Shown: positions 1 through 64,000 of the stretch, in pieces
Layout: every line of letters begins with the position of its first letter
Numbering within the stretch: the first letter of the stretch is position 1
NCBI GenBank assembly: GCA_001000675.1
Contig: LCHW01000001.1
Coordinates: forward strand, 218,294 to 282,293
Length of the DNA: 64,000 bases
Source of the DNA: Candidatus Wolfebacteria bacterium GW2011_GWE2_44_13
Lineage (GTDB): Bacteria > Patescibacteriota > Minisyncoccia > UBA6257 > UBA9933
Reading direction: 5' to 3'
Notes under the pieces: generated by a model
Seen by the model: only the letters and a program-made list of their open reading frames with translations
Told to the model about the DNA's origin: nothing
Databases searched by the model: none
Made by a program: the position numbers and the translations under genes

Positions 1-272
1 CTTCGGTGCTCGATAACGTGCCGCTTGTCGCTGCCGCGATTAAGATGTTCTCTGACGACATCATCCCTGCGATTTGGGTATTGCTCGCACTTACCGCGGG
101 CACAGGAGGTTCTATGCTCGTCGTGGGCTCTGCCGCGGGTGTTGCCGCAATGGGACAGGTCAAAGACCTTACATTCGGCTATTACTTCAAGGTAGCGACT
201 CTGCCAGCAGTACTCGGATTTATCGGGGGTGTTCTTACTTGGACTGTGATATACTATCTCATTATTGCATAG
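1..272 (+). CDS. C-terminal fragment of a polytopic membrane transporter (ion-transporter superfamily, ArsB/NhaD-like?); 5' end lies outside the window
   Basis: ORF is open to the window start. The fragment is strongly hydrophobic and Gly/Ala-rich, as in transporter C-termini. Stop at 270-272. Confidence 0.35.
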   Translation, partial: SVLDNVPLVAAAIKMFSDDIIPAIWVLLALTAGTGGSMLVVGSAAGVAAMGQVKDLTFGYYFKVATLPAVLGFIGGVLTWTVIYYLIIA

Positions 273-285
273 CATTGTTTTACTT

Positions 286-735
286 ATGACTCAAAAAATA
301 CAATTCAAAATCGTTACGCCAGAAGCTACGGTGTATGAAAACGAAATAGACCAAGCGACGTTGCCGTGTATTAGCGGACAGGTGACGATTTTGCCAGGGC
401 ATCGTTCTTATATCGCTGCATTGCAAGCGGGGGAATTAATGCTCAAAAAAAATGGCGAAGAAATTCACCTTGCAGTTTCTGGTGGATTTGTTGAATTTGT
501 AAATAATACGTTGGTAGTGCTTGCTGATACGGCAGAACGTGCCGAAGCGATTGATATCAAGCGCGCAGAAGAAGCTCGACAACGCGCAGAAGATTTGAAG
601 AAAGAAAAGGTTTCTGTAAGTGAAATGGAATATGCTAAGGTTGCTGCGGCAATCGAACGAGAGGCAGTGCGTATCCGTGTTGCAAAAAAGCATCACACGC
701 GCCGTGGATTGCATATCGAAAACGACGAACAATAA
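286..735 (+). CDS. atpC: F0F1 ATP synthase epsilon subunit
   Basis: Matches the epsilon beta-sandwich (KIVTPE...VYE...LPGH) plus the C-terminal helical hairpin. ATG at 286; the ORF-track start at 265 is a TTG. Confidence 0.8.
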   Translation: MTQKIQFKIVTPEATVYENEIDQATLPCISGQVTILPGHRSYIAALQAGELMLKKNGEEIHLAVSGGFVEFVNNTLVVLADTAERAEAIDIKRAEEARQRAEDLKKEKVSVSEMEYAKVAAAIEREAVRIRVAKKHHTRRGLHIENDEQ

Positions 736-740
736 TAAAA

Positions 741-770
741 ACCGTGCGCCTTGGGCGCACGGTTTTTTGC
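741..770 (+). terminator. Rho-independent terminator after atpC
   Basis: Stem ACCGTGCGCC/GGCGCACGGT followed by a T6 tract. Confidence 0.6.
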
Positions 771-776
771 CGTATT

Positions 777-802
777 GTCATTCCCGCGCAGGCGGGAATC
801 CA
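777..802. repeat. Small palindromic repeat unit (ATTCCCGCG-N4-CGCGGGAAT family), copy 1
   Basis: gtcattcccgcgcaggcgggaatcca. The same unit recurs at 1893, 23222, 23261, 53105 and 53194. Confidence 0.6.
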
Positions 803-857
803 TGAACCCTATTTCTGACGGTTTTTATTTTATATTAGTGGCAGTATACTAAAAGAT

Positions 858-1550
858 ATGAAGCGGCTATTATATTGGGCAAAAGATTATGTGCATATGG
901 CACGGCATGGGTTGGCTATGTATTTTTATTCCAAACCTCCGCAACAGTATATGGATTATGTGGTTGCGGGAAAATGCCCGATTATTATCCTCCCGGGTAT
1001 TTTGAGCCGATGGGCTTTTATGAAACCGCTTGCCGATATGCTTTCGCACGAAGGCCATTCAGTATATGTTGTACCAGCGCTAGGAAATAACTTATTGCAT
1101 ATAGAAGAATCTGCTCGTATTGTGCGCGCACTTATTAACGAGCATGATATTCGTGGCGCAGTTATTGTGGCACATAGTAAAGGAGGGCTTATCGGAAAGC
1201 AATACATGGAATTTTATAACGAAGATGAACGCGTTGTGGGAATGGTGAGCCTTGCCACGCCTTATACAGGTTCTGCTATGGCTCGTATCGTACCACATAA
1301 GGCGTTTACCGAGTTAGATCCGAAGAGTAAAGCCGTTGCGCAATTACGCTCACACACAAAAGCAAATGGGCGAATTATTTCTTTAATTCCTGAATTTGAT
1401 AATCATGTATGGGCAGAAAAAGGGAGTTGGCTTGAGGGAGCGTTTGATAATATTGTTCTTCCCGTACAAGGGCATCATGCAATCGTGTTTAGTCGTTATG
1501 CGGAAGCAGTTGTGCGGCAATCCATTGATCGGCTGTCTTCGGCGATATAG
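858..1550 (+). CDS. alpha/beta-hydrolase fold protein (lipase/esterase-like)
   Basis: Nucleophile-elbow-like AHSKGG motif. Length and layout fit the alpha/beta hydrolase fold. Confidence 0.55.
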   Translation: MKRLLYWAKDYVHMARHGLAMYFYSKPPQQYMDYVVAGKCPIIILPGILSRWAFMKPLADMLSHEGHSVYVVPALGNNLLHIEESARIVRALINEHDIRGAVIVAHSKGGLIGKQYMEFYNEDERVVGMVSLATPYTGSAMARIVPHKAFTELDPKSKAVAQLRSHTKANGRIISLIPEFDNHVWAEKGSWLEGAFDNIVLPVQGHHAIVFSRYAEAVVRQSIDRLSSAI

Positions 1551-1584
1551 ACGATGATTATTTTTTCTAAGAGGAGTATACTTA

Positions 1585-1878
1585 TTGGAGTATTCATCTA
1601 ACCGAATTTATTGTATATTCATGCTATTAGAATTTTATGGGACCGAATGCCCCCATTGCATACACATGAAGCCGCTCATCGAGCGACTGAAGGCCGAGGA
1701 ACATCTCGATGTTCAATCGCTGGAAATGTGGCATAACCCCGAGAATGCAGCGAAGATGAAAGAATACGATAAAGGGTTGTGCGGAGGTGTTCCGTTTTTC
1801 TTCAATACGGAAACAGGAAAGCATATTTGCGGAGGAACTGATTATGATACGTTGAAGCAATGGGCGATAGGGAAGTAA
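1585..1878 (+). CDS. thioredoxin/glutaredoxin-fold protein with CPHC active site
   Basis: YGTECPHC redox motif and a small thioredoxin-like size. The true start may be the Met at about 1621. Confidence 0.55.
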   Translation: MEYSSNRIYCIFMLLEFYGTECPHCIHMKPLIERLKAEEHLDVQSLEMWHNPENAAKMKEYDKGLCGGVPFFFNTETGKHICGGTDYDTLKQWAIGK

Positions 1879-1892
1879 TAGCCCCTATGTTT

Positions 1893-1918
1893 GTCATTCC
1901 CGCGGAGGCGGGAATCCA
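1893..1918. repeat. Small palindromic repeat unit, copy 2
   Basis: gtcattcccgcggaggcgggaatcca. Confidence 0.6.
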
Positions 1919-1996
1919 GAGCCCTTTTAACCTTAGCGATAAATCCATTCCCGTGGTATAATAAATCATATACACAGCATATAAATAATCATACTT

Positions 1997-2389
1997 ATGG
2001 AAACGAAAAAAGTTGTTCTTGTTGTCGATGATGTGCCGGAAATAATCGAAGTTATTGCTACGGTACTTGAGCGCGATCACATCGAAGCGCTTATTGCTAA
2101 TAGCGGACAAGAAGCGATTGCGATGGCTAAAGAGCACAAGCCAGACCTTATCTTGCTCGATTTTAAGATGCCAGATATGGATGGTGCAGAAACCTACGCA
2201 AAGCTCAAAGAGGATGATACAACAAAAGATATTAAAGTTGTATTCCTAACCGCCTTCGGCAATATTAAAAAGTTGGAGCTCGACCCAAAACTTATTGCGC
2301 TAATCGAACAGACCCCAATTATTCAAAAGGGGGGAGATATCGGTGAATTGCGTACGGAAATCAGAAAGCATCTCGGAATAACCGAATAA
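1997..2389 (+). CDS. stand-alone response regulator receiver (CheY-like) domain protein
   Basis: Acidic pocket DD, the phospho-acceptor motif LILLDFKMPDMDG and a conserved K. There is no output domain. Confidence 0.75.
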   Translation: METKKVVLVVDDVPEIIEVIATVLERDHIEALIANSGQEAIAMAKEHKPDLILLDFKMPDMDGAETYAKLKEDDTTKDIKVVFLTAFGNIKKLELDPKLIALIEQTPIIQKGGDIGELRTEIRKHLGITE

Positions 2390-2391
2390 AT

Positions 2392-2420
2392 AAAAAACAA
2401 CCCTCATGGGTTGTTTTTTT
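2392..2420. terminator. Bidirectional intrinsic terminator between convergent genes
   Basis: CAACCC-tcat-GGGTTG hairpin with A-run and T-run flanks. It overlaps the stop of the minus-strand gene. Confidence 0.55.
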
Positions 2421-3162
2421 GCTCCTCTTGCGTGTGTTGTTCCTCCGCTTCTTCTTTTCGTATAATTTTTTCCTCTTCCGCCTGGAGTGTTCCAAAGCCG
2501 AACATGAGAAATATTACAATACTCGCAAGGATGATGCCGAGTAGATTAATGAAAAACAGTGCAAACGATTCCGATATAATAACTGACGAAAGATTTCTAA
2601 TCCCAATCGCAGTGGCCGCAAGCGGCGGTAAGAGTGAAACGGTAATGGCTATACCTGGAATCGCGGGAGATAGATTCGGGCGCACCCATGCATACGCTGC
2701 TCCCGCTCCTGCAGCGAAGGCAATGAGAAATAGGTTTAGGTTCGGGTGAAACGAATTAATCAGTTCGTTGTCTTCGCTTGCAAATAAGAATGCGACGATA
2801 AGTGCAATGAAAATAACAAAGCCCAATGCTTTTAAGAGATGGGTAATAATCCACTTGAGACTTTTACCGCTTGCGGTGGTGATCGCAAGGCCAATTCCCA
2901 AGAGTGGAGAGAGGAGTGGGGCTAGAATCATTCCGCCAATTAAGATAACGATGCTGCCCTCGAGTAATCCAAGCGTTACAATTAGGGTTGATATCGAGAG
3001 CATGAAATAGAAGTCGATATCCGTCCTGCTTCCAGCGATTAGCTTCTCTATTGCTTGGCGAAGTTCAGTGTGTCCAGTTTTTAAAATAGGGTTAAACATA
3101 CTCGTAGTATAGCGTTTTTTAAGCTTCTCGAAAACCCTACTTTTAGCGTAAAAAGGTTGCAA
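2404..3162 (-). CDS. DUF389-like integral membrane protein
   Basis: Multi-TM protein with a Gly/Ala/Pro-rich hydrophobic core typical of DUF389/TIGR00341 proteins, and a charged C-terminal tail. Confidence 0.45.
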   Translation of the reverse strand: MQPFYAKSRVFEKLKKRYTTSMFNPILKTGHTELRQAIEKLIAGSRTDIDFYFMLSISTLIVTLGLLEGSIVILIGGMILAPLLSPLLGIGLAITTASGKSLKWIITHLLKALGFVIFIALIVAFLFASEDNELINSFHPNLNLFLIAFAAGAGAAYAWVRPNLSPAIPGIAITVSLLPPLAATAIGIRNLSSVIISESFALFFINLLGIILASIVIFLMFGFGTLQAEEEKIIRKEEAEEQHTQEEQKNNP

Positions 3163-3196
3163 AAATGATTAATTTCAGGCAATATTAAGAGCGTAT

Positions 3197-3270
3197 TGCC
3201 AGATCGTCTAATGGTAGGACAGCGGACTCTGAATCCGTCAATCTTGGTTCGAATCCAGGTCTGGCAGCCA
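3197..3270 (+). tRNA. tRNA-Gln (anticodon CTG)
   Basis: Manual cloverleaf fold: U1:A72 acceptor TGCCAGA/TCTGGCA, U8, D-stem GTCT/GGAC, anticodon stem GCGGA/TCCGT with loop CTCTGAA, T-arm CTTGG-TTCGAAT-CCAGG, discriminator G and an encoded CCA. Confidence 0.8.
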
Positions 3271-3379
3271 ATTTGAGCGCGGTTATCGCGCCCGATTTCA
3301 TTATGGGCCTTGAGCGCCCTAGATGCAATCTAACTTCATTCTTAATCAATTCGTTTTAGCACAAAATATACAATAAAAT

Positions 3380-4663
3380 ATGAACCTAGTATTTCCAACA
3401 GAAGGCGAGGTAATTGATTTCTTTACTGTCCATACTGGGTATCTTGATGTTCATCGCATTTCTGAATTACTAGTAACTCATCAGCATGCCAACCTCCAAG
3501 AAAGTGAATGGAAACATATATATAAAGTCTTACACAAGCTTAAATCGGAAGGTTATTTATTAGTACAGAATGAGGGCGGAGATATATATAGTGAAAAATT
3601 TTCATCTACTCCAGACAGGATAGAAAAATTTAACGAGAGGAAGGCGAAGGATAAGGAATTCTATACAAATAAAAATAAAAATAGGGCGGGTACGGTTAAT
3701 TTCGATTATTCTAATAACAACGGCATATATTTTATTGGAGATGCTGATTACTTATTTGGCATTAAATTCTCATCTGCTTCTCAGGACTCTATCCATGTAT
3801 ATAATGATCATACCACTATTGATTACATTGCCTTAATAAAAAATGTTACCAATTTTGATCAAATAAATTTTAATATAAAATACGATGGAACTTCTCGATC
3901 ACGGAGTCCTGAAGTTGGACAGATAGTTTTATTTAAAAATAAAAATGGTAGATACGCTCTGATTAAAATTGAAGATATTAAAGTTGAAAACCGTGGAGAT
4001 AAAAATGACGAGGTCACTTTTTCATTTAAAATTCTCGATGATAAATATCCTGACCTAATCGTGGGCGAAGAAAGGTTCTCGGGAAATTTTTCTCTAAGTA
4101 AAAAAAGCAAGACTGACCTTGACGATAGCGTTGTAAGTGGGGATAAAATTATCGCTATGGGGATAGCTCAAGATCCAGCAAGAGAATCTTGGTACAAAAT
4201 ATCGTGGCCTATTTTTAGAAAGTTGCCAAAAAAAATTTTAGTAAGCATAATTTTCGTATCTATTTCCATAATTTTATTATTTGTTTTTGATTTTAATTTG
4301 GATAGTGTACAAATTGGTCCGTTAGGTTTTGCGCCTCCCAAGGAACAGATCGAAGAGATTCCTAAAAATATACAGGGAGAGGCTAAATTAATCGCAGATT
4401 CAATAGTGATTACAGGGTGGGAAGATCCCGGCGATTACATTGGCTATCTTAGTCAAATATCTTCTTTCTATCAGCGACATCAAGACATATATCCCGCAGA
4501 AGCTGCTACTTACAAGAGGCAATTAGTTGAATGGCAGGATAAATTGCAAAGAATAAATAATTCAGGAAGTACGATTTACAATTCTGATTTTAGGGTTTTG
4601 GAAGGATTAGTTAACTCAGCTCAAAGCCAATTAAGAAAAATTTCTACAATTATTAATCCTTAA
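3380..4663 (+). CDS. hypothetical protein with a central TM segment, in an AT-rich island
   Basis: Long ORF whose GC is lower than its surroundings. It contains one hydrophobic helix. No family was recognised. Confidence 0.5.
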   Translation: MNLVFPTEGEVIDFFTVHTGYLDVHRISELLVTHQHANLQESEWKHIYKVLHKLKSEGYLLVQNEGGDIYSEKFSSTPDRIEKFNERKAKDKEFYTNKNKNRAGTVNFDYSNNNGIYFIGDADYLFGIKFSSASQDSIHVYNDHTTIDYIALIKNVTNFDQINFNIKYDGTSRSRSPEVGQIVLFKNKNGRYALIKIEDIKVENRGDKNDEVTFSFKILDDKYPDLIVGEERFSGNFSLSKKSKTDLDDSVVSGDKIIAMGIAQDPARESWYKISWPIFRKLPKKILVSIIFVSISIILLFVFDFNLDSVQIGPLGFAPPKEQIEEIPKNIQGEAKLIADSIVITGWEDPGDYIGYLSQISSFYQRHQDIYPAEAATYKRQLVEWQDKLQRINNSGSTIYNSDFRVLEGLVNSAQSQLRKISTIINP

Positions 4664-4751
4664 GAACATGGGTTGCCTTACGAATTTTACGAGGGCTGCG
4701 TGACAAATTTGCTTCGCAAATCTGTTTTATGTTGCGTATACTTATAAAAAA

Positions 4752-5129
4752 ATGAGATATTGTTCTGAATGTAAAAAAGAAAAGAAAGGCTTTTGGTGTG
4801 ATTTTTGTAAAAATAATACTGGTAATAATTTTGTATTAAAGATTGAGCCTAGTATTGTAAAGATACGCCTTCATCTGATAAGGATGACGCATAAGCGGCT
4901 GGGAGTTAAAAAGTTTTTATTCAGAGTCTTTGTTGGTTGGCAAGAAACGAAAGGGCTCGATTCGGTTAAATATCCAGAGGGGGTGTATATACATAGAACG
5001 GTAGATCGAGAGCATGATAAATACAAAGAAATTATTATAAGCGCTGAGACTGGTGAGATAACCAGAAATGTGAGCGAGCTACTTAGCCAACATATACCGA
5101 ATAAGCAAAAGCGGAATAGTGATAACTAA
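4752..5129 (+). CDS. hypothetical zinc-ribbon protein
   Basis: N-terminal CxxC-x10-CxxC motif. The region is AT-rich. Confidence 0.4.
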   Translation: MRYCSECKKEKKGFWCDFCKNNTGNNFVLKIEPSIVKIRLHLIRMTHKRLGVKKFLFRVFVGWQETKGLDSVKYPEGVYIHRTVDREHDKYKEIIISAETGEITRNVSELLSQHIPNKQKRNSDN

Positions 5130-5572
5130 TAAACTTTTCGCATTATTTTTAAAGCGCCCGAGGTACATCGACACGATATACTAAAATAGGTAGGAAAAGC
5201 CTTGCGGGGCCTAGCCGGTGGTGACTCTAACTCGACTTGGCCAGCACTTCGGCAAGCTCAGTACAAGCCATAAACATAAAGCCACTCCTTTGAGAGTGGT
5301 TTTGTGTTTATGGGAATAAAGGCATCCTTTTTATTTTAATAAAGTTGTCACATAGCTTCTTGGGTAGTACTATATGAGTAATAAGGGAAATTAATAGTAC
5401 CTGACCCCATTAATTTCGCTCGAGGTGCGTATTAAATAATATTAAAAAGATGCCTACTATTCTTCTAATATTTCTTTAGACAATATTCATCATTTATTGG
5501 ATTGGGCTTGCTCGAGGGAACAAGCGCACTCAATATCATAAGAAGGTCGCCATAGGAGGAGCCATTCCGCGG

Positions 5573-6007
5573 TTGGTTCTCATCGCACTAATCGTTCTGC
5601 TTTGGGTTATTCCCTTATTTTCAGGCTCAGTTTTCTTCTCGAATGAAATAAATACGGTCGTCGGTCTATTCCTTTGTATATGCGGATTGGGCTTTGCCGT
5701 GTGGGCTCGACGTACGCTCGGGACTAATTGGAGTGCGAACCCGGTCGAAGTCAAAGCGAAACATGTGTTTATAACTACTGGCCCGTACCGAATAGTCAGA
5801 CATCCAATTTATACGGGTGTCATTTTTGCACTTGCGGGTACTTTCCTAGTAGATAATAGATGGCGCACGCTTCTGTTGTTTATTATAGTATCTATTGGTA
5901 TGGTGCTGCGTTCCAGATTGGAAGATGAGCTTATGGCGCGACAGTTTCCTCAAGAATATCCTGGATATAAAAAGAGGGTACCAGCTTTGATTCCGGGAGT
6001 ATTTTAA
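5573..6007 (+). CDS. isoprenylcysteine carboxyl methyltransferase (ICMT)/phospholipid methyltransferase family membrane protein
   Basis: ITTGPYRIVRHPIYTG motif with hydrophobic helices. Starts at a TTG, with an AGGAGG site 14 nt upstream. No in-frame ATG exists upstream. Confidence 0.65.
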   Translation: MVLIALIVLLWVIPLFSGSVFFSNEINTVVGLFLCICGLGFAVWARRTLGTNWSANPVEVKAKHVFITTGPYRIVRHPIYTGVIFALAGTFLVDNRWRTLLLFIIVSIGMVLRSRLEDELMARQFPQEYPGYKKRVPALIPGVF

Positions 6008-6090
6008 ATTATGCATAAAAGGGGTCAGCCACCATTAATTGTGATTATTTGTGCTATACTATTCATCAATAAATAATAATAATCATCACT

Positions 6091-6324
6091 ATGGATACCG
6101 AAGAAGACGATATAATAATAAAAGATGCATATGGAACTGTTCTTGCGAACGGTGATGCGGTTATTTTGGTCAAAGACCTAAAGGTGAAGGGTTCGACTGT
6201 GACGCTGAAAAAAGGTACGAAGATCAAGAACATTCGGCTTACTGATGACGAAGCAGAGATCGAATGCAATTCTGATGCAGTAAAGGGGCTTGTGCTGCGG
6301 ACCGAATTTGTGAAGAAAGCATAA
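6091..6324 (+). CDS. PhnA C-terminal domain protein (YjdC/PhnA-like), lacking the N-terminal zinc ribbon
   Basis: Near-colinear match to the PhnA C-terminal domain (GD.V.L.KDLKVKGS...KNIRL...IEC...EFVKK). Confidence 0.75.
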   Translation: MDTEEDDIIIKDAYGTVLANGDAVILVKDLKVKGSTVTLKKGTKIKNIRLTDDEAEIECNSDAVKGLVLRTEFVKKA

Positions 6325-6486
6325 ACTTTTGAAATTAATGGGGTCAGCTACCATTAATAATTATGTAATAAGAACAGAAAAATCGCCACATGGCGATTTT
6401 TCTGTAAGAGGCATTGAAAGAAGACTGACTGTGCACACGTACTAGTATATAGAAGCCGTAAACCTATTCACGAACCATTTTCTTAT

Positions 6487-8265
6487 ATGCACTCTATTAA
6501 AGAATATTTTCTCGCCCATAAAATCATCTCAATCGTTACCCTTATCGTTGTAGTATTTGCGGGGTATTGGGGGTATGGCAAGCTTACTGACACAAGTGCA
6601 GAACCACGTTATGTAACGGCAGCGGTGGAAAAGGGGACTTTGATTACTTCGATTACTGGAACCGGCCAAGTTTCCGCATCTAACCAGGTGGAATTAAAAG
6701 CAAAAGCGTCTGGCGATATCACTACTATTGCGGTTGTTAATGGACAAGAGGTTAAGGTGGGAGCACTTATTGTGCAGCTTGATGCGCGCGATGCGCAAAA
6801 GGCCGTACGCGATGCAGAAGTCAATTTGCAAAGTGCAAAATTATCGCTCGAAAAGCTCCGACAGCCTGCGGATACGCTTTCTGTGATTCAGTCGGAAAAT
6901 GCGTTGGCACAGGCACAACAAACAAAGCAAAACGCAGAAGATGACATCAAGAAAGCATACGATGATGGCTTCAATGCGATAGCAAATACATTTCTTGATA
7001 TCCCAACGATTATGACTGGGCTAGATGATGTATTTTTTTATGCAACAATCGATAAGGGAATGCCAAATATTAGTTGGTATATCAACCAGACATCAATCCA
7101 GGTTGCAGGGGAGCGCGAAAAGGCGATGCAAAACCAAGATGATTTTTATGCGGGATATAATGCATCGAGAGCGGCGTACACAAAAAACTTTGATGCCTAT
7201 AAGGCAGCTTCGAGAACGTCGAGTACGCAAACAATAGAGGCACTCATAGACGAAACGTATATGACCACGCGAACGATTGCCGATACGGTAAAGGCGGGCA
7301 ACAACCTTATCGACTTTGTAAAAGATTCTTTGACAAGAAACAATGTGAACGCAACCATTCCGGCAACAGTGGATGCGCATAAGGCAACATTAAATACATA
7401 CACAGGAACAACAAACGCGCACTTACTCAGCCTGCTTGCATTAAAGAGCACACTCAAGAGCAGTAGGGATGCAATTATAAATGCAGATCGAACGATAGCA
7501 GAAAAGACTGAATATATCGCAGACCTTAAGTCGGGCACTGACCCGCTCGATTTACAGGCACAGGAGTTGACTGTCCGACAGCGGGAAAATGCTCTACTTG
7601 ATGCGCGCGAGAAATTGGCCGATTATTATCTCCGAGCGCCTTTTTCTGGAACTATCGCAACATTGTCGATAAAATCATCCGACTCGATATCCTCTGGGTC
7701 TTCTATTGCAACGCTCATTACAAAACAAAAGCTTGCCGAAATATCACTTAACGAAGTTGACGTCGCAAAAGTGAAGGTGGGTCAAAAGGCAACCTTGGCA
7801 TTTGATGCGGTAGAAGGGTTGAGTATTAGCGGAGCGGTTGCCGAAATAGATACAGTAGGTGCCGTTTCTCAGGGTGTTGTGACGTATGTGGTAAAGATTG
7901 GATTTGATACGCAAGATGAGCGAGTAAAACCAGGAATGAGCGTTAGCGCTGCAATTATCACGGAAATGAAATCGGATGTTCTTACGGTCCCTAACAGTGC
8001 AGTAAAGACGCAAGACGATATCAGCTATGTTGAAATGTTTGAAGCGCCGCTTGAAAACGCGACGGGAACACAAGGTGCGATATCCTTGGTCGCTCCACAG
8101 CGAAAAACGGTAACAATAGGAATATCAAACGACACCATGACCGAAATCGTTTCTGGGCTACAAGAAGGAGATCAGATTATTACGCGGACGATAACGTCTT
8201 CTAACACGACTACGCAAACTGCCCCGAGTATATTCTCGACCGGAGGTGCGCGAATGGGTCGATAA
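6487..8265 (+). CDS. efflux transporter periplasmic adaptor (HlyD/MacA-like membrane fusion protein)
   Basis: N-terminal TM, a lipoyl/beta-barrel signature (ITGTGQV...ELKAK.SG.I) and long coiled coils. It sits immediately upstream of the ABC ATPase and permease. Confidence 0.75.
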   Translation: MHSIKEYFLAHKIISIVTLIVVVFAGYWGYGKLTDTSAEPRYVTAAVEKGTLITSITGTGQVSASNQVELKAKASGDITTIAVVNGQEVKVGALIVQLDARDAQKAVRDAEVNLQSAKLSLEKLRQPADTLSVIQSENALAQAQQTKQNAEDDIKKAYDDGFNAIANTFLDIPTIMTGLDDVFFYATIDKGMPNISWYINQTSIQVAGEREKAMQNQDDFYAGYNASRAAYTKNFDAYKAASRTSSTQTIEALIDETYMTTRTIADTVKAGNNLIDFVKDSLTRNNVNATIPATVDAHKATLNTYTGTTNAHLLSLLALKSTLKSSRDAIINADRTIAEKTEYIADLKSGTDPLDLQAQELTVRQRENALLDAREKLADYYLRAPFSGTIATLSIKSSDSISSGSSIATLITKQKLAEISLNEVDVAKVKVGQKATLAFDAVEGLSISGAVAEIDTVGAVSQGVVTYVVKIGFDTQDERVKPGMSVSAAIITEMKSDVLTVPNSAVKTQDDISYVEMFEAPLENATGTQGAISLVAPQRKTVTIGISNDTMTEIVSGLQEGDQIITRTITSSNTTTQTAPSIFSTGGARMGR

Positions 8266-8268
8266 TAT

Positions 8269-8985
8269 ATGATCAAAATAGAAAACGTTACAAAAACATA
8301 TACAACGGGCGCGACTCCTTTTCAGGCGCTAAAAGGAGTAAGCTTTGAAATTAACGACGGAGAATTTGTCGCAATCATGGGCCCTTCGGGTTCTGGTAAA
8401 TCAACGTTAATGCATATCCTTGGTGCATTGGATACGCCGACTACGGGAAAATATATTCTTGATAGCAAGGACGTATCGCAATTGTCTGACGACGAGCTTG
8501 CGGACATTCGGAAAGACCGAATCGGATTTGTATTTCAATCGTTCAATTTGCTCCCTCGTGCGAGTGTATTGAGAAATGTAATGCTTCCGCTTATGTACGC
8601 AGGCATCGACCGCAAGGAGCGGGAACAACGAGCCCGCGTAGCGCTTAAGGCAGCGGGGTTGACCGAAGAACATTATGACCATCTTTCCAATCAGCTCTCG
8701 GGTGGACAAATCCAGCGTGTCGCCATTGCCCGCGCGTTGGTAAATAACCCATCACTCATTCTTGCGGACGAACCAACTGGAAACCTTGATTCGAAAACGG
8801 GAGAGATTGTAATCGACACATTTCAAAGATTAAATATTGAACACGGGCACACGATTATACTCATTACGCACGAACGAGAACTTGCTGAACACGCAGAACG
8901 TATCTTGTTTCTCAAAGACGGACAACTGGTCGAAGATACAAAAACGCACAAACGAAGAATTATTCACACCCATGACAACAGCTGA
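8269..8985 (+). CDS. ABC transporter ATP-binding protein (MacB/LolD family)
   Basis: Walker [10 protein letters not shown], signature LSGGQ, Walker B ILADEPT and an H-loop. Confidence 0.85.
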
Positions 8986-10195
8986 TATTTTTGAAGAAAC
9001 AATCGCAGCACTCTCAGGAAACAAGGTGCGATCGGGGCTTACGATGCTCGGTATTGTTATTGGTATTAGCTCCGTCATCGCGATGGTTGCTATCGGTCAA
9101 GGCGCACAAGGTTCGATTCAGTCGAGTATCCAATCGATTGGCTCAAACCTCGTACTTGTTATGCCAGGCCAACAGCGGGGAGCCGGTATGCAGGTCAGCA
9201 CAGGTAGAGGATCTGCTCGCTCGCTTACCCAAGATGATGCTGATGCAATTGGTGCAGAAGTAGCTCTTGCTCAGGCGGTTGCGCCCGAAATATCGTCCCG
9301 TTACCAAATAACCAGTAAGGGTAAGAATACAAATACCTCGGTTGTTGGTACGACCGCTGCATATCCTTCTGTGCGCAATGTCGAGATTGAACAAGGGTCG
9401 TTTATTACGGAGCAAAACATTCGTAGCTTATCAAAAGTTGCAGTACTCGGGCCAATAACGCGTGACGATTTATTTGGCGAAGATGCGGATGCGATTGGAC
9501 AAACGATTCGCATTAAGAATATTGAGTTTAAAGTTATCGGTGTCACAAAAGAAAAGGGTGGTAGTGGATTTAGTAATCCCGATGATACAATCTTTGTTCC
9601 TTTATCTAGTGCCCAGCGTTTTCTAGCAGGGGATACGTATGTGACAACAATCAGCGTACAAGCGGAAAGTGCTGATGCGATGACCGAAATACAACAACAG
9701 ATTACCGATCTTTTATTGGCTCGTCATAATATCGCGGATGCAACCCTAGCGGATTTTAGTATTATGAATCAGGCTGATATCATATCCACGGCCTCGAGCG
9801 TTACGCAAACCTTTACCATCCTCCTTGCGGCAATTGCGGGCATTTCGCTCGTAGTCGGCGGTATCGGCATTATGAACATGATGCTCACCACCGTCACTGA
9901 GCGCACACGAGAGATTGGACTGCGTAAGGCAATTGGCGCAAAGAGAAAAGATATTAGCGCTCAATTTCTTGTTGAAGCCGTCCTCCTGACCTTTATTGGC
10001 GGATCGATTGGAATTTTCCTTGGTTGGGCTGTATCGTTTGGAGTTTCCTATTTTAATCTTGTGCAAACACAAGTAACGCTCTCATCGGTCTTGCTTGCAT
10101 TCGGTGTTTCCGCAGGGATTGGCATTGTGTTTGGCTATTACCCAGCGCGTCGCGCAGCAAGTCTTAATCCAATCGAAGCGTTACGGTACGAATAA
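8972..10195 (+). CDS. ABC transporter permease (MacB-type, FtsX domain)
   Basis: N-terminal TM, a large periplasmic domain and a C-terminal FtsX 3-TM bundle. The ATG at 8972 overlaps the ATPase stop by 14 bp. The longer ORF-track start at 8837 is unlikely. Confidence 0.8.
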   Translation: MTTADIFEETIAALSGNKVRSGLTMLGIVIGISSVIAMVAIGQGAQGSIQSSIQSIGSNLVLVMPGQQRGAGMQVSTGRGSARSLTQDDADAIGAEVALAQAVAPEISSRYQITSKGKNTNTSVVGTTAAYPSVRNVEIEQGSFITEQNIRSLSKVAVLGPITRDDLFGEDADAIGQTIRIKNIEFKVIGVTKEKGGSGFSNPDDTIFVPLSSAQRFLAGDTYVTTISVQAESADAMTEIQQQITDLLLARHNIADATLADFSIMNQADIISTASSVTQTFTILLAAIAGISLVVGGIGIMNMMLTTVTERTREIGLRKAIGAKRKDISAQFLVEAVLLTFIGGSIGIFLGWAVSFGVSYFNLVQTQVTLSSVLLAFGVSAGIGIVFGYYPARRAASLNPIEALRYE

Positions 10196-10210
10196 ATTAT
10201 TATTACTTAT

Positions 10211-10663
10211 ATGACAAAGCAACAATTCAAAAAATATTTTCCCATTATCGTAATCATTGGTATTATCAGTGCTGGTTCCTTTTATGCGGGTATGCGCTAT
10301 GAACGCGGTGGATCTGATAGATTGGCGCAAAACAACGGCATGCTTTTGGCTCCTGCAGAACGGCAGGCACGAATGGCAAGCGGAGGATTGAATGGCGCAC
10401 AGCGCAATGTTGGTGCGAGAACGAATGGAGGGGGATTAGTTGCGGGAGAAATTATTGCGAAAGATGCTACGAGCATTACCGTTAAGCTTCGAGATGGGGG
10501 ATCTAAGATAGTATTCTTATCAAACACAACGAGTGTTATGAAGTCGACTAATGGATCAACTGAAGATTTAGTCATTGGCGCACAAGTAACGACTACAGGG
10601 ACTACAAATACTGATGGCAGCATTACAGCGCAATCCGTGCAACTTCGCACTGATATGCAATAA
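10211..10663 (+). CDS. hypothetical membrane-anchored secreted protein
   Basis: N-terminal TM anchor followed by a Gly/Thr-rich ectodomain. No family was recognised. Confidence 0.4.
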   Translation: MTKQQFKKYFPIIVIIGIISAGSFYAGMRYERGGSDRLAQNNGMLLAPAERQARMASGGLNGAQRNVGARTNGGGLVAGEIIAKDATSITVKLRDGGSKIVFLSNTTSVMKSTNGSTEDLVIGAQVTTTGTTNTDGSITAQSVQLRTDMQ

Positions 10664-10743
10664 GGATGCGCTGATAAAAAATAAATGGGATTAATGGTGC
10701 CTAGCCCATTAATCCCATTTATATTAGTCATGCAGAATATATC

Positions 10744-11265
10744 CTACTGGAGCTTTCCTAAGAAGATTTCTTTTCCGTTGACGCTTAGCCTACCCTCGCT
10801 TTGATGTTCCCAAAATTCGATTGTGCCATCGGTTGAGAGATAGCGCGCTCCACTGGCGCTTATTGCTTGTGCAAGTAAAATATTTTCATATCCCAAAGAA
10901 GGTGCATCGAGAATTGCAGTCCTTGTTTTAATGCGATATACAACGCGTACTGCATTTTTCCCATCAAAATAATCTCCAGTATTGTTCACTCCTACTACGA
11001 TGCAATCTCCTTGAAGAAGCGACCATTCTTCACAGATTGCTCCACCAGGGAACAGACATTCACCTAATTGTCCTTCGGGTGTATTTTTTATTTGGATTGT
11101 GCCTCCATTTTCTGTACAAAAGATTGACGCGGGGTTTGCTTGGGTAACTGCAGTTGAAGGAGGTGTATTTGTATCTTCGGGTGTGTTCATTTTTGCGATG
11201 AATACACGAAGACCGTATAATCCCGAGAGAATAACTACGACACTGATAAGTATTTTTTTGTCCAT
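10744..11265 (-). CDS. DUF333 (putative hemolysin-like) domain fused to an MliC-like lysozyme-inhibitor domain, secreted
   Basis: Signal-like N-terminus. DUF333 motif NPASIFCTENGG...GEC...GG.C.EW, followed by an MliC-like C-terminal beta-barrel (SGARYLSTDGTIEFWEH). Confidence 0.5.
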   Translation of the reverse strand: MDKKILISVVVILSGLYGLRVFIAKMNTPEDTNTPPSTAVTQANPASIFCTENGGTIQIKNTPEGQLGECLFPGGAICEEWSLLQGDCIVVGVNNTGDYFDGKNAVRVVYRIKTRTAILDAPSLGYENILLAQAISASGARYLSTDGTIEFWEHQSEGRLSVNGKEIFLGKLQ

Positions 11266-11418
11266 ACGTATAGTATATACCTTATATCCTTTGAATAGTG
11301 GGTTATTTTTGTGGATAACTTATTATTAAAACAGTACATTGTCTTGTATACTTTAATTAATGTCATAAAAAATAAAAATGACCGTTTATAAAATCAAATA
11401 ATAATTTTACTACCCGGT

Positions 11419-12573
11419 ATGTACAAAATAAAAAGTAAGACATTGATGGTGTGCGTGGCTATCCTTATCGTGATGACCCTCACGACTCCCGTAATTACCT
11501 ATGCTGCTTGGTGGAATCCCGTCTCCTGGTTTAAAGTTTTGGTTTCCAAGATTATACCTAAAAGAGAAAAGGCACCGGAAAAGCCCCAGCCTCAAGCTAC
11601 GGAAGATTCTGGTTTTAAAAACGCGTCATCTTCAAGCAGTACTCCCGAATATCAGGTAGCTACGGGTAATGATTATCCACAACAGAATAATACCGGCAGC
11701 TCGAATAATAGTAGCCAGAGCAATAGCCAGAATGCAAATTCGAATGCAACATACTATGATGAAACGCCCGAGTTCCATGTAGCTTCATCGAGCGGTGGAC
11801 AGTCTAGCTCGGCATGTCCAGATACGGGTCAGCCTATGTGCGGTACAAATGGAGTTACCTATAGAAATTATTGTGAGTTGCAAAGTGCAGGCGCTACTTA
11901 TAACTATGGTTCAGCGTGCGTACCGCCAGCGAATACAGGCTCTTCAACTGGCTCAGCCTCGGGCTCGAACTCAGAAACGTCAGTCGGGTATTCGACTGGT
12001 TCTAATGCAACTACAGATACAAATGCCAGCGCTGCTTCGACCACTGCTACGGGCAGTGCTTCCAATGTGAACACTAATACTACTACTGGGTCGGGAACAG
12101 CGACCACAGGTGGCTCAGGCGCCGAAGTGGTAACGTTTAGCTGTGGCTTGTCGGCCAATCCGAGCCAAGCGGTTAATCTAAGAAATAGGACGGGGAGCTA
12201 CGAGTATCGGCCAATTCCGGCAACCGTTGGAGCGGATATAAAATGGTACACAAATATAATAAATACTGGCCCAGATGATATGGGTGAATGGAAGTCGGAA
12301 AATATTGGCATCGGTACGCGATGTTATTCAACTGTATATTATCAAATCGATTTAAACAGCGATAACACATGGGATGTTACTATGAAAGGGGATATGGCTC
12401 AATTGCGCGCCACCGACCCAAACATGGTAGATCATTTTGCCATCAAAAATTCTTCTAGTTGGAAGGCTGTTGCTGGAAATCATGCGTGGAGAATTTGCGC
12501 CGATGGAGCAAATAAGATTGACGAAACGAACGAAACTGATAATTGCGTTGAAGGAACAATAGAAGTTAAATAA
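11419..12573 (+). CDS. secreted low-complexity (S/T/N/G-rich) protein with a Kazal-type protease-inhibitor-like domain
   Basis: Signal/TM N-terminus. Kazal-like signature CPDTGQPMCGTNGVTYRNYCELQSAG...YGSAC. Long Ser/Thr/Asn/Gly linkers. Confidence 0.5.
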   Translation: MYKIKSKTLMVCVAILIVMTLTTPVITYAAWWNPVSWFKVLVSKIIPKREKAPEKPQPQATEDSGFKNASSSSSTPEYQVATGNDYPQQNNTGSSNNSSQSNSQNANSNATYYDETPEFHVASSSGGQSSSACPDTGQPMCGTNGVTYRNYCELQSAGATYNYGSACVPPANTGSSTGSASGSNSETSVGYSTGSNATTDTNASAASTTATGSASNVNTNTTTGSGTATTGGSGAEVVTFSCGLSANPSQAVNLRNRTGSYEYRPIPATVGADIKWYTNIINTGPDDMGEWKSENIGIGTRCYSTVYYQIDLNSDNTWDVTMKGDMAQLRATDPNMVDHFAIKNSSSWKAVAGNHAWRICADGANKIDETNETDNCVEGTIEVK

Positions 12574-12582
12574 ATTTTAATC

Positions 12583-13128
12583 ATGCATAAAAATCTCATC
12601 ATCGGTATAGTGGCTATAGTAGGTATCGTTGCGGGTATTCTCTTCTTTTCATTGCAATCGGCCCCAGTAGACGAACAGGCGAATCAAAATGCTCCAGTCA
12701 AGCAAAACGATCAAGCCGCTGTTGTTCCTGGTGCAGATAGTAGTAATGCCAATATTGCTGTTTCTGAAAAACCTAACACAGCTAAGTTCGAAGAATATTT
12801 TGACGCTCTTTATTTGGCTAAAATAGCAAATAACGAAGTTTTGAATTACAGCGCCATACCTCAGGCATCGTTATCGTTTGTGGTTGGTAGGGATCAATTT
12901 TGTACGGTTGTCGAACCTAAAAAAATAATTTCAGCGGGAACATATGCCTCGGCTATATATAACGTTAATACGAAAACGTATGTAAAACCAAAAACCGTTT
13001 TTCCTGGAACGTTTGATCCAATGTTAAACGCTGGTTGTGGATCCATCCCAGCTCAAGTAGGGAAGTATGAATATAAAGCTTACCTTGGAAATACACTAGT
13101 TATGGTCCTTCCGTTTGAAATAAAATGA
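12583..13128 (+). CDS. hypothetical membrane-anchored protein
   Basis: N-terminal TM helix. No family was recognised. Confidence 0.4.
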   Translation: MHKNLIIGIVAIVGIVAGILFFSLQSAPVDEQANQNAPVKQNDQAAVVPGADSSNANIAVSEKPNTAKFEEYFDALYLAKIANNEVLNYSAIPQASLSFVVGRDQFCTVVEPKKIISAGTYASAIYNVNTKTYVKPKTVFPGTFDPMLNAGCGSIPAQVGKYEYKAYLGNTLVMVLPFEIK

Positions 13129-13171
13129 GGTAAAGGCGGAGTTAAATGGGTTTGATGTTTTTAAATTAATA

Positions 13172-13204
13172 TAATAAAAAAAGGCCCCGACAAGGGGCCT
13201 TTTG
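13172..13204. terminator. Bidirectional intrinsic terminator
   Basis: A8-AGGCCCC-gacaa-GGGGCC-TTTT, between convergent genes. Confidence 0.6.
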
Positions 13205-13228
13205 CGAAACTGCTTTTTGAAGCCAGGG

Positions 13229-13825
13229 TTATCTCCTGCGAAGTCCTGCGCTGCATTGGCGGGTGGTTGGGGGAGCGATGGGCCGATTGTGCTTTTCGTT
13301 GAATTTGCGGAGGAGCTTTTTCTCCTCCAGTAGACGATAGGCCTTTATTTGGCCATGCCCTACAAGGGCGTTTGTCTGGTTGCAACGGAATTTGCCGTTG
13401 CGCAACGGTTTAAATGTTAACCGCGGTGCTTTTGTCATGGGTACCCCTGATCGGTCGAGGGTGACCTCTTTGACCTTGTCCGCCACTCGCATTACGCGAG
13501 ATATTTCGATTACTGTGTTCCTGTAAAACACAGCCTGTATTCTTTCGACGCTGGGTGCTATGACGAGCTCTTCGAGCTCTCCGTCATCTCTCAGTAAACC
13601 TATTTCGTGAGCGAGGTCACAACAGGCGTAAAAATACAGTTGCGTGTTGAGCTCCTCCCCTTCGGAGGTAAAGACGTAGCGTATGAAACACGCTGTTTCC
13701 AGTACCTGCCGAGATGTCCCTTCGACGACCATCCTTTTAACCTCTGCGTAAAACCTTTTGAACGCTTCCTGAAACGAAGCGCATTCAGTGCCAACTGCCA
13801 TCATTGCAACAACCACCTGAAACAT
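13229..13825 (-). CDS. hypothetical protein in a locally GC-rich segment
   Basis: 198-aa ORF with no recognisable motifs. Its 3' portion is markedly more GC-rich than the surroundings. Coding status is uncertain. Confidence 0.3.
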   Translation of the reverse strand: MFQVVVAMMAVGTECASFQEAFKRFYAEVKRMVVEGTSRQVLETACFIRYVFTSEGEELNTQLYFYACCDLAHEIGLLRDDGELEELVIAPSVERIQAVFYRNTVIEISRVMRVADKVKEVTLDRSGVPMTKAPRLTFKPLRNGKFRCNQTNALVGHGQIKAYRLLEEKKLLRKFNEKHNRPIAPPTTRQCSAGLRRR

Positions 13826-13936
13826 GGGGCCTCCTTGTGCTCGGTTAGGGTTGAATTTATATGCCCGTCGGCGGGTTATTTGTTCTGCCTCATTTATACG
13901 ATGTATTGCTTAATATTGTCAATCTCCGCGAGAATT

Positions 13937-14626
13937 TTACTCGTTTGGTATTAGTGGATAATAACGAAGCTGGGCATACAACAGTTCGAGGCTGCTTTTT
14001 ATGAGCATTGCCGCATCGGGGTTGTCTATGCGAAAGAAAAACGCTTTTTTCCTTGAAAAAAATATTACTGAATCGCGAAATGCAACGAGGGTACATGTGC
14101 CGAGAATCGGTTCACCTGTAAAACGCGCTGCGCCGCTGCGCTGTTTAATGTGCGCACCTAATTCTTTACTGATAATCGATTGAAAAACTTTAAGCATTCC
14201 TGTGCTGCCAATACTTTTTAAAACAACGCCTTTTTTGGCAATTGCCTTTTGCCATTCGGGGAGGCCCTGTTCGTTTTTAAGGAGCCACTGTATCTCCTCG
14301 TCTGATTCTACGGAATAAACAACCTCTCCTCGTTGCAATGTAAGCACTTCAGAAAGAAGTGCTTTAATTTGTTCGCGGGGAGTCGTAGATTTTTCGGAAT
14401 ATTTTTGCAGTTGTGAAGATACTATTGAGTAGAGGAACCCCTGCTGTGCTACAAGTCCTTTTTCTTTTAGAGAAGTGGCGGAGTTATAAATACTTGTGCG
14501 CGCAAGGTTTACGGCTCGTGCTATTTCTGAAATAGATGCTTGTTTTTCTGCGGATAGTAAATAACGCAAAACCTTTTCTTCGGTTGGCGTTACGGCGAGA
14601 TAGGGGAAAGAGGGCTTATTGCGCAT
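13937..14626 (-). CDS. winged-helix (MarR/TrmB-like) transcriptional regulator
   Basis: N-terminal wHTH (EEKVLRYLL...ASISEIARAVNLARTSIYNSATSLKEKGLV). Start set at the Met at 14626 (MRNKP), which abuts a palindromic operator. Confidence 0.5.
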   Translation of the reverse strand: MRNKPSFPYLAVTPTEEKVLRYLLSAEKQASISEIARAVNLARTSIYNSATSLKEKGLVAQQGFLYSIVSSQLQKYSEKSTTPREQIKALLSEVLTLQRGEVVYSVESDEEIQWLLKNEQGLPEWQKAIAKKGVVLKSIGSTGMLKVFQSIISKELGAHIKQRSGAARFTGEPILGTCTLVAFRDSVIFFSRKKAFFFRIDNPDAAMLIKSSLELLYAQLRYYPLIPNE

Positions 14627-14631
14627 AGGGT

Positions 14632-14658
14632 AAATATGTACAAATATTGTACATATTT
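14632..14658. promoter_or_regulatory. Perfect 12-bp inverted repeat, putative operator, in a divergent promoter region
   Basis: AAATATGTACAA-ata-TTGTACATATTT (contains TGTACA twice). It overlaps the start codon of the wHTH regulator. Confidence 0.4.
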
Positions 14659-14728
14659 TTACAGTATCGTCAACCCATGGTTCAATACAATTATATACAT
14701 TAATGATCGGTTCCCGAATCAATACACT

Positions 14729-15796
14729 ATGAATCAATTTAAAAAATGGGCTCTATGGATTGCCACGGTTGTTATTATCGCTATCGGAGGATACCAAGCA
14801 TGGAGTAATTCTGCAGGAGTTATTTCAAAGGATTCAATTACAATAGGGTTTATTGGTCCGTTAACTGGTGAGAATGCTGCAATTGGGGAAGGCATAAAAA
14901 ATGCAATTGCGTTGTCTGCAAAAGATGTCGATGTGCGCGTTATTTACGAGGACGACCAGTTTGATGGCAAGAAAGGTATTGCTGCATATCAAAAATTGCG
15001 AACTATGGATAAGGTTGATGCGATTATCAATACAACGCCGACAGTTATTGACGCAATTACTCCGTTGTTGCAAGCTGACCCCATTGTCGTTATACAAATT
15101 GCAGAGCCTGAATTAAGTGGGGATGATACGATATTTCAAATTATGCCAAGCGGTGCGTCGCTCTATGCTCGATTGGGAGAGATGGCTCGAGAAGACTACG
15201 CTTCTTTTGCTTTTGTGCATCAAGAAGGAGCGGCTTTTGAAAAAGCTAAGAATTATTTCAAAAAAACGTACGAAAATCCAAGCGTTAAATTTAACGAATA
15301 TCGCATTGATGACAGTAAAGATTATCGAACCGTTATTGCGAAAATGAAACGCGATGGCGTTATAGCATATACGGTTATTGCTACGCCAAGCGTAGGGGTG
15401 CAATTTATTAAGCAGGTAAAAGAGCAAGGAGTCGGCTCTGTGTTGGTATGTAATGCTGATATGGAGGTTACGATAAGCGAATATCTAAAAGTGCTGCCAC
15501 AGGGCGTGTTTGAGGGGTGTAAATCGGCTATGTTCGCCGACAGAATGGCAGATAGTTTTAAAGTTGCGTATAAAAATGCGTATGGGGTTGATGCAGGATT
15601 TGCGACTGATTACGGATTTGATGCGGTGCGTATTATTAAAAATACATACGATACAGATAACGAAACATGGGTAAATGCCTTAAAGCATCTATTGTTCGAC
15701 GGAGCTTCGGGAAGAATTCAGTTTGACGATCTCGGCGTGCGTGTCCCTGAAATTGAAGAGCATGTGTTTAAAGATGGTGTGTTTGTGAAGAGGTAA
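14729..15796 (+). CDS. ABC-type substrate-binding protein (Peripla_BP_6/LivJ-like, amino-acid binding)
   Basis: Signal anchor followed by a type-I periplasmic binding fold (ITIGFIGPLTGENAAIGEGIKNAIALS). Start taken at MNQFKKW. Confidence 0.65.
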   Translation: MNQFKKWALWIATVVIIAIGGYQAWSNSAGVISKDSITIGFIGPLTGENAAIGEGIKNAIALSAKDVDVRVIYEDDQFDGKKGIAAYQKLRTMDKVDAIINTTPTVIDAITPLLQADPIVVIQIAEPELSGDDTIFQIMPSGASLYARLGEMAREDYASFAFVHQEGAAFEKAKNYFKKTYENPSVKFNEYRIDDSKDYRTVIAKMKRDGVIAYTVIATPSVGVQFIKQVKEQGVGSVLVCNADMEVTISEYLKVLPQGVFEGCKSAMFADRMADSFKVAYKNAYGVDAGFATDYGFDAVRIIKNTYDTDNETWVNALKHLLFDGASGRIQFDDLGVRVPEIEEHVFKDGVFVKR

Positions 15797-15844
15797 CGAG
15801 TTTATCCTATGGGTGGAATTAAAGAGGGCGAATATCTTGAATTT

Positions 15845-15875
15845 AAAAAAGCCCGCTTTCGCGGGCTTTTGTTGG
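15845..15875. terminator. Bidirectional intrinsic terminator
   Basis: AGCCCGC-tttc-GCGGGCT with A-run and T-run flanks. Confidence 0.6.
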
Positions 15876-15889
15876 TTACGTCGAAGCGG

Positions 15890-17674
15890 TTATTTTATTG
15901 TAAATAACAACAACCCCTTAATAAGGTTTATTGCATATCCTGTTTCTGATAACTCTCCGCCGATTCGTTCGATATGATATTTGAATGCGATTGCATCGTT
16001 TTCAAATACTATAATTATCTGGTCTTTTGGAACACTGCCTGTATTTGTTTTGCTTAATGTATTGAGAAATGCGTTGAGATTTTTTTCGGCGATAAGTACG
16101 CCACCCTTTGTCACTTCAAATGTATTTTTCGCTGTGTTTATTTTGAATTGATATTGTACGCCCGCAATTGTTTGCGTGGATTCCATGCCTTGATTTGGTA
16201 TGGCGTAATCAAATTGTGTTATTTGTGTGGCTTGTGTATTTACTTCGGAATTATAGTAGAAATTTTGCTGACCCGATGCCCAACTTTCGAGATAGGGTAG
16301 GCCGAACTTTTCCATAACCTGTTTCTTTTGCTCTTCACGATTTGCGGCGAGACTGGATAATACTTCTTTGCTGAATATTGGCGTAAGACTGTTTTTTCCG
16401 TGGGTGGTAATAAGATAGCTTGTGATGGCTCCTATTTCTTTTTTATCACCAAAAGAAACATCTGCGTCGCGTACCGCATGTATTCCGTCGTCAGCGAGAA
16501 TCCTATTTTTCACGAGTAGATTCTCAAGTCTGTTTTGCTGGCTTCTTTCAGAAATAGCCAACGCGCCGAGGGGGCCAAAGGATGATACAAGTGCGATAAG
16601 AAACAAGCTAACAGGGATTATTCGTAGATCCTTCTTTTTACTGATAAGAAAATAAGAAGACAAGGCTAAGAGCCAAAAGCCGGCTACCAACACATAATAT
16701 CTATTTTCTGTTATGCCGTACTGCGAAATGCGAAACCATAGCGCCCAGAAAAGCATGCCTATTTGGGGGATAAGCACCATGTGAAATATATCACCAGCTT
16801 TCCGTATCCATGCAATGACATTTCTTAGCGGATACAAGCATATGTATACGAGCATGCCGAGCACTGAAAATCCGAGAATCATATATGCGAGCGTGCCCAC
16901 GGGCCATTCCTGCGTTATGCCTATTCTAATTACATATGCATAGAGAATAAGGAAGTACAGGGATACAAGCGGTACAAACACATACTGGAGAAGTAAGCGC
17001 AGTTCTTTCGGGTATTCTGCGGATTCTATGGTGTGCCCAACATTTTGTGGTATGCGGGATAACAAGAATGCTGGTCCGAAAAAACTAAATAAAACAATCG
17101 CCATGTCTTGATACGCATGTTCGCTAATAGCTATAGTAAAAAGATGACCGATGGCTGATAGGGCAATAGAAACACCAGCTTGTGTTAAGGCTAGCCAAAT
17201 GATGGTTAACGCTATTGAGATGACGAGATAGGCATTAAAATACCATATTTTATCTGAAGCACTTTCGATTCTTTTCTTTATGTATGGTGCAAATGAAATT
17301 AAAAATACAAGACACAGCCCCCACAAAACAGAGCGAAGAATAATCGCATCTTCCGCTGTGTTAAGATCGGCAGGTAAGTAAGAATAATATCCGGCTAAAA
17401 GTCCAAAGCCTGCTAGGCTTATACTGGATCGGATTTTCTTGCTCCAGTTGTTTTGTTCGCACAAGAGAGTGATGGAGATAAAAAGCAAAAATCCTAATAT
17501 GGATGTAATAAGTATTTTTGCCAAAACTGCAGTATTGCCAACTTGATGGGCGAGTAAGAGCCCTGCGCTGACGGTTGCTATCGAAAATAGAAATGAAAAA
17601 GGAAACCGCCGAGCTGCGGTTTGTAGGCTCTCAATGAGTGATAGTATGGCGCGTAATTTTAGTATGTTTTTCAT
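15890..17674 (-). CDS. large polytopic membrane protein (DUF4153-like?) with a C-terminal extracytoplasmic domain
   Basis: At least 10 predicted TM helices and then a soluble C-terminal domain. No catalytic motifs were recognised. Confidence 0.45.
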   Translation of the reverse strand: MKNILKLRAILSLIESLQTAARRFPFSFLFSIATVSAGLLLAHQVGNTAVLAKILITSILGFLLFISITLLCEQNNWSKKIRSSISLAGFGLLAGYYSYLPADLNTAEDAIILRSVLWGLCLVFLISFAPYIKKRIESASDKIWYFNAYLVISIALTIIWLALTQAGVSIALSAIGHLFTIAISEHAYQDMAIVLFSFFGPAFLLSRIPQNVGHTIESAEYPKELRLLLQYVFVPLVSLYFLILYAYVIRIGITQEWPVGTLAYMILGFSVLGMLVYICLYPLRNVIAWIRKAGDIFHMVLIPQIGMLFWALWFRISQYGITENRYYVLVAGFWLLALSSYFLISKKKDLRIIPVSLFLIALVSSFGPLGALAISERSQQNRLENLLVKNRILADDGIHAVRDADVSFGDKKEIGAITSYLITTHGKNSLTPIFSKEVLSSLAANREEQKKQVMEKFGLPYLESWASGQQNFYYNSEVNTQATQITQFDYAIPNQGMESTQTIAGVQYQFKINTAKNTFEVTKGGVLIAEKNLNAFLNTLSKTNTGSVPKDQIIIVFENDAIAFKYHIERIGGELSETGYAINLIKGLLLFTIK

Positions 17675-17682
17675 AGACGCTT

Positions 17683-17889
17683 TTATTTAGTTTTATATTC
17701 CAAAATATCCCCTGGCTGACAATCCAAGGCTTTGCAAATTGCTTCTAATGTGGAGAGACGGATTGCTTTTGCCTTGCCATTTTTTAATATGGAAAGATTT
17801 GCCATGGTGATGCCTATTTTTTCTGCGAGTTCGGTGACGCTCATTTTTCTTTTAGCCATCACCACATCAATGTTTATTATAATTGCCAT
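17683..17889 (-). CDS. XRE-family helix-turn-helix transcriptional regulator (YozG-like, HTH_3)
   Basis: 68-aa HTH_3 protein (MSVTELAEKIGITMANLSILKNGKAKAIRLSTLEAICKALDCQPGDILEY). Confidence 0.8.
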   Translation of the reverse strand: MAIIINIDVVMAKRKMSVTELAEKIGITMANLSILKNGKAKAIRLSTLEAICKALDCQPGDILEYKTK

Positions 17890-17895
17890 AATTGT

Positions 17896-18381
17896 TTAAA
17901 CGGTTAAGTCGTTTTCTGATTTTATATCTATCGCGCTTTGTAACAACTTTTGCAGAACTGCAGCAAAGGTTGCAATAATAAGAGAAGCGAAAATAATAAT
18001 CAACCCAATTGCTACGAGACCTGGAGCATCATCTGCATCGGCGAGAGAGAACAAGAAAGGGAGTGTGCCTGTGTATATCGCGCTAATAGTTAATGCGCAA
18101 TACTTAATGGTCGTTAAAGCTTTTACGGACAATCCAGAAAAGGCTGTGTTTTTATCAATAAACCCTAATAACTTCAAGGCTTGGTACAGGGCGATGAAAA
18201 ACGGAATTGTCGTTATATACGCACCAATCAATACATAGCGCAAGTCAGCAAACTCTGGCTTTATTGATCCTACGTTTGCGAGCCATGGAAATAAAAAGAT
18301 GCATAGGGCGGCTACTGCGATTCCCATAAGAAAAATGGCGGTTCGTAGGAAAATTGTTGATCCACGTTTTGTGAGCTTCAT
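17896..18381 (-). CDS. small polytopic membrane protein (DUF2975-like), partner of the XRE regulator
   Basis: Four TM helices. It lies immediately upstream of and co-oriented with the 68-aa XRE gene, an arrangement that recurs across bacteria. Confidence 0.4.
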   Translation of the reverse strand: MKLTKRGSTIFLRTAIFLMGIAVAALCIFLFPWLANVGSIKPEFADLRYVLIGAYITTIPFFIALYQALKLLGFIDKNTAFSGLSVKALTTIKYCALTISAIYTGTLPFLFSLADADDAPGLVAIGLIIIFASLIIATFAAVLQKLLQSAIDIKSENDLTV

Positions 18382-18514
18382 AAATGGCTTTATATAGTAT
18401 TACTAGGTTATTTATCTATACAGTAATCCTTGATTTATCGTTTGTCAATATATTATTATTGTTATCCTTTGCTATTAAGCAACGAAACAGCCTTTATGGT
18501 ATCCTTATTTTATT

Positions 18515-19108
18515 ATGAAAAAAGAAGTATCTATTTTTCTTACCATCGCGGTAGTCGCTGTTATTGGCTATGGTATTGTGCAACTGTTGCCCGATAAAAC
18601 AGATGAGGGTGTGGTTAAAAAACAAGATATGTATGGCAACGCCGAACTTGGCTTTTCGTTTGTGTATCCGACTGGAGCGAACGGGTATGTATTAGAAGAA
18701 CGTGATCCATTAGACATTGAAGATATTGTTGTGCGGACGGTTACACTTATGCGCAGTGAAGATTATGCGAATATAAAAAATATACCTATCGGCAGTGAAG
18801 GACCACCTGTGATTAGTGTAATGGTTGTTAAAAATGATAAAAAACAACCACTCCGAACGTGGGCTGAGTCGGCTATAGCATTTAGTAATATTCATCTCAA
18901 AACTACTGACGTTGTTGAAACGACCATTGATGGGGTACAGGCGATTCGTTATATGGCTGACGGACTATATGCGTCGGATACTGTCGTAGTTATACATGGA
19001 GAATATACCTATGTTTTTACCGGACAATTTTTAGATGCACAATCGGACCTTCGAAACGATTTCCAACCATTACTTGATTCTGTGCGCTTTGTTCCAAAAA
19101 CAAATTAA
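18515..19108 (+). CDS. hypothetical secreted/membrane-anchored protein
   Basis: N-terminal TM/signal. No family was recognised. Confidence 0.4.
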   Translation: MKKEVSIFLTIAVVAVIGYGIVQLLPDKTDEGVVKKQDMYGNAELGFSFVYPTGANGYVLEERDPLDIEDIVVRTVTLMRSEDYANIKNIPIGSEGPPVISVMVVKNDKKQPLRTWAESAIAFSNIHLKTTDVVETTIDGVQAIRYMADGLYASDTVVVIHGEYTYVFTGQFLDAQSDLRNDFQPLLDSVRFVPKTN

Positions 19109-19120
19109 TTATTTACAACC

Positions 19121-19567
19121 ATGCCTGAAATAACATTTCAAAAAGCGACGATTGAGGATATTGATGCCTTTATCGCGATTGAACAAAAATCTGCACATTC
19201 GTATATGTATTCAAATTGTGCGGATAGGGAAGATGCCGAGGATGAGCTTAAAAATTGCGAGGTGTATTTTATTAAAAAAGATGGTGTGATTGTGGGGAGT
19301 ACAGAATACCAGATCAAAGAGCCCGGACATGCGTACATGAGCGGACTTGTTATCGACCCAGCTTTTCAAGGACAGGGCATTGCGAGAAAGGCGATCGAGT
19401 TTAAGCTTGAACAACTAAAGGACATGAAGCGAATCGATTTAGTAACCCATCCACATAACAGTAAGGTGATATGCATGTACCTTTCGTATGGATTTATTAT
19501 TGAGGCGTGGAAAGATAATTATTATGGCGATGGGCAGCCGAGGCTTGTGCTGGCGCTTAATCGATAA
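19121..19567 (+). CDS. GNAT family N-acetyltransferase
   Basis: Acetyl-CoA binding motif A (QGQGIARKA) within a GNAT-sized fold. Confidence 0.75.
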   Translation: MPEITFQKATIEDIDAFIAIEQKSAHSYMYSNCADREDAEDELKNCEVYFIKKDGVIVGSTEYQIKEPGHAYMSGLVIDPAFQGQGIARKAIEFKLEQLKDMKRIDLVTHPHNSKVICMYLSYGFIIEAWKDNYYGDGQPRLVLALNR

Positions 19568-19568
19568 T

Positions 19569-19597
19569 AAAAAAACCGTCTGAAACGGTTTTTTTAT
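19569..19597. terminator. Bidirectional intrinsic terminator
   Basis: A7-ACCGT-ctgaa-ACGGT-T7. Confidence 0.65.
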
Positions 19598-20052
19598 TAT
19601 GCGATTTTTAGTATTTCAAATTCGCGTTCTTTTGTGCCGACCATTCCTTTTGCGCGTTGTCCCACTGCCTTATTAAGAAAAAGTGCCCCTAGTGGAGATG
19701 CGTATGAAAGGGTCTGTTCTGTAAAGGTGATATGACTTCCGATGCGAAATGTTTTTTCTTCGCCTGTTTCGCTATCGCGTGCGGTAACGGTATGGCCGAT
19801 TGCTACGGCGGCGTTTGTTTTGGGGATAGCGATTATCGTGGCATTTCTGCGAATATGCTCAAGGTCTTGCAAGCGTTGCTCCAATAATCGTGCCTGTTGC
19901 TGGGCATTTTCAAAAGGGAAGTTATCGTGCCATGTTTCAGAAGATTGCGTTACGGCATTGCGCAATTCTGCTCCCGTTTCCTGTAATTTCACAATGGTTT
20001 CTTCGATATATGACTCAAGTATTTTTAGATCGTCTTCGAGAAAATAAGGCAT
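19597..20052 (-). CDS. greA: transcription elongation factor GreA
   Basis: N-terminal coiled coil (LT..G...L..EL) and a C-terminal FKBP-like domain. Start at the Met at 20052 (MPYFLEDD). The longer ORF-track start at 20124 would include leader repeats. Confidence 0.8.
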   Translation of the reverse strand: MPYFLEDDLKILESYIEETIVKLQETGAELRNAVTQSSETWHDNFPFENAQQQARLLEQRLQDLEHIRRNATIIAIPKTNAAVAIGHTVTARDSETGEEKTFRIGSHITFTEQTLSYASPLGALFLNKAVGQRAKGMVGTKEREFEILKIA

Positions 20053-20055
20053 ACC

Positions 20056-20169
20056 TTTATATAACGAAGTATGGTCTATAAAGTTACGCTTCGTCGGTGC
20101 TATTGATACGGAAATGAAATACATTTATACAACGAAGTATGACCTATGAAGTCACGCTTCGTCGGTGCC
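20056..20169 (-). repeat. Two tandem ~45-bp imperfect direct repeats, each a stem-loop (ACGAAG...CTTCGT), in the greA 5' leader
   Basis: Copies at 20056-20100 and 20125-20169 share about 40 of 45 positions. A third hairpin CGTCGGTG-N19-CACCGACG follows at 20159-20193. Confidence 0.5.
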
Positions 20170-20264
20170 GTGGAAAATAAAACGTCACCGACGCTCTGGC
20201 ACGTTGCACGCTCTTCCGCTCTCCGTATAAACGAATGGAGAGCGTTTCGCTAGCAACGCCCAAT

Positions 20265-20291
20265 TAAAAAAGGGGCAGCCGAAGCTGCCCC
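20265..20291 (-). terminator. Intrinsic terminator for the minus-strand 3D-domain gene
   Basis: GGGGCAGC-cgaa-GCTGCCCC. On the minus strand it is followed by a U-run. Confidence 0.6.
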
Positions 20292-20317
20292 ATTACGGTG
20301 CGTGGGGTCCCGTCCCA

Positions 20318-20758
20318 CTAAATCTTGTACATGACAATAGTCTTGTCGCTGCCTCGTCCCCAAGACTCCGCAGCTATTCGTCCAGCATCGCTTTCTCCGA
20401 CAAAAAAGTCAAAGCGGTGTCGGTTCTTGATTGCGCCTCCCTTGTCTTCGACCGTCCAAATGCCGAAGGATTTACCGTCTATGAAGACTCGGAACTTCGT
20501 GCCTACCGGATGGTAGGTTAAGTCGGCCGCGAGGTACCCAATGCGCGCCCGTTTCCCCGAATAGGTGATACCCGTTCCGTTGAGGTGGATATCACCTTGA
20601 TAAGAACCCGTCACATACCTCCGCTGCCCCTTTACGGGCTTATAATATGCGGTTGTGTCTGCGACAATGGGCTGTGGGGAATGTGCTGCCGTTGCGGTGC
20701 TTGTCGTATCTGTATAGCAAAATATTGCCAACAGTAGTACGACAATGTAAATCTTCAT
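20318..20758 (-). CDS. 3D-domain protein (MltA/YocH C-terminal-like, cell-wall associated)
   Basis: Signal peptide. 3D-domain signature (TYSGKRARIGYLAADLTYHPVGTKF...VEDKGGAIKNRHRFDFFV) with the three conserved Asp. Confidence 0.6.
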   Translation of the reverse strand: MKIYIVVLLLAIFCYTDTTSTATAAHSPQPIVADTTAYYKPVKGQRRYVTGSYQGDIHLNGTGITYSGKRARIGYLAADLTYHPVGTKFRVFIDGKSFGIWTVEDKGGAIKNRHRFDFFVGESDAGRIAAESWGRGSDKTIVMYKI

Positions 20759-20866
20759 TTCGTTGACCTCTCTTTCCGTGTGTAGTTGTAAAGGTGCTTA
20801 TATGAAAACAAAAACGGCTCTTGGGGAGCTGTTTTCGTTATTGAATCTACTATAGCAGGGAACGTA

Positions 20867-21796
20867 TTAATTGTCAACTTTCTTGATTGAAAGGTGTAAA
20901 TGCATTGGCTTTTTCCCCTCTATCTGGATTCGTTTGATGATAAGGGTGTTTTCCATTGAAACGTCCGCTTCGAGGATTTTGACCCGTTTTTCTTGCCCAA
21001 AGTGCATGTTGCAGAACGATGATGCTATGGTCCACGTCCCTGGCTCTGGATTAAGGGCACGAATCTTGCGTTCAATCTTGAGTGCAATATCACCTCCTTC
21101 TGTCCTTGCCCGCTCTATGTCGTGGATGTCGATAAACGCATCTTCAACGGTGTACTTTTTCGTGAGCGTTGCTTTTTCATGGTCTTGTTCCTTTGGCGTT
21201 ATTTTTCCTGCCACAAAGTCGGGGAGTACCGCAGCTAAGAGTTCGCCACCAATTTCGGAAAGCTTCTTTTCGAGTTGGATATAATTCATTGTCCCGATTT
21301 GCACTGTTTCTTGTGCAACGATTGGACCGTGATCCATTTTTTCATCTATCATAAACAAAGATACTCCGGTAATATCGACTCCATCGATGAGTGTAGTTTG
21401 TAGCGGAGATGCACCTCGATATATAGGAAGGAGTGATGGATGGATACCAATCGTGCCATGTTTTGGAATATCAAGAATGTTTTTCTTGAGTAATTTTCCA
21501 TAAGCGGCTACTACAAAAACATCGGCATCAAATGCCTTTAGTTGTTCTGCGAATGCGTCGTCGAGTACCTCTGGTTGTAAGAGTGGAATGTTAAGGGTTG
21601 GGTCTTGGAGCTGGTGTTCCAATACAAAAAGCTTTATTGCCGGAGGGGTGATAACTTTTTTACGCCCCACGGGTCTATCGGGGTTACATACGATTGCTGC
21701 GGGAATGATGCCGCGGTTGAGGAGTTTTTCGAGTGCATCGGCTGCAAATCCTGGAGTTCCGAAAAATATAAATGTAGGCTGGGAGGCGTTTTCCAT
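20867..21796 (-). CDS. fmt: methionyl-tRNA formyltransferase
   Basis: Formyl_trans_N motifs (IFFGTP, HPSLLPIYRGASPLQ) and a C-terminal Fmt domain. Confidence 0.85.
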   Translation of the reverse strand: MENASQPTFIFFGTPGFAADALEKLLNRGIIPAAIVCNPDRPVGRKKVITPPAIKLFVLEHQLQDPTLNIPLLQPEVLDDAFAEQLKAFDADVFVVAAYGKLLKKNILDIPKHGTIGIHPSLLPIYRGASPLQTTLIDGVDITGVSLFMIDEKMDHGPIVAQETVQIGTMNYIQLEKKLSEIGGELLAAVLPDFVAGKITPKEQDHEKATLTKKYTVEDAFIDIHDIERARTEGGDIALKIERKIRALNPEPGTWTIASSFCNMHFGQEKRVKILEADVSMENTLIIKRIQIEGKKPMHLHLSIKKVDN

Positions 21797-21838
21797 GTAT
21801 GGCGTTCTTTTCTGTTAATTGTATGGTATCATTATACC

Positions 21839-22276
21839 ATGAAATTTTTCATAGCGTCACCGTGGAAAAATAAGGAGCAGGTAGAGGAGCTTACCCAGGA
21901 ATTGGAGCAATTAGGGCACACTGCATATTCTTATGTGCAGAGCGGATCTAACCTGTTAACAGGAAAGCCTATTGAGGATGAAATGAAGGAATTTAGTCAG
22001 GCATTAACCAATTGGAAGATCGATGATCGCATTGGAAAAATTGCACAGTCTGAAATTCAGGCATTGCGAGAATCTGATATTGTTATTCTGCTCCTCCCTG
22101 CGGGAGATTCCTCGCACATGGAAGCGGGTATCGGATATGGAATGGGAAAGCGAATGGTGTTAATCGGACCAGTTGAAAAACCAGAAATCATCTATACATT
22201 GTTTAATCATGTGTATCTTGATATCAGTTCATTCTTGAAAGCATTTTCATTTGTTGAGCATAAAGATACTGCATAA
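21839..22276 (+). CDS. nucleoside 2-deoxyribosyltransferase-like protein
   Basis: Flavodoxin-like pattern of the NDT superfamily (ASPW...DIVILLLPAGDSSHMEAGIGYGMGKRMVLI). Start at the ATG at 21839. The longer ORF-track start overlaps fmt antisense. Confidence 0.45.
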   Translation: MKFFIASPWKNKEQVEELTQELEQLGHTAYSYVQSGSNLLTGKPIEDEMKEFSQALTNWKIDDRIGKIAQSEIQALRESDIVILLLPAGDSSHMEAGIGYGMGKRMVLIGPVEKPEIIYTLFNHVYLDISSFLKAFSFVEHKDTA

Positions 22277-22306
22277 AAATACCGCCCCATTGGGCGGTAT
22301 TTTTAT
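22277..22306. terminator. Bidirectional intrinsic terminator inside a 19-bp inverted repeat
   Basis: CTGCATAAAAATACCGCCC-catt-GGGCGGTATTTTTATGCAG. Confidence 0.65.
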
Positions 22307-22830
22307 GCAGTATCTTCTGTGTCAGATTCAACTGTTCCTTCGTGTAGGTTCTGTGCCTTGTCGATAAATACAATTCCGTTGAGATGATCAACTTCGTGTT
22401 GGAACACGCGTGCAATTAATCCAGTCGCGCGTATGGTTACGGCACGTTGGTGTTTATCAAATCCGGTAAGTACGATTTCTTTTGGACGGGTTACTGTGCC
22501 ATACGTATTAGGAACGCTGAGGCAGCCTTCCTCCATGGTAAACTGTTCTTTTGAAGGGCGTTCAATTTTTGGATTGAATATAGCATACCACTTTGGGCGG
22601 CCGTTTCTTTGTGGGATTCCTGCGACAAATAATTGCATGTCGAGCCCTACTTGGTTTGCGCTAAGCCCAACGCCATTTGCACGACGCATAATTGAGCGCA
22701 TGGTATTTACCAGTTCGCGAACTTCCTTCTCTGTATATTTTGAGAAATCAAAATTAGCCGGTCGTTTCCTGAGAAACTTTTCCTCCGACTTGTTGCTTAT
22801 CGTCCAAATTTGCTGATCGCTCGTTATCAT
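22303..22830 (-). CDS. def: peptide deformylase
   Basis: Motifs GVGLSANQVG, EGCLSVP and HEVDHLNG. Confidence 0.85.
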   Translation of the reverse strand: MITSDQQIWTISNKSEEKFLRKRPANFDFSKYTEKEVRELVNTMRSIMRRANGVGLSANQVGLDMQLFVAGIPQRNGRPKWYAIFNPKIERPSKEQFTMEEGCLSVPNTYGTVTRPKEIVLTGFDKHQRAVTIRATGLIARVFQHEVDHLNGIVFIDKAQNLHEGTVESDTEDTA

Positions 22831-23170
22831 GTTCCTTTTTTATAGGTGGTACCTTTTCTTTGCGTGGTTTCTTTTCTGTCGGTGCTTTTACTCCTTTTGG
22901 TGCTTTGGGTAGGGGGTAGCGCTCGTGCAATACCTTCATAAAATATGCACCTTTGTTCGCTATGCCCTTGCGGTCAGCCGTGTCTTTGGCAATCGACATC
23001 AAAATTGATTCGTCGTGCTGTTTCGCTAGCTTTATATAGAGCGCCTTATGCTTGGCATCTCCGAGTATCTGAGCAAGCTGGAGTCCGATATCTTGAAATT
23101 GCTTATATACATGGGATTTCTTACCCCGTGCCTTTAGTGTTTCTAGATAGTCTTTTGCGAACATTGACAA
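22754..23170 (-). CDS. hypothetical protein with a Lys-rich C-terminal tail, overlapping the def start by 77 nt
   Basis: 138-aa ORF. The N-terminal 90 aa look globular and the C-terminal part is low-complexity basic. The overlap with def makes its 3' end questionable. Confidence 0.3.
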   Translation of the reverse strand: MSMFAKDYLETLKARGKKSHVYKQFQDIGLQLAQILGDAKHKALYIKLAKQHDESILMSIAKDTADRKGIANKGAYFMKVLHERYPLPKAPKGVKAPTEKKPRKEKVPPIKKEHDNERSANLDDKQQVGGKVSQETTG

Positions 23171-23221
23171 TAGTATACATTTGTTCTCTAAATTTGTCTA
23201 GGGGCTGTACGGGTAAAATAT

Positions 23222-23285
23222 GTCATTCCCGCGGAGGCGGGAATCCACGGTATTTCATAGATTCCCGCCTCCGCGGGAATGACAA
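23222..23285. repeat. Inverted pair of the small palindromic repeat unit (copies 3a and 3b)
   Basis: gtcattcccgcggaggcgggaatcca, 13 nt, then attcccgcctccgcgggaatgacaa. The pair can form a 25-bp hairpin. Confidence 0.65.
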
Positions 23286-23337
23286 GGCAGGAGAGGCTAT
23301 TAGAAATCTACAAATAGAAATTGTATACTAAATATAC

Positions 23338-23754
23338 ATGTGGATTGTCTACGCACTACTATCAGCTATTGCAGCGGCGTTTGTCGCTATTTTTGCAAAG
23401 CTTGGATTAAAACAAATTGATACTGTTCTTGCGACGACCGTGCGCTCGATTATTATGGCCGCGTTTCTTGTCGGTGTGAGCTTGTGGTTACGAAAGTTTG
23501 ATGGATTTACGCCTACTTCATGGACAGGGCGTGAGTGGGGATTAATTGTTCTTGCGGGCATTAGCGGTGCAATATCATGGATATTTTATTTTATGGCATT
23601 GCGATCTGCTGATGCATCACGCGTTGCAGCAATTGATCGTACGAGCTTGGTATTTGTTGCATTGCTTGCCGTTGTTATTCTTGGTGAACATTTAACTACC
23701 AAAGCAATTTTAGGAATTGTCTGTATGGTTGTCGGTGCAATTTTGATAATATAA
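23338..23754 (+). CDS. EamA-like (DMT superfamily) small membrane transporter
   Basis: Four TM helices, EamA-domain-like and 138 aa. Confidence 0.55.
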   Translation: MWIVYALLSAIAAAFVAIFAKLGLKQIDTVLATTVRSIIMAAFLVGVSLWLRKFDGFTPTSWTGREWGLIVLAGISGAISWIFYFMALRSADASRVAAIDRTSLVFVALLAVVILGEHLTTKAILGIVCMVVGAILII

Positions 23755-23757
23755 AAA

Positions 23758-23790
23758 AGAGCGGCCCCGAGAAGGGGCCGCTTTTGGTTT
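23758..23790. terminator. Bidirectional intrinsic terminator
   Basis: AGCGGCCCC-gagaa-GGGGCCGCT-TTT. Confidence 0.65.
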
Positions 23791-23805
23791 ATGCGTGGCG
23801 AGGGG

Positions 23806-24222
23806 CTAGTCGCCGGAGTCGTCATCGTTCCATTCGTAGGCCTCCTGAATGGCTTTGTGTAGCGGAGGGAGGTCGAGAATGCGTTTGTCCGTCATGTCCA
23901 CTTCCTCGTATGTTCGAAGTATTCCGTCTTGTTCTTCGGGCTGAAATAAATCGAGCAGCTCTTGTTTGCGGGTATGCCGATAGGGCGAAAACCCTACAAA
24001 CGCTGCCATGATGATCCACTTACTTTCGAAATCATCATGGCAATCGCACTGCTTGATCAATTCCAGGAGTTTTGTTGCAGACGCTTCGGTTCCGACAAGC
24101 GCGATCCATACTGCGGCCGCTGTTGCCGTCGCCTCATCGGTTGCTTCGCTAAAGATCTGCTCGAGTAGCGCCATGCGACTCTCGAGTGCGCGTGCCACGG
24201 CTTGCTCAATTTGAATGTTCAC
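23806..24222 (-). CDS. hypothetical acidic protein
   Basis: ORF with an acidic C-terminus. No family was recognised. Confidence 0.4.
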   Translation of the reverse strand: MNIQIEQAVARALESRMALLEQIFSEATDEATATAAAVWIALVGTEASATKLLELIKQCDCHDDFESKWIIMAAFVGFSPYRHTRKQELLDLFQPEEQDGILRTYEEVDMTDKRILDLPPLHKAIQEAYEWNDDDSGD

Positions 24223-24300
24223 AATCTGGACTCCTTTCGTTCTGGGGTTAATGGATAATAGCTAGCTTCTTTATATAATACTTTTTTATAGGTGTCAAAA

Positions 24301-24330
24301 AAATAACCGCCCGAAGGCGGTTATTTTTGA
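24301..24330 (-). terminator. Intrinsic terminator of the glycosyltransferase gene
   Basis: ATAACCGCC-cgaa-GGCGGTTAT flanked by A and T runs. Confidence 0.6.
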
Positions 24331-26064
24331 TTAGTCTATGATCACTACATGTGCTTGGGGAGGGGTGCTTTTTTCTTGCTCGGAAAGAACGTAGAAAATG
24401 TTTTTTGCGCGCTGCTTTTCTGGAGTAAACGAATCGGTTATAAACATAACCGTCTGCGTTGACATTGGTAGTCCGCGCACGTCTGTTCCTCCCGCCCGGA
24501 CGAACACATACTTAGGGGTTTCGATAGGAAGTTCGTTGAGCTCGTGTCCAATGTCGACATACTTTTGTGTAAATGCACCGAAGGTGTTTGGATCCTTTGC
24601 CCATTTATGAAAATAGATGAAATATGCTTCTGTAGGAAGGAGTACGAAGAGAATGACTGTAAATATTGTGACAAGTATCTCTTTTACATGTGACCACGTT
24701 GATTCAGGGTCAGCTCCTTTTGCAAACGCTACTAATTTTTCGTAGATCCAAATGCCTCCCGCGCCCGCAAGAATAAATACGGGAGGAATCATAAGAATGG
24801 CGCGTAGTGCATGTGGAATGCCTTCGTTTGAAATGACAACTGGAAGCATTGCTACTAATAGCCATGCAAGCGGGATGAGTCTTGAAAGCGGGGATGGACG
24901 TTCGACAGAAGAAGGAGGCGTCGTGGCATCTATTGGCGTATCTTCATTGAACGCCGTTCCTTTAAATAAATTAAGGAAGAACATCCACGCAACATACACT
25001 GCGGCAATAAATCCGCACAGGAACATGATACCTACTGGCCAGAACAATTCTGCGCGTCCTGCAAGGTTATGGCGCCAGTTCATATCTCCTTGTACATAGA
25101 ACATGCCAATGGTTTTCCCGACGTTCAGCACGAGTTCAACAATAGGATGCTCCATACTGAATATGGAAATCTGGCTCGTGCGACCAAGAAAATCTTCTGG
25201 AGTTGCGATAAAGTGCCACGCAAGGGGAAGTACTGCAAACAGTGCGCATACAACAAAGATGGTAAATGCACGGAGCAGTTCTTTGCGCGCGTCTTTCATA
25301 GCGATATACCAATACATAAACATGGCGACTGGTATGAGTGGCATGATGCGATAGGCAATATAACTATTGAATCCAAGCCCAAATATAAACCCAGCTGCAC
25401 CGGTGAATAACAACGTATAAAGATTCAACCCCCAATAGGTTTTTTCTTTTGGCATAGCAAAAACAGAGGGAGCTCCTAGCTCGAGCTTAACGGTGGTTGC
25501 TTGTTGGCGTGTCTTGAATTCGTCGAGCTTGCGCGCAATCATGAGCGTAAGATACGTGCCCCATGTCATAAAGAAGGGAGCCATGATTGCACGAAATCCG
25601 ATACGTGAAAAGTTGATATGCCAAAAGGATGTTGCAATAAGAAATGCGGCAAGAAGCGCAATCTTTTCGTGGCGCTGCAACGTTGTTTCAAATCCGTCTT
25701 CCTTGTGTGTCTTTCTTGCAGGGAGAAAGAGCTCTCGCGCGAGAAAATATACTCCAAGAACCGTAAAAATTCCAAAGAGTGCGCTTACTCCGCGGAGTGC
25801 TCCAGGTACATTACCAAACAGCGCAATTGAAATCGCTTGAATATTGATAAAGAATCCCTCGCGCCCATTATTCTCAGGATAAAATGTTTTGAATTGTCCT
25901 GTGGATAATGCTTCAAGTGCATTGTTGCCATTCATTGCCTCGTCGGGATAGAGCCCTGGAGGTGTTCCGTTAATATTGTAGAGCCTTAGGAAAGAGGCTA
26001 TAATAATAATACTGAATAGGAGTAATGCAGCTAACCGTTTTGGATTTGTAAATAAGGTTGCCAT
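24331..26064 (-). CDS. glycosyltransferase family 39/83 (PMT/ArnT-like) integral membrane protein
   Basis: At least 10 TM helices. The first extracytoplasmic loop carries a DE motif (LYPDEAMNG). The architecture resembles PMT/ArnT. Confidence 0.55.
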   Translation of the reverse strand: MATLFTNPKRLAALLLFSIIIIASFLRLYNINGTPPGLYPDEAMNGNNALEALSTGQFKTFYPENNGREGFFINIQAISIALFGNVPGALRGVSALFGIFTVLGVYFLARELFLPARKTHKEDGFETTLQRHEKIALLAAFLIATSFWHINFSRIGFRAIMAPFFMTWGTYLTLMIARKLDEFKTRQQATTVKLELGAPSVFAMPKEKTYWGLNLYTLLFTGAAGFIFGLGFNSYIAYRIMPLIPVAMFMYWYIAMKDARKELLRAFTIFVVCALFAVLPLAWHFIATPEDFLGRTSQISIFSMEHPIVELVLNVGKTIGMFYVQGDMNWRHNLAGRAELFWPVGIMFLCGFIAAVYVAWMFFLNLFKGTAFNEDTPIDATTPPSSVERPSPLSRLIPLAWLLVAMLPVVISNEGIPHALRAILMIPPVFILAGAGGIWIYEKLVAFAKGADPESTWSHVKEILVTIFTVILFVLLPTEAYFIYFHKWAKDPNTFGAFTQKYVDIGHELNELPIETPKYVFVRAGGTDVRGLPMSTQTVMFITDSFTPEKQRAKNIFYVLSEQEKSTPPQAHVVIID

Positions 26065-26222
26065 ACTTCAGGTGAGTAGATGTAATTAATGAACTGCTTG
26101 ATGATGAGTTTAGTAATACTCACGTTTGCATTACATGTAATTGCGCGTACTCTTATGAATAGTTAGGTTGTTACATATAAGTATATAGGAAGTCATCGTT
26201 TTTTAACATAACACAATTTCTT

Positions 26223-26660
26223 ATGGCAGAAGAAACAACAAACCAAGTTTTAATTTCTCCGGAAAACACAGTTGCAAAAATGCATCCGCATCCTTTTGCA
26301 TATATTACCTATTACCTTGGAGGATTATTTATATTCCTTGTTTCTTATTGGTATGGATATTTGTATACGGCGGTGGGATTGCTCGTAATGATTGTGAGTG
26401 AGCTGCTTCGTCGTGCCGATACATTTTATATTTTAAATGAAGGTGTTGCGCGCAACTTTTCTCTTTTCTCGACGCGCCATATTTTTACGGGATACGATAA
26501 CATTCGTACGGTAACAGTATCACAAGGCCCCATTAATCGTATATTAGGAGTTGGCGATATCACGCTCATCACCTCTGGGCTTGAGGAGGGGACGATTCAA
26601 TTTACTGGGGTTAAGAAACCAGCTGAAGTAGCTAAGCTCATTCAAGACCGTCTTGTATAA
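26223..26660 (+). CDS. bacterial PH-domain (bPH_2/YdbT-like) membrane protein
   Basis: Two TM helices followed by a bPH-like C-terminal domain (GDITLITSG...QF). Confidence 0.45.
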   Translation: MAEETTNQVLISPENTVAKMHPHPFAYITYYLGGLFIFLVSYWYGYLYTAVGLLVMIVSELLRRADTFYILNEGVARNFSLFSTRHIFTGYDNIRTVTVSQGPINRILGVGDITLITSGLEEGTIQFTGVKKPAEVAKLIQDRLV

Positions 26661-26677
26661 CGCACACTGTACTATTT

Positions 26678-27091
26678 ATGGATAATCAGAATTTTGAAGC
26701 AGCAACACCAGAGACAAGCCAAATCGAATCGGATCTTAATCGTGTCAAGCAAGCTGTGCATGAACAAACAGGAGGAAGTGCAACGCCCGAAGTAACGGAG
26801 CGCGCGTTGGTGCGTCAGTCGTTGCAACCCATGGTTAATATAGCTAGTACTCCTGCTCCGACGCAGCAGACGCACGCGGCAGCGGATGACGCGATGCTCC
26901 CTGAATATCTAAAGGATGCTTCACCGGAAATAAAAGATCGTGTTGAGCGGCTTGTTGAAGATGCTTTTGCAAATGGCGTTGAGCACGCTGCTATTGCTGC
27001 GCAAGCATTTGGACCGTTTGTTGTAGATGCATTGCATGATGCGCTTTCGGATCGATTTTATGAGGAGTTGCAAAAACGAAAATTCGTCTAA
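26678..27091 (+). CDS. hypothetical protein
   Basis: ORF only. No motifs were recognised. Confidence 0.4.
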   Translation: MDNQNFEAATPETSQIESDLNRVKQAVHEQTGGSATPEVTERALVRQSLQPMVNIASTPAPTQQTHAAADDAMLPEYLKDASPEIKDRVERLVEDAFANGVEHAAIAAQAFGPFVVDALHDALSDRFYEELQKRKFV

Positions 27092-27122
27092 TATGCAACA
27101 CATGACACTGGCCGACTACTGT

Positions 27123-27203
27123 GTTGTGGGTCCCCATTACCTCAGTCGAAGCACTACTGTGCATCTTCCTCGCTAATGCTCCCACGCCTTGTATTCGACT
27201 CAG
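27123..27203 (+). promoter_or_regulatory. Conserved 5' element E1, upstream of the VirD4/TraD-like ATPase gene
   Basis: About 92% identical to 33418-33498. Both copies end exactly 39 bp before their downstream ATG. A terminal stem GTGGG/CCCAC can form. Confidence 0.55.
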
Positions 27204-27241
27204 TCTCATGTGTTGTATAGGTTTGTTAGTATCTTATTTAT

Positions 27242-29617
27242 ATGAATATATTTCTCATACTCCTTTCTATTGCCATTGCACTCCTTATTGTTATCGGTGT
27301 GCTGTATTTTTTTGTGCGACGAAAGGCGAATAGAGTGCGCATGCAACAAGCGCTTGATTTACACCTATTGTTGCTTCGCTTCCCGCGCATTCAGCGTGCT
27401 GATCAGGAAAAGAAGGACTTTAAAGATGAGATTAATCTTTCTGCGCAGTTGTACAGCACACTCCTTGGATTGAAAGTTCCGTTTGCGCTTGAAACTGCAG
27501 TACATCACGTGGGAGAAGAAATTCATTTTTATGTTGGCGTACCTAAGGGTGCGCTTGATCCAGTTCGTCGACAAATAGAGGGCTTGTTTAAAGATGTGCA
27601 AGTTGAGCCGGCTGACGATTACAATATATTTAATTCTACGGGTGTGAGTGCGGGTATGTATGTAAAACAGCATTATCCATACGCACTCCCTATCCGTACG
27701 TATCAAGAAGCGAATATCGATACATTCTCATCTATTCTCAGTGGATTTTCTAAGGTAAGTGAAATAGGTGAGGGAGCTGCATTGCAAGTTATCGTGCGCC
27801 CTGTTCCTGAATCTTCGAAAAAAACAGTGTTCAAAATGATTGGACAACTGCGACAAGGTGAAAAATTTGAGGACGTGCTTCGTGCTGATAGCGCATTGGG
27901 TGATATACAAAAAGCGCTCGTGGGTAAAAAAGAAGAAACCGTGGGAACTCCCGAGCAACCACGCACGGTGAATGAGGATGCCGTAAAGGCGCTCGAATCA
28001 AAGATTTCTAAGCCACTTGTATTTGCAAACGTGCGTGTTGTTACTTCTGCTATAAATACATTACAGGCAGAAGATATGTTAAGCGGTATTACGCATGGGT
28101 TTGCACAATTTGCCGCCCCTTTCCGACAAGAATTGCGCATTGCTAAGCCAAAACAATTACAAAAGTTTCTTCGGCAGTATTCGTTCCGCGAGTTTGACCA
28201 AGACACTGCTATTTGCTTGAACACAGAAGAAGTTGCGAGCTTATTTCATATGCCTACATCGTCACTCGAAGTTCCGCGTATTAAAATGTTGGAATCACGC
28301 GAATCGCCACCTCCAGAGAATTTGCCAAACGAGGGCACGCTTATCGGGGAGAGCTCTTTCCGTGGTGATGTGAAGAAAATATTTCTTACGCCACAAGACC
28401 GCATGCGCCATGTGTATGCCATTGGTCAAACGGGTACCGGTAAGTCTACCTTGCTTGTGCAGATGGCACTCGAAGATATTAAACAAGGCAAGGGTGTTTG
28501 TATTATCGATCCACACGGAGAGCTTGTTGATAAAACGCTGAGCCTCATCCCTGAACATCGCTATGATGATGTTATTGTGTTTGACCCAGCCGACATTGCA
28601 ACGCCGATGGGATTGAATATGCTCGAATACGATTTTAATAGACCTGAACAAAAGTCCTTTATTGTTGATGAGCTCTACAATATTATGGATAAGTTGTACG
28701 ACATGAAGACGTCGGGTGGTCCGATGTTTGAGTTGTATATGAAAAACGCTATTTTGTTGCTTATGGAAGATGCACGTAATGAGCCAGCAACAATCATGGA
28801 AATTCAACGGTTATTTACCGATGACGCGTTCCGTGAACGAAAGCTTGCGCGTATTCATAATCCTGTGGTTATTGATTTCTGGGAAAAGGAAGCTGCTAAA
28901 TCGACAGGAGAACATTCATTAGCAAACATGTCTTCCTATATTACGTCTAAGTTCAACGTGTTTACGACAAATGATTTTATGCGCCCGATTATCGGACAAA
29001 CGCAATCGTCGTTTAATTTTCGACAGGCAATGGATGAGGGGAAGATTTTGTTGGTGAGCTTGTCAAAAGGAAAAATCGGCGATTTTAACATGGGATTGCT
29101 TGGTATGATTATTGTTGGAAAAATATTGATGGCTGCATTGTCGCGTACGGATATTCCTGAGCATGAACGAAGGGAGTTTAATTTGTATCTTGACGAATTC
29201 CAAAATTTTTCTACGGATGCAATTTCTACGATATTTTCTGAAGCCCGTAAATATGCACTCAGCCTTACGGTTGCGCATCAATATGTAGGGCAGATGACAG
29301 ATAAGATAAAGGCGTCGGTGTTTGGTAACGTTGGATCAAAAATTATTCTTCGCGTTGGTATGGACGATGCAGAAGTGTTTGAAAAAGATCTTATGCCTAC
29401 GTTTACGAAAAATGATTTGGTAAACTTAAAAGCAGGACAGGCATATGCGAAGCCACTTATTAATGGGCAAGTAGTGCGGCCGTTTAACATACAGCTATTT
29501 AATGTGCAGTGGGGCGACCGAGGGCTTGTAGATAAATTGCGCGAGCTTTCTCGTTTGAAATATGGAAAGGATCGGGATAGTGTCGAGGGAGATATTTTGC
29601 GAAGATTACGATTATGA
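27242..29617 (+). CDS. TraD/TrwB/VirD4-like coupling-protein-type P-loop ATPase (T4SS DNA-transfer family) with an N-terminal TM anchor
   Basis: N-terminal TM. Walker A HVYAIGQTGTGKST, then GVCIIDPHGE and Walker B LYLDEFQNF. The 791-aa size fits. The exact subfamily is uncertain and HerA/FtsK-like alternatives are not excluded. Confidence 0.5.
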   Translation: MNIFLILLSIAIALLIVIGVLYFFVRRKANRVRMQQALDLHLLLLRFPRIQRADQEKKDFKDEINLSAQLYSTLLGLKVPFALETAVHHVGEEIHFYVGVPKGALDPVRRQIEGLFKDVQVEPADDYNIFNSTGVSAGMYVKQHYPYALPIRTYQEANIDTFSSILSGFSKVSEIGEGAALQVIVRPVPESSKKTVFKMIGQLRQGEKFEDVLRADSALGDIQKALVGKKEETVGTPEQPRTVNEDAVKALESKISKPLVFANVRVVTSAINTLQAEDMLSGITHGFAQFAAPFRQELRIAKPKQLQKFLRQYSFREFDQDTAICLNTEEVASLFHMPTSSLEVPRIKMLESRESPPPENLPNEGTLIGESSFRGDVKKIFLTPQDRMRHVYAIGQTGTGKSTLLVQMALEDIKQGKGVCIIDPHGELVDKTLSLIPEHRYDDVIVFDPADIATPMGLNMLEYDFNRPEQKSFIVDELYNIMDKLYDMKTSGGPMFELYMKNAILLLMEDARNEPATIMEIQRLFTDDAFRERKLARIHNPVVIDFWEKEAAKSTGEHSLANMSSYITSKFNVFTTNDFMRPIIGQTQSSFNFRQAMDEGKILLVSLSKGKIGDFNMGLLGMIIVGKILMAALSRTDIPEHERREFNLYLDEFQNFSTDAISTIFSEARKYALSLTVAHQYVGQMTDKIKASVFGNVGSKIILRVGMDDAEVFEKDLMPTFTKNDLVNLKAGQAYAKPLINGQVVRPFNIQLFNVQWGDRGLVDKLRELSRLKYGKDRDSVEGDILRRLRL

Positions 29618-29958
29618 TTGTGCCAAACATTATTGCAGACAAATATTTACGGGTAGTACTCGCTGTCAGCTTTGCACTACACAGTGTTATTACCGTACTG
29701 ATGTTAGTAAAGTTTTTGTCGCGACGCGAATCGATTGTGCTTCATTTTGATGTATATCGGGGGATCGATTTTGTGGGTGGGCGCGTTGACTTGATCGGGA
29801 TACTTTTTTCCGGATTTATTATGATTGCACTCAATTTTTTACTTGCCGATTTTCTTTATACACGCGATCGATTCTTTGCGTATGTGCTTTCTTTTGCGAG
29901 TCTGTTACTTGCAATACTGTTCGCCATTTTAATGGTGATTATTTACTCAATTAATTAA
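29614..29958 (+). CDS. small membrane protein, translationally coupled to the ATPase
   Basis: ATGA start/stop overlap with the ATPase gene. Three TM helices. Confidence 0.4.
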   Translation: MIVPNIIADKYLRVVLAVSFALHSVITVLMLVKFLSRRESIVLHFDVYRGIDFVGGRVDLIGILFSGFIMIALNFLLADFLYTRDRFFAYVLSFASLLLAILFAILMVIIYSIN

Positions 29959-29969
29959 TGCGCAAGCGA

Positions 29970-30731
29970 TTATGCCTTTGCAATAACGAGTGCAAGGATT
30001 TGCTTTGCCCCTGCTCGTTTTAACGTACGTGCCGCTTCTGAGAGGGTTGCTCCTGAGGTTGAAACATCATCTATTAAGATGATGTTTTTATTACGAACAG
30101 CATCGGGGCGAGGAATTGCAAACGCGCCATGCATACGTGCAAAGCGTTCGGCATGCGTTTTTTCTTTTGCCTGCGGGTCGTTATTAATGCATTTAACCAG
30201 CAACTCATCGTATGGAAAATGCATGGCATGGGCAAATGCTTGTGCAATATACGCCGATTGATTAAATCCTCGTGTATGCTCCTTGCTTGTGTGTAGGGGG
30301 ATAGGGACGATGATTGGATTGGTAGTGAATATGCGAGGTTGCGGATCGAGCCCTTGCGCATACGTAATAAGAAGAAGCGAAAGCGTTTTTGTGAGGGCGT
30401 GTACTTTTTCGTATTTGCATTGATGAATACAACTACGGACAATGGGGTCGCTGTACTGTGCTGCTGCGCCAAGGAGATAGGGGAATTGAGCAGACAATTT
30501 TTCACTATGATTACAGGTGCGCTTGTTGTTTGCGATGCGCGCGGTACAAATAGGGCATATGAGCGCACTATTTTTAATAATCGCCTGATAACATGGTTTA
30601 CAAATTGGTTCGACTCCGGAATCGAGATATACTTCGCACTGTGCGCAGAGCGGAGGGAAAAGAATGTCGAGTGCGATGCGCGACATGCGTGTACTGAGCG
30701 AAAAGAGATGGTTTAATTTTCCATTTTTCAT
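29970..30731 (-). CDS. comFC: ComF family protein (ComFC-like phosphoribosyltransferase with a double zinc ribbon)
   Basis: N-terminal CxxC...CxxC zinc ribbons and a C-terminal PRTase motif NIILIDDVSTSGATL. The start may lie at 30731 or 30773. Confidence 0.7.
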   Translation of the reverse strand: MKNGKLNHLFSLSTRMSRIALDILFPPLCAQCEVYLDSGVEPICKPCYQAIIKNSALICPICTARIANNKRTCNHSEKLSAQFPYLLGAAAQYSDPIVRSCIHQCKYEKVHALTKTLSLLLITYAQGLDPQPRIFTTNPIIVPIPLHTSKEHTRGFNQSAYIAQAFAHAMHFPYDELLVKCINNDPQAKEKTHAERFARMHGAFAIPRPDAVRNKNIILIDDVSTSGATLSEAARTLKRAGAKQILALVIAKA

Positions 30732-30789
30732 GATTCTATAGTATAGTATATGATATAGCGTTTTAGAACGCATTTATTTTATTGTCATT

Positions 30790-31869
30790 ATGTTCGGAAT
30801 GAAATTATTCGGCTCATCTTCATATCTTGGTGTCGATATCGGCACGACATCTATTAAAATTGTTGAGATAGGGAAGGGGAGTTCCGGCCCGGAATTACAA
30901 AATTACGGTATTTTAGAGAGCTATGGGCACTTGGAGCGCGTGAATAACGCTATTCAAACGAGCTCGCTTAAAATTATGGAAGCGGATACAATCCAGCTTC
31001 TTAAGACACTTATTGCACGTTCGAATTTTAAATCAAAAGAAGTCATCGCTTCCATTCCCTCTTTTGCTGTTTTCATTACGTTATTTGAGATACCGCAAAT
31101 GAAAGATGCTGACATTGCTAAAGCAATGCAGTTTCAAATTGGGCAATATATTCCACTTCCTATTACCGAGGTTTCTATCGATTGGCTTAAAGTGGGTGAA
31201 CGTCAAGATGAGCAGGGCTTTGTGAAAGAGCAAATATTACTCGTTTCTATTCCAAATGAAACTGTTGATAAGTATCGACGTATTTTTTCTGCGGCTGGAT
31301 TGAATTTGCGAGCCATTGAAATAGAAAGCTTGTCGTTGTTGCGCGCTATTTCGGATGCATCAATGCCTCCAACGCTGATTGTGGATATTGGTTCGCGTTC
31401 AACAAACATTGCCGTCGTTGATAAGGGTAACTTGCGCTATAACTATCAGACTGATATGTCGAGTGCAGGTATTACGCAGGCGTTGGCAGGAGGGCTTGGG
31501 GTAAAAATTCGGCGTGCGGAAAAATTAAAACGAGAGCGCGGAATTCTTGGTGGCTCTGAATCGGAGCTATCCACATTGATGATACCGTTTGTTGATGCTA
31601 TACTTAATGAAGTAAAGCGTGCAAAAATAAAGTATGAACAAAGTTTCGGCAACGTCATTACGCAAGTTATTCTTGTGGGTGGTGGCGCGAAGATGCCGGG
31701 GATTGTTCCGTATGCGCAGGAGCAGCTTGGACTTCCGGTTATGATTAGTAATCCGTTTCTTAAAATACATTATCCTCCGTCAATTGAGCCTATTGTTCGG
31801 GATCTTGGCCCAACATTTGCTACTGCTATCGGTCTTGGAATTAAAGAATTTACGGACGGCTCTCTTTAA
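30790..31869 (+). CDS. pilM: type IV pilus assembly protein PilM
   Basis: Actin-like ATPase fold (LGVDIGTTSIKIVEI...). It leads the pilM-N-O series. Confidence 0.8.
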   Translation: MFGMKLFGSSSYLGVDIGTTSIKIVEIGKGSSGPELQNYGILESYGHLERVNNAIQTSSLKIMEADTIQLLKTLIARSNFKSKEVIASIPSFAVFITLFEIPQMKDADIAKAMQFQIGQYIPLPITEVSIDWLKVGERQDEQGFVKEQILLVSIPNETVDKYRRIFSAAGLNLRAIEIESLSLLRAISDASMPPTLIVDIGSRSTNIAVVDKGNLRYNYQTDMSSAGITQALAGGLGVKIRRAEKLKRERGILGGSESELSTLMIPFVDAILNEVKRAKIKYEQSFGNVITQVILVGGGAKMPGIVPYAQEQLGLPVMISNPFLKIHYPPSIEPIVRDLGPTFATAIGLGIKEFTDGSL

Positions 31870-31946
31870 ACGGAGTTGTAAGATCGTATCGCACAAAATA
31901 ATTTCGCCTACCATTTGTATTACATAGCTCTTATCTCTTAATTATT

Positions 31947-32495
31947 ATGCCTTATACACAATCAGCCCTACAAACTGAATTATCACGACAGCGCGAAGCT
32001 GCTGCCGGATGGCCTTGGCGATTAATGACCCTATCGGTTATCGTACTTCTTGCGGTGGTTGCCGTATATCTGGGTATGCGTTTTGGGTTTGAAGAGGCGT
32101 ATTTAAAAGGGGCTCTAGCCGATGAAGAAGCTACGTATGCAGCGACGTTTAAATCGGTAAGTCCTGAAGATCAAAAAAGGGTTTTCGATTTCTATTCTCA
32201 ACTCAGTAATATTGATACGCTGTTGAAAAAGCAGGGGAAGGTTACTCCGTACGCTGTAATTATTGAGCAAAATACGCTTAACGCAATTACATTCTCGAAT
32301 CTAGATATTAAAACAAGCGATACTGCTATTGTCGCGGTTATTGTCGGCAGAACGGCAACATACTCATCGATTGTGCAACAGTTAGGGTTGTTTAAAGCTG
32401 CTCCTGATGTTTCTGATGTAAAGCTGCTTGGTGCTCGGTTTGTTAATCCGACCGATGGCATTAATTTTTCTATCCAGATAACCTTTGATCGATAA
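31947..32495 (+). CDS. pilN: PilN-like type IV pilus assembly protein
   Basis: Single N-terminal TM plus a periplasmic domain. Its position after pilM fits. Confidence 0.5.
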   Translation: MPYTQSALQTELSRQREAAAGWPWRLMTLSVIVLLAVVAVYLGMRFGFEEAYLKGALADEEATYAATFKSVSPEDQKRVFDFYSQLSNIDTLLKKQGKVTPYAVIIEQNTLNAITFSNLDIKTSDTAIVAVIVGRTATYSSIVQQLGLFKAAPDVSDVKLLGARFVNPTDGINFSIQITFDR

Positions 32496-32501
32496 TCCCT
32501 T

Positions 32502-33086
32502 ATGAAATATCTCTCAAAACGATTTGCTAGCATCCTCCTTTCATTTGCTTTTTTTGCGGCGTCACTTGTTGTGTATGCCAATTTAATTCAGCCGACCTAC
32601 GATAACATTAAGGTGGAGCAGGGGAAGCTTATTGCTGCGCAGCAAAAAAATAGCGAATATACGAATGTTTTCACACGCTTAAAACAAGTTTCTACTAATT
32701 TCCAACAATCACCGGAATTACAAAATAGGGTCTCGATGGCATTTCCACTTGATGCGAACGTTTCAGATTCAATGAATCAAATTTCCGCAGTTGCTTTAGC
32801 GAATGGACTCACTATTGCATCAATTGATATTACGAGTGCTCCTGTTATTCCGACTGTTACTAAAAAAGCTGGCGACATTTCCTTTATAAAAGGAACAGGC
32901 GTTCTTAAGAATGCTATTGTTGTAGCAGGAACATACGAAGAAATAAAAGCATTTTTGCAAGGCGTTGAAACGGGTGTGCGTATCGCAAATATTAAGCTTG
33001 TGCGACTCACTCGATCTGCAAATCCGGCTACGCCGGAAATAATTAACGCAAGCGTCGAAATAGAAACCTATTATCAGGCTAAATAA
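32502..33086 (+). CDS. pilO: PilO-like type IV pilus assembly protein
   Basis: N-terminal TM, a coiled coil and a periplasmic domain. Its position after pilN fits. Confidence 0.5.
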   Translation: MKYLSKRFASILLSFAFFAASLVVYANLIQPTYDNIKVEQGKLIAAQQKNSEYTNVFTRLKQVSTNFQQSPELQNRVSMAFPLDANVSDSMNQISAVALANGLTIASIDITSAPVIPTVTKKAGDISFIKGTGVLKNAIVVAGTYEEIKAFLQGVETGVRIANIKLVRLTRSANPATPEIINASVEIETYYQAK

Positions 33087-33095
33087 CTATTACTT

Positions 33096-33389
33096 ATGGC
33101 AATTGTACTTGAAGGAGAAAAAAAGAATATTGATTGGAGTTTTGCGCTCGGGACAGTGGTTGTAGTTGGTATCGTTGGAGCCTCTATAATCTATTTGTTT
33201 TTTGTGAGCCCAGAAACAGTGCAACAACTCACGACTCCTGAGCAACGCACGTTGAGCGAGTTTTCAAAAACTTCTTTTAAGCCTGAAGAAATTTTAAATA
33301 GTGCTGCGTTTCAGGAACTGCGAACTGTGGCGCCGCTTACGAGCCCGACGGAAGAGGAGGTGGGGAAAATAAACCCTTTCCTTCCTTAA
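33096..33389 (+). CDS. small single-TM protein, possibly a PilP-like accessory component
   Basis: 97 aa with one TM helix. It sits last in the pilMNO sub-cluster. Confidence 0.35.
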   Translation: MAIVLEGEKKNIDWSFALGTVVVVGIVGASIIYLFFVSPETVQQLTTPEQRTLSEFSKTSFKPEEILNSAAFQELRTVAPLTSPTEEEVGKINPFLP

Positions 33390-33417
33390 AATTTTCTACG
33401 GCTGGTGCACTCCTTCG

Positions 33418-33498
33418 TTGTGGGCCCCCATTACCTCGGTCGAAGCACTATCGTGCATCTTCCTCGCTAATGCTCCCACGTCTTGTATTGCACTCAAG
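33418..33498 (+). promoter_or_regulatory. Conserved 5' element E2, upstream of pilB
   Basis: A paralogous copy of 27123-27203, with identical 39-bp spacing to the start codon. Confidence 0.55.
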
Positions 33499-33536
33499 CG
33501 TAAAAAATTTCTCAACTTTATTTTCGAACGAACTTT

Positions 33537-35276
33537 ATGGACAACAAAACACTCATTGACGCATTAATTCAAGATGGGCTCCTCGGAGAAATCGAAGGGC
33601 GTAAGGTGCTGCAAGAAGCGGCGCTTGCGCGTCGGCAAGTAGATGAGTTGATTTACGAACAGCGTTTAGTTGATGAAGAACAGCTTGCCATGGAAAAGGG
33701 CAAGCTTTTGAATGTGCCCTATCGAAAAATAGATCCACAAGAAATTCTCGATGATACGCTTAAACTGTTCCCAGAAGAAACAGTGCGTAACTATAAAGTT
33801 ATTCCGATCAGTATTAAGGATGACATGTTAGTGGTGGGGATGATTAACCCAGATGATGCACAGGCCCAGGAGGCGCTTAAATTTATTGCAAAGCAGCGTC
33901 GATTAAATTTGGGAGCATATATTATTACTCAAGCATTGTGGGAGCTTGTTTTACGTCGTTATTCTCCGTATCGAAGTCTTATTGACGAAGCGGTGAAGGC
34001 GAGCACATCACTTGCATCGAAAAATACTGGACCAACACAAGTTGTGCGGCTCGAAGAAAATAAGGGAGCAAGTGCTGACGAAACGCCTATTATCCGTATT
34101 GTATCGACCACACTTAAAGAGGCAGTTTGGGAAAAGGCTTCGGATATCCACATAGAACCACAACGCAATCGTGGGCGTATTCGCTTTCGTATTGACGGTG
34201 AGTTGCGGGAAGTTTCTTCGTTTCCGCTTGTTCTGCACGCATCGATTGTTTCTCGTATTAAAATTCTTGCGAACTTAAAGATAGACGAAACGCGTATTCC
34301 GCAAGACGGACGTTTTCGAACCGTGCTCTTTGGGCGCGATATCGATTATCGTGTTGCTACGTTTCCAACTCCTGTAGGGGAGAAGGTTGTTATCCGTGTG
34401 CTTGACCCATCGACTGGTTTGAAAGGCCTTGAAGATCTTGGATTACGCGGTAAAAATTTACAAACCGTAAAAACAGGGATTGAAAAACCATACGGCGTTA
34501 TTTTGATTACTGGTCCTACGGGATCTGGAAAAAGTACGACACTGTATGCATTGATGCAATTGCTAAATAAAGAAGACATTAACATTGTTAGTCTTGAAGA
34601 TCCAGTTGAATATTACATGGATGGATTAAACCAATCGCAGGTAAAGCCTGAAATCGGATATGACTTCGCCTCTGGTTTGCGACAAATTCTTCGACAAGAT
34701 CCAGATGTTATCATGGTAGGAGAAATCCGCGATGAAGAAACTGCGGGGCTTACTATCCAGGCTGCGTTAACCGGACATATTGTGCTTTCCACATTACACA
34801 CGAACAATTCGGTTGGCGTTATTCCGCGTCTTATGGATATGAAGGTACAGCCGTTTCTTATTCCTGCAGCACTTAACATTATGCTTGCACAGCGATTAAT
34901 AACGCGTTTGTGCCAACAATGCCGTGTGAGTGACGTTGCGTCGCCACAAGTTACAGAAGTTATTAGCCGTGAACTCGCACAGCTATCTCCAGAAATTCGC
35001 AGTGCGTATCCTGCTCAAGGACCCTATTCAGTATTCCATTCTCCAGGATGTGAAGCGTGTAAGGGGAAAGGAGTTTCAGGGCGCCTCGCAGTATTTGAGG
35101 TTATGATCATGACTCCTGAATTGGAAAAGGTTATCAATGAAGGCGCAACCGAAGCCTCGATTCTTGCGGAAGCTCGCCGACAAGGTATGGTTACGATGCA
35201 CCAAGACGGTATTCTTAAGGCGCTTGAAGGTTTGGTTTCAATTGAAGAAGTTTTGCGAGAGACCGTTGAAATGTGA
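33537..35276 (+). CDS. pilB: type IV pilus assembly ATPase PilB (GspE family)
   Basis: N-terminal GSPII_E_N domain, Walker A GPTGSGKST, Asp/His boxes and the tetracysteine motif CxxC...CxxC. Confidence 0.85.
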   Translation: MDNKTLIDALIQDGLLGEIEGRKVLQEAALARRQVDELIYEQRLVDEEQLAMEKGKLLNVPYRKIDPQEILDDTLKLFPEETVRNYKVIPISIKDDMLVVGMINPDDAQAQEALKFIAKQRRLNLGAYIITQALWELVLRRYSPYRSLIDEAVKASTSLASKNTGPTQVVRLEENKGASADETPIIRIVSTTLKEAVWEKASDIHIEPQRNRGRIRFRIDGELREVSSFPLVLHASIVSRIKILANLKIDETRIPQDGRFRTVLFGRDIDYRVATFPTPVGEKVVIRVLDPSTGLKGLEDLGLRGKNLQTVKTGIEKPYGVILITGPTGSGKSTTLYALMQLLNKEDINIVSLEDPVEYYMDGLNQSQVKPEIGYDFASGLRQILRQDPDVIMVGEIRDEETAGLTIQAALTGHIVLSTLHTNNSVGVIPRLMDMKVQPFLIPAALNIMLAQRLITRLCQQCRVSDVASPQVTEVISRELAQLSPEIRSAYPAQGPYSVFHSPGCEACKGKGVSGRLAVFEVMIMTPELEKVINEGATEASILAEARRQGMVTMHQDGILKALEGLVSIEEVLRETVEM

Positions 35277-35362
35277 TAGAATGCATGTAATAGATTCCGT
35301 GTGGCACGATACAATATTTCGTTTAGGCCCATGCGACAATACACAATACATATATTATTTTT

Positions 35363-36436
35363 ATGGATTACAAACAACAGCTAAACGATTTACTTCTCGC
35401 TACCGCAAAACAAAATGCTTCCGATCTTCATATTGGTGTTGGTAAATATCCAATGCTTCGTATTGATGGATTGTTGATTCCGCTCCAAAAAGATGGAGTG
35501 GTTACTCCTGAAGCTGCAACTGGCTTAATTACTGAATTGCTAACGCCACAGCAACTTGAAGTTGTTGATAAAAATCGAGAAATAGATTTTTCGTATACCT
35601 ACGAAGATAAGGCGCGATTTCGTGTAAACGTTTTTTACCAACGGGGTTTTATGGCTGCTGCGTTGCGCTTGATTCCTGCGGATGCGCGAACTATTGAAGA
35701 TCTTGGCTTGCCACCTATTTTGCATGATTTCACGAAACTGTCACAAGGGTTTGTGTTAGTGGTAGGACCTGCAGGACATGGAAAATCTACGACACTCGCT
35801 GCGCTTATTGATGAAATCAACCATGCGCGCACGGAGCATATTATTACTATCGAAGATCCTGTTGAGTATATGTTTGTGCAGGATAAATCAATTGTTTCTC
35901 AACGTGAAGTTTTGAGTGACACGCCCGATTTTCATACCGCGCTGAAGTCGCTACTTCGACAAGATCCTGACGTTGTTATGATTGGAGAAATGCGCGATAA
36001 AGAATCTATTGCCATTGCTATGACTGCGGCAGAAACAGGACATCTTGTATTTTCTACATTACACACAAACTCCGCAGCACAAACCATCGACCGTATCATT
36101 GATAGTTTCCCGCCTGATCAACAGAGCCAAGTTGCTTCACAGTTAGCCGCTACGTTAGTAGGTATTGTTTCGCAGCGATTAGTTCCACGTGTTGATGGAG
36201 GACGCGTTCCTGCGTGTGAAATCATGATTGTGAACTCAGCTATCCGGAACCTTATTCGCGAGCGAAAGGCGTATCAGATCGACCTTGTCATCGAAACCTC
36301 TATGCAGGAAGGTATGACAACCTTAAACAGGGCGCTTTCTACATTGGTGCGTAGTAGGCAGATAGCACTGGAAGAAGCCGAACTATACTCATTGAATGCA
36401 AGTGAGTTGCGCATACTTATCGAGCGTGTAACGTGA
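35363..36436 (+). CDS. pilT: twitching-motility/retraction ATPase PilT
   Basis: About 357 aa, lacking the N-terminal GSPII_E_N extension. Walker A GPAGHGKST and the PilT His box. Confidence 0.85.
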   Translation: MDYKQQLNDLLLATAKQNASDLHIGVGKYPMLRIDGLLIPLQKDGVVTPEAATGLITELLTPQQLEVVDKNREIDFSYTYEDKARFRVNVFYQRGFMAAALRLIPADARTIEDLGLPPILHDFTKLSQGFVLVVGPAGHGKSTTLAALIDEINHARTEHIITIEDPVEYMFVQDKSIVSQREVLSDTPDFHTALKSLLRQDPDVVMIGEMRDKESIAIAMTAAETGHLVFSTLHTNSAAQTIDRIIDSFPPDQQSQVASQLAATLVGIVSQRLVPRVDGGRVPACEIMIVNSAIRNLIRERKAYQIDLVIETSMQEGMTTLNRALSTLVRSRQIALEEAELYSLNASELRILIERVT

Positions 36437-36557
36437 GAAAGCTCGTAAGCTCGTAAGAAAAGAAGCTTGTAAGCAAATACAGACAGAGGTGGCGCGCCGC
36501 GTACTTCACTCACTGCATGCGTTTTACAGGAGGGAATTTAGTTGGAAAATCATACTC

Positions 36558-37769
36558 ATGAAATTTAAATACCAAGCAAGAAATAAAGACGGGGAACTGC
36601 AGGTTGGGTTCGTCGAGTCATATTCGCAAAACGGTGCGGCGGATGTTTTGGTATCACATGGCCTATATGTATTGAGTCTCGAAAATGAATCAAAGGATAA
36701 TTTCTTTGATAAGTTTTTGGCCATGTTTAAGCATGTTTCGTTGACCGATCTCATGATCTTTACGCGACAATTTGCAACGCTTATGGAGGCAAAGGTTTCC
36801 CTTGGAGACTCTATGAAAAATCTCCAAAAGCAAACGCGTAGTGCGATGATGAAAGAGGTAATTTATGAAATCGGTACGGATGTTGATAGCGGCTTGTCGT
36901 TATCGCAGGCACTTGAGCGACAAAAAGACGTTTTTTCTGAATTCTATGTCAGCATGATTCGATCCGCGGAAATAACAGGCCGGCTCGAAGAGGCTATTAT
37001 TTATCTTGCCGAATATATTGAAAAGCAGAAGCTGTGGCGTTCCCGCATTATCAACGCATTGATTTATCCGGCAATTCTTGTGGCCATGTTTCTTGGTATT
37101 GTGGTACTTATGGTCACAATGATCTTGCCGAATATTAAGCCAATCTTAATAGAAGCGGGTGATCTTCCTTGGTACACCGATGTGGTGCTTAACGGAGGTG
37201 ATTTTATTATTGCGTGGTGGTGGATTGCTATTATTGTTATCATTCCTGCAGTCATGTTTTTTCTTGAATATATCCGCAGTGATGAGGGAAAGGTTGTTGT
37301 TGATGAGGTGTTGTTGCGAACGCCGGTGTTTGGGTCGCTTTTTTCAAAAATGTATATCGCACGCTTTGCGGAGTCGCTCGGCATTCTTGTGAAGGGCGGT
37401 ATTCCTATTGCGCAAGCACTCGAAATTACGTCGCGTTCAATTGGGAGTAGCGTGTTTCAAGATATTCTCCATGATGTAAGTGATCGAGTTCGAGGAGGAG
37501 AGCTGCTTTCTGCTGCTCTTGAACGCTATGAGTACTATTTCCCTTCGCTGGTGAGTCAGATGATTGCTATTGGTGAAACAACAGGGCGACTTGAAGAATT
37601 GTTAGGACGTATTGCTATTTTCTATACCCGTGACGTTGATGATATGATGAGTCGGCTTGGTGAGTTGGTGCAGCCACTTATCATCGCAATCATTGGTGTG
37701 TTTGTTGGGTTCTTGTTTGCTTCTATCCTTGTTCCGATATATAATTTAGTTAAGTCGTTTGGCGGATAG
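36558..37769 (+). CDS. pilC: type IV pilus platform protein PilC (GspF family)
   Basis: Two T2SSF repeats with three TM segments. Start at MKFKYQ. Confidence 0.8.
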   Translation: MKFKYQARNKDGELQVGFVESYSQNGAADVLVSHGLYVLSLENESKDNFFDKFLAMFKHVSLTDLMIFTRQFATLMEAKVSLGDSMKNLQKQTRSAMMKEVIYEIGTDVDSGLSLSQALERQKDVFSEFYVSMIRSAEITGRLEEAIIYLAEYIEKQKLWRSRIINALIYPAILVAMFLGIVVLMVTMILPNIKPILIEAGDLPWYTDVVLNGGDFIIAWWWIAIIVIIPAVMFFLEYIRSDEGKVVVDEVLLRTPVFGSLFSKMYIARFAESLGILVKGGIPIAQALEITSRSIGSSVFQDILHDVSDRVRGGELLSAALERYEYYFPSLVSQMIAIGETTGRLEELLGRIAIFYTRDVDDMMSRLGELVQPLIIAIIGVFVGFLFASILVPIYNLVKSFGG

Positions 37770-37818
37770 TCCAAATGTATTTAATAGATATATTTAAAAT
37801 TAAAAAAAATAATCGTTT

Positions 37819-38268
37819 ATGAAATCACAGCTTTCTCAAAAAGGCAGCGCCTTGAGCCTGTCGAAAGGTTTTACACTCGTCGAAATGTTGATCGTTATTG
37901 CGATCATCGCAATTCTCGCATCTGTTTCTTTGGTCAGCGTTAGTGGCGTGCGTCAGTCTGCTCGCGATACAAAGCGTGTGTCCGATATCAACAAGATTCA
38001 GCAACAGCTTGAAGTATACTATTCACGAACTGGGAAGTATCCAACTGCTATCACTGATATTGAGGATTTTATTAATACAAAAGATCCGATTGGGGAATTA
38101 TATGAATATAGTGTTTATAATGGCGATCAGAGCTATGTCGTCGGTATTATGTTGGAAGGGGGAAGCTCGGCAACTGAAGAATCGAACGAAATAGACACTC
38201 TTCCTTCTGGAGCTGCACTTAGTAGTGTAGATTGTAACAATACCCTTGGTTTCTGCGTTGGTAACTAA
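37819..38268 (+). CDS. pilA: type IV pilin (major pilin candidate) with a class III prepilin signal
   Basis: The leader ends KG|FTLVEMLIVIAIIAILA (N-methylation motif with Glu5). Confidence 0.7.
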   Translation: MKSQLSQKGSALSLSKGFTLVEMLIVIAIIAILASVSLVSVSGVRQSARDTKRVSDINKIQQQLEVYYSRTGKYPTAITDIEDFINTKDPIGELYEYSVYNGDQSYVVGIMLEGGSSATEESNEIDTLPSGAALSSVDCNNTLGFCVGN

Positions 38269-38285
38269 TATTTATTTTATATACC

Positions 38286-39188
38286 GTGGATTACTTCCTG
38301 TATCTTTGTTTAGCCGTTTTCGGCCTAATCTTTGGAAGCTTTCTCAACGTTGTAACTATTCGATATAACCCCGACAAGGGGTTTTCGAATATTTATTCCT
38401 TGGGCGGGCGCTCCCATTGCCCTCATTGTCACAAGCAACTTACGTGGTACGAGCTTGTGCCTGTTTTTAGTTTTCTCTTTTTACTTGGCAAGTGTCGCCA
38501 TTGTGGGCATCGTATATCGTTTCAATATCCTGTTGTTGAATTATTGACATCGGCAATTTTTGTTACTGTTCCTTTATACGTTGCACATTTTTCGCGTATG
38601 TTTTTCTGGAGCGCTGATCTTTCGTACGGCTCATGGTTATTTTCCGCGCTCGCTGCCCTGTGGACGGCTGTGTTTGTACTATTTCTTATTCTCGCAGTCA
38701 TTGATTTGAAGCACATGATTATTCCTGATTCGATTAATATTGCGTTGGCATTTATTGGAGTCGCTATTGCCGGAGTAACACAATGGCTACATGGATTCGA
38801 TGCTATTCACGGATCATTTTTGCGTCATTACGCAATGATTTTCGGGTTGCGTGAATCTATTTGGACGAACCATCTATTCGCTGCATGTATTGGACTCCTA
38901 TTTTTTGGAAGTATTATCGTGTTGAGTAAAGGGCGTGCTATGGGGTGGGGCGATTTTAAATTAGCGGGTGCACTGGGCCTTATCTTTGGGTGGCCAGATA
39001 TCGTGCTTGTCCTAATGTTCTCGTTTATTATTGGCTCGATTATTTCTATTGGTCTTATGTTGCGTGGTCGCAAGACCATGAAAGATGCGGTTCCGTTTGG
39101 GCCGTTTTTGGTGTTAGGGGCAATAACTGTTTTTTTCTTTGGATTTCAATTGATGTCCCTATATTTTGACCTGTTCGGTGTGGTATAA
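38286..39188 (+). CDS. pilD: prepilin peptidase PilD (A24 family)
   Basis: N-terminal tetracysteine Zn motif (CPHC...CRHC) and a DiS_P_DiS peptidase core with the catalytic Asp residues. Confidence 0.8.
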   Translation: MDYFLYLCLAVFGLIFGSFLNVVTIRYNPDKGFSNIYSLGGRSHCPHCHKQLTWYELVPVFSFLFLLGKCRHCGHRISFQYPVVELLTSAIFVTVPLYVAHFSRMFFWSADLSYGSWLFSALAALWTAVFVLFLILAVIDLKHMIIPDSINIALAFIGVAIAGVTQWLHGFDAIHGSFLRHYAMIFGLRESIWTNHLFAACIGLLFFGSIIVLSKGRAMGWGDFKLAGALGLIFGWPDIVLVLMFSFIIGSIISIGLMLRGRKTMKDAVPFGPFLVLGAITVFFFGFQLMSLYFDLFGVV

Positions 39189-39195
39189 TGGATGC

Positions 39196-39780
39196 ATGGT
39201 ATTATTCGTCAAGCAATATATTCGAAAGAGAAAATCTCACAGCGATGGGGGGTTTACGCTTATCGAGATGACGATTGTAATTGGCCTTGTTGTGACACTA
39301 TCTATAGCCGCTACTGTTTTTAATAAATCAATTGCGCAACAAATTCTTGTTTCGCGAGAGCATGCAAAGGTAGTCGCTTTTTTTGTTCGAGCACGTTCTG
39401 CCGGACTTACAATTCCTAAAACTGATACTACCATTGAGCTTGTTTGTGCGTATGGTGTGCATATTGATGCCGCAACGCGCGCGATAACATTATTTAAAGA
39501 TTTAGGTACGCTTGGCGGAGCATGTGATTCAGCGGATCATCTATATACGATGGATGCCGAAAAAATAGACCAGACTATTTTAGACCCATTGGTATCTGTA
39601 ACGGCTAGCAATATTACAAATATCGTATTTATCCCTCCTTTTGGTGACGTTATTATTTCTGACGGAGGATTAGAGTATAGTTCGGCTACGGTTACGGTTT
39701 CGGGTGTTGTAACAAATCTTTCTCGTGGCGTGAAAGTAAATACGTTTGGGCAAATTACTGAATTTACACCGATACCATGA
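39196..39780 (+). CDS. minor pilin/pseudopilin with a prepilin signal
   Basis: Signal ...DGG|FTLIEMTIV. ATG at 39196. Confidence 0.55.
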   Translation: MVLFVKQYIRKRKSHSDGGFTLIEMTIVIGLVVTLSIAATVFNKSIAQQILVSREHAKVVAFFVRARSAGLTIPKTDTTIELVCAYGVHIDAATRAITLFKDLGTLGGACDSADHLYTMDAEKIDQTILDPLVSVTASNITNIVFIPPFGDVIISDGGLEYSSATVTVSGVVTNLSRGVKVNTFGQITEFTPIP

Positions 39781-40283
39781 AGCAACGACATATTAAAAAA
39801 ACAAGCGGATTTTTGCTTATCGAAGCCATGGTTGCTATGAGTGTGCTACTCACGAGCGTAATGGGTGTTTTTATATTAATGTCACAATCAATTAAACTGA
39901 CGCGCACCTTGAACGATCAATATGTCGCAACGTATCTTGCGGGAGAAGGAATTGAGATTGCAAAGAATATTCTTGATGCAAGCGTTGTTGCTGACCCTGC
40001 GGCATGGAATGTTAACAATAACTTTCATCAGAATGGATGTTATGCGCTTGATTATGCTAGTAATGTGCTTGCCGATTCGTGCTCGGATATGCCACTGAGC
40101 TTTAATGGAACGAACTACGGATACTCGGTTGGGGGAGAAACGAGTTCGTTTGTGCGAAAAGTTAACCTTGCCTTAGTTATGGACGGCTCTACGCAAATAG
40201 GTGTTCGGGTAACGTCTACTGTTACGTGGGCAGGAGGAACGCGAACATTTGCACTGGAAGATGTATTTTATGCATGGCTCTAA
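39777..40283 (+). CDS. minor pilin/pseudopilin (PilV-like)
   Basis: Signal ...TSG|FLLIEAMVAM. Its start overlaps the previous stop by 4 bp. Confidence 0.55.
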   Translation: MKQRHIKKTSGFLLIEAMVAMSVLLTSVMGVFILMSQSIKLTRTLNDQYVATYLAGEGIEIAKNILDASVVADPAAWNVNNNFHQNGCYALDYASNVLADSCSDMPLSFNGTNYGYSVGGETSSFVRKVNLALVMDGSTQIGVRVTSTVTWAGGTRTFALEDVFYAWL

Positions 40284-40288
40284 TTGAT

Positions 40289-40954
40289 ATGAACAGCAAT
40301 AAAAACAAACAATTACATACCGTGCGTAGGGAGGGCTTTACGCTCGTAGAGATGATTGTTGCCTTTGGCATCTTTACTATTTTTATCACGGTCGCCGCAG
40401 GAAGTTTTGTGCGGTCGGTGCGCATTCAGCGTGTATCGTTGCAGCTTATGGCTATTAACGACAACATGGCAATTACGATGGAACAAATGATGCGTGAGAT
40501 GCGTGTCGGGTATAATTTTTGTACGGCAGAGTCTATCCCTAATACGCTAAGCGCAACTGTGCAATCGCAATGTGCTTTCATGATCCCCGGGCAGGAAATT
40601 CAATTTTTTAAAAAGGGCGATGTTCCTGTTCGGTATCGAAGAACTGCATCAGGGAGTATTCAAAAAGGTGTTGGAGTAGCGGAGGACGAGCCAATTGATG
40701 TATGTGCGGAAGGAGAGTCTGTCGACGGAATTTGTTACCGAACGATTACCGCAGAAAATACCGATGTTATGGGGGCTAATTTTCAAGTATTGCATAATGA
40801 TGTTGAGATTGGATTGCTGTATCCGCCCCGTATTGTATTAAGCTTTTCAATTACAAGTACTGACCCATTAGTAAAAACAATGACTTCCCCAATCACTATC
40901 CAAACGACAATTAGTGCGCGTTGCGGAAAGCAATCGTGTCCTGCGGATAACTAA
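40289..40954 (+). CDS. minor pilin/pseudopilin (PilW-like)
   Basis: Signal ...REG|FTLVEMIVAFG. ATG at 40289. Confidence 0.55.
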   Translation: MNSNKNKQLHTVRREGFTLVEMIVAFGIFTIFITVAAGSFVRSVRIQRVSLQLMAINDNMAITMEQMMREMRVGYNFCTAESIPNTLSATVQSQCAFMIPGQEIQFFKKGDVPVRYRRTASGSIQKGVGVAEDEPIDVCAEGESVDGICYRTITAENTDVMGANFQVLHNDVEIGLLYPPRIVLSFSITSTDPLVKTMTSPITIQTTISARCGKQSCPADN

Positions 40955-40979
40955 ATGACAGATATAGTAATGCGTAACC

Positions 40980-41384
40980 ATGAAATTATCCCACTCAAAA
41001 TTTAAGAATCAGCGAGGACAGGCTATGATTTTGACCGTGCTCGTACTTTCGAGTATTGTGCTTTCTCTCTCTGCTATTGGCGGCTATTTAATGATGGTTC
41101 GATTACGAGTAAGTACTGATATCGGCAACACGATGCGCGCAATTTATATTGCAGATGCGGGGCTTGGATGCGAAGCATACAATCATTTTAAAAATGCGGA
41201 TGCTCCCGGGTTTTGCGCTCCTGGCACTGAACGAAATACATTTACGTTTGACGGAACGGTTGCGGATGCACCAAGCTTTTATCACGAAACAGAAACAATT
41301 TCTGCTGGTGTAGATTCCCGTATCAACGCAAAAGGGTATGCACGAACAGCAAGTCGCTCGTTACATCTCGAGTTCGGGTTTTAA
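40980..41384 (+). CDS. PilX-like minor pilin
   Basis: PilX N-terminal-like segment QRGQAMILTVLVLSSIVLSL. Confidence 0.45.
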   Translation: MKLSHSKFKNQRGQAMILTVLVLSSIVLSLSAIGGYLMMVRLRVSTDIGNTMRAIYIADAGLGCEAYNHFKNADAPGFCAPGTERNTFTFDGTVADAPSFYHETETISAGVDSRINAKGYARTASRSLHLEFGF

Positions 41385-41442
41385 CGAGAACTATACATAG
41401 AGTAGGTTTATTGAACCCGCCCAGACTGTCTCGCTAGGCGGG

Positions 41443-41582
41443 ATTTATCCCCACACCAATCATCGATTGCGAAGCAGTATTAAAGACGTCTTATGAAAGG
41501 CAGTTTTTATTATTATACGGTGCTGGGGTGTGTAATAATAACTTCGAAATGATTATCGATAATTGGTGTGGGGATTTATTTT
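41443..41582 (+). promoter_or_regulatory. leuS leader bounded by a 23-bp long-range inverted repeat
   Basis: ATTTATCCCCACACCAATCATCGAT (41444-41468) is the reverse complement of ATCGATAATTGGTGTGGGGATTT (41556-41578). A hairpin CCCGCC-N15-GGCGGG sits upstream. Confidence 0.3.
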
Positions 41583-41637
41583 GGGGGTAAAATGGGATAT
41601 AGTTATATACATCATATAACCAGCTAGCGACATTATT

Positions 41638-44463
41638 ATGCAATTCAAAAACGTTGAAAAAAAGTGGAGAGCCGTTTGGGAGAAAGAGGGAATATACACC
41701 GTTAAAGATTCTGTCCCTGGCAAGAAGAATTTTTATAGTATGGTCATGTTTCCGTATCCATCTGGCAACCTGCATATTGGCCATTGGTATAACTTTGGTC
41801 CTGCGGATGTTTTTGCGCGTTTTAAGCGCATGACAGGGTTTAACGTCTTCTCCCCAATCGGATTTGATGCGTTTGGATTGCCTGCAGAAAATGCGGCTAT
41901 TAAAAATGGCATACATCCAAAAACGTGGACGTATAAAAATATTAAAACAATGACTGCTCAACTAGAGCAGATGGGCACGATGTATGATTGGGAGCGACGT
42001 GTTGTTACCGCTGACCCCGAATATTATAAATGGACGCAATGGATGTTTTTGCAGTTGTTTCATGCAGGACTTGCGTATCGCACAAAAGCGAAAGCAAATT
42101 GGTGTCCGAAAGATCATACTGTATTGGCAAATGAACAAGTTATTGATGGAAAGTGTGACCGATGTGGTACGGAAGTTGTACAGCGAAATATTGATCAGTG
42201 GCTTTTTAAAATTACTGACTACGCAGAGCGATTGCTGCAAGATCTTGAAGGGCTGGATTGGCCTGAAAAAACAAAGACCATGCAACGCAATTGGATTGGA
42301 AAATCCGAAGGCGTTACTATTAATTTCCCCCTCGTAACAAGCGAGGCAGTTGCGGTTGTCGATACTATGAAATTTAACCCATCGCTTGTGTCTTTGGTAC
42401 TTTCGGGAGAAAAATATATTAGCTATCGCTTAGAACCTAAACATATAAAGGTAGGGGATGTTTGCGGTTTAGTGCACGCGGGGACAAAAAAGCAGTTTGC
42501 ACTTGCCCGCATTACGGGAGTGGAAAAGCGCACCATGGGTGAGCTATCCGAACAAGAAGTTGGACACGAAAAATTTGCAAATCGCAAAGCGATGTACACA
42601 ACATATGCGAAGTACTACGGGAAGCCGGTTACAAATACTACGGATGTCTGGGTGTATACGTTCGAATGCATGCCTGAATCTGTTGCGGTGTTTACTACTC
42701 GAGTGGATACTATTTATGGATGTACGTATGTTGTTGTTGCGCCGGAACATGCATTAATTGAATCGTTTAAACAGCAAATCGAAAATTATAAAGCGGTTGC
42801 GACGTATGTAACTAAGTCGCGTAAAAAATTGGAGCGTGAGCGAATTATTGAAGAAAAAGAAAAGACAGGCGTTCGACTGCAGGGCGTTTCTGCAATCAAC
42901 CCATTTACGGGAGAAAGCGTTCCTGTGTTTGTTGCCGATTATGTGTTAGGGGGATATGGAACGGGTGCGGTCATGGCCGTTCCTGCACACGATGAACGTG
43001 ATTTTATATTTGCAAAACAATTTTCATTACCAATCAAAACGTCGATTGTTAATGCAAAAAAAGATGTGTCTGCTGGTTGCATGATGGACGATGGAACGCT
43101 CGTTGATTCGGAAGCATTTACGGGTATGGATTCAGCTACTGCGCGTACTCAGATGACGGCATGGCTCGAACAACAGAAGATGGGTGCGGGGAAAGTTAAT
43201 TATAAGCTACGTGATTGGCTTATTTCTCGTCAGCGCTATTGGGGATCGCCTATCCCGCTTGTATTTTGTGAACATTGCAAACAACGTATTGCAAGCGGTG
43301 ATTATAAGAAAGGGGAATTTACACAAGGAGAGCTATCCAACCCAGGATGGGTTGGCGTTGCGTCGGAAGCACTTCCCGTGCTTTTGCCATTAGTGAAGGA
43401 ATATTTACCGACTGAAGATGGTAAGTCGCCGTTGGCACATTCTAAGTCGTTTATGCGCGCTACGTGCTCAAAATGTGGCGGTAAAGGTATGCGAGAAACA
43501 GATACTATGGATACATTCGTGTGCTCTTCGTGGTACTATTTGCGCTATCCCGATCCGCAGAATGCAAAACAATTTGCGGATAAGAAAAAGCTCGCAGCGT
43601 GGCTGCCTGCCGATATGTATGTTGGTGGAGCGGAACATTCCGTTTTGCACCTTCTCTACGCACGCTTTTTTACGAAGGCACTGTATGATTTGAAGCATGT
43701 GCCATTTAAAGAACCGTTTGCTGCGTTGCGACACCAAGGGATGATTCTTGGACCTGATGGGCAGAAGATGTCGAAATCAAAAGGTAATGTGATTGATCCG
43801 GATGAGCTTGTTGGTACATTTGGTGCTGACGCAGTGCGTATGTACCTTTGTTTTATGGGTCCGTATGATCAAGGGGGAGCGTGGCAGCCAGGGGGAATGG
43901 TTGGTATTGCTCGATTTTTGCAACGCGTAGAGTCTCTGTACACTACGAATGCAAAAGATAGCGTGTGCAAAAAACCAAGCACCGCAGTCAATCCTTTGAA
44001 GAAGGTAATGCATCAGACGATAAAGAAAGTTACCGAAGATATTGCTGATTTTCATTTTAATACCGCAATAAGTTCGTTGATGATTTTACTCAATACGATG
44101 GATGAATATCGAGAACATCTTGATGGTGAGGTGCTCGAACAGTTCCTCTTATTGTTAGCGCCATTTGCACCTTATATTGCAGAGGAGTTATATCGAGAAG
44201 CGTTGGGACAAAAGAAATCGATTCACTTGGCATTGTATCCGAAATACAATCCTCATTTTACTGTGGAAAATGAATTCGATCTTGTTGTCCAAATTAATGG
44301 CAAGGTTCGTGATACTATTCGAGTGCCGAAAGGTATTACGCAAGAGCGAGCACGTGAGCTTGCGCTTACTTCGAAAAAAGTATTTGCCGTTGCTCCAGGT
44401 ATGCAGGTGCGAAAGGTTATCTTTGTGCCTGATCGATTGATTAATCTTGTTGTTGAATTATGA
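41638..44463 (+). CDS. leuS: leucyl-tRNA synthetase with a ~105-aa ASCH (YqfB-like) domain inserted at the start of the CP1 editing domain
   Basis: HIGH motif (HIGH is HIGHW here), a KMSKS-like motif (KMSKSKGN), the CP1 editing motif (TTRVDTIYGCTYVV) and the anticodon-binding domain. The inserted segment (aa ~233-349) aligns with YqfB-type ASCH domains. Confidence 0.9.
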   Translation: MQFKNVEKKWRAVWEKEGIYTVKDSVPGKKNFYSMVMFPYPSGNLHIGHWYNFGPADVFARFKRMTGFNVFSPIGFDAFGLPAENAAIKNGIHPKTWTYKNIKTMTAQLEQMGTMYDWERRVVTADPEYYKWTQWMFLQLFHAGLAYRTKAKANWCPKDHTVLANEQVIDGKCDRCGTEVVQRNIDQWLFKITDYAERLLQDLEGLDWPEKTKTMQRNWIGKSEGVTINFPLVTSEAVAVVDTMKFNPSLVSLVLSGEKYISYRLEPKHIKVGDVCGLVHAGTKKQFALARITGVEKRTMGELSEQEVGHEKFANRKAMYTTYAKYYGKPVTNTTDVWVYTFECMPESVAVFTTRVDTIYGCTYVVVAPEHALIESFKQQIENYKAVATYVTKSRKKLERERIIEEKEKTGVRLQGVSAINPFTGESVPVFVADYVLGGYGTGAVMAVPAHDERDFIFAKQFSLPIKTSIVNAKKDVSAGCMMDDGTLVDSEAFTGMDSATARTQMTAWLEQQKMGAGKVNYKLRDWLISRQRYWGSPIPLVFCEHCKQRIASGDYKKGEFTQGELSNPGWVGVASEALPVLLPLVKEYLPTEDGKSPLAHSKSFMRATCSKCGGKGMRETDTMDTFVCSSWYYLRYPDPQNAKQFADKKKLAAWLPADMYVGGAEHSVLHLLYARFFTKALYDLKHVPFKEPFAALRHQGMILGPDGQKMSKSKGNVIDPDELVGTFGADAVRMYLCFMGPYDQGGAWQPGGMVGIARFLQRVESLYTTNAKDSVCKKPSTAVNPLKKVMHQTIKKVTEDIADFHFNTAISSLMILLNTMDEYREHLDGEVLEQFLLLLAPFAPYIAEELYREALGQKKSIHLALYPKYNPHFTVENEFDLVVQINGKVRDTIRVPKGITQERARELALTSKKVFAVAPGMQVRKVIFVPDRLINLVVEL

Positions 44464-44612
44464 CAAAATATATCGGCGTAATTATCGCATGGATCATTAT
44501 CCTTGGTATTGCACTCTATATTGTGCGTCACTACGCAGATTTTCTTGGCGGGTTTTCTACTGCGCAGGATGCAATAAACGCAGGAGGGATATTTGATAAA
44601 TACTTCAAGTAA
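44460..44612 (+). CDS. possible 50-aa small membrane protein overlapping the leuS stop
   Basis: ATGA overlap with the leuS stop. One hydrophobic helix. Below the ORF-track size cutoff, so speculative. Confidence 0.25.
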   Translation: MTKYIGVIIAWIIILGIALYIVRHYADFLGGFSTAQDAINAGGIFDKYFK

Positions 44613-44650
44613 GCAATAAAAAAGCGACCGTGGGGCCGCTTTTTTATTGC
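44613..44650. terminator. Bidirectional intrinsic terminator (leuS / htrA convergent)
   Basis: GCAATAAAAAAGCGACCG-tgg-GGCCGCTTTTTTATTGC, a long imperfect hairpin with A/T runs. Confidence 0.6.
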
Positions 44651-45718
44651 TTACTTTTTTTCCGCTAATTTTGGCGATAACGTGTATAATTTTTTCTTAC
44701 GCATGACCGTGAGATTTATTGTGTCTCCGACTGTATAGTTTTCTAACAGTTCTCCAAGCGTTTTCTTTTGAGTTATTTGTTCTGCATTGCATTCGAGAAT
44801 CAAATCATGATCTTTGAGGCCGGCAATTGCTGCAGGACTTTTATCGATAATGCTTTTCATGTACGCATTGGGGCTAATAACAAGCGCACCATAATCGACA
44901 GGAAGCTTTAGCTTTTCTTGGATCTTTTCGTTGATAGTAATGTAATGCACACCAAGAAATGGTTGTCGAATTCTTCCGTACAACTGTAGGTCGGCAAGAT
45001 CCTTTATAAGCGTATTAATGGGAAGTGCAAACCCGATATTTTGTGCGCCTTGAATAATAGCAACGTTAATACCGATTACTTTTCCTGCGCTATTGATTAA
45101 TGGTCCGCCGGAATTTCCAGGGTTGATTGCTGCATCAGTTTGAATAAGCCCGTGAATTTCTTGTACAGGAGAGTGTAGGTCTATTTGTGCCGTAATTGCA
45201 CGCGAAAGGCCAGAGATAATTCCCTTGGAAACGGTGTTTTGAAACATACCTAAAGCATTTCCTACGGTGATAACTGGTTCACCCAGTTCAAGATGCGCTG
45301 AATCGCCTAATGTAAGGAACGGAAAGGCTCCTGGACCCTTTATTTTTAAAATAGCAATGTCACTCAAGGGGTCACGCGCTAGTATGGTTGCGGGATATAT
45401 TGTCCCATCGTTTGTTATAACGGTATAGAAGTTCTTTGTTTCGCTAACGATATGTCGGTTACTTACGACAATGCCTGATGGATCAACAATAAAGCCAGAG
45501 CCATTACCAACTTTAAGCAAGCCATTTTTATCGGTCTGTTGCTTCAAAAAGCCAAGTTCGCGGCGCTTGAGCCATAGGGGGATTTTGGGAAACTGTTCAG
45601 CCTCTTTTTCGATTTCCCCGAATTTTTTCGATACAACGATTGTTACTGTTGCTGGTATGACTTTTTTGACCACCGATACGAAATTGTCTGTGTGTTCCAT
45701 ATGCATATATTGTAGCAT
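44651..45718 (-). CDS. htrA: HtrA/DegP-family serine protease with a PDZ domain
   Basis: Catalytic triad context (HIV...D...GNSGGPL) and a C-terminal PDZ. Confidence 0.8.
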   Translation of the reverse strand: MLQYMHMEHTDNFVSVVKKVIPATVTIVVSKKFGEIEKEAEQFPKIPLWLKRRELGFLKQQTDKNGLLKVGNGSGFIVDPSGIVVSNRHIVSETKNFYTVITNDGTIYPATILARDPLSDIAILKIKGPGAFPFLTLGDSAHLELGEPVITVGNALGMFQNTVSKGIISGLSRAITAQIDLHSPVQEIHGLIQTDAAINPGNSGGPLINSAGKVIGINVAIIQGAQNIGFALPINTLIKDLADLQLYGRIRQPFLGVHYITINEKIQEKLKLPVDYGALVISPNAYMKSIIDKSPAAIAGLKDHDLILECNAEQITQKKTLGELLENYTVGDTINLTVMRKKKLYTLSPKLAEKK

Positions 45719-45794
45719 GAAGTGAGTTTACTCGGAACAGAGAATATATATTTTAATATTGGCATAACCTTTCTAACAAGGTATACTTCACCAT

Positions 45795-46670
45795 ATGAAT
45801 ATTCGGCGGCCGACCGATTTGCAAAAAAAGCGCGACAAGCGCGATACGAGAAAAAAATACATCGCTGCTGGTATCGGTGTTGCTTTTTTACTGGTGACTA
45901 TCGGCTTAGTGGTTACTGTGAAACAATCATCACTATTTCGCGTACAAGAAATAACAATTTCAGGTGTTCCTTCGGCATATGGAGCACAAGTGCGGAGCGC
46001 TCTCGAAGCCTTTGCTTACGAACATTCATTTTTGGCGAAATTTTTGGGCGTTGAAAATATACTTGCATGGGATGGTAATCCAAAAGAATTTCTTGCCGCA
46101 AATCCTCAATTTAGACTATTGCATGTTCAGAAAGATTATATCCATCGAGCAATTGCAATTACGGTTGATGGTCGCGAAAAATTTGGTGTTTGGTGCGGGG
46201 CCGCTGATGACAACGAGAATATTGTTCCCGCAGAAGGTATTGCAACCACAACCAACGAAGTTACTATTCAGGATGAGCCTTTACATGAATGCTATTGGTT
46301 TGATCGCGATGGGGTGTTGTTTGCTAAGGCGCCTCAAGTGCAAAGCGAGCTGTTTAATCGTGTGTATGATTCTACGGGGCGCGTACTTACATTGCGGGAC
46401 GCAATTCTCCCTGATAAGCTACTTGCTAATTTAATGCGCGTGTTTACCTTGCTCGATGTTGCTCAAATAAATACAAAAACTGTTTTTATTCGCGATATTG
46501 CGCTAGAAGAAGTCGATACGAGCTCACTTTCCGACCCGCGCATTATGTTTAGCTTGCGCTCTGACCCAACATTTTCGTTAAGCGCTATCAATGCGTTAAA
46601 ACAATCAGGAGATTGGGATCGTCTTGAATATGTCGATTTTAGGGCAGAAAACAGGGCTTCTTATCGGTAA
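45795..46670 (+). CDS. ftsQ: FtsQ/DivIB-like cell division protein (POTRA domain)
   Basis: Basic cytoplasmic N-terminus, a single TM and a POTRA-like segment (FRVQEITISG). Confidence 0.4.
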   Translation: MNIRRPTDLQKKRDKRDTRKKYIAAGIGVAFLLVTIGLVVTVKQSSLFRVQEITISGVPSAYGAQVRSALEAFAYEHSFLAKFLGVENILAWDGNPKEFLAANPQFRLLHVQKDYIHRAIAITVDGREKFGVWCGAADDNENIVPAEGIATTTNEVTIQDEPLHECYWFDRDGVLFAKAPQVQSELFNRVYDSTGRVLTLRDAILPDKLLANLMRVFTLLDVAQINTKTVFIRDIALEEVDTSSLSDPRIMFSLRSDPTFSLSAINALKQSGDWDRLEYVDFRAENRASYR

Positions 46671-46737
46671 TGCGCTTAATTACCGACGCGTTTCTTAAAG
46701 TGGTTTAAGTGTGTTACTATAGAGTAATTATAGTCCT

Positions 46738-48432
46738 ATGGAAGGAAATATTTTTTTACAAATAAGCGCATTGTTGGCATTGACCGTATCTATTGCGTTT
46801 TTTGTGCGTCTTTTGAAACAGCCACTCATTGTTGCGTATATTATTGCCGGTATTGTAGCGGGGCCACTCTTTTTTAACTTATTGCACGGGGGTAAGGAGC
46901 TGTATGAGGTTTTTGCGCAATTTGGCGTTATCCTCCTCCTTTTTATTATCGGACTTAACTTAAATTTTAGTCATCTAAAAAGCATTGGGAAGGTTTCGTT
47001 TATAACAGGAATGGGGCAGATTATTTTTACGGTCATTATCGGAACGCTTATTTTGTTGGCACTGCATATGCCACTCGTAACTGCGCTTTATTTAGCAATC
47101 GCTATAACATTTTCGAGTACGATTATTATCATGAAGTTGCTGAGCGATAAGAAAGAAACAGAAACTATTTACGGAAAATATACGATCGGCCTCATGCTGG
47201 TCCAAGATGTTGTTGCGGTAGTTATATTGGTTGCAATTGGCTTCTTACGATACGAGGGCGCACTTATGGATTCTTTAGGGATTTTGATTTTTAAGATAGC
47301 TATTATCGGGGCACTTATCGTTGCCGCTGCAAAGTATCTTCTGCCTAAATTATTAGACCAAGTTTCTTATTCTAGTGAGCTGCTGTTTATTTTTACAATC
47401 GCGTGGTGCTTTGGTGTTTCGAGCTTGGTTTTTCTTTCTGGATTTTCCATTGAAATGGGTGCAATTGCTGCAGGCCTTTCTCTCGGCGCCTCGCCCTATC
47501 AGCCGGAAATTGCAAGTCGTATTAAGCCGCTGCGGGACTTTTTCCTTGTTATATTTTTTGTTGTGTTGGGTGGTGAGATGGCCTTTGCTAGTACAAGTGC
47601 CATATGGCTTCCAGGAATTATCCTTTCACTCTTTATCTTGATTGGGAACCCTATTATCTTATTCCTACTCTTTAGAAGTCTTAAGTTTACGCGAAGGAAT
47701 AGTTTCTTAGCGGGAGTAACGGCGGCGCAGGTGAGTGAATTTGGGTTTGTTATCTTATTTACTGGAGAACAGATGGGGCATCTTTCTGGCACAGAGCTTC
47801 CTGTCTTTACTATTGTTGCGCTCCTTACCATCTTTTTCTCCTCATATCTTATTATGTATAGTGAGCGAGTTTATAATTTCCTACTCCCATTCTTTGCGTT
47901 ATTTGGTAAAGATAAATATTTGCAGGAGAACCAAGTTCCTGCGATATACGATGCGTGGATTGTTGGGTATCACCGCATTGGACGAAGAGTTTGTGATGCG
48001 TTGTCGGAGAAAAAGGTTCCCTTTGCAGTGGTTGATTTTGATCCATCCGCAATAAAGTCATTGCGTCGTCAAAAAATACCATCTTTTTTTGGAGACATTG
48101 CAGATATTGAATTTGTACAAGACTTACCTTTGGTGAATAGTAAATTAGTATTAATCACTATCCCATCTACTGACGATCAAATCGTGCTTATCAATCATTT
48201 GCGCAATGCGAAAAGTACAGCATTGATAATCGCCAATGCGGAGCAACACGCAAATATGCATATTCTCTATCAAGCAGGTGCCGATTACGTCATGATGCCG
48301 CACATGGTGGGAGGGGATTGGATTGCCGATATTATAAAAACAAAAGAGTGGATCCCCGAAACATTCGATGAACTTAAGGCTGATCAAAGAAAGCAAGATC
48401 GAACACTTGGACTTGGAAAACAGATTGCATAA
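46738..48432 (+). CDS. monovalent cation:proton antiporter (CPA2, KefB-like) with a C-terminal RCK/TrkA-N domain
   Basis: Na_H_Exchanger TM core followed by a Rossmann-like TrkA-N domain (VGYHRIGRRVCDAL). Confidence 0.75.
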   Translation: MEGNIFLQISALLALTVSIAFFVRLLKQPLIVAYIIAGIVAGPLFFNLLHGGKELYEVFAQFGVILLLFIIGLNLNFSHLKSIGKVSFITGMGQIIFTVIIGTLILLALHMPLVTALYLAIAITFSSTIIIMKLLSDKKETETIYGKYTIGLMLVQDVVAVVILVAIGFLRYEGALMDSLGILIFKIAIIGALIVAAAKYLLPKLLDQVSYSSELLFIFTIAWCFGVSSLVFLSGFSIEMGAIAAGLSLGASPYQPEIASRIKPLRDFFLVIFFVVLGGEMAFASTSAIWLPGIILSLFILIGNPIILFLLFRSLKFTRRNSFLAGVTAAQVSEFGFVILFTGEQMGHLSGTELPVFTIVALLTIFFSSYLIMYSERVYNFLLPFFALFGKDKYLQENQVPAIYDAWIVGYHRIGRRVCDALSEKKVPFAVVDFDPSAIKSLRRQKIPSFFGDIADIEFVQDLPLVNSKLVLITIPSTDDQIVLINHLRNAKSTALIIANAEQHANMHILYQAGADYVMMPHMVGGDWIADIIKTKEWIPETFDELKADQRKQDRTLGLGKQIA

Positions 48433-48490
48433 TTACTAATGCATAAAGAGAGGTTTATGGAGCTAAAAACGAACGCACTGCGTTCGTTTT

Positions 48491-49078
48491 TTAATCTGTT
48501 GCTGGGGTATTACGTATAACCGCAATACTGAAATTGTAAGGGATATCATTCCATTCCGCTGCATGGTCTACGCCAACGCGCTTCTTTTTCTCGATGTGTT
48601 CCGCAGGAATTTCGATGTCTCGATCCTCGAGCCATAACCCGTTTTCTTGTATTGCTTGTAACGCATTGAATGAATCGTCAATTTTAAGAAATTGCGTAAT
48701 TGTTTCTGGTCCATCAATATGCTCCAACTCTCCGGTTGGCAAAAGTACGAGTGCGCTTCGTATCAATACTGCGGCGGGATAGTCCTTAGGGCCGGTTACG
48801 ATATGGAGCATCCACCGCATGTCATAGGTAAGATGCGTGTGGAGTATGCCTGCTTCTGCAAACATGGGCTCGTTATGTTCCGCGCGTCCTTCGTATGCAC
48901 GAGATGCTTTATCCTCGGGTCCTTCATACGCTTCTACTTCGGTAATCATAAGCGTCCATTGATGACCGTTATGTTCTCGGATAAGAAATTTGCCCAGAAG
49001 CTCTTGCGCTACAACAGGAGCGGGTCGATTAAGAAAATCATGCTGTAATACGCGTGTCATATGTGTATCGTACAACAA
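48491..49078 (-). CDS. mpg: DNA-3-methyladenine glycosylase (Mpg/AAG family)
   Basis: Pattern VAQELLGKFLI...ITEVEAYEGPEDKASRAY is typical of the AAG fold. Confidence 0.75.
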   Translation of the reverse strand: MLYDTHMTRVLQHDFLNRPAPVVAQELLGKFLIREHNGHQWTLMITEVEAYEGPEDKASRAYEGRAEHNEPMFAEAGILHTHLTYDMRWMLHIVTGPKDYPAAVLIRSALVLLPTGELEHIDGPETITQFLKIDDSFNALQAIQENGLWLEDRDIEIPAEHIEKKKRVGVDHAAEWNDIPYNFSIAVIRNTPATD

Positions 49079-49084
49079 AAAAAC

Positions 49085-49110
49085 CTCCCGATAAAGAAGG
49101 GAGGCTTTTC
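49085..49110 (-). terminator. Intrinsic terminator downstream of hsp20
   Basis: CCTCCC-N9-GGGAGG followed by a U-run on the minus strand. Confidence 0.55.
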
Positions 49111-49112
49111 TG

Positions 49113-49547
49113 TTATTTTTTAGTACTTACCTTGCTTGGCTTTCTGTTGCGTGCGATCACCTTTACGGTCTTTTGTGCCACGTGCTTTGCTTTGGGCATG
49201 GTAATCGTAAGGATGCCATTTTCGCATGTCGCTTCTATTTTATTCTCCTGCACGGGTGCCGGTAGGCGAATCATTCGCTCGAATGAACCCCTTCGGATTT
49301 CTTTTCTCCAATACCCCTTATCTTTCTCCTCTTTTTGTTTTTGCGAAGTTCCTGAGACATGCAAGATACCGTCTTTAACCGACACCTCAATCTTATCCGC
49401 ATCAATCCCCGGGACATGCATTTCTGCGACGATGGCAGCACCCTTTTCGTACATATCCATTGAAGGGCGTGTTATACCGTACTCGAGTTCTTCTCCCTCA
49501 AAAAATCGATCTATATCAAACAATGACTGGTATGGAAGTAGCGTCAT
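49113..49547 (-). CDS. Hsp20/alpha-crystallin family small heat-shock protein
   Basis: Alpha-crystallin domain (...EVSVKDGILHVSG...GSFERMIRLP...NGILTITMPK). Confidence 0.8.
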   Translation of the reverse strand: MTLLPYQSLFDIDRFFEGEELEYGITRPSMDMYEKGAAIVAEMHVPGIDADKIEVSVKDGILHVSGTSQKQKEEKDKGYWRKEIRRGSFERMIRLPAPVQENKIEATCENGILTITMPKAKHVAQKTVKVIARNRKPSKVSTKK

Positions 49548-49632
49548 ATGTGTTGTGTTAGAGCTAATAATGAAGTCGACCTTTTTTCTTTAGTATAATT
49601 ATACTATAATCGTTATAACAACAACATAAACC

Positions 49633-50184
49633 ATGTCCACCCCTTCCGATCAATCGCATCCGCTTGTTGCCGCACTCGAGGCGTTATTGTTTGTGCATGG
49701 CGATCCATTGGAAGTTAAAAAGATCGCTTCGGTTCTTAAGACTACTGAGCAAGAGGTTGAGGCTGCAATTAGTGGACTCATAGAATATTTACAGCAGGCA
49801 GAGCGTGGCTTGATGCTTGTACGACAGGAGTCTCGTGTGCAGCTTGCTACGAAGCCCGCCTTTTCTTCGCTTGTTGAATATTTAGTAAAAGATGAATTTG
49901 AGGAAAAGTTAACCCCTGCTGCCCTGGAGACACTTTCTCTTATTGCGTATCTTGGCCCTATCTCCCGCGCTCGCGTGGATTATTTACGTGGCGTTAACTC
50001 ATCCTATTCAGTGCGCAATTTGTTAATGCGAGGACTTGTTGAAAAATCTACGGATCCGCAGACACCGCATGTTGTTGCATATCGTGTGAGTTTTGATTTA
50101 TTGAAGCATCTAGGAGTTTCTTCAATCGAAGACCTCCCTGATTATCAAAAATATAAAGCCATTACTGCAGACGCCGAGGCGTAA
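49633..50184 (+). CDS. scpB: segregation and condensation protein B
   Basis: Tandem wHTH ScpB motifs (LEALLFV..DPL...LETLSLIAYLGPISRARVDYLRGVNS). Confidence 0.8.
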   Translation: MSTPSDQSHPLVAALEALLFVHGDPLEVKKIASVLKTTEQEVEAAISGLIEYLQQAERGLMLVRQESRVQLATKPAFSSLVEYLVKDEFEEKLTPAALETLSLIAYLGPISRARVDYLRGVNSSYSVRNLLMRGLVEKSTDPQTPHVVAYRVSFDLLKHLGVSSIEDLPDYQKYKAITADAEA

Positions 50185-50211
50185 TAGTGTGGATTTTGAG
50201 GTTTCTGTACA

Positions 50212-50236
50212 TAAAAACCGCTTAGGCGGTTTTTTG
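50212..50236 (+). terminator. Intrinsic terminator after scpB
   Basis: AAAACCGC-ttag-GCGGTTTT-TT. Confidence 0.65.
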
Positions 50237-50396
50237 CCCCGTAGTAGATATTCGCTTTGCTCGCTTGTAGGCGAGCGCAAAACATGCCTGTTTTGCAGAG
50301 CGAATATTTACTACAGGGTTTTGATTATCAGGGATTCTTTTGCTAGAATGGGCATAGTGTGGGGTAGGAAGTACCCCCTTATTACTTAGTCTATAA

Positions 50397-51389
50397 TTGT
50401 GTATGAGAAAGAGTCGCATTATCTTACTTACGTTATTTATTTCATTATCTTTCGCAGCTTTTCAAGCAATGGGAGAAGAGGGAAATCAATATACTGTTGA
50501 TCAAACCGCTATCGTAAAAGATAGTTTTTCCGATACTATCCCCGAATGGTCCCCAATCATTATTACCGAGGGCAGTGTTTCTGAGGTTGTTTCGCAACCC
50601 ACTTTCGCTACAGGGGGAGTAGCTGCAACATCGAGCGAAAAGCAGGTATGTGGCTTTGGAGTGGGTGCGCGCGAAGGGTTGGTGAGCTACTTAAATACCG
50701 ACACTACGTTGTTTGATCGTAAAACGGAGGGCCGTTGGCCAATCGCTTCTATCACTAAGTTGATGACAGCAATCGTTGCTACTGAATTGGAGATGGAAAA
50801 GCAGACTATTGAAATTACAGAAGCTATGCGTGCAACCGAAGGAGAGGCGGGGAATTTTAAAACAGGGGAGCGTGTTAGTGGAACCGATTTGCTTGTGAGC
50901 ATGCTATTAGTGTCAAGCAATGATGCTGCTGAAGCATTTGCACAGACGTATGGCCGAGATGCCTTCGTGCGAAGAATGAATGCAAAAGCACAGGAACTTC
51001 GTATGCACAATACGCATTACGCTGATCCCTCTGGATTATCCCCGATGAATCAATCGACTCCAAATGATTTGTATACATTAGCGGGATATCTGTATACTGC
51101 ACATCCTGATTTGCTAAAGATTACGCAACAGAAAAAGGCGACCATCACTGATCTCGCTACGAATCGTAAGCGCGTGCTCGCTACCATTAATGAATTTGCA
51201 GGACAAGCTCTTTTTGCTAATTCTGGCAGAGTAACTTTTGTTGGAGGAAAAACTGGTTATATTGCTGAAGCAGAAGGGAACGGAAATTTGTTAACCGTAT
51301 TCACGTATAATAAACAACCATTCGTTATTGTGGTGCTCGGAAGCCCTGATCGATTTGGTGAAACACGAACACTACTCAAATGTATTTAA
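50397..51389 (+). CDS. D-alanyl-D-alanine carboxypeptidase (peptidase S11, PBP5/6-like)
   Basis: Signal anchor plus the SxxK (ASITK), SxN (SSND) and KTG (KTGY) motifs. Confidence 0.75.
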   Translation: MCMRKSRIILLTLFISLSFAAFQAMGEEGNQYTVDQTAIVKDSFSDTIPEWSPIIITEGSVSEVVSQPTFATGGVAATSSEKQVCGFGVGAREGLVSYLNTDTTLFDRKTEGRWPIASITKLMTAIVATELEMEKQTIEITEAMRATEGEAGNFKTGERVSGTDLLVSMLLVSSNDAAEAFAQTYGRDAFVRRMNAKAQELRMHNTHYADPSGLSPMNQSTPNDLYTLAGYLYTAHPDLLKITQQKKATITDLATNRKRVLATINEFAGQALFANSGRVTFVGGKTGYIAEAEGNGNLLTVFTYNKQPFVIVVLGSPDRFGETRTLLKCI

Positions 51390-52459
51390 CACACGCATTT
51401 CTTATTGTAAAAATTCTCAGCTTCTTTATGGCATCATTTCTTGTTGCTATTTTATTAGCTCCGATACTCATCCATTTTTTGTATAAATATAAAGCATGGA
51501 AAAAGAAGCCAAAGGAAAAATCTATTGGTGGATATGATACGCCCGTGTTTCAAAAGTTTCACGCAAAAAAAGAAGTTTCTACTCCGCGCATGGGCGGTAT
51601 CTTAATTTGGGGGACCGTGCTGGTTATCGCAATAATCGATTTTATTCTTGTGCGCATTCTGCCGCATCCGTTATCCGAGCAAGTTGATTTCTTGAGTCGA
51701 TCACAAACATGGCTTCCATTATTCACACTCATAGCTGCATCATTGCTTGGGCTCGTGGATGATATTATGACGGTTCGCAATAGCGGAAATTATGTGAGCG
51801 GAGGATTGCGATTTAAGTGGCGGCTCGCTATTGTTTCTTTAATCGCACTTGTGGGTGCGTGGTGGTTCCATTTTAAACTTGGATGGAGCACGCTCTACAT
51901 TCCTTTTTACGGAAATCTTGAAATCGATGGATTGTATATGGTGCTCTTCGTGTTAACTATGCTCGCTACATTTTCGAGTGGCGTGGTGGATGGATTGGAT
52001 GGATTAGCTGCGGGAGTTATGATTCCGATTTTCACTGCGTTTGGAATTATTGCATATTCGCGCGGACTCTACGATCTAGTCACCTTTATCGTTATTATCG
52101 TGGGTGTGCTGTTTACGTATCTTTGGTATAACGTACCTCCCGCAAAATTTTACATGGGAGAGACGGGTATCCTCGGTCTTACGGCAGTGCTTGCAGTTAT
52201 TGCGTTTCTCACGAACTCAGTTTTCTTCCTTCCTATTATCGGCATCGTACTCGTAATCGAATCACTCTCGGTTATCATACAGCTTGTGTCGAAAAAATTG
52301 CGCAATGGGAAAAAAGTATTTATCGCTGCTCCCATCCATCATCACTTCGAAGCACTTGGTTGGAGTGAGAGTCAGATCACGATGCGCTTCTGGTTGGTTT
52401 CTGGAGTGTTCTCTGGCATTGGATTGATTCTGTATTTTTTGAGTAAGTTCTTGTATTGA
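51380..52459 (+). CDS. mraY: phospho-N-acetylmuramoyl-pentapeptide transferase
   Basis: MraY motifs TPRMGG, LGLVDD, DGLDGLA and PIHHHFE. The start may be 51380 or the Met at 51428. Confidence 0.85.
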   Translation: MYLTHAFLIVKILSFFMASFLVAILLAPILIHFLYKYKAWKKKPKEKSIGGYDTPVFQKFHAKKEVSTPRMGGILIWGTVLVIAIIDFILVRILPHPLSEQVDFLSRSQTWLPLFTLIAASLLGLVDDIMTVRNSGNYVSGGLRFKWRLAIVSLIALVGAWWFHFKLGWSTLYIPFYGNLEIDGLYMVLFVLTMLATFSSGVVDGLDGLAAGVMIPIFTAFGIIAYSRGLYDLVTFIVIIVGVLFTYLWYNVPPAKFYMGETGILGLTAVLAVIAFLTNSVFFLPIIGIVLVIESLSVIIQLVSKKLRNGKKVFIAAPIHHHFEALGWSESQITMRFWLVSGVFSGIGLILYFLSKFLY

Positions 52460-52460
52460 T

Positions 52461-52493
52461 AAAAAACAGACCCTTTGGGGTCTGTTTTTTTGG
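52461..52493. terminator. Bidirectional intrinsic terminator
   Basis: A6-CAGACCC-tttg-GGGTCTG-T7. Confidence 0.65.
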
Positions 52494-52496
52494 TCC

Positions 52497-52955
52497 TTAT
52501 ATTTCTATCCCTTTGGTACGATAGTAGTCCGAAAGATGTTGCTTGAGGTCAGCCCTTTCTTGCTCGTTTTCTATAATGTGGAATGCTATGGTAACTTGTT
52601 CTAGCTTGGCGCGTACCTCTGGGAAAGGGGATGATGTATTAACTCCTACAACCGTTTCAAGAATGTGCTTGCGCATATTGGTGGTTGACCCAATAGTGAA
52701 TGGCTTACCGGCGCAGAGCATGACATAGACCCCTGGCTTTGCGTCGAGGGCAAAGACTGTTTTTAGGGATAAGTTTGCGATCCCTTGAGGGGAGCGTCCG
52801 ATATCGAGATACCCATTTTTGCGTAATTGATCGATATGGTAGGAAACTGTGTTTGTCGAAGCCACCCCTATTTGGCGGGCAATCTCTCGAAAAGAAGGAA
52901 GTACTCCGCCGTTCTTTTCATATAGCTCTACGATTTGCTTTTGAGGTTTTGTCAT
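52497..52955 (-). CDS. LexA-type DNA-binding domain fused to a GIY-YIG nuclease domain
   Basis: The N-terminus matches the LexA wHTH (LT.KQ..V...........PSFREIARQIGVASTNTVSYHIDQLRKNGYL). The C-terminus has GIY-YIG hallmarks (GVYVM...KPFTIGSTTNMRKHILE). There is no S24 peptidase domain. Confidence 0.55.
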   Translation of the reverse strand: MTKPQKQIVELYEKNGGVLPSFREIARQIGVASTNTVSYHIDQLRKNGYLDIGRSPQGIANLSLKTVFALDAKPGVYVMLCAGKPFTIGSTTNMRKHILETVVGVNTSSPFPEVRAKLEQVTIAFHIIENEQERADLKQHLSDYYRTKGIEI

Positions 52956-53104
52956 TGGATTATATTTAGAACACGATTAGAACATTTAAATGCGACATGA
53001 TATAAGGCTCCTTATTTGTTTATAGAACAAGTATAGAACGCTTTGGATGTTTGGTCAACTGGTTTGCGGTTCTTTGTTTAGATGTATATATTAACAAGGA
53101 CTTA

Positions 53105-53130
53105 GATTCCGGCTTCCGCCGGAATGACAA
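53105..53130. repeat. Small palindromic repeat unit (GC variant ATTCCGGCG), copy 4a
   Basis: gattccggcttccgccggaatgacaa. It is inverted relative to copy 4b. Confidence 0.6.
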
Positions 53131-53193
53131 TACAAAAATACAGCACAAAGATAAGCATCCATATTTTAAGAGGAAGGTTGAGCTCCTTCGTGT

Positions 53194-53219
53194 GTCATTC
53201 CGGCGGAGGCCGGAATCCA
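53194..53219. repeat. Small palindromic repeat unit, copy 4b
   Basis: gtcattccggcggaggccggaatcca. With 4a it brackets a 63-bp AT-rich spacer. A partial unit also occurs at 53521-53535. Confidence 0.6.
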
Positions 53220-53280
53220 GTACAATAAGAACATGAAATAATATTACGTATATATCCTTGCGAGTAAGCGCAACGGTACA

Positions 53281-53517
53281 TTGTATATAGGCGTGACCAA
53301 TGATTTAAAGAGGCGAGGGTATAAGCATAAAGAAAAACTGGTAAAAGGGTTTACGAAAGTGTATAGCGTGGACAAGCTGGTTTATTTTGAAATGACAGAA
53401 AATATAACAAGCGCAATCGAAAGAGAAAAGCGGTTAAAGGAGTGGAATAGAAAGTGGAAATTAAAGTTAATTGAAAAAGAAAATCCCGAATGGAAAGATT
53501 TATATGGGATGCTCTAA
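53281..53517 (+). CDS. small GIY-YIG nuclease family protein (UPF0213/COG2827-like), N-terminus apparently truncated
   Basis: Motifs YIGVTNDLKRR...H...K...E. The family-typical residues YYVYILASKRNGTL are encoded in-frame upstream from 53242, but they follow a stop and have no ATG/GTG/TTG start. The only available start is the TTG at 53281. Confidence 0.55.
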   Translation: MYIGVTNDLKRRGYKHKEKLVKGFTKVYSVDKLVYFEMTENITSAIEREKRLKEWNRKWKLKLIEKENPEWKDLYGML

Positions 53518-54029
53518 CCTGGATTCCGGCCGGAGTTTATCCATGAACCATGGGGGTGAGCTTGTCGAACCATTGCCGAGCGGGCTCAAAGTGACAATAC
53601 AAGAACATAGAGCAAATCCCACTGTTGTAAGATTCTGACCTCCCTGCTAATCGACAGGGAGGCGCCAAAAATGACGATGGGGGCGGTCGTCCACCACCGT
53701 CATTTTCGGGAGGGTTTTGAGGTTCGTTCTTGTCGAGCAATGTGTTACTGGAATTAATTTCTAGGGTTGCTGGGTCGTGTAAAAATGGATTTTCCTATTG
53801 TGCGAGTAACGTAAGTCGCGTATACTTAAAGAAGTATTTTATACGTGGGTAATAAAAATAAATAAAGATCGAGCCTTCCTCTTGCGCGGAAACAATCGAT
53901 ACGCTTGCTCTCCTGCGATACTCTTGCGTGCATCGTTGAGCAATTATAGAAAATCTGTCATCTCCTGTTGCGAGATTATTTTTTGTTTTTATCTCTGTAT
54001 AATAAATTCTTATGTCCGTGCGTTTGCCT

Positions 54030-54073
54030 ACTTAGCACAAAGTCTCTCCTTCTCTGGAGAGACTTTGTGCTAA
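54030..54073. repeat. Perfect 19-bp inverted repeat hairpin (6-nt loop)
   Basis: CTTAGCACAAAGTCTCTCC-ttctct-GGAGAGACTTTGTGCTAAG. It abuts the duplicated tRNA-Gly fragment. Confidence 0.7.
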
Positions 54074-54079
54074 GTGTAT

Positions 54080-54326
54080 GAGCGGGTAAAGGGAAGCGCC
54101 TACAAGTCTTGTCTCGCCCTGCCTACCGGCAGGCAGGCGTCGCTCAACAAGCTCGCAGGCCGCCCCTGACTTGGCGTTGCTAGCGAGCGAAGTGAGCGTG
54201 CAACGTGCCGAAATGCCGGCGGAATATAGGGTTATAGTGAAGCCGGCCGCGATACGTCCTGCTGGACGCATATCGCTGCGGTCTTCGATTCCCTACACGA
54301 GTGAAGCAGTTCACTCGTTTTACCCG
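54080..54326. other. GC-rich (~60%) 250-bp structured element bounded by inverted copies of the tRNA-Gly 3' end. It is probably an integration scar, a miniature element or an unidentified ncRNA.
   Basis: Left end gagcgggtaaagggaa is identical to 54367-54382 of the adjacent tRNA gene. The right end ttcgattccct[23-nt hairpin]tttacccgc is the same tRNA 3' end in the opposite orientation. The interior contains several perfect hairpins. Confidence 0.5.
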
Positions 54327-54330
54327 CAAA

Positions 54331-54366
54331 CATAATAAAGCCCCAAAGGGCTTTATTATGTTTTTT
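54331..54366. terminator. 16-bp perfect palindromic hairpin flanking tRNA-Gly
   Basis: AAACATAATAAAGCCC-caaa-GGGCTTTATTATGTTT followed by T6. Confidence 0.5.
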
Positions 54367-54367
54367 G

Positions 54368-54438
54368 AGCGGGTAAAGGGAATCGAACCCTCGCTTCAAC
54401 CTTGGGAAGGTTGCGCACTACCACTATGCAATACCCGC
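54368..54438 (-). tRNA. tRNA-Gly (anticodon CCC)
   Basis: Manual cloverleaf fold on the minus strand: acceptor GCGGGTA/TACCCGC, D-stem GCAT/GTGC, anticodon stem CAACC/GGTTG with loop TTCCCAA, T-arm GAGGG-TTCGATT-CCCTT and discriminator U. CCA is not encoded. Confidence 0.8.
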
Positions 54439-54497
54439 TGTTCGGATGCTATATTAAGCTTTTGTATTATACGAAAAGAATAGGGGTTACCGCAACC

Positions 54498-55328
54498 TTA
54501 TTTGTTTGTATACGGGAAAGGCACTATCGTATCTCCATTGCGAATAGGAGTTTCTTCGAGTAGTTTTTTGCGAAGGTTTATTGCCTCGTGTAAAAAATCG
54601 ATAACCTCGGCGTTATTGGAATCGATGAGTGCCGTTAGCTCTTCAAGTTTTGTATTAAAGGTGGCGGAATCCGATTGTGTTATTACATTACCCTCGCTTG
54701 TTTGAATATATAACTCGGCAAGCTCTGGTTTGTTTGCGTGTATCGGATATGCTAAATAATCGACTGACCCCGTTATTGTATTAAGAAATCGAATTGATAA
54801 TGTGGTTTGCTTTGGGTGAAATGCTCTTTCAAAATATTGCGCACGAGTTAAGTCGTGAGTGCATGGGTTGCTTATGTTTATTGTAAATGTGTCGATGCGG
54901 TTTTGATATGGCCAACTTTTTGTAATAGTGATTAAGTCCTTTTGCCTACGGAGAGTTAGGATGCTTTTCTCGCCGCGGGTAATTGGAAATGAGTCTGCAG
55001 AATAGCTGTTCACTATTGTGCTTATATCGATTGGTTCGCAATGCATAAGATAGGGATCTACTAAGAATAGTTTTTCTTGTATAGGGCAAAGAACTGAACG
55101 ATGTCGGCCATTAATCATGTCTTCTACGAGATAGGCCTTAGAGAAGCCTGCGGCAATTAACGTATTGCGCAGAGAACGTGCCTGTTCATAACAATTTGAT
55201 CCGAATTTTTTAGACGGACGTTGTCCATCGAGAATATAGAGTGAAGCTGCCGAGCTGTATTGGAACGATAGTGAGTCGATTAGAATTTGCCTTAATTTCT
55301 GGAATTCCATATGCGCATACCATAGCAC
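54498..55328 (-). CDS. hypothetical protein with a possible Cys-His-Asp hydrolase/transferase triad (NAT/transglutaminase-like fold?)
   Basis: C(GSNCYEQA), H (31 aa later) and D (15 aa later). This spacing resembles arylamine N-acetyltransferase/transglutaminase-like cysteine enzymes. The assignment is weak. Confidence 0.35.
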   Translation of the reverse strand: MLWYAHMEFQKLRQILIDSLSFQYSSAASLYILDGQRPSKKFGSNCYEQARSLRNTLIAAGFSKAYLVEDMINGRHRSVLCPIQEKLFLVDPYLMHCEPIDISTIVNSYSADSFPITRGEKSILTLRRQKDLITITKSWPYQNRIDTFTINISNPCTHDLTRAQYFERAFHPKQTTLSIRFLNTITGSVDYLAYPIHANKPELAELYIQTSEGNVITQSDSATFNTKLEELTALIDSNNAEVIDFLHEAINLRKKLLEETPIRNGDTIVPFPYTNK

Positions 55329-55409
55329 TGCTGCGCAAAAAGGGGAATACCGCCGCTGGTATTTTGGGGTGCTTTTTGCTATACTTCGATATACACATAA
55401 GCGCCATAA

Positions 55410-57449
55410 ATGGCCTTTTATTTTCGAAGTATGGCAAAAAAAGCAGAAAACATCGAAGAATTACCTCAAGAGGAGAAAGAAGTAAAGAAGGTCGCTACTA
55501 AAAAAGGAGACGATCCTATTGATAACCGTGGAAATGCTTCCTATAGCGCCAAGGATATTCAGGTACTCGAAGGTTTAGAGCCTGTGCGTAAGCGCCCAGG
55601 TATGTATATCGGTTCAACGGGGTCGCAAGGGTTGCACCATCTTATTTGGGAAGTGTTCGACAACTCGCTCGACGAGGCTATGGCAGGATATGCCAAGCAC
55701 ATTACGGTAGAGCTTGGAAAGGATGGGTCTGTTACGGTGTCCGATGATGGACGTGGTATCCCTGTCGACATTCATCCGAAGACGAAAAAGTCTGCGCTTG
55801 AAACAGCCGCAACAACCTTGCACGCAGGAGGAAAATTTGATGGCGATTCGTATAAGGTATCTGGTGGTTTGCACGGGGTAGGACTTTCGGTTGTAAACGC
55901 GCTTTCCACATGGATGAAGATAGAAGTGTGCAAAGATGGTTCGAAGTATATGCAGGAGTACCGAATCGGTAAGCCGTTAGCTGATGTTAAAAAAATTGGC
56001 AAAGCTGAGCGAGGAAACGGAACAAAGGTTACGTTCAAGCCAGATGATACTATTTTTTCTACTCTTGAATTTGAGCGAAAAGAAATTGTCGGGCACTTGC
56101 GCCAGCAGGCGTTTCTTACTAAGGGTATCCGCATTGAAATTATCGATAGTCGAGAAGATGTGCCTTTTTACTACTCGTTCTATTTTGAAGGAGGACTTGT
56201 TTCATTTGTACAATATGTGAATAGCAGTCATACCCCCGTACATAAAGAGGTTTTTTATGTACATCGCAGCTACGAAGATATCGATGTTGAAACGGCATTT
56301 ATTTATAACGACGATCCCGATGCGCGTGAATTGAGCTTTGCAAACAATATTTATACACCTGACGGTGGTATGCATGTTACCGGTTTTCGCACTGCTTTGA
56401 CTCGTGTATTAAATGACTTTGCTCGAAGCAACAATGCAATAAAAGGATCAGATGAAAACCTAACAGGTGACGATGTGCGCGAGGGCATCACCGCAATTAT
56501 TTCTGTAAAATTGCGCGACCCACAATTTGAAGGACAGACAAAAGCTCGCCTTGGAACGCCTGCAGCACGCGGCGCAGTTGAATCTGTTGTATCGGAAGGT
56601 CTTAAAGAATATTTTGAAAAATATTCAAACGATGCAAAGGCAATCATTGAAAAATGTATGCTTGCGCAGAAAGCTCGTAAAGCTGCAAAGGCTGCAAAAG
56701 AAACCGTATTGCGTAAGGGAATGCTCGAGGGCATGACCTTGCCAGGAAAGCTTTCAGATTGCTCGAGCCGCAAAGCCGCTGACTCGGAACTCTATATTGT
56801 TGAGGGAGATTCCGCAGGAGGAAGTGCAAAGCAGGGAAGAGATCGCCGCTTTCAAGCCATTCTTCCTTTGAAGGGAAAGATTTTAAACGTTGAACGAGCC
56901 CGTTTGGATAAGATGCTTGTTAACAATGAAATCAAGTCATTGGTTATTGCATTGGGCACTGCTATTTCGGATAGCTTTGATATCGAGAAGTTGCGCTACC
57001 ATAAGGTTATCCTTATGACCGACGCCGATGTTGACGGTGCGCACATCAGAACATTGTTGCTAACATTGTTTTATCGATATTTCCGACAAATTATTGAAGG
57101 AGGATTTTTGTATATTGCACAACCACCATTGTTCCGATTACAGATTGGAAAGGATGTTCGCTACGTGTATACTCCTGAGCAGAAAGATACCGCAATCGCA
57201 GAAATGACTGCAGGGAAAAAAGGTGAAGCGAATGTTAATGTGCAGCGCTATAAGGGTCTTGGAGAAATGAACCCTGACCAGCTGTGGGAAACGACCATGA
57301 ACCCTGAATTTCGAACTCTATTGCAAGTCGCTATCGATGATGCACAAGAGGCAGATCGATTGTTTGAAATCTTAATGAGTGACGAGGTTGCCCCGAGAAA
57401 ACAATTCATCCAGTCAAAAGCTACTCTTGTAAAAAATCTCGACATCTAA
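55410..57449 (+). CDS. gyrB: type IIA topoisomerase ATPase subunit, DNA gyrase subunit B (ParE not strictly excluded)
   Basis: GHKL ATPase motifs (EVFDNSLDEAMAGY, GGLHGVGLSVVNALS), a TOPRIM domain (EGDSAGGSA), PLKGKILNVE and C-terminal GyrB motifs. Confidence 0.8.
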   Translation: MAFYFRSMAKKAENIEELPQEEKEVKKVATKKGDDPIDNRGNASYSAKDIQVLEGLEPVRKRPGMYIGSTGSQGLHHLIWEVFDNSLDEAMAGYAKHITVELGKDGSVTVSDDGRGIPVDIHPKTKKSALETAATTLHAGGKFDGDSYKVSGGLHGVGLSVVNALSTWMKIEVCKDGSKYMQEYRIGKPLADVKKIGKAERGNGTKVTFKPDDTIFSTLEFERKEIVGHLRQQAFLTKGIRIEIIDSREDVPFYYSFYFEGGLVSFVQYVNSSHTPVHKEVFYVHRSYEDIDVETAFIYNDDPDARELSFANNIYTPDGGMHVTGFRTALTRVLNDFARSNNAIKGSDENLTGDDVREGITAIISVKLRDPQFEGQTKARLGTPAARGAVESVVSEGLKEYFEKYSNDAKAIIEKCMLAQKARKAAKAAKETVLRKGMLEGMTLPGKLSDCSSRKAADSELYIVEGDSAGGSAKQGRDRRFQAILPLKGKILNVERARLDKMLVNNEIKSLVIALGTAISDSFDIEKLRYHKVILMTDADVDGAHIRTLLLTLFYRYFRQIIEGGFLYIAQPPLFRLQIGKDVRYVYTPEQKDTAIAEMTAGKKGEANVNVQRYKGLGEMNPDQLWETTMNPEFRTLLQVAIDDAQEADRLFEILMSDEVAPRKQFIQSKATLVKNLDI

Positions 57450-57480
57450 TTAAGAATGCATTTTGTCAACAAATCGTTGC

Positions 57481-57548
57481 GTTGCGGGTCCCCAGTGCTT
57501 CGGTTGCCGTATTGATAATACGTCGCCCTTGCACTGTTCCCGCGCCTT
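57481..57548 (+). promoter_or_regulatory. Divergent third member (E3) of the E1/E2 element family, upstream of secE-nusG-rplK
   Basis: Same 68-nt length. Ends GTTGCGGGTCCCCA...TTCCCGCGCCTT are conserved and the middle is divergent. The terminal stem GCGGG/CCCGC covaries with GTGGG/CCCAC of E1/E2. Confidence 0.3.
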
Positions 57549-57671
57549 ATGCTTTATTCGACAAAATGTATTCTCACCGCATTGCTGGCTAATGTGTGCT
57601 AACCATATAAAACCTTGCATTTTACTGGGGTTTAGTGTATGGTAATTACTGTCTAACATATTATATATATT

Positions 57672-57857
57672 ATGGTTTCACGTCTTACTTCCTATTTCAG
57701 AGAATCACAACTCGAACTCAAGCGGGTTAATTGGCCTACTCGACAAGAAACGGTGCGGTTAACGAGCATGGTTATTGGACTTTCGCTTATATTTGCCGTA
57801 TTTTTGGGCATTTTGGATATGGTATTTAACTATATTCTTGTTCAATACTTCATCTAA
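57672..57857 (+). CDS. secE: preprotein translocase subunit SecE
   Basis: 61 aa with a single C-terminal TM helix. Its position upstream of nusG fits. Confidence 0.7.
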   Translation: MVSRLTSYFRESQLELKRVNWPTRQETVRLTSMVIGLSLIFAVFLGILDMVFNYILVQYFI

Positions 57858-57912
57858 AAAGTCGCTCATCGCATTCGCTCGCTTCATTGCAAGCGCGTAA
57901 TTTCTATCAATT

Positions 57913-58506
57913 ATGACTGAAACATCATCACATCAAACTCCAGAAAAAAAGGCTGAAAAGAAGGAGCTTTCTCAGAAGGGGGAGCGACACTGGTACGCGG
58001 TACACACCTATTCGGGTTATGAGGATGCCGTTGCGCGTTACTTGAAACAGCGTGTTGATTCCTTGGAAATGGACGATAAGATATTCAACGTCGTCGTTCC
58101 AAAGGAAAAAAGCATTAAGATAAAAAACGGAAAGCGAAAGGAGTCTGAAGAAAAAATATATCCTGGTTATGTACTTGTTGATATGGTCATGAGTGAAGAC
58201 TCATGGTATGTTGTCCGCAATACACCACGCGTTACCGGTTTCGTTGGATCTGATTCTACTGAGCCAACACCATTGTCAAAAGAAGAAGTAGATTTCCTCA
58301 TTGCTCGCATGGAGGGCGGTGAAAAGAAAATTAAATTGGATTATGTGGTAGGAGAATCGGTAAAGATTTCAGATGGTCCATTTAAAGATTACGAAGGAAA
58401 GATAAGTGAAATTGATCAAGAACACGCAAAAATAAAGGTGCTTGTACCGATCTTCGGACGAGAAACTGCTGTCGAGCTTGATTCCTTGCAGTTGCAAAAA
58501 ATATAA
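57913..58506 (+). CDS. nusG: transcription termination/antitermination factor NusG
   Basis: NGN domain (WYAVHTYSGYE) and a C-terminal KOW motif (VGESVKISDGPFKDYEGKI). Confidence 0.85.
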   Translation: MTETSSHQTPEKKAEKKELSQKGERHWYAVHTYSGYEDAVARYLKQRVDSLEMDDKIFNVVVPKEKSIKIKNGKRKESEEKIYPGYVLVDMVMSEDSWYVVRNTPRVTGFVGSDSTEPTPLSKEEVDFLIARMEGGEKKIKLDYVVGESVKISDGPFKDYEGKISEIDQEHAKIKVLVPIFGRETAVELDSLQLQKI

Positions 58507-58527
58507 ACATCAGTACAATACACGAAT

Positions 58528-58953
58528 ATGGCAAAAGCAATCAAAACAATAGTAAAGCTCCAGATCCCTGGTGGCGCAGCAAACCCTGCTCCTCCGATTG
58601 GTCCGGCACTTGGTCAGCACGGCGTAAACATTGCGCAGTTCTGTCAGCAATTCAACGAGGCAACTAAGGATATGGTAGGCACTATCATTCCTGCAGAAAT
58701 CAGCATCTATGAAGATCGAACCTTCGACTTCAAGTTGAAGACTCCTCCTGCATCTGACTTGTTGCGTAAAGCAGCAGGCGTTACAAAAGGATCTGCAAAC
58801 CCGTTGAAAATCAAAGTAGGAACTGTTACCGAGGCACAGGTACGCGAGATCGCGCAGCGTAAGATGGAAGATCTTAACACCGAGAATGTTGAACAGGCCG
58901 CTAAGATTATCAAAGGTGCAGCCCGATCAATGGGAATCGAGATTAAAGAATAA
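58528..58953 (+). CDS. rplK: 50S ribosomal protein L11
   Basis: Near-canonical L11 sequence ([26 protein letters not shown]). Confidence 0.9.
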
Positions 58954-58963
58954 GGAAGCTATG

Positions 58964-58992
58964 AAAAAGAGGCGGAAACGCCTCTTTTTTGC
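58964..58992 (+). terminator. Intrinsic terminator after rplK (rplA does not follow)
   Basis: AGAGGCG-gaaa-CGCCTCT-T6. Confidence 0.65.
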
Positions 58993-59007
58993 TATACTAA
59001 ATTTATT

Positions 59008-59739
59008 ATGGATATCAAGAAGAAAACAGTTTTTATTACTGGTGCCGCATCGGGTATCGGACTGGAGACTGCTAAAAAATTTATACAAGAAGGCGCAAAC
59101 GTAACCATCTATTCTCGGGGAACCAATAAAATTCCCGAAGATGCATTCCCGGCTGATCGCGTATTAATTTGCGAAGGAGATGTGTGTGACCGAGATGCTG
59201 TGGGACGATCGGTAAATGCAACAATGAAAAAGTTTGGCTCGCTCGATGTTCTTATTAATAATGCGGGCGTTGCACAGAGAAAGCGATTTGAAGATATGCT
59301 CGAAGAGGAATGGAACAAGATGCTCAATGTGAATTTGTGTGGAATGTTCATCGTTACGCAGGAAGCACTTAAGGCTATGGTTACAGGAGCTCCAGAGCGC
59401 CACCATGATGGGTGTATTGTTAACCATAAATGCATCATTAATATTTCATCGGGAGCTGGGCTGTTCGGCATCCCCGAACTTTCGATTTATTCAGCAACAA
59501 AAGGTGCTATCATCGCCTTCACGCAGGCGTTGTCAGGCGAGTTGGTCCAGTCGGGGATTGAGGTTATTGCCGTTACCCCAGGGTCTGTCGGGACTGACAT
59601 GTTCAAGGACTTGTTTAAGGGAAAGGAAGCCCACCACACCCCCGCAGATGTCGCTGAGGTGCTCTACAAGACGGCCATTGGGGAAATGAAGCCCGATAGT
59701 CGCCTAATCGTCGACACGTTCTATCACGAGCGGGTTTGA
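59008..59739 (+). CDS. SDR-family oxidoreductase (short-chain dehydrogenase/reductase)
   Basis: TGAASGIG cofactor motif, NNAG, and the catalytic S...YSATK. Confidence 0.8.
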   Translation: MDIKKKTVFITGAASGIGLETAKKFIQEGANVTIYSRGTNKIPEDAFPADRVLICEGDVCDRDAVGRSVNATMKKFGSLDVLINNAGVAQRKRFEDMLEEEWNKMLNVNLCGMFIVTQEALKAMVTGAPERHHDGCIVNHKCIINISSGAGLFGIPELSIYSATKGAIIAFTQALSGELVQSGIEVIAVTPGSVGTDMFKDLFKGKEAHHTPADVAEVLYKTAIGEMKPDSRLIVDTFYHERV

Positions 59740-59740
59740 A
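59698..59740 (+). repeat. 43-bp perfect direct repeat, copy 1 (3' end of the SDR gene)
   Basis: agtcgcctaatcgtcgacacgttctatcacgagcgggtttgaa. It is identical to 60221-60263. Confidence 0.8.
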
Positions 59741-60230
59741 AAGGAACAATATGAAAAACGAAATTGAACGAAAATTTTTTGTTAAGGAAATGACAGATCT
59801 TTCCGGCGCGCAGCCCCTTCATTATGAGCGTTATTTTCTGGATCGTGGGAATGGAAAAGAAGTTAGAATTTCTAAAATAAACGATTCATATATTTATGAA
59901 GAAAAATCTGAGTTATCCGAGTTAGAACGAACCCGCGATAAAAAAGAAATAACAAAAGAAGAATTTTATAAATTGAAGGAAAATGCTTCTGAGGGTCTTA
60001 TCCGTGACCGCTATAGCTTTTCTTCGAACCCCGATATTGTTATTCAGGTGTATCATGGGCGGTTTGAAGGGCTAGTTTGCGCTGAAGTTGAATTTGATTC
60101 TGCGGAAGCTGCAAACGCATTTTCTCCGTTGTCTTGGATGGGTAGAGAAATGACTGGGTTGCCAATTGCACGTGATGCTCGACTTATTGAGTTGAGTAGC
60201 GAAGAATTTAAAAAATATTTAGTCGCCTAA
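59736..60230 (+). CDS. CYTH-domain protein (triphosphate tunnel metalloenzyme / class IV adenylate cyclase-like)
   Basis: N-terminal EIERKF (ExExK) motif and a CYTH-sized 164 aa. The gene is bracketed by the 43-bp direct repeats. Confidence 0.6.
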   Translation: MKRNNMKNEIERKFFVKEMTDLSGAQPLHYERYFLDRGNGKEVRISKINDSYIYEEKSELSELERTRDKKEITKEEFYKLKENASEGLIRDRYSFSSNPDIVIQVYHGRFEGLVCAEVEFDSAEAANAFSPLSWMGREMTGLPIARDARLIELSSEEFKKYLVA

Positions 60231-60263
60231 TCGTCGACACGTTCTATCACGAGCGGGTTTGAA
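60221..60263 (+). repeat. 43-bp perfect direct repeat, copy 2 (3' end of the CYTH gene)
   Basis: Identical to 59698-59740. It retains a ghost of the SDR C-terminal reading frame (SRLIVDTFYHERV*). Confidence 0.8.
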
Positions 60264-60265
60264 GT

Positions 60266-60727
60266 ATGAATAAAACTGCGTTTGTAAAAATATCGGGGGA
60301 TTTGATTTCTCGTGAAGATGTTCTCGATTGGATTCGTGTTCTTACGCAGGATTATTTTGTGGTTGTTTGTTCTGGTGGCGGTACGCAAATTAACAAAGCA
60401 TTTGAAGAACGAGGAATCCCCGTGGTATTCGGTCCACTTGGCAGGGAGATTGAACGGTTTGAGGATCGTCAGTTTGCGCGCGAAATTTTGGAAAAGAATC
60501 AGGCGGAAATTCAAGATCTATTACAGGCAAAACAGATACAAGCGACTGTTGTAATTCCCGTACTCGATATTGGTTCTGTACTATGCCATATAAACGGGGA
60601 TGTCTATGTATTGGCGGCATATCTTGGATTTGATGCATTGTACGTACTCACCTTGGAAGATCGAGTTGCGAAAAAGACAGAGGAATTTAAAATGTATCCG
60701 AAGGTAACGGTAGTGGGGTTTGACTAA
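60266..60727 (+). CDS. amino-acid-kinase-fold (AAK) protein, short form
   Basis: N-terminal KISGDL...VVVCSGGG, typical of the carbamate/uridylate/isopentenyl-phosphate kinase fold. At 153 aa it is atypically short. Confidence 0.45.
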   Translation: MNKTAFVKISGDLISREDVLDWIRVLTQDYFVVVCSGGGTQINKAFEERGIPVVFGPLGREIERFEDRQFAREILEKNQAEIQDLLQAKQIQATVVIPVLDIGSVLCHINGDVYVLAAYLGFDALYVLTLEDRVAKKTEEFKMYPKVTVVGFD

Positions 60728-60793
60728 TAGATAATTACTGTGCCATAGTGTCGGCAGCTGCTTATTTAAAATCCCTAAAAGAAGGAGGTCGGT

Positions 60794-61216
60794 ATGCACG
60801 TTTTTGCACATCCGTTGACCCAGTGCCTTGTGTGCGCTGTGGGGTTTGGGATCTGGCCGATATTGCGGCAGTATTATGGGCTGCCTGTTGGCTTGGCGAT
60901 GAGTATCATGAGTGTGGTGCAGTTTTTTGTAGTACTCGGGTTCTCTAATTTTTCTCCAGCTCCGTTGGTGCAGGGCACTGTTCTGTTTGTGCTGTTCGGA
61001 GCTATTCCGAGCGGAGTTGCCATCTTTTGCTACGGGCTATTGCTTGACCAGGGAAAGGGTGTTGTCACGACATGGCTTCCTGTAATGGCGGTAATGGTCC
61101 CCATTGTTATGGTAATTGGCGGCGTGCTGTTGCTCGGCGAAACGATGACCATGCAAAAAATAATAGGAGTTGGTGTCGCGTGCTACAGCATTTACTTGTT
61201 GAGTACCTCCCCGTAA
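60794..61216 (+). CDS. EamA-like small membrane protein (DMT superfamily)
   Basis: Four TM helices and EamA-like at 140 aa. Confidence 0.45.
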   Translation: MHVFAHPLTQCLVCAVGFGIWPILRQYYGLPVGLAMSIMSVVQFFVVLGFSNFSPAPLVQGTVLFVLFGAIPSGVAIFCYGLLLDQGKGVVTTWLPVMAVMVPIVMVIGGVLLLGETMTMQKIIGVGVACYSIYLLSTSP

Positions 61217-61225
61217 TCATTCGGA

Positions 61226-61264
61226 AAATAAAAACGCCTCGACTTCGGTCGAGGCGTTATTTTT
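61226..61264. terminator. Bidirectional intrinsic terminator
   Basis: AACGCCTCGAC-ttcg-GTCGAGGCGTT flanked by A and T runs. Confidence 0.65.
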
Positions 61265-61269
61265 ACACA

Positions 61270-62013
61270 TTACGCATCAGTTTTTCGAATGGTGATATCG
61301 GAGAATCCTTCGCTTTGCTCTACATGAATATGTTGATCGCGGAGTAGATGCAAGAGTGCAAGAAAGAGAACAACAACTTCTTTCTTTGATTTTTCACTAA
61401 TAAGATGTCCAAAACTTTTTATTCCGCTGGTTACTTTTGTTAAAATTTCTTCGATCTTCTCCTCGAGTTTTATGATTGTGTTCTCTACCTTTTTAAATTC
61501 CAGTACTGCTTGCTTGAGGGTTTCAAACACAGTCGCCATTGCTCCTTGCATTGCAGTAGGCGTAACTTCTGGAGACGGATAGAAAATAGTAGGACGACCA
61601 AGGAGTAGTGGGCGAGCAATACACGTCTGGTCTCGCTCATAGAGCTCTTTGATGTGTACCATAGCGGGCTTAAATTGATGGTAGAACTTGAGCCGATGTT
61701 CGAGATCTTTAATATCCTCCTCTTCCTCTGTGGATAATTCGAGTGATGGAAGCAACGCCTTTGATTTAATGAGAAGGAGGCGAGAGGCGATTGCTACGAA
61801 GTCCGAAAGAAAGCGAATCTCTGCTTCGTTGCGCTCTTTTCCAGCACTGTTCATTTCTTGCACAAATTTCAAAAAATCATCAGTTACTAGTGCGAGACTG
61901 ACTTGTGTGATTTCTAATTTACGCGCCTCGATCATTTCAAGAAGCGTTTCAATGGGGCCGGTAAATTGTGCATTTTTTATTTGATACATTGCAATAGAAA
62001 AACATGAGACCAC
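61270..62013 (-). CDS. scpA: segregation and condensation protein A
   Basis: Kleisin ScpA N-terminal motifs (F.GPIETLLEMIEARKLEITQVSLALVTDDFL) and a C-terminal winged helix. Confidence 0.8.
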   Translation of the reverse strand: MVSCFSIAMYQIKNAQFTGPIETLLEMIEARKLEITQVSLALVTDDFLKFVQEMNSAGKERNEAEIRFLSDFVAIASRLLLIKSKALLPSLELSTEEEEDIKDLEHRLKFYHQFKPAMVHIKELYERDQTCIARPLLLGRPTIFYPSPEVTPTAMQGAMATVFETLKQAVLEFKKVENTIIKLEEKIEEILTKVTSGIKSFGHLISEKSKKEVVVLFLALLHLLRDQHIHVEQSEGFSDITIRKTDA

Positions 62014-62022
62014 TAACAGCTA

Positions 62023-63282
62023 TTATAACTCTTTTTTATCGAATAGTGTTGTTAGGGGATCAACGTAGCCGTATTCGCCAGGGTGCCCCGGTACGTATCC
62101 ATAGCACGCATGCGGTTCGCCGGTTGTTTTAAGTGTGCACGCAGTATCGCCTTCTGGATTTTCTAGTACTGGCTTTGTCTTTAATTCAAAGTGAAGATGG
62201 ATGTCATCTGGATTTTGGCTTGCACATCCGTCGGTACCAACTTTCCAATTATTCTGACAGCCGTAGGCGCTGTTGCCAACCGTACCAAGGGCAGACCCTT
62301 TTTCTATTTGTGCGCCTTCTGTCGCGGTCGTCGCAATGGATGCAAGATGTGCGTATACGCCATACAATGTTTTCCCTTCGATTATGTGCTCAACAATAAC
62401 TGTTGCGCCCATGCCATGGTCTGCCCCATCATTTTGTTGTACTTTTACTACTATCCCGTCGGTGATGGCGTATGCATTGAGGTCGATTGCATCTCTATTG
62501 GCAGAAAAATCGACACCGGTGTGTTCGTCGTAATCGAGCATGAGTTTGTCGAGATTACCAGAATAATTCCACGCACTACGTAGCGGACTATTAAAACGTT
62601 GGCGAATCCAAAATTGATCCAAGGCGACGGGTGATTGGAGACCCTCTTTCTCGCTTAATCCATGCGTTGTCTTGTAGATAATTAATTGATCGCCGCGTTT
62701 GAGAAATTCGAATAAGCGTTTTGCAACTTCAGTTTCAAACCGTAGACACCCGCCACTGAATTTTGAGGTTACTTTGGTGCCGTCATCATAAAAAGGGATT
62801 TCATGCATAAAGAAATCCTCCGTAATTTGAATTGCGTACGGCATATTTACAGGGAACAGGGAAGAGCGATGTTTTTCTCTCATAACCCCTACACGAAAAT
62901 ATCCTGTTGGCGTTTGAAACCATACTCCTTCTGGCGATTGATAGGCGACCGGTAGAATTTCTACAATCTTGCCGTTTTCGAAAAGAATCGCTTTTTGTGT
63001 GGTTAGATCGATTTGCAATCCTTTTTGTTCGGTCAATTTAGGCGCTTCAAAACAATATTGCTTGTCAGCCTCATTTTTGAATACAAGCGTTTCCGCACAA
63101 ACATTGGGACGTGTATCTGACGGCACCATGAACGGTAGTTGTTTTGAAAGCTCGGCCACTTGTGAGTGCGCGGGGAGTTGCGTAGGAGGTTCGGGGTAAA
63201 CCGCTTTGCCAATATTCCATCCACCCCAAAAAAGGAGCGGAGAAGCGACAAGGATTCCGGCGGTTGTTTTGAGGGGTTGCAT
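62023..63282 (-). CDS. M23 family metallopeptidase (LytM-like) with an N-terminal domain
   Basis: Signal anchor. M23 motifs HTGVDF...D and HLHFE near the C-terminus. Confidence 0.75.
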   Translation of the reverse strand: MQPLKTTAGILVASPLLFWGGWNIGKAVYPEPPTQLPAHSQVAELSKQLPFMVPSDTRPNVCAETLVFKNEADKQYCFEAPKLTEQKGLQIDLTTQKAILFENGKIVEILPVAYQSPEGVWFQTPTGYFRVGVMREKHRSSLFPVNMPYAIQITEDFFMHEIPFYDDGTKVTSKFSGGCLRFETEVAKRLFEFLKRGDQLIIYKTTHGLSEKEGLQSPVALDQFWIRQRFNSPLRSAWNYSGNLDKLMLDYDEHTGVDFSANRDAIDLNAYAITDGIVVKVQQNDGADHGMGATVIVEHIIEGKTLYGVYAHLASIATTATEGAQIEKGSALGTVGNSAYGCQNNWKVGTDGCASQNPDDIHLHFELKTKPVLENPEGDTACTLKTTGEPHACYGYVPGHPGEYGYVDPLTTLFDKKEL

Positions 63283-63296
63283 CAGTGTAATTGTTC

Positions 63297-64000
63297 TTAT
63301 TTCTCTATTTGAATTGAATGAATATATTTCTCGTTCGTGAAATATATCGAACTATTTTCTGCGATGTATCGATAATCGGTGAACCCTGTAAGTACGTTGA
63401 ATACGTTAAGCGGTTTCCGATCATCTAATTCCGTTAAGAACAGTTCATTTGGATATTCTACAAACAGGTGGTAGGAATCCGCATACCATTGTATTGAGTG
63501 AATCAATTCTTTTTGCGCAAGTGTAATTGAGATACTGTCGCCCTCTTTTTTGCGAATATCCCCATTAAACTCTTCGATGAATTGAATTGTTATCGTGCCG
63601 TTTTGTTGCACTATTGCGAGCTTCTTTCCATCGGGAGAGAAGGTGAATGATTTTACGCCTTCGGCGATGCGGGTGAGCACCTCTGTTTTTGGGGTAAAGA
63701 GAAACAACCCATTTTTAACATCGGTAAATGCAATTGCGCCTCCACTGCCCGTTGTTCCGATTGCGGTTATGTACGTTGTGGTCGCGATTTGTTTGTTTAA
63801 TCCGTCGAGCGCAGTTTGTGTTTTAAATATAAGATTAAGAGAAGAAACTTCTTGGCGATGTTCCTTGGTTGTTTGCACGCTGATAATCGTCGAGTCTTTC
63901 ATTCCCCATGTTACGACTGATCCTTTTGCTAATGATTCGATACTCTTCTTTTCTGAATCAAAGAGTTTAAAGCCCGCGCTGTCTTCGATAATAAATTGCG
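63297..64000 (-). CDS. PD40/TolB-like beta-propeller repeat protein; 5' end beyond the window
   Basis: FSPDGKKLA-type PD40 repeat. The reading frame stays open upstream of the Met at 63902 through to the window edge. Confidence 0.4.
   Translation of the reverse strand, partial: QFIIEDSAGFKLFDSEKKSIESLAKGSVVTWGMKDSTIISVQTTKEHRQEVSSLNLIFKTQTALDGLNKQIATTTYITAIGTTGSGGAIAFTDVKNGLFLFTPKTEVLTRIAEGVKSFTFSPDGKKLAIVQQNGTITIQFIEEFNGDIRKKEGDSISITLAQKELIHSIQWYADSYHLFVEYPNELFLTELDDRKPLNVFNVLTGFTDYRYIAENSSIYFTNEKYIHSIQIEK

Follow-up and report, generated by a model that had tools for sequence, protein, structure and literature searches.

A family of structured intergenic hairpin repeats, REP/ERIC-like in character, beside type IV pilus and housekeeping genes of Candidatus Wolfebacteria

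The window analysed here is a stretch of 64,000 nucleotides from a groundwater-dwelling Candidatus Wolfebacteria, one of the candidate phyla radiation (CPR) bacteria. It includes a type IV pilus (T4P) locus in which genes for a VirD4/TraG-type protein and PilB are accompanied by those for ComFC, PilM, PilO, PilT, PilC, a pilin and PilD (Table 1). Pfam matches support the assignment of the first two as secretion-type ATPases, as proposed in an earlier sequence-only reading of this DNA. Each of the two ATPase genes is separated from a small upstream gene by a copy of the same element. A repeat search of the window aligned positions 27108-27202 with 33402-33496 (95 nt, 86% identity, direct orientation) and found no further copy at that similarity, and the 55-nt core pattern matches the window in these two places only, with 0.00 matches expected from 100 shuffles. 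The identity of about 92% previously claimed for the pair is close to what is found, with 73 of 81 positions identical over 27123-27203 (90%) and 68 of 74 over the core at 27123-27196 (92%). The second copy, first placed at 33418-33498, is off by one, the right register being 33417-33497. Both copies lie upstream of their start codons (ATG at 27242 and 33537), but at spacings that differ by 1 nt and not at an identical 39 bp, the repeats being offset by 6294 and the start codons by 6295. Comparison of the two copies also confirms that the sequence downstream of the repeat diverges.

Table 1. Hairpin elements of the window and the genes that flank them
Feature	Position	Strand	Details
Tentative mini-element, basal boxes only (GAACTGCT...TTGCAT)	26079..26149	+	14.4 bits, E 0.1, weak
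137-aa ORF	26678..27091	+	no Pfam match; stop TAA 27089-27091 abuts copy 1
Copy 1, full imperfect hairpin	27092..27219	+	model match 27101-27212; core 27123-27203; 89.8 bits (R2)
VirD4/TraG-like coupling-type P-loop ATPase	27242..29617	+	3' of copy 1; T4SS-DNA_transf, TrwB_AAD_bind, TraG-D_C
97-aa ORF	33096..33389	+	last gene of pilM-N-O block; stop TAA 33387-33389 abuts copy 2
Copy 2, full hairpin	33389..33510	+	model match 33395-33506; core 33417-33497; 84.0 bits (R2)
pilB (T2SSE ATPase, MshEN domain)	33537..35276	+	3' of copy 2; T2SSE E 4e-126
gyrB	55410..57449	+	stop 57447-57449, 3 nt before copy 3 base
Copy 3, diverged member	57453..57574	+	model match 57459-57570; 86.8 bits (R2); between gyrB and secE
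secE	57672..57857	+	3' of copy 3; then nusG, rplK

Every copy of the element comprises one unbranched imperfect hairpin, which across the family measures about 110-130 nt. From the base upwards it is built of a site-specific outer stem, basal boxes, a variable and covarying middle helix, internal loops and an apical hairpin. The basal boxes are conserved and read CGAAYTGCTKYGTTGCGGG in the 5' arm and CCCGCGCCTYGCAYYTCAY in the 3' arm. Conservation extends to parts that lie outside the search pattern: the internal loops, which are rich in pyrimidines (TCGGTC and CTTCCTC), and the hairpin at the apex (CGTAC-loop-GTACG). The outer stem and middle helix vary freely, with covariation. The GTGGG and CCCAC segments, whose pairing had been predicted from copies 1 and 2, do pair and form helix 2 of the fold. 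In alignments of 17 and 44 distinct sequences, 91% and 92% of the pair cells are standard pairs, compared with 69% in column shuffles and 31-53% when the partners are slid by 1-3 columns, and 28 and 27 of the 31 pairs, respectively, are changed on both sides; helix 2 and the 3' box look more conserved in these comparisons than they are, since the metagenome set was collected with a strict pattern. The secondary structure of the family is thus conserved and backed by covariation.

The stem reaches a median of 9 bp into flanks that are particular to each site, compared with 4.2 bp in controls that re-pair the flanks of different elements, and often takes in the stop codon of the upstream gene. 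Since the stem extends beyond the modelled ends, the full hairpins of the window are those delimited in Table 1. The unit of about 80 bp first described is therefore too small: the model match covers 112 nt and the whole hairpin about 125 nt. The outer stem of copy 1 is formed by TATGCAACACATGA/TCATGTGTTGTATA, and a strain variant of copy 2 (L002) retains the fold. With its conserved structure and abundant compensatory changes, the element is a discrete module, as the sequence-only reading had argued, and not the duplication of a promoter plus leader.

Orthologous T4P loci with PilB identities of 79-90% carry diverged hairpin elements at several intergenic sites. We built a covariance model (R1) from eight elements in the relatives' T4P loci. 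Applied to PilB-centred loci that total 1.4 Mb, it gave 22 matches. One is a third copy in the window, where only two had been noted before (57459-57570; 76 bits, E 3e-18). Copy 3 is about 58% identical to copies 1 and 2. A second model (R2), run with filters off, finds these three full copies in the window and no others. Metagenome contigs were scanned with a strict two-box pattern that yielded 43 stretches, in which the model finds 58 copies, and about 55 distinct copies are recognized by the covariance model in relatives and metagenomes. The same strict pattern has zero matches in viral contigs. Copies can be numerous on one molecule: the 647-kb contig Ga0209727_1000002 carries 11 or more, the 893-kb contig Ga0208375_1000002 six or more, and L093 five within 14 kb.

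Reduced and distant members were also observed. The tentative mini-element of the window is located in a divergent intergenic region upstream of a bPH_2 gene, at a position orthologous to that of a mini-element in L010 (1941-2006; 23.8 bits, E 5.6e-4). Two more distant genomes, L085 and L027, contain weak and degenerate forms in which the CTGCGTTGC and GCGCCTTG boxes are retained. L068, which is labelled Kaiserbacteria and whose PilB is 44% identical, has copies at 6551-6661 and 11860-11970. Both run opposite to the pilus genes; one separates pilM from the gene after it, and the other pilT from pilC. A near-identical version of high GC content (66-68%) occurs on seven contigs from different metagenomes (L098, L109, L115, L117, L119, L125 and L130), directly after a thiolase gene in L098 and L115; its host may be outside Wolfebacteria. 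Literature searches on repeats, MITEs and RNA motifs of CPR bacteria, Parcubacteria and Wolfebacteria gave no account of the element.

All copies are intergenic, and most are anchored to a stop codon. An upstream neighbour was called for 48 distinct copies. For 39 of them this gene is co-oriented, and in 35 of those 39 the model match starts between -2 and +11 nt from the stop codon, the distance to the next start codon being far more variable. In the window, the hairpin bases lie 0, -1 and 3 nt after the respective stop codons: copy 1 begins directly after the TAA of the 137-aa ORF, the base of copy 2 overlaps the final base of the TAA of the 97-aa ORF, and copy 3 follows gyrB. Their 3' ends lie 22 nt before the ATG at 27242, 26 nt before the ATG of pilB and 97 nt before that of secE (57672). 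Elsewhere, eight copies are positioned between convergent genes, four in divergent regions, and five are inverted relative to both neighbours, including both copies of L068 and one in the L4-L23 gap. Co-oriented copies outnumber inverted ones by 39 to 5, an overwhelming bias to sense. L129 has one copy on each strand, and both run in the direction of their own genes; L131 is a counter-example.

The neighbouring genes are diverse. They include gyrB, secE, gyrA, UDG, ftsA/ftsZ, atpB/atpE/atpF, rplK, rplJ/rplL, rpsG, rplD/rplW and nrdA, as well as genes for a sigma factor, RseP, LOG, FolD, thiolase and pilins, and pilC and pilT. Small genes needed in high copy carry the element ([E]) on both sides, as seen for atpE and two pilins in L093 (atpB-[E]-atpE-[E]-atpF and pilin-[E]-pilin-[E]) and for rplL in L112 (rplJ-[E]-rplL-[E]). 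With such neighbours, and with the upstream stop codon as its anchor, the element is not associated with the 5' UTRs of one gene family or pathway and is not specific for pilus genes. T4P loci make up about one fifth of the distinct sites, by a rough count from an unbiased scan, which is above their gene share and far from exclusive. Given this apparent over-representation, the element may have a local influence on pilus gene expression.

The occupancy of individual sites differs between related genomes. The window and L005 have the element before the VirD4-like gene, where L009 and L010 have a 3-nt gap; the site before pilB is occupied in five of six related species, with a 14-nt gap in L008; and the site between pilT and pilC is occupied in L005 and L007 only. 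The sequence-only reading had named absence from close relatives as evidence against its own proposal, and such absence is found in L009 and L010 for the first site and in L008 for the second, the pilB site being retained in the other species. Insertion polymorphism is thus observed between related genomes, in which gains and losses are indistinguishable because their coding DNA shares only about 70-75% identity. Copies 1 and 2 are much more alike than orthologous copies: their cores are 90-92% identical and their basal stems differ, with compensating changes (CGA/TCG versus GCA/TGC). The near-identical cores between differing basal stems point to a core that was recently copied or gene-converted between the two sites. 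Variable occupancy and the likeness of copies 1 and 2 both fit mobility or gene conversion.

Other spacers of the locus differ even among strains with 100% identical PilB. The pilB-pilT spacer measures 86 nt in the window (35277-35362) and 195 nt in L002/L003 (4741-4935), and the pilT-pilC spacer measures 124 nt (36437-36560) and 201 nt (6013-6213), respectively. Intergenic regions change rapidly across such strains. Only a 3'-box-like remnant (GCGCCGCGTACTTCACTCA) is left in the pilT-pilC spacer of the window.

Several known identities were examined. A search of the whole window against Rfam 15 at the gathering threshold returned two tRNAs only, and permissive Rfam scans around copies 1 and 3 and in L093 gave nothing better than E 0.1, far below gathering scores. 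Promoter and terminator scans revealed none at or after the elements, with counts not above those of shuffles; no terminator-like site was detected at the three window copies, and no U-tract adjoins the element. A promoter-like TTGCAT-17-TATGGT, recognized by eye between copy 3 and secE, fails the scan criteria and is not claimed, and the conserved TTGCAY of the 3' box was rejected as a -35 hexamer, there being no consistent -10 at the right spacing. The longest direct repeat flanking the element averages 5.9 nt, compared with 5.7 nt in shuffled flanks, which provides no sign of a target-site duplication. A sole case among 52 copies, at 4500-4660 of L129, is flanked by a 15-nt direct repeat (AAAGTAAAACACATG) plus an inverted flank. 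No transposase was found among about 65 Pfam-scanned genes, of which about 50 flank copies. Integron attC sites have the consensus RYYYAAC/GTTRRRY, which the boxes do not resemble, and the neighbours are syntenic core genes; this identity was rejected, as were hairpin-ribozyme-like and kink-turn motifs, which by inspection the loop sequences do not fit. Mimicry of an anti-Shine-Dalgarno sequence by CTTCCTC was put aside because Wolfebacteria have no CCUCC anti-Shine-Dalgarno sequence (PMC10783764) and the downstream leaders have no Shine-Dalgarno sequence. The leader of pilB, GAACGAACYTT-ATG, is itself kept across species (window 33522-33536, L005 7986-8000, L007 4286-4300); in all three it is without a Shine-Dalgarno sequence, which is consistent with the reported lack of the anti-Shine-Dalgarno sequence.

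The strand on which the element acts was approached through its base pairs and the predicted stability of its folds. After clustering at 85% identity, G-U pairs outnumber A-C pairs by 34 to 23 (p = 0.18). Assignment of the sense strand from the raw ratio of 90:25 was rejected since it hinged on one invariant U-G pair and on near-identical sequences, and base-pair statistics do not discriminate between the strands. By prediction, 49 of 54 copies are more stable as antisense RNA (mean -45.8 versus -39.3 kcal/mol) because the internal loops, which are 78% pyrimidine on the sense strand, are purine-rich on the antisense strand. At operon ends, canonical stem-plus-T-run terminators are located just downstream of the element (L112, L093, L123 and L108), which places the element within the transcript. 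It is thus probably co-transcribed with its flanking genes.

The element resembles several known systems. In the malE-malF REP, Rhodobacter puf and E. coli papBA, intercistronic stabilising hairpins set operon stoichiometry. Such hairpins lie after, or on both sides of, cistrons that are needed in larger amounts, here atpE, rplL and pilins; they are individual and locus-specific, whereas the present element is a sequence-conserved family reused at many loci. In Clostridia, c-di-GMP riboswitches are found upstream of type IV pilin genes. The element shares with these leader RNAs a structured nature and a location upstream of type IV pilus genes, but it has no Rfam match, is not tied to a single gene family, is anchored to stop codons and forms an unbranched hairpin without an aptamer-like junction. 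REPs stabilise upstream mRNA and, when less than about 15 nt from the stop codon, can lower the translation of the upstream gene. Like the REP/BIME/REPIN elements of E. coli and Pseudomonas, the present family consists of dispersed extragenic imperfect palindromes with many copies per genome, typically at the 3' ends of genes and probably co-transcribed. Its conserved inverted boxes around a variable middle helix recall the two inverted arms and variable spacer of those elements, which form a hairpin of about 100 nt in single-stranded DNA or mRNA (Bertels and Rainey 2011, PMC3116915). It shares no sequence similarity with them, its arms do not have the form of short REP palindromes that carry a GTAG-type motif at the 5' end, and the sampled loci showed no RAYT gene. 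Its copy number is lower (tens), its orientation is strongly biased towards sense, and both the apical hairpin and the internal loops are conserved. Elements of the ERIC (about 127 bp) and Correia/NEMIS (about 104-157 bp) types are similar in size and are likewise imperfect palindromes of transcribed intergenic regions that form RNA hairpins and whose presence differs between relatives; some of them alter mRNA stability, ERIC through an RNase E site (PMC3184786). They have terminal inverted repeats with TA target duplications and occur in both orientations, whereas our element has no target duplication and is biased to one orientation; nothing comparable to the promoters and IHF sites of Correia elements was detected in it. 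Like a MITE, the element is an imperfect palindrome in the 100-150 bp range and has inverted repeats at its ends. The element is best read as a new REP/ERIC-like family of intergenic hairpin repeats in Candidatus Wolfebacteria and some relatives.

As to its role, we lean towards a co-transcribed, structured cistron boundary that affects RNA processing, stability or termination-reinitiation, a reading that draws on the anatomy and distribution of the copies. The element would be transcribed within the mRNA of the upstream gene, and its hairpin may then act as a barrier to ribonucleases, or as a target of them, and so set the relative stability of the neighbouring cistrons. It might also interfere with termination-reinitiation. 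An unstructured leader of about 22-26 nt would remain before the next start codon, in an organism where Shine-Dalgarno sequences are scarce. Copies 1 and 2 would then separate the VirD4-like gene and pilB from small upstream genes and would not constitute a pilus-specific switch.

Such a boundary would be of interest because the hosts have tiny, compact genomes without a canonical anti-Shine-Dalgarno sequence, and a 125-nt hairpin is placed at tens of their gene boundaries, often around high-copy genes. It could offer a concrete handle on expression tuning within operons. What is gained in any case is a documented new family of structured intergenic repeats in CPR bacteria, with a covariance model that lets annotators mask or label such sites, and the tempting but wrong inference of a dedicated regulator linking the two secretion ATPases of the competence-pilus locus is removed.

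A possible, though rather less likely, alternative is that the element is selfish or neutral mobile palindromic DNA of a REPIN- or MITE-like kind. A trans-acting enzyme would recognise the single-stranded DNA hairpin and spread it, copies would survive where they are least harmful, between a stop codon and the next leader, and arm-to-arm correction together with gene conversion would preserve the palindrome. Multiple copies per genome, differences in presence at syntenic sites among relatives and the 90-92% identity of copies 1 and 2 between differing basal stems all agree with such an origin, as do the inverted copies, the similar subtypes at non-orthologous sites of different genomes (for example L005:843 and L008:9830) and a patchy phyletic distribution that takes in L068 and a high-GC lineage. 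Conserved arms with a variable centre are a feature of REPINs (PMC3116915), and template switching from arm to arm can mimic compensatory changes without selection on RNA. The weight of these points is reduced by the flanks, which have no target-site duplication, by the Pfam-scanned genes, which include no transposase, by an orientation bias that tracks gene direction in L129, and by the viral contigs, which gave no copy. Moreover, the hosts' genomes are very small and compact, and copies within a genome are old and diverged, as copy 3 is from copies 1 and 2, yet fold and loop sequences are kept. If the element is mobile after all, selfish DNA would persist even in such streamlined genomes.

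A stronger version of the cistron-boundary reading, which we consider unlikely, is that the element represents an undescribed RNA module, recognised by a protein through its conserved loops and acting as genome-wide 'operon punctuation' at cistron boundaries, and is not junk DNA. The base of the hairpin, set on the stop codon, would control the fate of both ribosome and transcript at the boundary, for instance by maintaining termination-reinitiation coupling across the 125-nt insert, or by protecting and boosting small high-copy cistrons such as atpE, rplL and the pilins.

It is quite improbable that the element works as an intrinsic terminator or attenuator of unusual form, ending or lowering transcription after the upstream gene. 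Its position immediately after stop codons, in convergent regions as well, would suit this role, and many 3' flanks are T-rich (TGTTTTAC, CGTTTTAT) and pair with an A-rich 5' flank, as in bidirectional terminators. However, the T-rich flank belongs to the stem, leaving no free tail, and is inconsistent between copies; at none of the three window copies does the terminator scan report a site; operon ends have canonical terminators downstream of the element; and copies lie between tightly linked operon genes (atpB-atpE-atpF, rplJ-rplL and ftsA-ftsZ). Even less probable is that the antisense strand, or a protein-bound structured RNA, is the functional molecule. The greater predicted stability of the antisense fold and the conserved loop sequences are compatible with it, and on that strand the loops are rich in purines and contain tandem G-A oppositions (CGAG/GAGC), a trait of many protein-binding RNA motifs. 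Yet no evident promoter-like sequence for antisense transcription was seen, the near-invariant U-G pair closing helix 2 would turn into a C-A mismatch, and in the co-directional operons that house most copies it is the sense strand that is transcribed. Finally, the operator, riboregulator or 5'-UTR structure shared by the VirD4-like and PilB genes that the sequence-only reading had proposed for the pilus motor genes is scarcely credible: two near-identical copies at almost equal distances from the start codons, the frequent occupancy of the pilB site and the share of T4P loci among all sites speak for it, but the distribution largely refutes it, the same family being found beside many unrelated housekeeping genes and between convergent genes, anchored to the upstream stop codon, without a match to an Rfam regulatory family, and absent before either gene in some relatives.

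The window contains other repeats. A second, unrelated family comprises a short G+C-rich hairpin (TGTCATTCCCGCGGAGGCGGGAATC) with 86-100% identity, often in inverted pairs, at 775-806, 1891-1918, 23220-23285, 53105-53133 and 53192-53219 of the window and at about 6070-6110 of L002. At 23220-23285, two inverted copies are 14 nt apart, and the related copy in L002 is part of its longer pilT-pilC spacer. A perfect 44-nt direct repeat (59697-59740 and 60220-60263) brackets a 164-aa ORF without a Pfam match (59736-60230); its first copy forms the 3' end of a short-chain dehydrogenase gene and its second starts at the stop codon of the 164-aa ORF, so that repeat and ORF together look like an insertion that duplicated its target. 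At 22263-22316, between convergent ORFs, two 25-nt arms separated by a 4-nt loop (AAGATACTGCATAAAAATACCGCCC / GGGCGGTATTTTTATGCAGTATCTT) form a perfect inverted repeat that may be a bidirectional terminator. Positions 20051-20168 contain a tandem pair of 50-nt units with 88% identity and a start-to-start distance of 68 nt.

Follow-up and report, generated by a model that had tools for sequence, protein, structure and literature searches.

What does a conjugation-type ATPase do on a Wolfebacteria chromosome, next to comFC and at the head of a type IV pilus operon? The protein in question is encoded in the 64-kb window analyzed here, that is, the whole stretch of DNA of 64,000 nucleotides. Patescibacteria account for much of bacterial diversity and rely on other cells. 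T4CP-like genes that stand as orphans are carried by nearly all of their genomes (Quinonero-Coronel et al. 2025, PMC12102498), and the ATPase of the window belongs to the same gene class as these VirD4-type T4CP homologues, being T4CP-like, chromosomal, and far from virB4. The comparison presented below sharpens the picture of such orphans: they are T4CPs from the lineage of monoderm conjugation, they have an N-domain like that of VirB4, and they come with an obligate small partner, often as a fusion.

Organization of the locus

The features of the locus are as follows.

24331..26064, (-): 577-aa PMT_2-like GT-C glycosyltransferase (PMT_2 called in homologues)
26678..27091, (+): hyp137, a 137-aa soluble protein (separate-gene, fused and HMM evidence in relatives)
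27092..27219, (+): hairpin element, copy 1, ~125 nt, between hyp137 and the ATPase gene
27242..29617, (+): 791-aa T4CP-family ATPase, whole gene (ORF, Pfam, structure)
29614..29958, (+): 114-aa ORF with three TM segments, its start overlapping the ATPase stop codon (ATGA)
29970..30773, (-): comFC, 267 aa, zinc ribbon and PRTase (ComF/GntX-like), convergent with the 114-aa ORF and divergent from pilM
30790..41384, (+): type IV pilus operon with pilM, pilN-like, pilO, a 97-aa ORF, pilB, pilT, pilC, pilin, pilD, and minor pilins (Pfam, ORFs)
33390..33510, (+): hairpin element, copy 2, upstream of pilB

The three ORFs of 791, 114, and 267 residues on which the preliminary description was built are all real, with the coordinates and strands listed. 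The first two overlap in the ATGA at 29614-29617, within cgattATGAttgtg, 11 nt separate the stops of the 114-aa ORF and comFC, and the motifs HVYAIGQTGTGKST, VCIIDPHGE, and DEFQNF are all found in the translation of the ATPase. Hydropathy bears out both the membrane anchor assigned to the ATPase, a single N-terminal TM helix, and the three TM segments of the 114-aa protein. The 267-aa protein is ComF-like, as had been proposed, with DZR_2 and Pribosyltran domains, and its scores of 87 bits with TIGR00201 and 102 bits with GntX are both under the equivalog cut-offs. The identity of the pilus genes next door was recovered by Pfam for PilM, PilO, PilB, PilT, PilC, the pilin, and PilD. The glycosyltransferase gene is found upstream of the hyp137-ATPase pair in 23 of 80 relatives. 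Promoter and terminator scans performed no better than on shuffled sequences.

Domain structure and family of the ATPase

The polypeptide chain of the ATPase is divided as follows.

27248..27304, (+): N-terminal TM helix, residues 3-21 (hydropathy 3.34; the helix of the AF2 model comprises residues 3-38)
27347..28366, (+): N-domain, residues ~36-375, Pfam DUF8128, with a fold like that of the VirB4 N-terminal domain
28379..29506, (+): RecA-like nucleotide-binding domain with an inserted all-alpha domain (helices ~468-600)
28424-28447, (+): Walker A, GQTGTGKS
29183-29200, (+): Walker B, LYLDEF

The TM helix is followed by a positively charged flank, so the remainder of the protein is predicted to be cytoplasmic. 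The nucleotide-binding domain has the RecA-like fold of T4CPs with intact Walker A and Walker B motifs, and the all-alpha insertion of T4CP type is represented in the AF2 model by helices at residues 468-600. The P-loop (G395-K401) and the triad D651-E652-F653 are invariant in 75 homologues. Two Pfam families of coupling proteins, TrwB_AAD_bind (26.0, gathering cut-off 20.5) and T4SS-DNA_transf (36, cut-off 20.1), match above their gathering scores and place the ATPase in the T4CP family, with the Pfam DUF87 match confined to residues 388-461. The equivalog cut-offs of the NCBIfam TraD/conju_CD1115 models are not reached (54.8 against 250, 31.4 against 366, and 20.8 against 647), and the ATPase is a family-level relative and not an equivalog.

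The structural neighbors of the model are VirB4, TrwB, and HerA, and the layout of an N-terminal domain followed by a C-terminal ATPase domain is that of VirB4. The VirB4 sequence models, however, give no match in Pfam (CagE_TrbE_VirB, AAA_10, TraC_F_IV), and in NCBIfam the matches are limited to the P-loop (VirB4_plasma 17.8 bits against 590, TraC-F-type 14.4 against 567). An FtsK-like protein was rejected in the absence of the FtsK motor domain, and the fold of DEAD-box helicases is also missing, the Pfam DEAD match (17 bits, cut-off 26) covering only the P-loop. A literature search for DUF8128 returned no paper. That the protein could be an ATPase of the HerA/DptH/MADS type, serving defense or DNA repair, is very improbable. 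No NurA, Dnd, Sir2, or MADS partner genes are present in the window or in the relatives, and the N-domain matches the N-terminal domain of VirB4 and not the HAS-barrel of HerA, which led to the rejection of this candidate; in addition, in contrast to defense islands, the gene resembles a single-copy gene, keeps its synteny, and is inherited vertically, and its nearest homologues outside the phylum are located in conjugation clusters.

Comparison with known coupling proteins

A membrane helix is usually counted as a feature of T4CPs. Compared to TrwB (R388), VirD4, DotL, and Cag-beta, for which two TM helices are usual, the ATPase of the window has one, and the fused forms found in 27 of 80 relatives have none by hydropathy. 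It differs from the TrwB/VirD4 proteins also in ~340 extra residues with the VirB4-N-domain fold, placed between the helix and the ATPase domain, in the lack of a relaxase or T4SS gene nearby, and in a sequence identity of only ~16-18%. VirB4/TrwK, which serve as assembly ATPases of T4SS, share the fold of the N-domain, but the ATPase has no match to VirB4 sequence models past the P-loop and is not clustered with VirB3, VirB6, and VirB8, as a VirB4 would be; in Streptomyces, its homologue is a separate gene beside a genuine VirB4-like gene.

Outside the phylum, the likeness is greatest to the proteins in the T4CP position of monoderm and archaeal conjugation clusters, with homology that is full-length and includes the N-domain (24% identity over residues 92-752, E 9e-39; 28% over 70-750, E 7e-57). 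The comparators were a 'DUF87 domain-containing protein' of a B. subtilis plasmid (WP_121549396.1), a protein of the Streptomyces sp. BHT-5-2 cluster, and a haloarchaeal 'TraM recognition domain-containing protein'. These adjoin genes of a relaxase, VirB3, VirB4, and a cell-wall hydrolase, whereas the ATPase of the window is orphaned among housekeeping genes, with hyp137 as its partner. The haloarchaeal N-domain and ATPase are encoded by two distinct genes, unlike the single gene of the window. The gene encodes a chromosomal protein of the VirD4/TraG/TrwB family, inherited vertically and of the kind known from monoderm and archaeal conjugation, which consists of one membrane helix, the VirB4-N-domain-like DUF8128 module, and a RecA-type ATPase domain into which an all-alpha domain is inserted.

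The least probable origin of such a gene is the leftover of an integrated conjugative element. Homologues do occur on plasmids, and the PHROG family phrog_5156 matches the ATPase over its full length with 227 bits. Nevertheless, the flanks are housekeeping genes in conserved order, the GC content is uniform, and integrase, relaxase, and T4SS genes are absent, on which grounds this origin was rejected; furthermore, thousands of homologues on chromosomes show no variation in the catalytic motifs.

The upstream companion hyp137

The one constant companion of the ATPase is hyp137, a truly conserved partner. It was searched for with an HMM built from members of at most 220 aa, so that fused proteins were excluded and the profile did not drift. 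As a separate gene, hyp137 is present in 42 of 80 relatives, directly upstream of the ATPase in 41 of these, at a spacing of -130 to +238 nt; in the remaining one (L040), the sole match sits 2 kb downstream. In a further 27 relatives hyp137 is fused in frame to the N terminus of the ATPase, and it was not detected in 11 loci, six of which are cut at a contig end. A word-indexed homologue search retrieved only 39 close relatives, and no match to hyp137 was found in Pfam, PADLOC, PHROGs, or, by profile, the PDB.

The competence and pilus neighborhood

The 114-aa ORF, regarded in the preliminary description as the small membrane partner of the ATPase, is kept in relatives L081, L084, and L001, and differs from its L084 counterpart in 48 synonymous and 26 non-synonymous codons. 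It is a real gene, though one restricted to its lineage. It adjoins the ATPase in only one of 80 relatives and has no family match in Pfam, NCBIfam, PADLOC, or PHROGs.

ComFA is the DEAD-box motor of Gram-positive competence and partners ComFC. Its replacement by a recruited T4CP-type ATPase, which would act with ComFC as the cytoplasmic motor pulling DNA through ComEC and be co-regulated with the pilus, is quite unlikely, even though a number of observations agree with it. In the window and in its close relatives, the ATPase has comFC and the pilus operon as neighbors; L001, L046, L064, and L081-L084 also contain the divergent pair of comFC and pilM; the order ATPase-comFC(-)-pilM is found also in L064, which is 41% identical and of the fused type, and in L046 comFC lies 8 kb from the ATPase. 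Distant homologues repeatedly have dnaX, UDG, xseAB, and a 5'-3' exonuclease gene in their vicinity. The ancestors of the family were coupling proteins for DNA transfer, while Patescibacteria for the most part lack relaxases (PMC12102498). The core com components conserved across CPR phyla are given as ComEC, DprA, and ComFC, with ComFA not named among them (PMC10633639), and the ML1 paralogue SEML1_0293 is non-essential, as are the com genes. It had also been stated that the configuration of the window is reported for CPR bacteria. This was not confirmed; the nearest published statements concern orphan T4CP homologues in general and the location of comF, recG, and radA near virB4 loci in the class ABY1 (PMC12102498), the latter being a further point in favor of the uptake motor.

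The linkage does not extend beyond close relatives. Within 10 kb of the ATPase, comFC is found in three of 80 relatives and pilB/T/C in one, neither is near it in any of five distant relatives, and ~1.5 co-locations are expected by chance (our own estimate, for genomes of 0.6-1 Mb). While the preliminary description was right in placing a coupling-type ATPase beside comFC and the pilus genes, the restriction of this neighborhood to the closest relatives leaves the proposed link to DNA uptake unsupported here. That the ATPase gene adjoins the 3-TM ORF, comFC, and the pilus operon is a local feature of gene order in the Wolfebacteria lineage and does not mark a functional module; the small membrane ORF is lineage-specific, and the conservation of the ATPase is wider and stronger than that of its supposed com context. 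With ComFA the ATPase shares only the P-loop and, in the lineage of the window, the adjacency to comFC, but its fold family is different and the comFC linkage is not conserved. Moreover, if the ATPase is orthologous to the essential ML1 pair described below, competence cannot be its sole role, because comEC is dispensable in S. epibionticum ML1 (PMC10633639). The related proposal that Patescibacteria exapted a coupling ATPase with its small partner as a ComEC/ComFC import motor, of which the Wolfebacteria gene order would be a surviving trace, is slightly less likely again.

A cis-element common to the ATPase gene and pilB had been listed among the signs of an uptake motor, and the element itself exists: over 95 nt, positions 27108-27202 share 86% identity with 33402-33496. 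The 64 kb contain two strong copies, with 0 expected, and a weak third one at 57478-57565. Copy 1 of the hairpin has a fold z-score of -4.9, and 28 of 43 pairs show covariation across five copies, with an invariant U-G wobble on the + strand. The position of copy 1 is empty in L081-L084, where hyp137 and the ATPase gene are separated by 3 or 69 nt, and that of copy 2 is the same in L081/L082, with the element located between pilT and pilC in L084. No copies were found in the 80 species-level loci, no Rfam family matches at gathering thresholds (the best permissive match is rncO, E 0.16), and a degenerate pattern scan of metagenome contigs returned only the region upstream of pilB in the same species. 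The ATPase thus has no conserved regulatory signal in this hairpin, which also speaks against the uptake motor.

Relation to T4SS and possible function

Genes for VirB4, VirB3/PrgI, TcpE, and relaxases are absent from the 64-kb window and from the 10 kb around the ATPase in 80 relatives, and no T4SS genes were found near it in 85 loci, so its connection to a T4SS is drawn from homology. The explanation that we favor, with a confidence just short of even, is that the ATPase is a chromosomal T4CP-family protein working with hyp137 and with a T4SS encoded elsewhere. Most likely, by homology, it would form a ring at the cytoplasmic face of the membrane and use ATP to recruit a macromolecular substrate or feed it into a translocon of T4SS type whose genes lie at another place in the genome, with hyp137, fused to it in many lineages, as a putative adaptor or regulator.

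It is also possible, though rather unlikely, that the hyp137-ATPase pair is an exapted, T4SS-independent housekeeping translocase that keeps only the fold of its conjugative ancestor and performs an essential macromolecule-handling task, such as export or import of protein or nucleic acid via another channel, or DNA processing. The family occurs almost universally, and T4CP-like genes were counted in 2,918 genomes compared to 2,417 with VirB4, leaving room for such a role; exaptation cannot be ruled out according to the authors of that survey (PMC12102498). The lack of T4SS genes nearby and the soluble fused forms without a membrane anchor are consistent with it, as is the location of the gene in fused-type lineages, close to where the ribosomal-protein cluster ends in secY-adk-map; in 12 loci map lies no more than four genes upstream of it, and in 11 the next gene downstream is ndk. 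On the other hand, the neighborhoods, composed of mixed housekeeping genes, offer no alternative partner system, genuine systems, too, often have their T4CP genes at a distance from virB4 (PMC12102498), and the VirB4-like N-domain of the model suggests docking to a T4SS platform.

For the T4CP-family reading that we prefer, four observations weigh on the opposite side, namely the absence of T4SS genes nearby, the larger number of genomes with T4CP-like genes than with VirB4, the missing membrane helix in 27 of 80 relatives, and the unreached equivalog cut-offs.

In S. epibionticum, the sole genetically tractable species, the T4SS is essential and its cluster is without a recognized coupling protein (PMC10633639). 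The ML1 strain, whose SEML1_0141/0142 and SEML1_0293 belong to the same gene class, has an arrangement like that of the window, with a small upstream gene of 139 aa, a 12-nt gap, and an ATPase of 1019 aa. In the Tn-seq data of Wang et al. 2023 (PMC10633639), the pair SEML1_0141/0142 was scored essential and its paralogue SEML1_0293 non-essential. The VirB4-like N-domain, the upstream partner, and its fusion are not described in the available parts of PMC12102498 and PMC10633639. Both the pair and the paralogue can be tested directly in this species, and if the pair were to supply the essential T4SS with its missing coupling unit, or else were a competence motor, this would clarify how ultrasmall bacteria exchange macromolecules with their hosts.

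Organization of the locus

The window belongs to a Patescibacteria genome of the Parcubacteria/Wolfebacteria-like type. Its features on which the analysis rests are listed below.

Features of the ATPase region and copies of the hairpin element
26678–27091, + strand: hyp137, 137 residues, partner of the ATPase
27092–27219: hairpin copy upstream of the ATPase gene, intergenic
27242–29617, + strand: ATPase of the T4CP family, 791 residues
29614–29958, + strand: small ORF, 114 residues, overlapping the ATPase gene (ATGA)
29970–30773, − strand: ComF-like gene, 267 residues, convergent with the small ORF
33390–33510: hairpin copy upstream of pilB, intergenic
57460–57580: weaker third hairpin copy, after gyrB, intergenic

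The layout of the ATPase gene, the overlapping small ORF and the convergent ComF-like gene is as given in the preliminary description, with 11 nt separating the stop codons of the latter two. The motifs quoted there are found in the translation of the ATPase, and hydropathy yields a single N-terminal transmembrane helix in this protein and three helices in the small ORF. The P-loop and the DEF motif show no variation among 75 homologues. The pilus genes placed downstream are also present, encoding PilM, PilO, PilB, PilT, PilC, pilin and PilD, and the remainder of the window is of a housekeeping nature (gyrB, leuS, a MacB-type ABC system, a Na+/H+ exchanger and HtrA). Base composition is uniform throughout, and neither VirB4 nor a relaxase or integrase is encoded in the 64-kb window. 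The ATPase is a 100% match to ACD_81C00087G0005 from an uncultured bacterium and is 84% identical to Candidatus Wolfebacteria proteins.

Two other proteins of the window are noted for their domains. The leucyl-tRNA synthetase (41638–44463) has an ASCH domain (Pfam PF04266, residues 244–344) directly before the editing domain, and in a 384-residue protein (11419–12573) a Kazal-type serine-protease-inhibitor domain occurs together with a CARDB domain.

Synteny with comFC and the pilus genes

Synteny was assessed in 80 loci, one per GTDB species, all from Patescibacteria and with 39–57% identity to the ATPase; BLASTP and iterated HMMs were used to look among their ORFs for counterparts of the proteins encoded in the window. 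The gene comFC lies within 10 kb of the ATPase gene in only three of them (L001, L046 and L064), pilB, pilT or pilC in one and pilM in four, with about 1.5 chance co-locations expected, by our estimate, for genomes of 0.6–1 Mb. A homologue of the small ORF occurs in three to four of the 80 loci and adjoins the ATPase gene in L001 alone. Since at least 5 kb of sequence is available downstream in 51 loci and upstream in 52, these absences are not artefacts of truncation. Com and pilus genes are likewise absent up to 8 kb from the gene in five more distant relatives, with 25–31% identity in the N-domain. A lack of conserved synteny with the pilus and com genes, which the preliminary description had named as a refutation of its proposal, is thus what these loci show.

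Genus-level relatives (84% identity) retain the order PMT_2 (− strand), bPH_2, a hypothetical gene, ATPase, small ORF, comFC (− strand) and pilM onward, although one of these genomes has a 130-nt gap and an additional 97-residue ORF instead of the ATGA overlap. Besides hyp137, the proteins encoded repeatedly near the ATPase gene are PMT_2-type glycosyltransferases, GtrA, Ndk, DnaX and a beta-CASP RNase.

The divergent comFC–pilM pair (29970–31869 in the window) recurs as a unit in L001, L046 (20543–22325), L064 (4181–6033) and the close relatives L081–L084, including distant Paceibacteria lineages, and is a tighter and more conserved com–pilus link than that proposed for the ATPase.

The hairpin element

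The repeat which the preliminary description named E1/E2 and took for a cis-element shared by the ATPase gene and pilB does exist, with 86% identity over 95 nt between the copies upstream of these two genes. Each copy, of about 125 nt, folds into a long hairpin (fold z-scores of −4.9 and −2.9 on the + strand). In the five copies compared, including those of the close relatives L081 (16915–17072) and L084 (19245–19400), compensatory changes affect 28 of 43 base pairs, and all share a U–G wobble on the coding strand; no Rfam family matches the hairpin. In close relatives its place varies, one genome having it upstream of pilB and another between pilT and pilC. It never precedes the ATPase gene there, which is instead abutted by the partner gene, 3 or 69 nt away. 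In the window genome, the hairpin gives the impression of an element inserted between two genes that are normally co-transcribed rather than of a shared regulon signal. It may be a structured RNA peculiar to the lineage or an element of the REP/MITE kind.

The proposal that the ATPase is the DNA-translocating motor of an uptake machine, in place of ComFA, draws no support from the adjacency of comFC and the pilus operon, from the small membrane ORF or from the shared hairpin, and we regard it as improbable.

A conserved upstream partner

Clustering of all neighbouring ORFs, together with a non-drifting HMM, identified hyp137 as the real partner of the ATPase. Of the 80 relatives, 42 have it as a separate gene, directly upstream of the ATPase gene in 41 of these (gaps of −130 to +238 nt), and 27 carry it as an in-frame fusion to the N terminus of the ATPase, yielding proteins of 908–969 residues (L032, L036, L038, L041, L043, L044, L046, L049–L051, L053, L058, L060, L061, L063–L065, L068–L075, L077 and L079). 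It was not detected in the remaining 11, six of which are truncated by contig ends. The fused proteins lack the transmembrane helix, and the hyp137 domain stands in its place; membrane anchoring is thus not a constant feature of this family, whereas the partner domain is, and the fused enzyme is predicted to be soluble. Lineages of the fused type have the ATPase gene near the secY–adk–map end of the ribosomal-protein cluster. Searches of Pfam, PADLOC, PHROG and the PDB assigned hyp137 to no family.

Homologues outside Patescibacteria

A tblastn search of plasmids returned 432 records matching the ATPase, 31 of them covering at least 80% of the query, with the best matches spanning residues 70/92–750. 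Bacillus (174) and Streptomyces (101) are hosts to many of these records, and haloarchaea and Sulfolobus are also present, so that the domain layout is not confined to Patescibacteria. Genomic context was checked in three cases. The homologue on a B. subtilis plasmid (24% identity, E = 9e-39) is followed directly by a replication-relaxation family gene and then by TcpE, a VirB4-like ATPase and genes for conjugal transfer. In Streptomyces the ATPase homologue comes after PrgI (VirB3-like) and a VirB4-like gene, in this order, and before an NlpC/P60+SLT hydrolase. In haloarchaeal plasmids (Halomontanus, NZ_CP135526.1, L087, 7791–12036) what is one protein in Patescibacteria is split in two: a DUF8128-like N-domain and the ATPase are the products of adjacent genes that overlap, next to a gene for a conjugal transfer protein. 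Because these homologues sit in conjugation contexts, the original family call was correct, the ATPase being homologous to the coupling proteins of the monoderm/archaeal lineage of T4SSs.

The two-domain ATPase is also catalogued among phage or prophage proteins, as phrog_5156 (PHROGs, unknown function) matches it over its full length (227 bits; residues 88–788 against profile positions 84–807 of 824).

Relation to the published record and possible function

Quinonero-Coronel et al. (2025, PMC12102498) report 5713 VirD4-type homologues in 2918 of 3035 Patescibacteria genomes, only 148 of them near virB4, with VirB4 itself in 2417 genomes; comF, recG and radA are placed near T4SS loci in class ABY1. 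The present ATPase is ordinary for the phylum, an orphan, chromosomal T4CP-family ATPase of an already reported class; none of the 80 loci has a T4SS or relaxase gene at a distance of up to 10 kb. New here are the VirB4-like N-domain and the small partner, which is conserved and in many cases fused to the ATPase; a literature search returned no paper mentioning DUF8128.

In S. epibionticum ML1 the T4SS is essential and comEC, comF and dprA are dispensable, and the T4SS cluster is described as having no recognisable coupling protein (Wang et al. 2023, PMC10633639). In the supplementary table of that study, SEML1_0141, a 139-residue hypothetical protein (Tn-seq GD/ES/ES), is encoded 12 nt upstream of SEML1_0142, a 1019-residue TraM-recognition ATPase (ES/ES/ES), and both are scored essential. 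The likeness to the hyp137–ATPase pair is one of gene arrangement, a small upstream gene followed by the ATPase.

The best-supported mechanism, which we put forward tentatively, is that the ATPase would form a membrane-proximal ring and, with hyp137, would couple a substrate to translocation machinery of the T4SS type whose genes lie elsewhere. The assembly of the ring, the identity of the substrate and the link to a T4SS are inferred. A T4SS-independent, exapted role, left open by Quinonero-Coronel et al., appears rather less likely.

A second T4CP-like paralogue of ML1, SEML1_0293 (921 residues, PF10412), is listed as non-essential, and neither it nor the SEML1_0141/0142 pair is mentioned in the main text of PMC10633639. 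One relative (L075, 4390–5880) also encodes, 3.7 kb upstream of its full-length gene, a 496-residue paralogue without the DUF8128 N-domain, in keeping with the published figure of about two T4CP-like genes per genome in this phylum.

What the first reader, a model, noticed from the sequence alone, without database searches (positions are those of the whole stretch)
42330..42690. Leucyl-tRNA synthetase carries an inserted ASCH (YqfB-like) domain at the entrance of its editing domain
LeuS has about 105 extra residues between GVTINF and VFTTRVDTIYGCTYVV. E. coli LeuS has only about 10 residues there (NVNDYDNTLT). The inserted segment aligns along its whole length with the ~100-aa ASCH/PUA-like protein YqfB: LSGEKYISYRL vs LAGRKTITIR, IKVGDVCGLV vs FKTGDVLRV, and the C-terminal YAKYYGKP...VWVYTFECM vs IADIYPG...FYVIEFKCL. 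ASCH domains are RNA-binding or RNA-modifying, and YqfB-type proteins act as N4-acyl-cytidine amidohydrolases. An ASCH module grafted onto the CP1 editing domain of an essential synthetase is not a textbook LeuS architecture. It could add tRNA-modification sensing or proofreading, or a new nucleoside-hydrolytic activity.
Basis: partly seen in the sequence, partly recalled or inferred. Interest (0 to 1): 0.72.

Follow-up and report, generated by a model that had tools for sequence, protein, structure and literature searches.

The report
LeuRS carrying an inserted ASCH domain
The essential leucyl-tRNA synthetase of this tiny symbiotic (CPR) bacterium has a complete, apparently active YqfB-like N4-acylcytidine amidohydrolase (ASCH) domain spliced into a hairpin of its proofreading domain. 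I found no paper describing this architecture, although it also occurs in cultivable human-oral Saccharibacteria.

Summary
The leuS gene (41638-44463, +, 941 aa) has 120 residues (aa 231-350, nt 42328-42687) in the first beta-hairpin of the CP1 editing domain. That loop has a median of 10 residues in 107 related LeuRS and 3 in Thermus LeuRS. The insert passes Pfam ASCH (33.5 bits; cut-off 21.2). It folds confidently (pLDDT 91.5), and its best structural match is E. coli YqfB (TM 0.79). It keeps YqfB's catalytic Lys, Thr/Ser, Arg, Glu and Tyr. LeuRS catalytic and editing motifs are intact.

The insert belongs to a CPR family of ~110-aa free-standing ASCH proteins. The same hairpin carries ASCH in Wolfebacteria, a 'Howlettbacteria' genome and Saccharibacteria. 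These include 'Ca. Southlakia epibionticum', where this LeuRS is Tn-seq-essential and the domain is not annotated. Some Saccharibacteria LeuRS also carry a NUDIX domain in another CP1 loop.

The insert was lost or gained at least 4 times among 14 close relatives, in the same syntenic locus. It is therefore an accessory module.

Function is inferred, not shown. I slightly favour a LeuRS-tethered N4-acylcytidine deacylase acting on tRNA (~0.35). Salvage of free modified nucleosides is almost as likely (~0.30).

The parts
41638..44463 (+). leuS coding sequence (941 aa plus stop), a bacterial-type leucyl-tRNA synthetase
   Evidence: ORF list. NCBIfam TIGR00396 leuS_bact 967 bits against cut-off 548. 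Pfam tRNA-synt_1, tRNA-synt_1_2 and Anticodon_1. 100% identical to P0001, 'Leucine-tRNA ligase, Candidatus Wolfebacteria bacterium GW2011_GWE2_44_13'.
41773..41784 (+). HIGH motif (aa 46-49) of the aminoacylation site
   Evidence: Motif position. H46, G48 and H49 are invariant in 81 LeuRS.
42310..42327 (+). CP1 strand beta1, GVTINF (aa 225-230), immediately before the insert
   Evidence: Part of strand E222-234 in the full-length model.
42328..42687 (+). The insert (aa 231-350): N-linker, ASCH beta-barrel, C-linker
   Evidence: Interval length 120 aa against a median of 10 in relatives. AlphaFold pLDDT 91.5 alone and 80-96 in context.
42367..42669 (+). ASCH domain core (aa 244-344), Pfam PF04266 envelope
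   Evidence: Pfam 33.5/37.1 bits against gathering score 21.2, profile positions 1-101 of 103. Foldseek top hit YqfB 9KYF.
42406..42429 (+). ASCH octapeptide G257-E-K259-Y-I-S262-Y-R264, the YqfB-type 'GKTR' motif with Ser in place of Thr. It corresponds to YqfB G19, K21, T24 and R26
   Evidence: In 16 LeuRS inserts K is 16/16, T/S 16/16 and R 15/16. In 20 more (mostly Saccharibacteria) K is 20/20, T/S 20/20 and R 20/20. The YqfB T24S mutant has wild-type-like activity (PMC6972931).
42562..42570 (+). G309-H310-E311 motif. E311 aligns with YqfB Glu74 (the general acid)
   Evidence: E is invariant in 16/16 LeuRS inserts and 80% conserved in the free-standing family.
42613..42618 (+). Y326-Y327. 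Y327 aligns with YqfB Tyr89 (substrate recognition)
   Evidence: Y327 16/16; 98% in the free-standing family. Role of Tyr89 from PMC6972931.
42688..43197 (+). Remainder of the CP1 editing domain (aa 351-520). Includes the Thr-rich motif FTTRVDT (aa 352-358, nt 42691-42711) and the AHDERD motif with the editing Asp residues (aa 450-455, nt 42985-43002)
   Evidence: Pfam PF13603, aa 345-511 matched to profile positions 19-185. T353, T354, R355, D357, T358, D452 and D455 are invariant in 81 LeuRS. Positions.
43765..43779 (+). KMSKS motif (aa 710-714)
   Evidence: Invariant in 81 LeuRS.
44005..44337 (+). Anticodon-binding-type helical domain (aa 790-900)
   Evidence: Pfam PF08264, 87.5 bits.

Best explanation
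The gene encodes a two-enzyme protein. A complete housekeeping LeuRS, with intact aminoacylation and editing sites, carries a self-contained YqfB-type ASCH amidohydrolase domain at the tip of the first beta-hairpin of CP1. The linkers are short: about 13 residues on the N side and 5 on the C side.

Shown here: the domain is real and confidently folded. It derives from a large CPR family of free-standing ~110-aa ASCH proteins. It keeps the Lys, Thr/Ser, Arg, Glu and Tyr that YqfB needs to hydrolyse N4-acylcytidine. It has been under purifying selection. It is nevertheless dispensable for LeuRS, because close relatives in the same syntenic locus lack it.

Inferred: the module still removes N4-acyl (most likely acetyl) groups from cytidine. 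LeuRS would then serve as the RNA-binding platform that small ASCH enzymes lack. The module would act on cytidines of the tRNA held by LeuRS, either in the tRNALeu body or at the CCA end that shuttles into the adjacent editing pocket. This would resemble the archaeal ASCH-HTH fusions, in which the HTH supplies tRNA affinity.

Confidence is about 0.85 for the architecture and catalytic competence, and about 0.35 for the tRNA-directed step. The figure given below refers to the full mechanism.
For: Fold and family: Pfam ASCH above threshold, AlphaFold pLDDT 91.5, best PDB match YqfB at TM 0.79-0.80, and a separately folded unit in the full-length model with pTM 0.79.

Active site: window residues K259, S262, R264, E311 and Y327 correspond to YqfB K21, T24, R26, E74 and Y89. 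They are conserved in 15-16 of 16 LeuRS inserts and in 19-20 of 20 further ones. K, E and Y are 3 of only 14 invariant columns among 119; my hypergeometric estimate is p of about 0.01. In YqfB, the K21A, T24A and R26A mutants are inactive, E74A is 100-1000-fold down, and T24S is like wild type (PMC6972931).

Selection: dS is saturated in every pair while insert dN is 0.22-0.45.

LeuRS intact: HIGH, KMSKS, the Thr-rich motif and the editing Asp residues are invariant, and the protein passes the leuS_bact equivalog.

tRNA link: all 19 ASCH proteins tested removed ac4C from tRNA. In archaeal fusions an appended HTH domain, not the ASCH domain, provides tRNA binding (bioRxiv 10.64898/2026.02.27.708502). 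The insert sits 1-2 residues before the Thr-rich editing motif. A second hydrolase domain (NUDIX) is inserted in another CP1 loop of other CPR LeuRS, and six Saccharibacteria LeuRS have both. Wolfebacteria-type inserts are basic (pI about 9) against a mean of 6.8 for the free-standing family.
Against: No activity or tRNA contact has been measured, and I could not inspect model coordinates, so the distance to the tRNA path is unknown. To my knowledge bacterial tRNALeu is not known to carry ac4C. In 'Ca. Southlakia epibionticum', which has an ASCH-LeuRS, the published Pfam annotation of the whole genome has no TmcA or TmcAL family hit, so no recognisable ac4C writer is present. The insert was lost or gained at least 4 times among 14 close relatives, with no compensating change in the LeuRS backbone: 1 of 592 conserved columns. 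Saccharibacteria-type inserts are acidic, like YqfB. Family-level associations (NUDIX, HIT, HD, kinase and phosphatase neighbours and fusions) point to nucleotide metabolism rather than to tRNA.
Confidence: 0.35

Rival explanations
1. Nucleoside or nucleotide salvage and sanitation enzyme riding on LeuRS. The ASCH module hydrolyses free N4-acetylcytidine (or its nucleotides, or short RNA fragments) released from scavenged host RNA, as YqfB does in E. coli. The CP1 hairpin is only a permissive landing site that ensures constitutive co-expression in a minimal genome. There is no functional coupling to tRNALeu.
For: YqfB is an efficient free-ac4C amidohydrolase (PMC6972931). The closest relatives are about 620 clusters of small free-standing CPR proteins. 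These are fused to or neighboured by NUDIX, HIT, HD, AAA_33 kinase, histidine phosphatase and CTP synthase. A recent preprint reports a member of this lineage feeding on host RNA, together with loss of nucleotide biosynthesis (bioRxiv 10.64898/2026.06.21.733656; abstract, text). S. epibionticum has no other annotated ASCH and no TmcA/TmcAL. The insert is lost often without backbone compensation. Saccharibacteria inserts are acidic, like YqfB.
Against: This does not explain why the domain is kept inside a loop of the tRNA-3'-end-handling domain in several divergent CPR lineages. It also does not explain why NUDIX and a nucleotidyltransferase-like domain also landed in CP1. All other fusions of this ASCH subfamily that I examined are terminal fusions.
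Confidence: 0.3
2. RNA-end-binding (PUA-like) accessory domain. The ASCH barrel is used mainly to bind RNA, for example the cytidines of the CCA end or the acceptor stem. It would tune translocation of the 3' end between the synthetic and editing sites. Hydrolysis would be secondary or vestigial.
For: ASCH has a PUA-like fold. PUA and YTH domains appear among weaker structural matches. From general knowledge, PUA domains bind RNA 3' ends. The insert position is adjacent to the Thr-rich editing motif. Wolfebacteria-type inserts are basic. The preprint authors caution that catalytic activity in some ASCH proteins may be an evolutionary remnant.
Against: The full catalytic set is conserved across inserts that are otherwise only 30-35% identical. 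LeuRS without the insert are otherwise unchanged. Saccharibacteria inserts are acidic.
Confidence: 0.12
3. Hydrolase for a different amide on the tRNA. The module would remove N-acyl groups from N-acyl-aminoacyl-tRNA, or other acyl lesions placed on the tRNA 3' end (for example by acetyltransferase toxins of hosts or competitors). This would add a repair step beside the editing site.
For: Only circumstantial. YqfB-type enzymes accept structurally different N4-acyl groups. The insert is next to the pocket that receives the aminoacylated A76. NCBIfam has a model for an IleRS with a GNAT acetyltransferase domain (NF040702), so synthetases fused to acetyl-transfer enzymes do exist. Hosts actively defend against these epibionts (bioRxiv 10.64898/2026.09.08.750141, title and abstract only).
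Against: The residues that recognise the cytosine and ribose in YqfB (Tyr89 equivalent, GHE region) are conserved, which argues for a cytidine substrate. No toxin-antitoxin or GNAT gene lies next to leuS in the window or in syntenic loci.
Confidence: 0.08
4. Functionless passenger. The insertion is neutral or selfish, merely tolerated, and on its way to being lost.
For: Repeated loss. The insert evolves faster than the rest of LeuRS within the Wolfebacteria clade: 54-55% identity against 70-92%. P0010 has lost the motif Arg.
Against: There are no stops or frameshifts in more than 30 independent sequences. Catalytic residues stay invariant while synonymous sites are saturated. Against distant LeuRS the insert is as conserved as the backbone: 53-57% against 51-67%. 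No intein or mobile-element signature was found.
Confidence: 0.05

Closest known systems
E. coli YqfB, N4-acetylcytidine amidohydrolase (PDB 9KYF/9KYH, 1TE7; NCBIfam NF003443)
   Same: Same fold: best structural match, TM 0.79-0.80, rmsd 2.6 A. Same size (~103 aa). Same YqfB-type octapeptide G-x-K-x-x-T/S-x-R, plus the Glu74 and Tyr89 equivalents.
   Different: Only 22% identity. It fails the YqfB equivalog model (15.4 bits against 93). YqfB Asp27 and His70 are not conserved in register (L265; His is at -1 instead of -4 from the Glu). YqfB is a free-standing monomer, whereas here the domain is an internal insert in another enzyme.
CPR family of free-standing ~106-116-aa ASCH proteins (e.g. P0122, P0126, loci L005-L019), uncharacterised
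   Same: These are the closest sequence relatives: 37-49% identity, profile E-values down to 4e-25. They have the same conserved columns: K, T, R, GHE, YY, F.
   Different: They are free-standing or terminally fused (NUDIX, NYN, Peptidase_S51, AAA_33, methyltransferase, alpha/beta-hydrolase). The motif context is STWRLFDDK, against [IS][TS][YFI]RLE[PA]K in the LeuRS inserts.
Archaeal ASCH-HTH fusion proteins (Afu3ASCH, Pku4ASCH), reported as tRNA ac4C erasers
   Same: A GKTR-type ASCH catalytic domain is joined to a separate module that binds tRNA. The ASCH domain alone does not bind tRNA (bioRxiv 10.64898/2026.02.27.708502).
   Different: There the partner is a small C-terminal HTH domain and the fusion is terminal. 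Here the partner is a whole aminoacyl-tRNA synthetase and the ASCH domain is internal. Activity has not been tested here.
Canonical bacterial LeuRS with CP1 editing domain (E. coli 4AQ7/4ARC, T. thermophilus 2V0C/2BYT)
   Same: All LeuRS domains and motifs are present. The protein is 821 aa without the insert, which is a normal length.
   Different: Solved LeuRS have 3-15 residues where this protein has 120.
Other CPR LeuRS with enzyme domains inserted in CP1 (NUDIX: P0018, P0057 and others; nucleotidyltransferase-like: P0029). I found no description of these in the literature
   Same: Same host enzyme, same host domain (CP1), same phyla. Six Saccharibacteria LeuRS combine ASCH and NUDIX.
   Different: They use a different loop (PF13603 profile position ~146, window aa ~474-480) and a different inserted family.

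Membership tests
ASCH superfamily (Pfam PF04266) | Sequence match to the family profile above the curated gathering score, over the full domain length | tested here: met
   33.5 bits (whole protein) and 37.1 bits (insert alone) against 21.2; profile positions 1-101 of 103.
ASCH superfamily (Pfam PF04266) | PUA-like beta-barrel fold shared with solved ASCH structures | tested here: met
   AlphaFold pLDDT 91.5. The 17 PDB chains with E <= 1e-3 are all ASCH-fold proteins: YqfB, 3S9X, 1T62, ZmASCH, PH0355, TTHA0113.
ASCH superfamily (Pfam PF04266) | Semi-conserved octapeptide G-x-K-x-x-[E/T]-x-R | tested here: met
   G257-E-K-Y-I-S-Y-R264. Most homologous inserts have Thr at the S262 position.
YqfB-type ('GKTR') N4-acylcytidine amidohydrolases | Catalytic Lys21, Thr24 (Ser tolerated), Arg26 and Glu74, plus substrate-binding Tyr89 | tested here: met
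   K259, S262, R264, E311 and Y327 align to these residues and are conserved. Mutant data from PMC6972931.
YqfB-type ('GKTR') N4-acylcytidine amidohydrolases | Orthology to YqfB (NCBIfam equivalog NF003443 above cut-off); conserved Asp27 and His70 | tested here: not met
   15.4 bits against cut-off 93. The Asp27 position is Leu265. The His70 position is not His, although a conserved His310 sits next to E311.
YqfB-type ('GKTR') N4-acylcytidine amidohydrolases | Hydrolysis of N4-acetylcytidine (free or in tRNA) | not testable with these tools
   This needs an enzyme assay. Only residue conservation supports it.
Bacterial leucyl-tRNA synthetase (NCBIfam TIGR00396 leuS_bact) | Equivalog score above cut-off; HIGH and KMSKS motifs | tested here: met
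   967 bits against 548. HIGH at aa 46-49 and KMSKS at aa 710-714.
Bacterial leucyl-tRNA synthetase (NCBIfam TIGR00396 leuS_bact) | CP1 editing domain with Thr-rich motif and conserved Asp residues | tested here: met
   PF13603 at 191.8 bits. FTTRVDT at aa 352-358 and AHDERD at aa 450-455, invariant in 81 LeuRS.
Bacterial leucyl-tRNA synthetase (NCBIfam TIGR00396 leuS_bact) | It is the housekeeping (sole, essential) LeuRS of the organism | tested here: inconclusive
   The gene lies in the same syntenic locus as the insert-less leuS of relatives. The ASCH-bearing leuS of S. epibionticum (SEML1_0597, K01869) is scored GD/ES/ES in Tn-seq. The rest of this organism's genome was not available to check for a second leuS.
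Inteins and mobile in-frame elements (considered) | Hint or endonuclease domains and splice-junction residues (Cys/Ser/Thr at the N-junction, His-Asn at the C-junction) | tested here: not met
   No such Pfam hits. The junctions are F230|PLV and SVA|VFT.

The most novel reading that the evidence does not exclude
The CP1 editing domain of CPR LeuRS is a docking platform for a modular tRNA-end repair or surveillance system. ASCH (a deacylase) and NUDIX, inserted in two CP1 loops, would act together on the tRNA 3' end or its adducts. They might reverse acylation damage or host-toxin modification, or clean up modified cytidines incorporated from scavenged host nucleotides. That would make this an RNA-modification eraser built into an aminoacyl-tRNA synthetase.
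Probability: 0.12. Interest if true: 0.9.

Novelty: new variant of a known kind. Interest (0 to 1): 0.64.

Why it matters
Bacterial aminoacyl-tRNA synthetases rarely carry whole foreign enzyme domains. I found no paper describing an ASCH or NUDIX domain inside LeuRS in five full-text searches. The structure-based annotation of the model organism 'Ca. Southlakia epibionticum' lists no ASCH domain for this protein and assigns much of the insert region to the editing domain.

ASCH proteins have just been proposed as tRNA N4-acetylcytidine erasers. A version tethered to a synthetase would give that idea a defined RNA partner.

If the salvage reading is right instead, the module shows how ultra-small symbionts that live on host RNA deal with modified nucleosides.

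Because the same architecture is in a cultivable, naturally transformable Saccharibacterium, in an essential gene, the question can be tested by an in-frame deletion or point mutants.

Tried and rejected
(1) A word-indexed homologue search with the insert alone found nothing. This was a limit of the index, not absence, because the exhaustive profile search found 620 relatives.

(2) phmmer and profile searches of the insert against PDB sequences gave only marginal YqfB hits (E 0.06-0.8). The fold comparison settled the relationship.

(3) dN/dS could not be computed because dS was saturated in all 10 pairs. I report only that dN is bounded while dS is saturated.

(4) A single capture event could not be established. 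All LeuRS inserts fall in one NJ clade, but with 16/100 bootstrap support, and four free-standing proteins are nested inside it. Wolfebacteria-type and Saccharibacteria-type inserts are no more alike than either is to the free-standing family.

(5) The basic-charge shift that I first took as a sign of RNA binding holds for 14 of 16 inserts in the first set but not for the Saccharibacteria type. It is weak evidence.

(6) A search for LeuRS backbone positions that co-vary with insert presence found essentially none: 1 of 592.

(7) Intein, assembly artefact and second ASCH copy in the window were all rejected.

(8) The gene neighbourhood of leuS (type IV pilus cluster upstream, HtrA-like protease downstream) gives no functional hint.

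(9) The AFDB fold library was unavailable.

(10) Model coordinates cannot be inspected with these tools, so the orientation of ASCH relative to the tRNA path is unknown.
Full report
OBSERVATION

The window encodes a 941-aa protein at 41638-44463 (+). It is a bacterial leucyl-tRNA synthetase: NCBIfam equivalog TIGR00396 at 967 bits against a cut-off of 548, with the Pfam class-I core, LeuRS editing domain and anticodon-binding domain. It is 100% identical to the LeuRS of 'Candidatus Wolfebacteria bacterium GW2011_GWE2_44_13', a member of the Candidate Phyla Radiation (CPR, Patescibacteria).

GVTINF is aa 225-230 and VFTTR starts at aa 351. In the 107 related LeuRS without the insert, the same interval has a median of 10 residues (range 4-52). 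In Thermus thermophilus LeuRS the flanks align so as to leave 3 residues. The extra ~110 residues are therefore real and exceptional.

WHAT THE INSERT IS

Pfam ASCH (PF04266) matches aa 244-344 over essentially the whole profile. The score is 33.5 bits in context and 37.1 bits alone, against a gathering score of 21.2.

An AlphaFold model of the insert, built with 13 homologous inserts, has pLDDT 91.5. Its best PDB matches are the E. coli ac4C amidohydrolase YqfB (9KYF/9KYH; E 1e-7, TM 0.79-0.80 on the target, rmsd 2.6 A). The other matches with E <= 1e-3 are also solved ASCH-fold structures.

In the full-length model (pLDDT 89.8, pTM 0.79) the insert keeps the same secondary structure at pLDDT 80-96. 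It is flanked by the two CP1 strands, E222-234 and E348-353. The first and last strands of the barrel (E240-246 and E336-345) are the ones joined to the two hairpin strands. This is how a whole domain can sit in a hairpin tip.

ACTIVE SITE

The ASCH octapeptide is G257-E-K259-Y-I-S262-Y-R264, which is the YqfB-type 'GKTR' variant. The following residues align to YqfB:
- K259 to Lys21
- S262 to Thr24
- R264 to Arg26
- E311 to Glu74
- Y327 to Tyr89

In YqfB, K21A, T24A and R26A are inactive, E74A is 100-1000-fold down, and T24S is like wild type (PMC6972931). The Ser in the window protein is therefore compatible with activity.

Across 16 LeuRS inserts these five positions are conserved 16, 16 (14 T, 2 S), 15, 16 and 16 times. 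Across 20 more inserts, mostly from Saccharibacteria, they are conserved 20, 20, 20, 19 and 20 times. Overall identity between the groups is only about 33%.

The insert is not a YqfB orthologue: NF003443 scores 15.4 bits against 93, and the Asp27 and His70 positions differ.

LeuRS's own HIGH, KMSKS, Thr-rich (FTTRVDT) and AHDERD motifs are intact and invariant.

ORIGIN

An exhaustive profile search of 1.84 billion representatives found 620 relatives with E <= 1e-3, of which 229 had E <= 1e-10. Most are 106-116-aa free-standing proteins.

In GTDB genomes these lie in Saccharibacteria, Berkelbacteria, Zambryskibacteria and Paceibacteria. They carry the motif LSGEK[YN]STWRLFDDK...GHEKF.

The same subfamily is terminally fused to NUDIX (twice), NYN, Peptidase_S51, an AAA_33 kinase, a methyltransferase, alpha/beta-hydrolases and PNPOx.

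Near 14 free-standing genes I found NUDIX (3 proteins), and 2 each of the CCA-adding-enzyme head domain, HIT, HD, histidine phosphatase and a further ASCH. This sample is small and was not tested statistically.

DISTRIBUTION IN LeuRS

The same hairpin carries ASCH in the following:
- ten close Wolfebacteria LeuRS (P0001-P0010)
- the more distant P0015, P0017 and P0049
- a 'Howlettbacteria' genome (L004)
- P0121 and P0143
- a large clade of Saccharibacteria LeuRS

The Saccharibacteria clade includes a 246-member cluster and the LeuRS of 'Ca. Southlakia epibionticum'. In that organism's published tables the gene SEML1_0597 (2751 nt, K01869) is labelled 'hypothetical protein'. It is scored growth-defect/essential in Tn-seq. 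No ASCH domain is listed for it, and residues 266-520, which include much of the insert, are assigned to a single domain in the ECOD parse (PMC10633639 supplements). Equating P0291 with SEML1_0597 rests on name, length and gene neighbours, so it is an inference.

PRESENCE AND ABSENCE

Within a Wolfebacteria clade of 14 LeuRS (monophyletic in 200/200 bootstraps), four proteins lack the insert and are scattered among those that have it. Parsimony needs at least 4 changes in 192/200 replicates and at least 3 in the rest.

The insert-less genes sit in the same locus: type IV pilus cluster, leuS, HtrA-like protease, Na+/H+ exchanger, ScpB. Each has a different short loop. This fits independent deletions, or allele exchange.

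Saccharibacteria show the same pattern for ASCH (at least 2 changes) and for NUDIX.

Loss leaves no trace in the rest of LeuRS: only 1 of 592 conserved columns changes. The insert is therefore a plug-in accessory, not a part of the LeuRS mechanism.

SELECTION

dS is saturated in every comparison, while insert dN is 0.22-0.45. This implies purifying selection without giving a usable ratio.

Inside the Wolfebacteria clade the insert diverges faster than the backbone: 54-55% against 70-92% identity. Against distant LeuRS it is as conserved as the backbone: 53-57% against 51-67%.

ONE CAPTURE OR SEVERAL

In an NJ tree rooted with YqfB, all LeuRS inserts form one clade together with four free-standing Saccharibacteria-like proteins. 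Support is only 16/100. The Wolfebacteria type alone is supported at 95/100. This question is unresolved.

OTHER INSERTS

Other CPR LeuRS have a NUDIX domain (for example P0018, aa 384-501) or a nucleotidyltransferase-like domain (P0029). These lie in a different CP1 loop, at PF13603 position ~146, equivalent to window aa ~474-480. Six Saccharibacteria LeuRS of 1060-1086 aa carry an insert in both loops. Pfam recognises both ASCH and NUDIX in five of them; in P0328 it recognises only NUDIX, and ASCH is inferred from the alignment.

MECHANISM

What is shown: a folded ASCH domain with a conserved catalytic set, inside a complete LeuRS. It is accessory and evolutionarily labile.

What is inferred: it hydrolyses N4-acylcytidine.

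For the substrate context I weigh two readings almost equally.

The tRNA-tethered reading (0.35) rests on four points:
- The position is beside the editing pocket.
- A second hydrolase domain is inserted in CP1.
- A report states that all 19 tested ASCH proteins deacetylate tRNA ac4C, and that archaeal versions obtain tRNA affinity from an appended domain (bioRxiv 10.64898/2026.02.27.708502).
- As a general rule, fused proteins tend to share a substrate.

The salvage reading (0.30) rests on four points:
- YqfB's known role is on free ac4C.
- The family's partners are nucleotide-metabolism proteins.
- The S. epibionticum annotation has no TmcA/TmcAL hit and no second ASCH.

Smaller weights go to an RNA-end-binding role, another amide substrate, and a functionless passenger.

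NOVELTY

Both families are well known, and public Pfam precomputations already tag some of these proteins with PF04266. Five full-text searches found no paper that describes ASCH or NUDIX inside LeuRS, and the S. epibionticum annotation does not list the domain. I class it as a new variant of a known kind.

Noticed in passing
Not in the window; proteins P0018, P0023, P0028, P0036, P0037, P0039, P0057, P0095 (relatives of window 41638-44463); equivalent to window aa ~474-480, nt ~43057-43077: Other CPR LeuRS carry a NUDIX hydrolase domain (for example P0018, aa 384-501) inserted in a different CP1 loop, at PF13603 profile position ~146. I found no paper describing this.
   Followed up: partly
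Proteins P0334, P0335, P0331, P0337, P0338, P0328 (Saccharibacteria LeuRS, 1060-1086 aa): These LeuRS carry inserts in both CP1 loops: ASCH in the first hairpin and NUDIX in the later loop. Pfam recognises both domains in five; in P0328 ASCH is seen only in the alignment. Close relatives have ASCH only (913-924 aa) or neither (809-811 aa).
   Followed up: partly
Protein P0029 (952 aa), aa 373-470: One CPR LeuRS has a nucleotidyltransferase-like domain (Pfam Aminoglyc_resit PF10706, 32.5 bits; NTP_transf_5) at the same CP1 loop that holds NUDIX in others.
   Followed up: no
Protein P0291 / S. epibionticum SEML1_0597; locus L020 3001-5751: The ASCH-bearing LeuRS of the cultivable, transformable 'Ca. 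Southlakia epibionticum' is labelled 'hypothetical protein', is Tn-seq essential, and has no ASCH domain listed in the published structure-based annotation. That annotation has no TmcA/TmcAL Pfam hit anywhere in the genome.
   Followed up: partly
Loci L005-L019 (GTDB CPR genomes), match at about 4001-4330 in most: A large family (about 620 clusters at 50% identity) of ~110-aa free-standing YqfB-type ASCH proteins is spread through CPR. They are often next to or fused with NUDIX, HIT, HD, kinase, NYN or CCA-adding enzyme genes. L008 3851-4876 encodes an ASCH-NUDIX fusion.
   Followed up: partly
Proteins P0136, P0141, P0232, P0206: Four free-standing proteins are 50-56% identical to the Saccharibacteria LeuRS insert and nest inside the LeuRS-insert clade. 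They may be the donors, or domains that escaped from LeuRS.
   Followed up: no
Locus L001 / protein P0017, N-terminal linker of the insert: One ASCH-LeuRS has an extra ~48-residue low-complexity, charged linker (SEAKQNQKSQIRSFAEAQDDRGGSHSERSEAISETAEQIAASQAPRND) between CP1 strand beta1 and the ASCH barrel.
   Followed up: no
window 30790-41384 (+): A complete type IV pilus gene cluster lies directly upstream of leuS: PilM, PilB-like and PilT-like ATPases, PilC, prepilin peptidase, and several small pilin-like ORFs. It is conserved in synteny in relatives (L021, L023).
   Followed up: partly
window 27242-29617 (+): A 791-aa protein has weak matches to type IV secretion coupling proteins (T4SS-DNA_transf, TrwB_AAD_bind) and HerA-like ATPase.
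   Followed up: no
window 11419-12573 (+): A 384-aa protein has a Kazal-type serine protease inhibitor domain and a CARDB domain. In my experience Kazal domains are uncommon in bacteria.
   Followed up: no
NCBIfam hit list for window 41638-44460: NCBIfam holds an 'exception' model, NF040702, for an isoleucyl-tRNA synthetase with an N-acetyltransferase (GNAT) domain. This is another synthetase joined to an acetyl-transfer enzyme and may be worth comparing.
   Followed up: no
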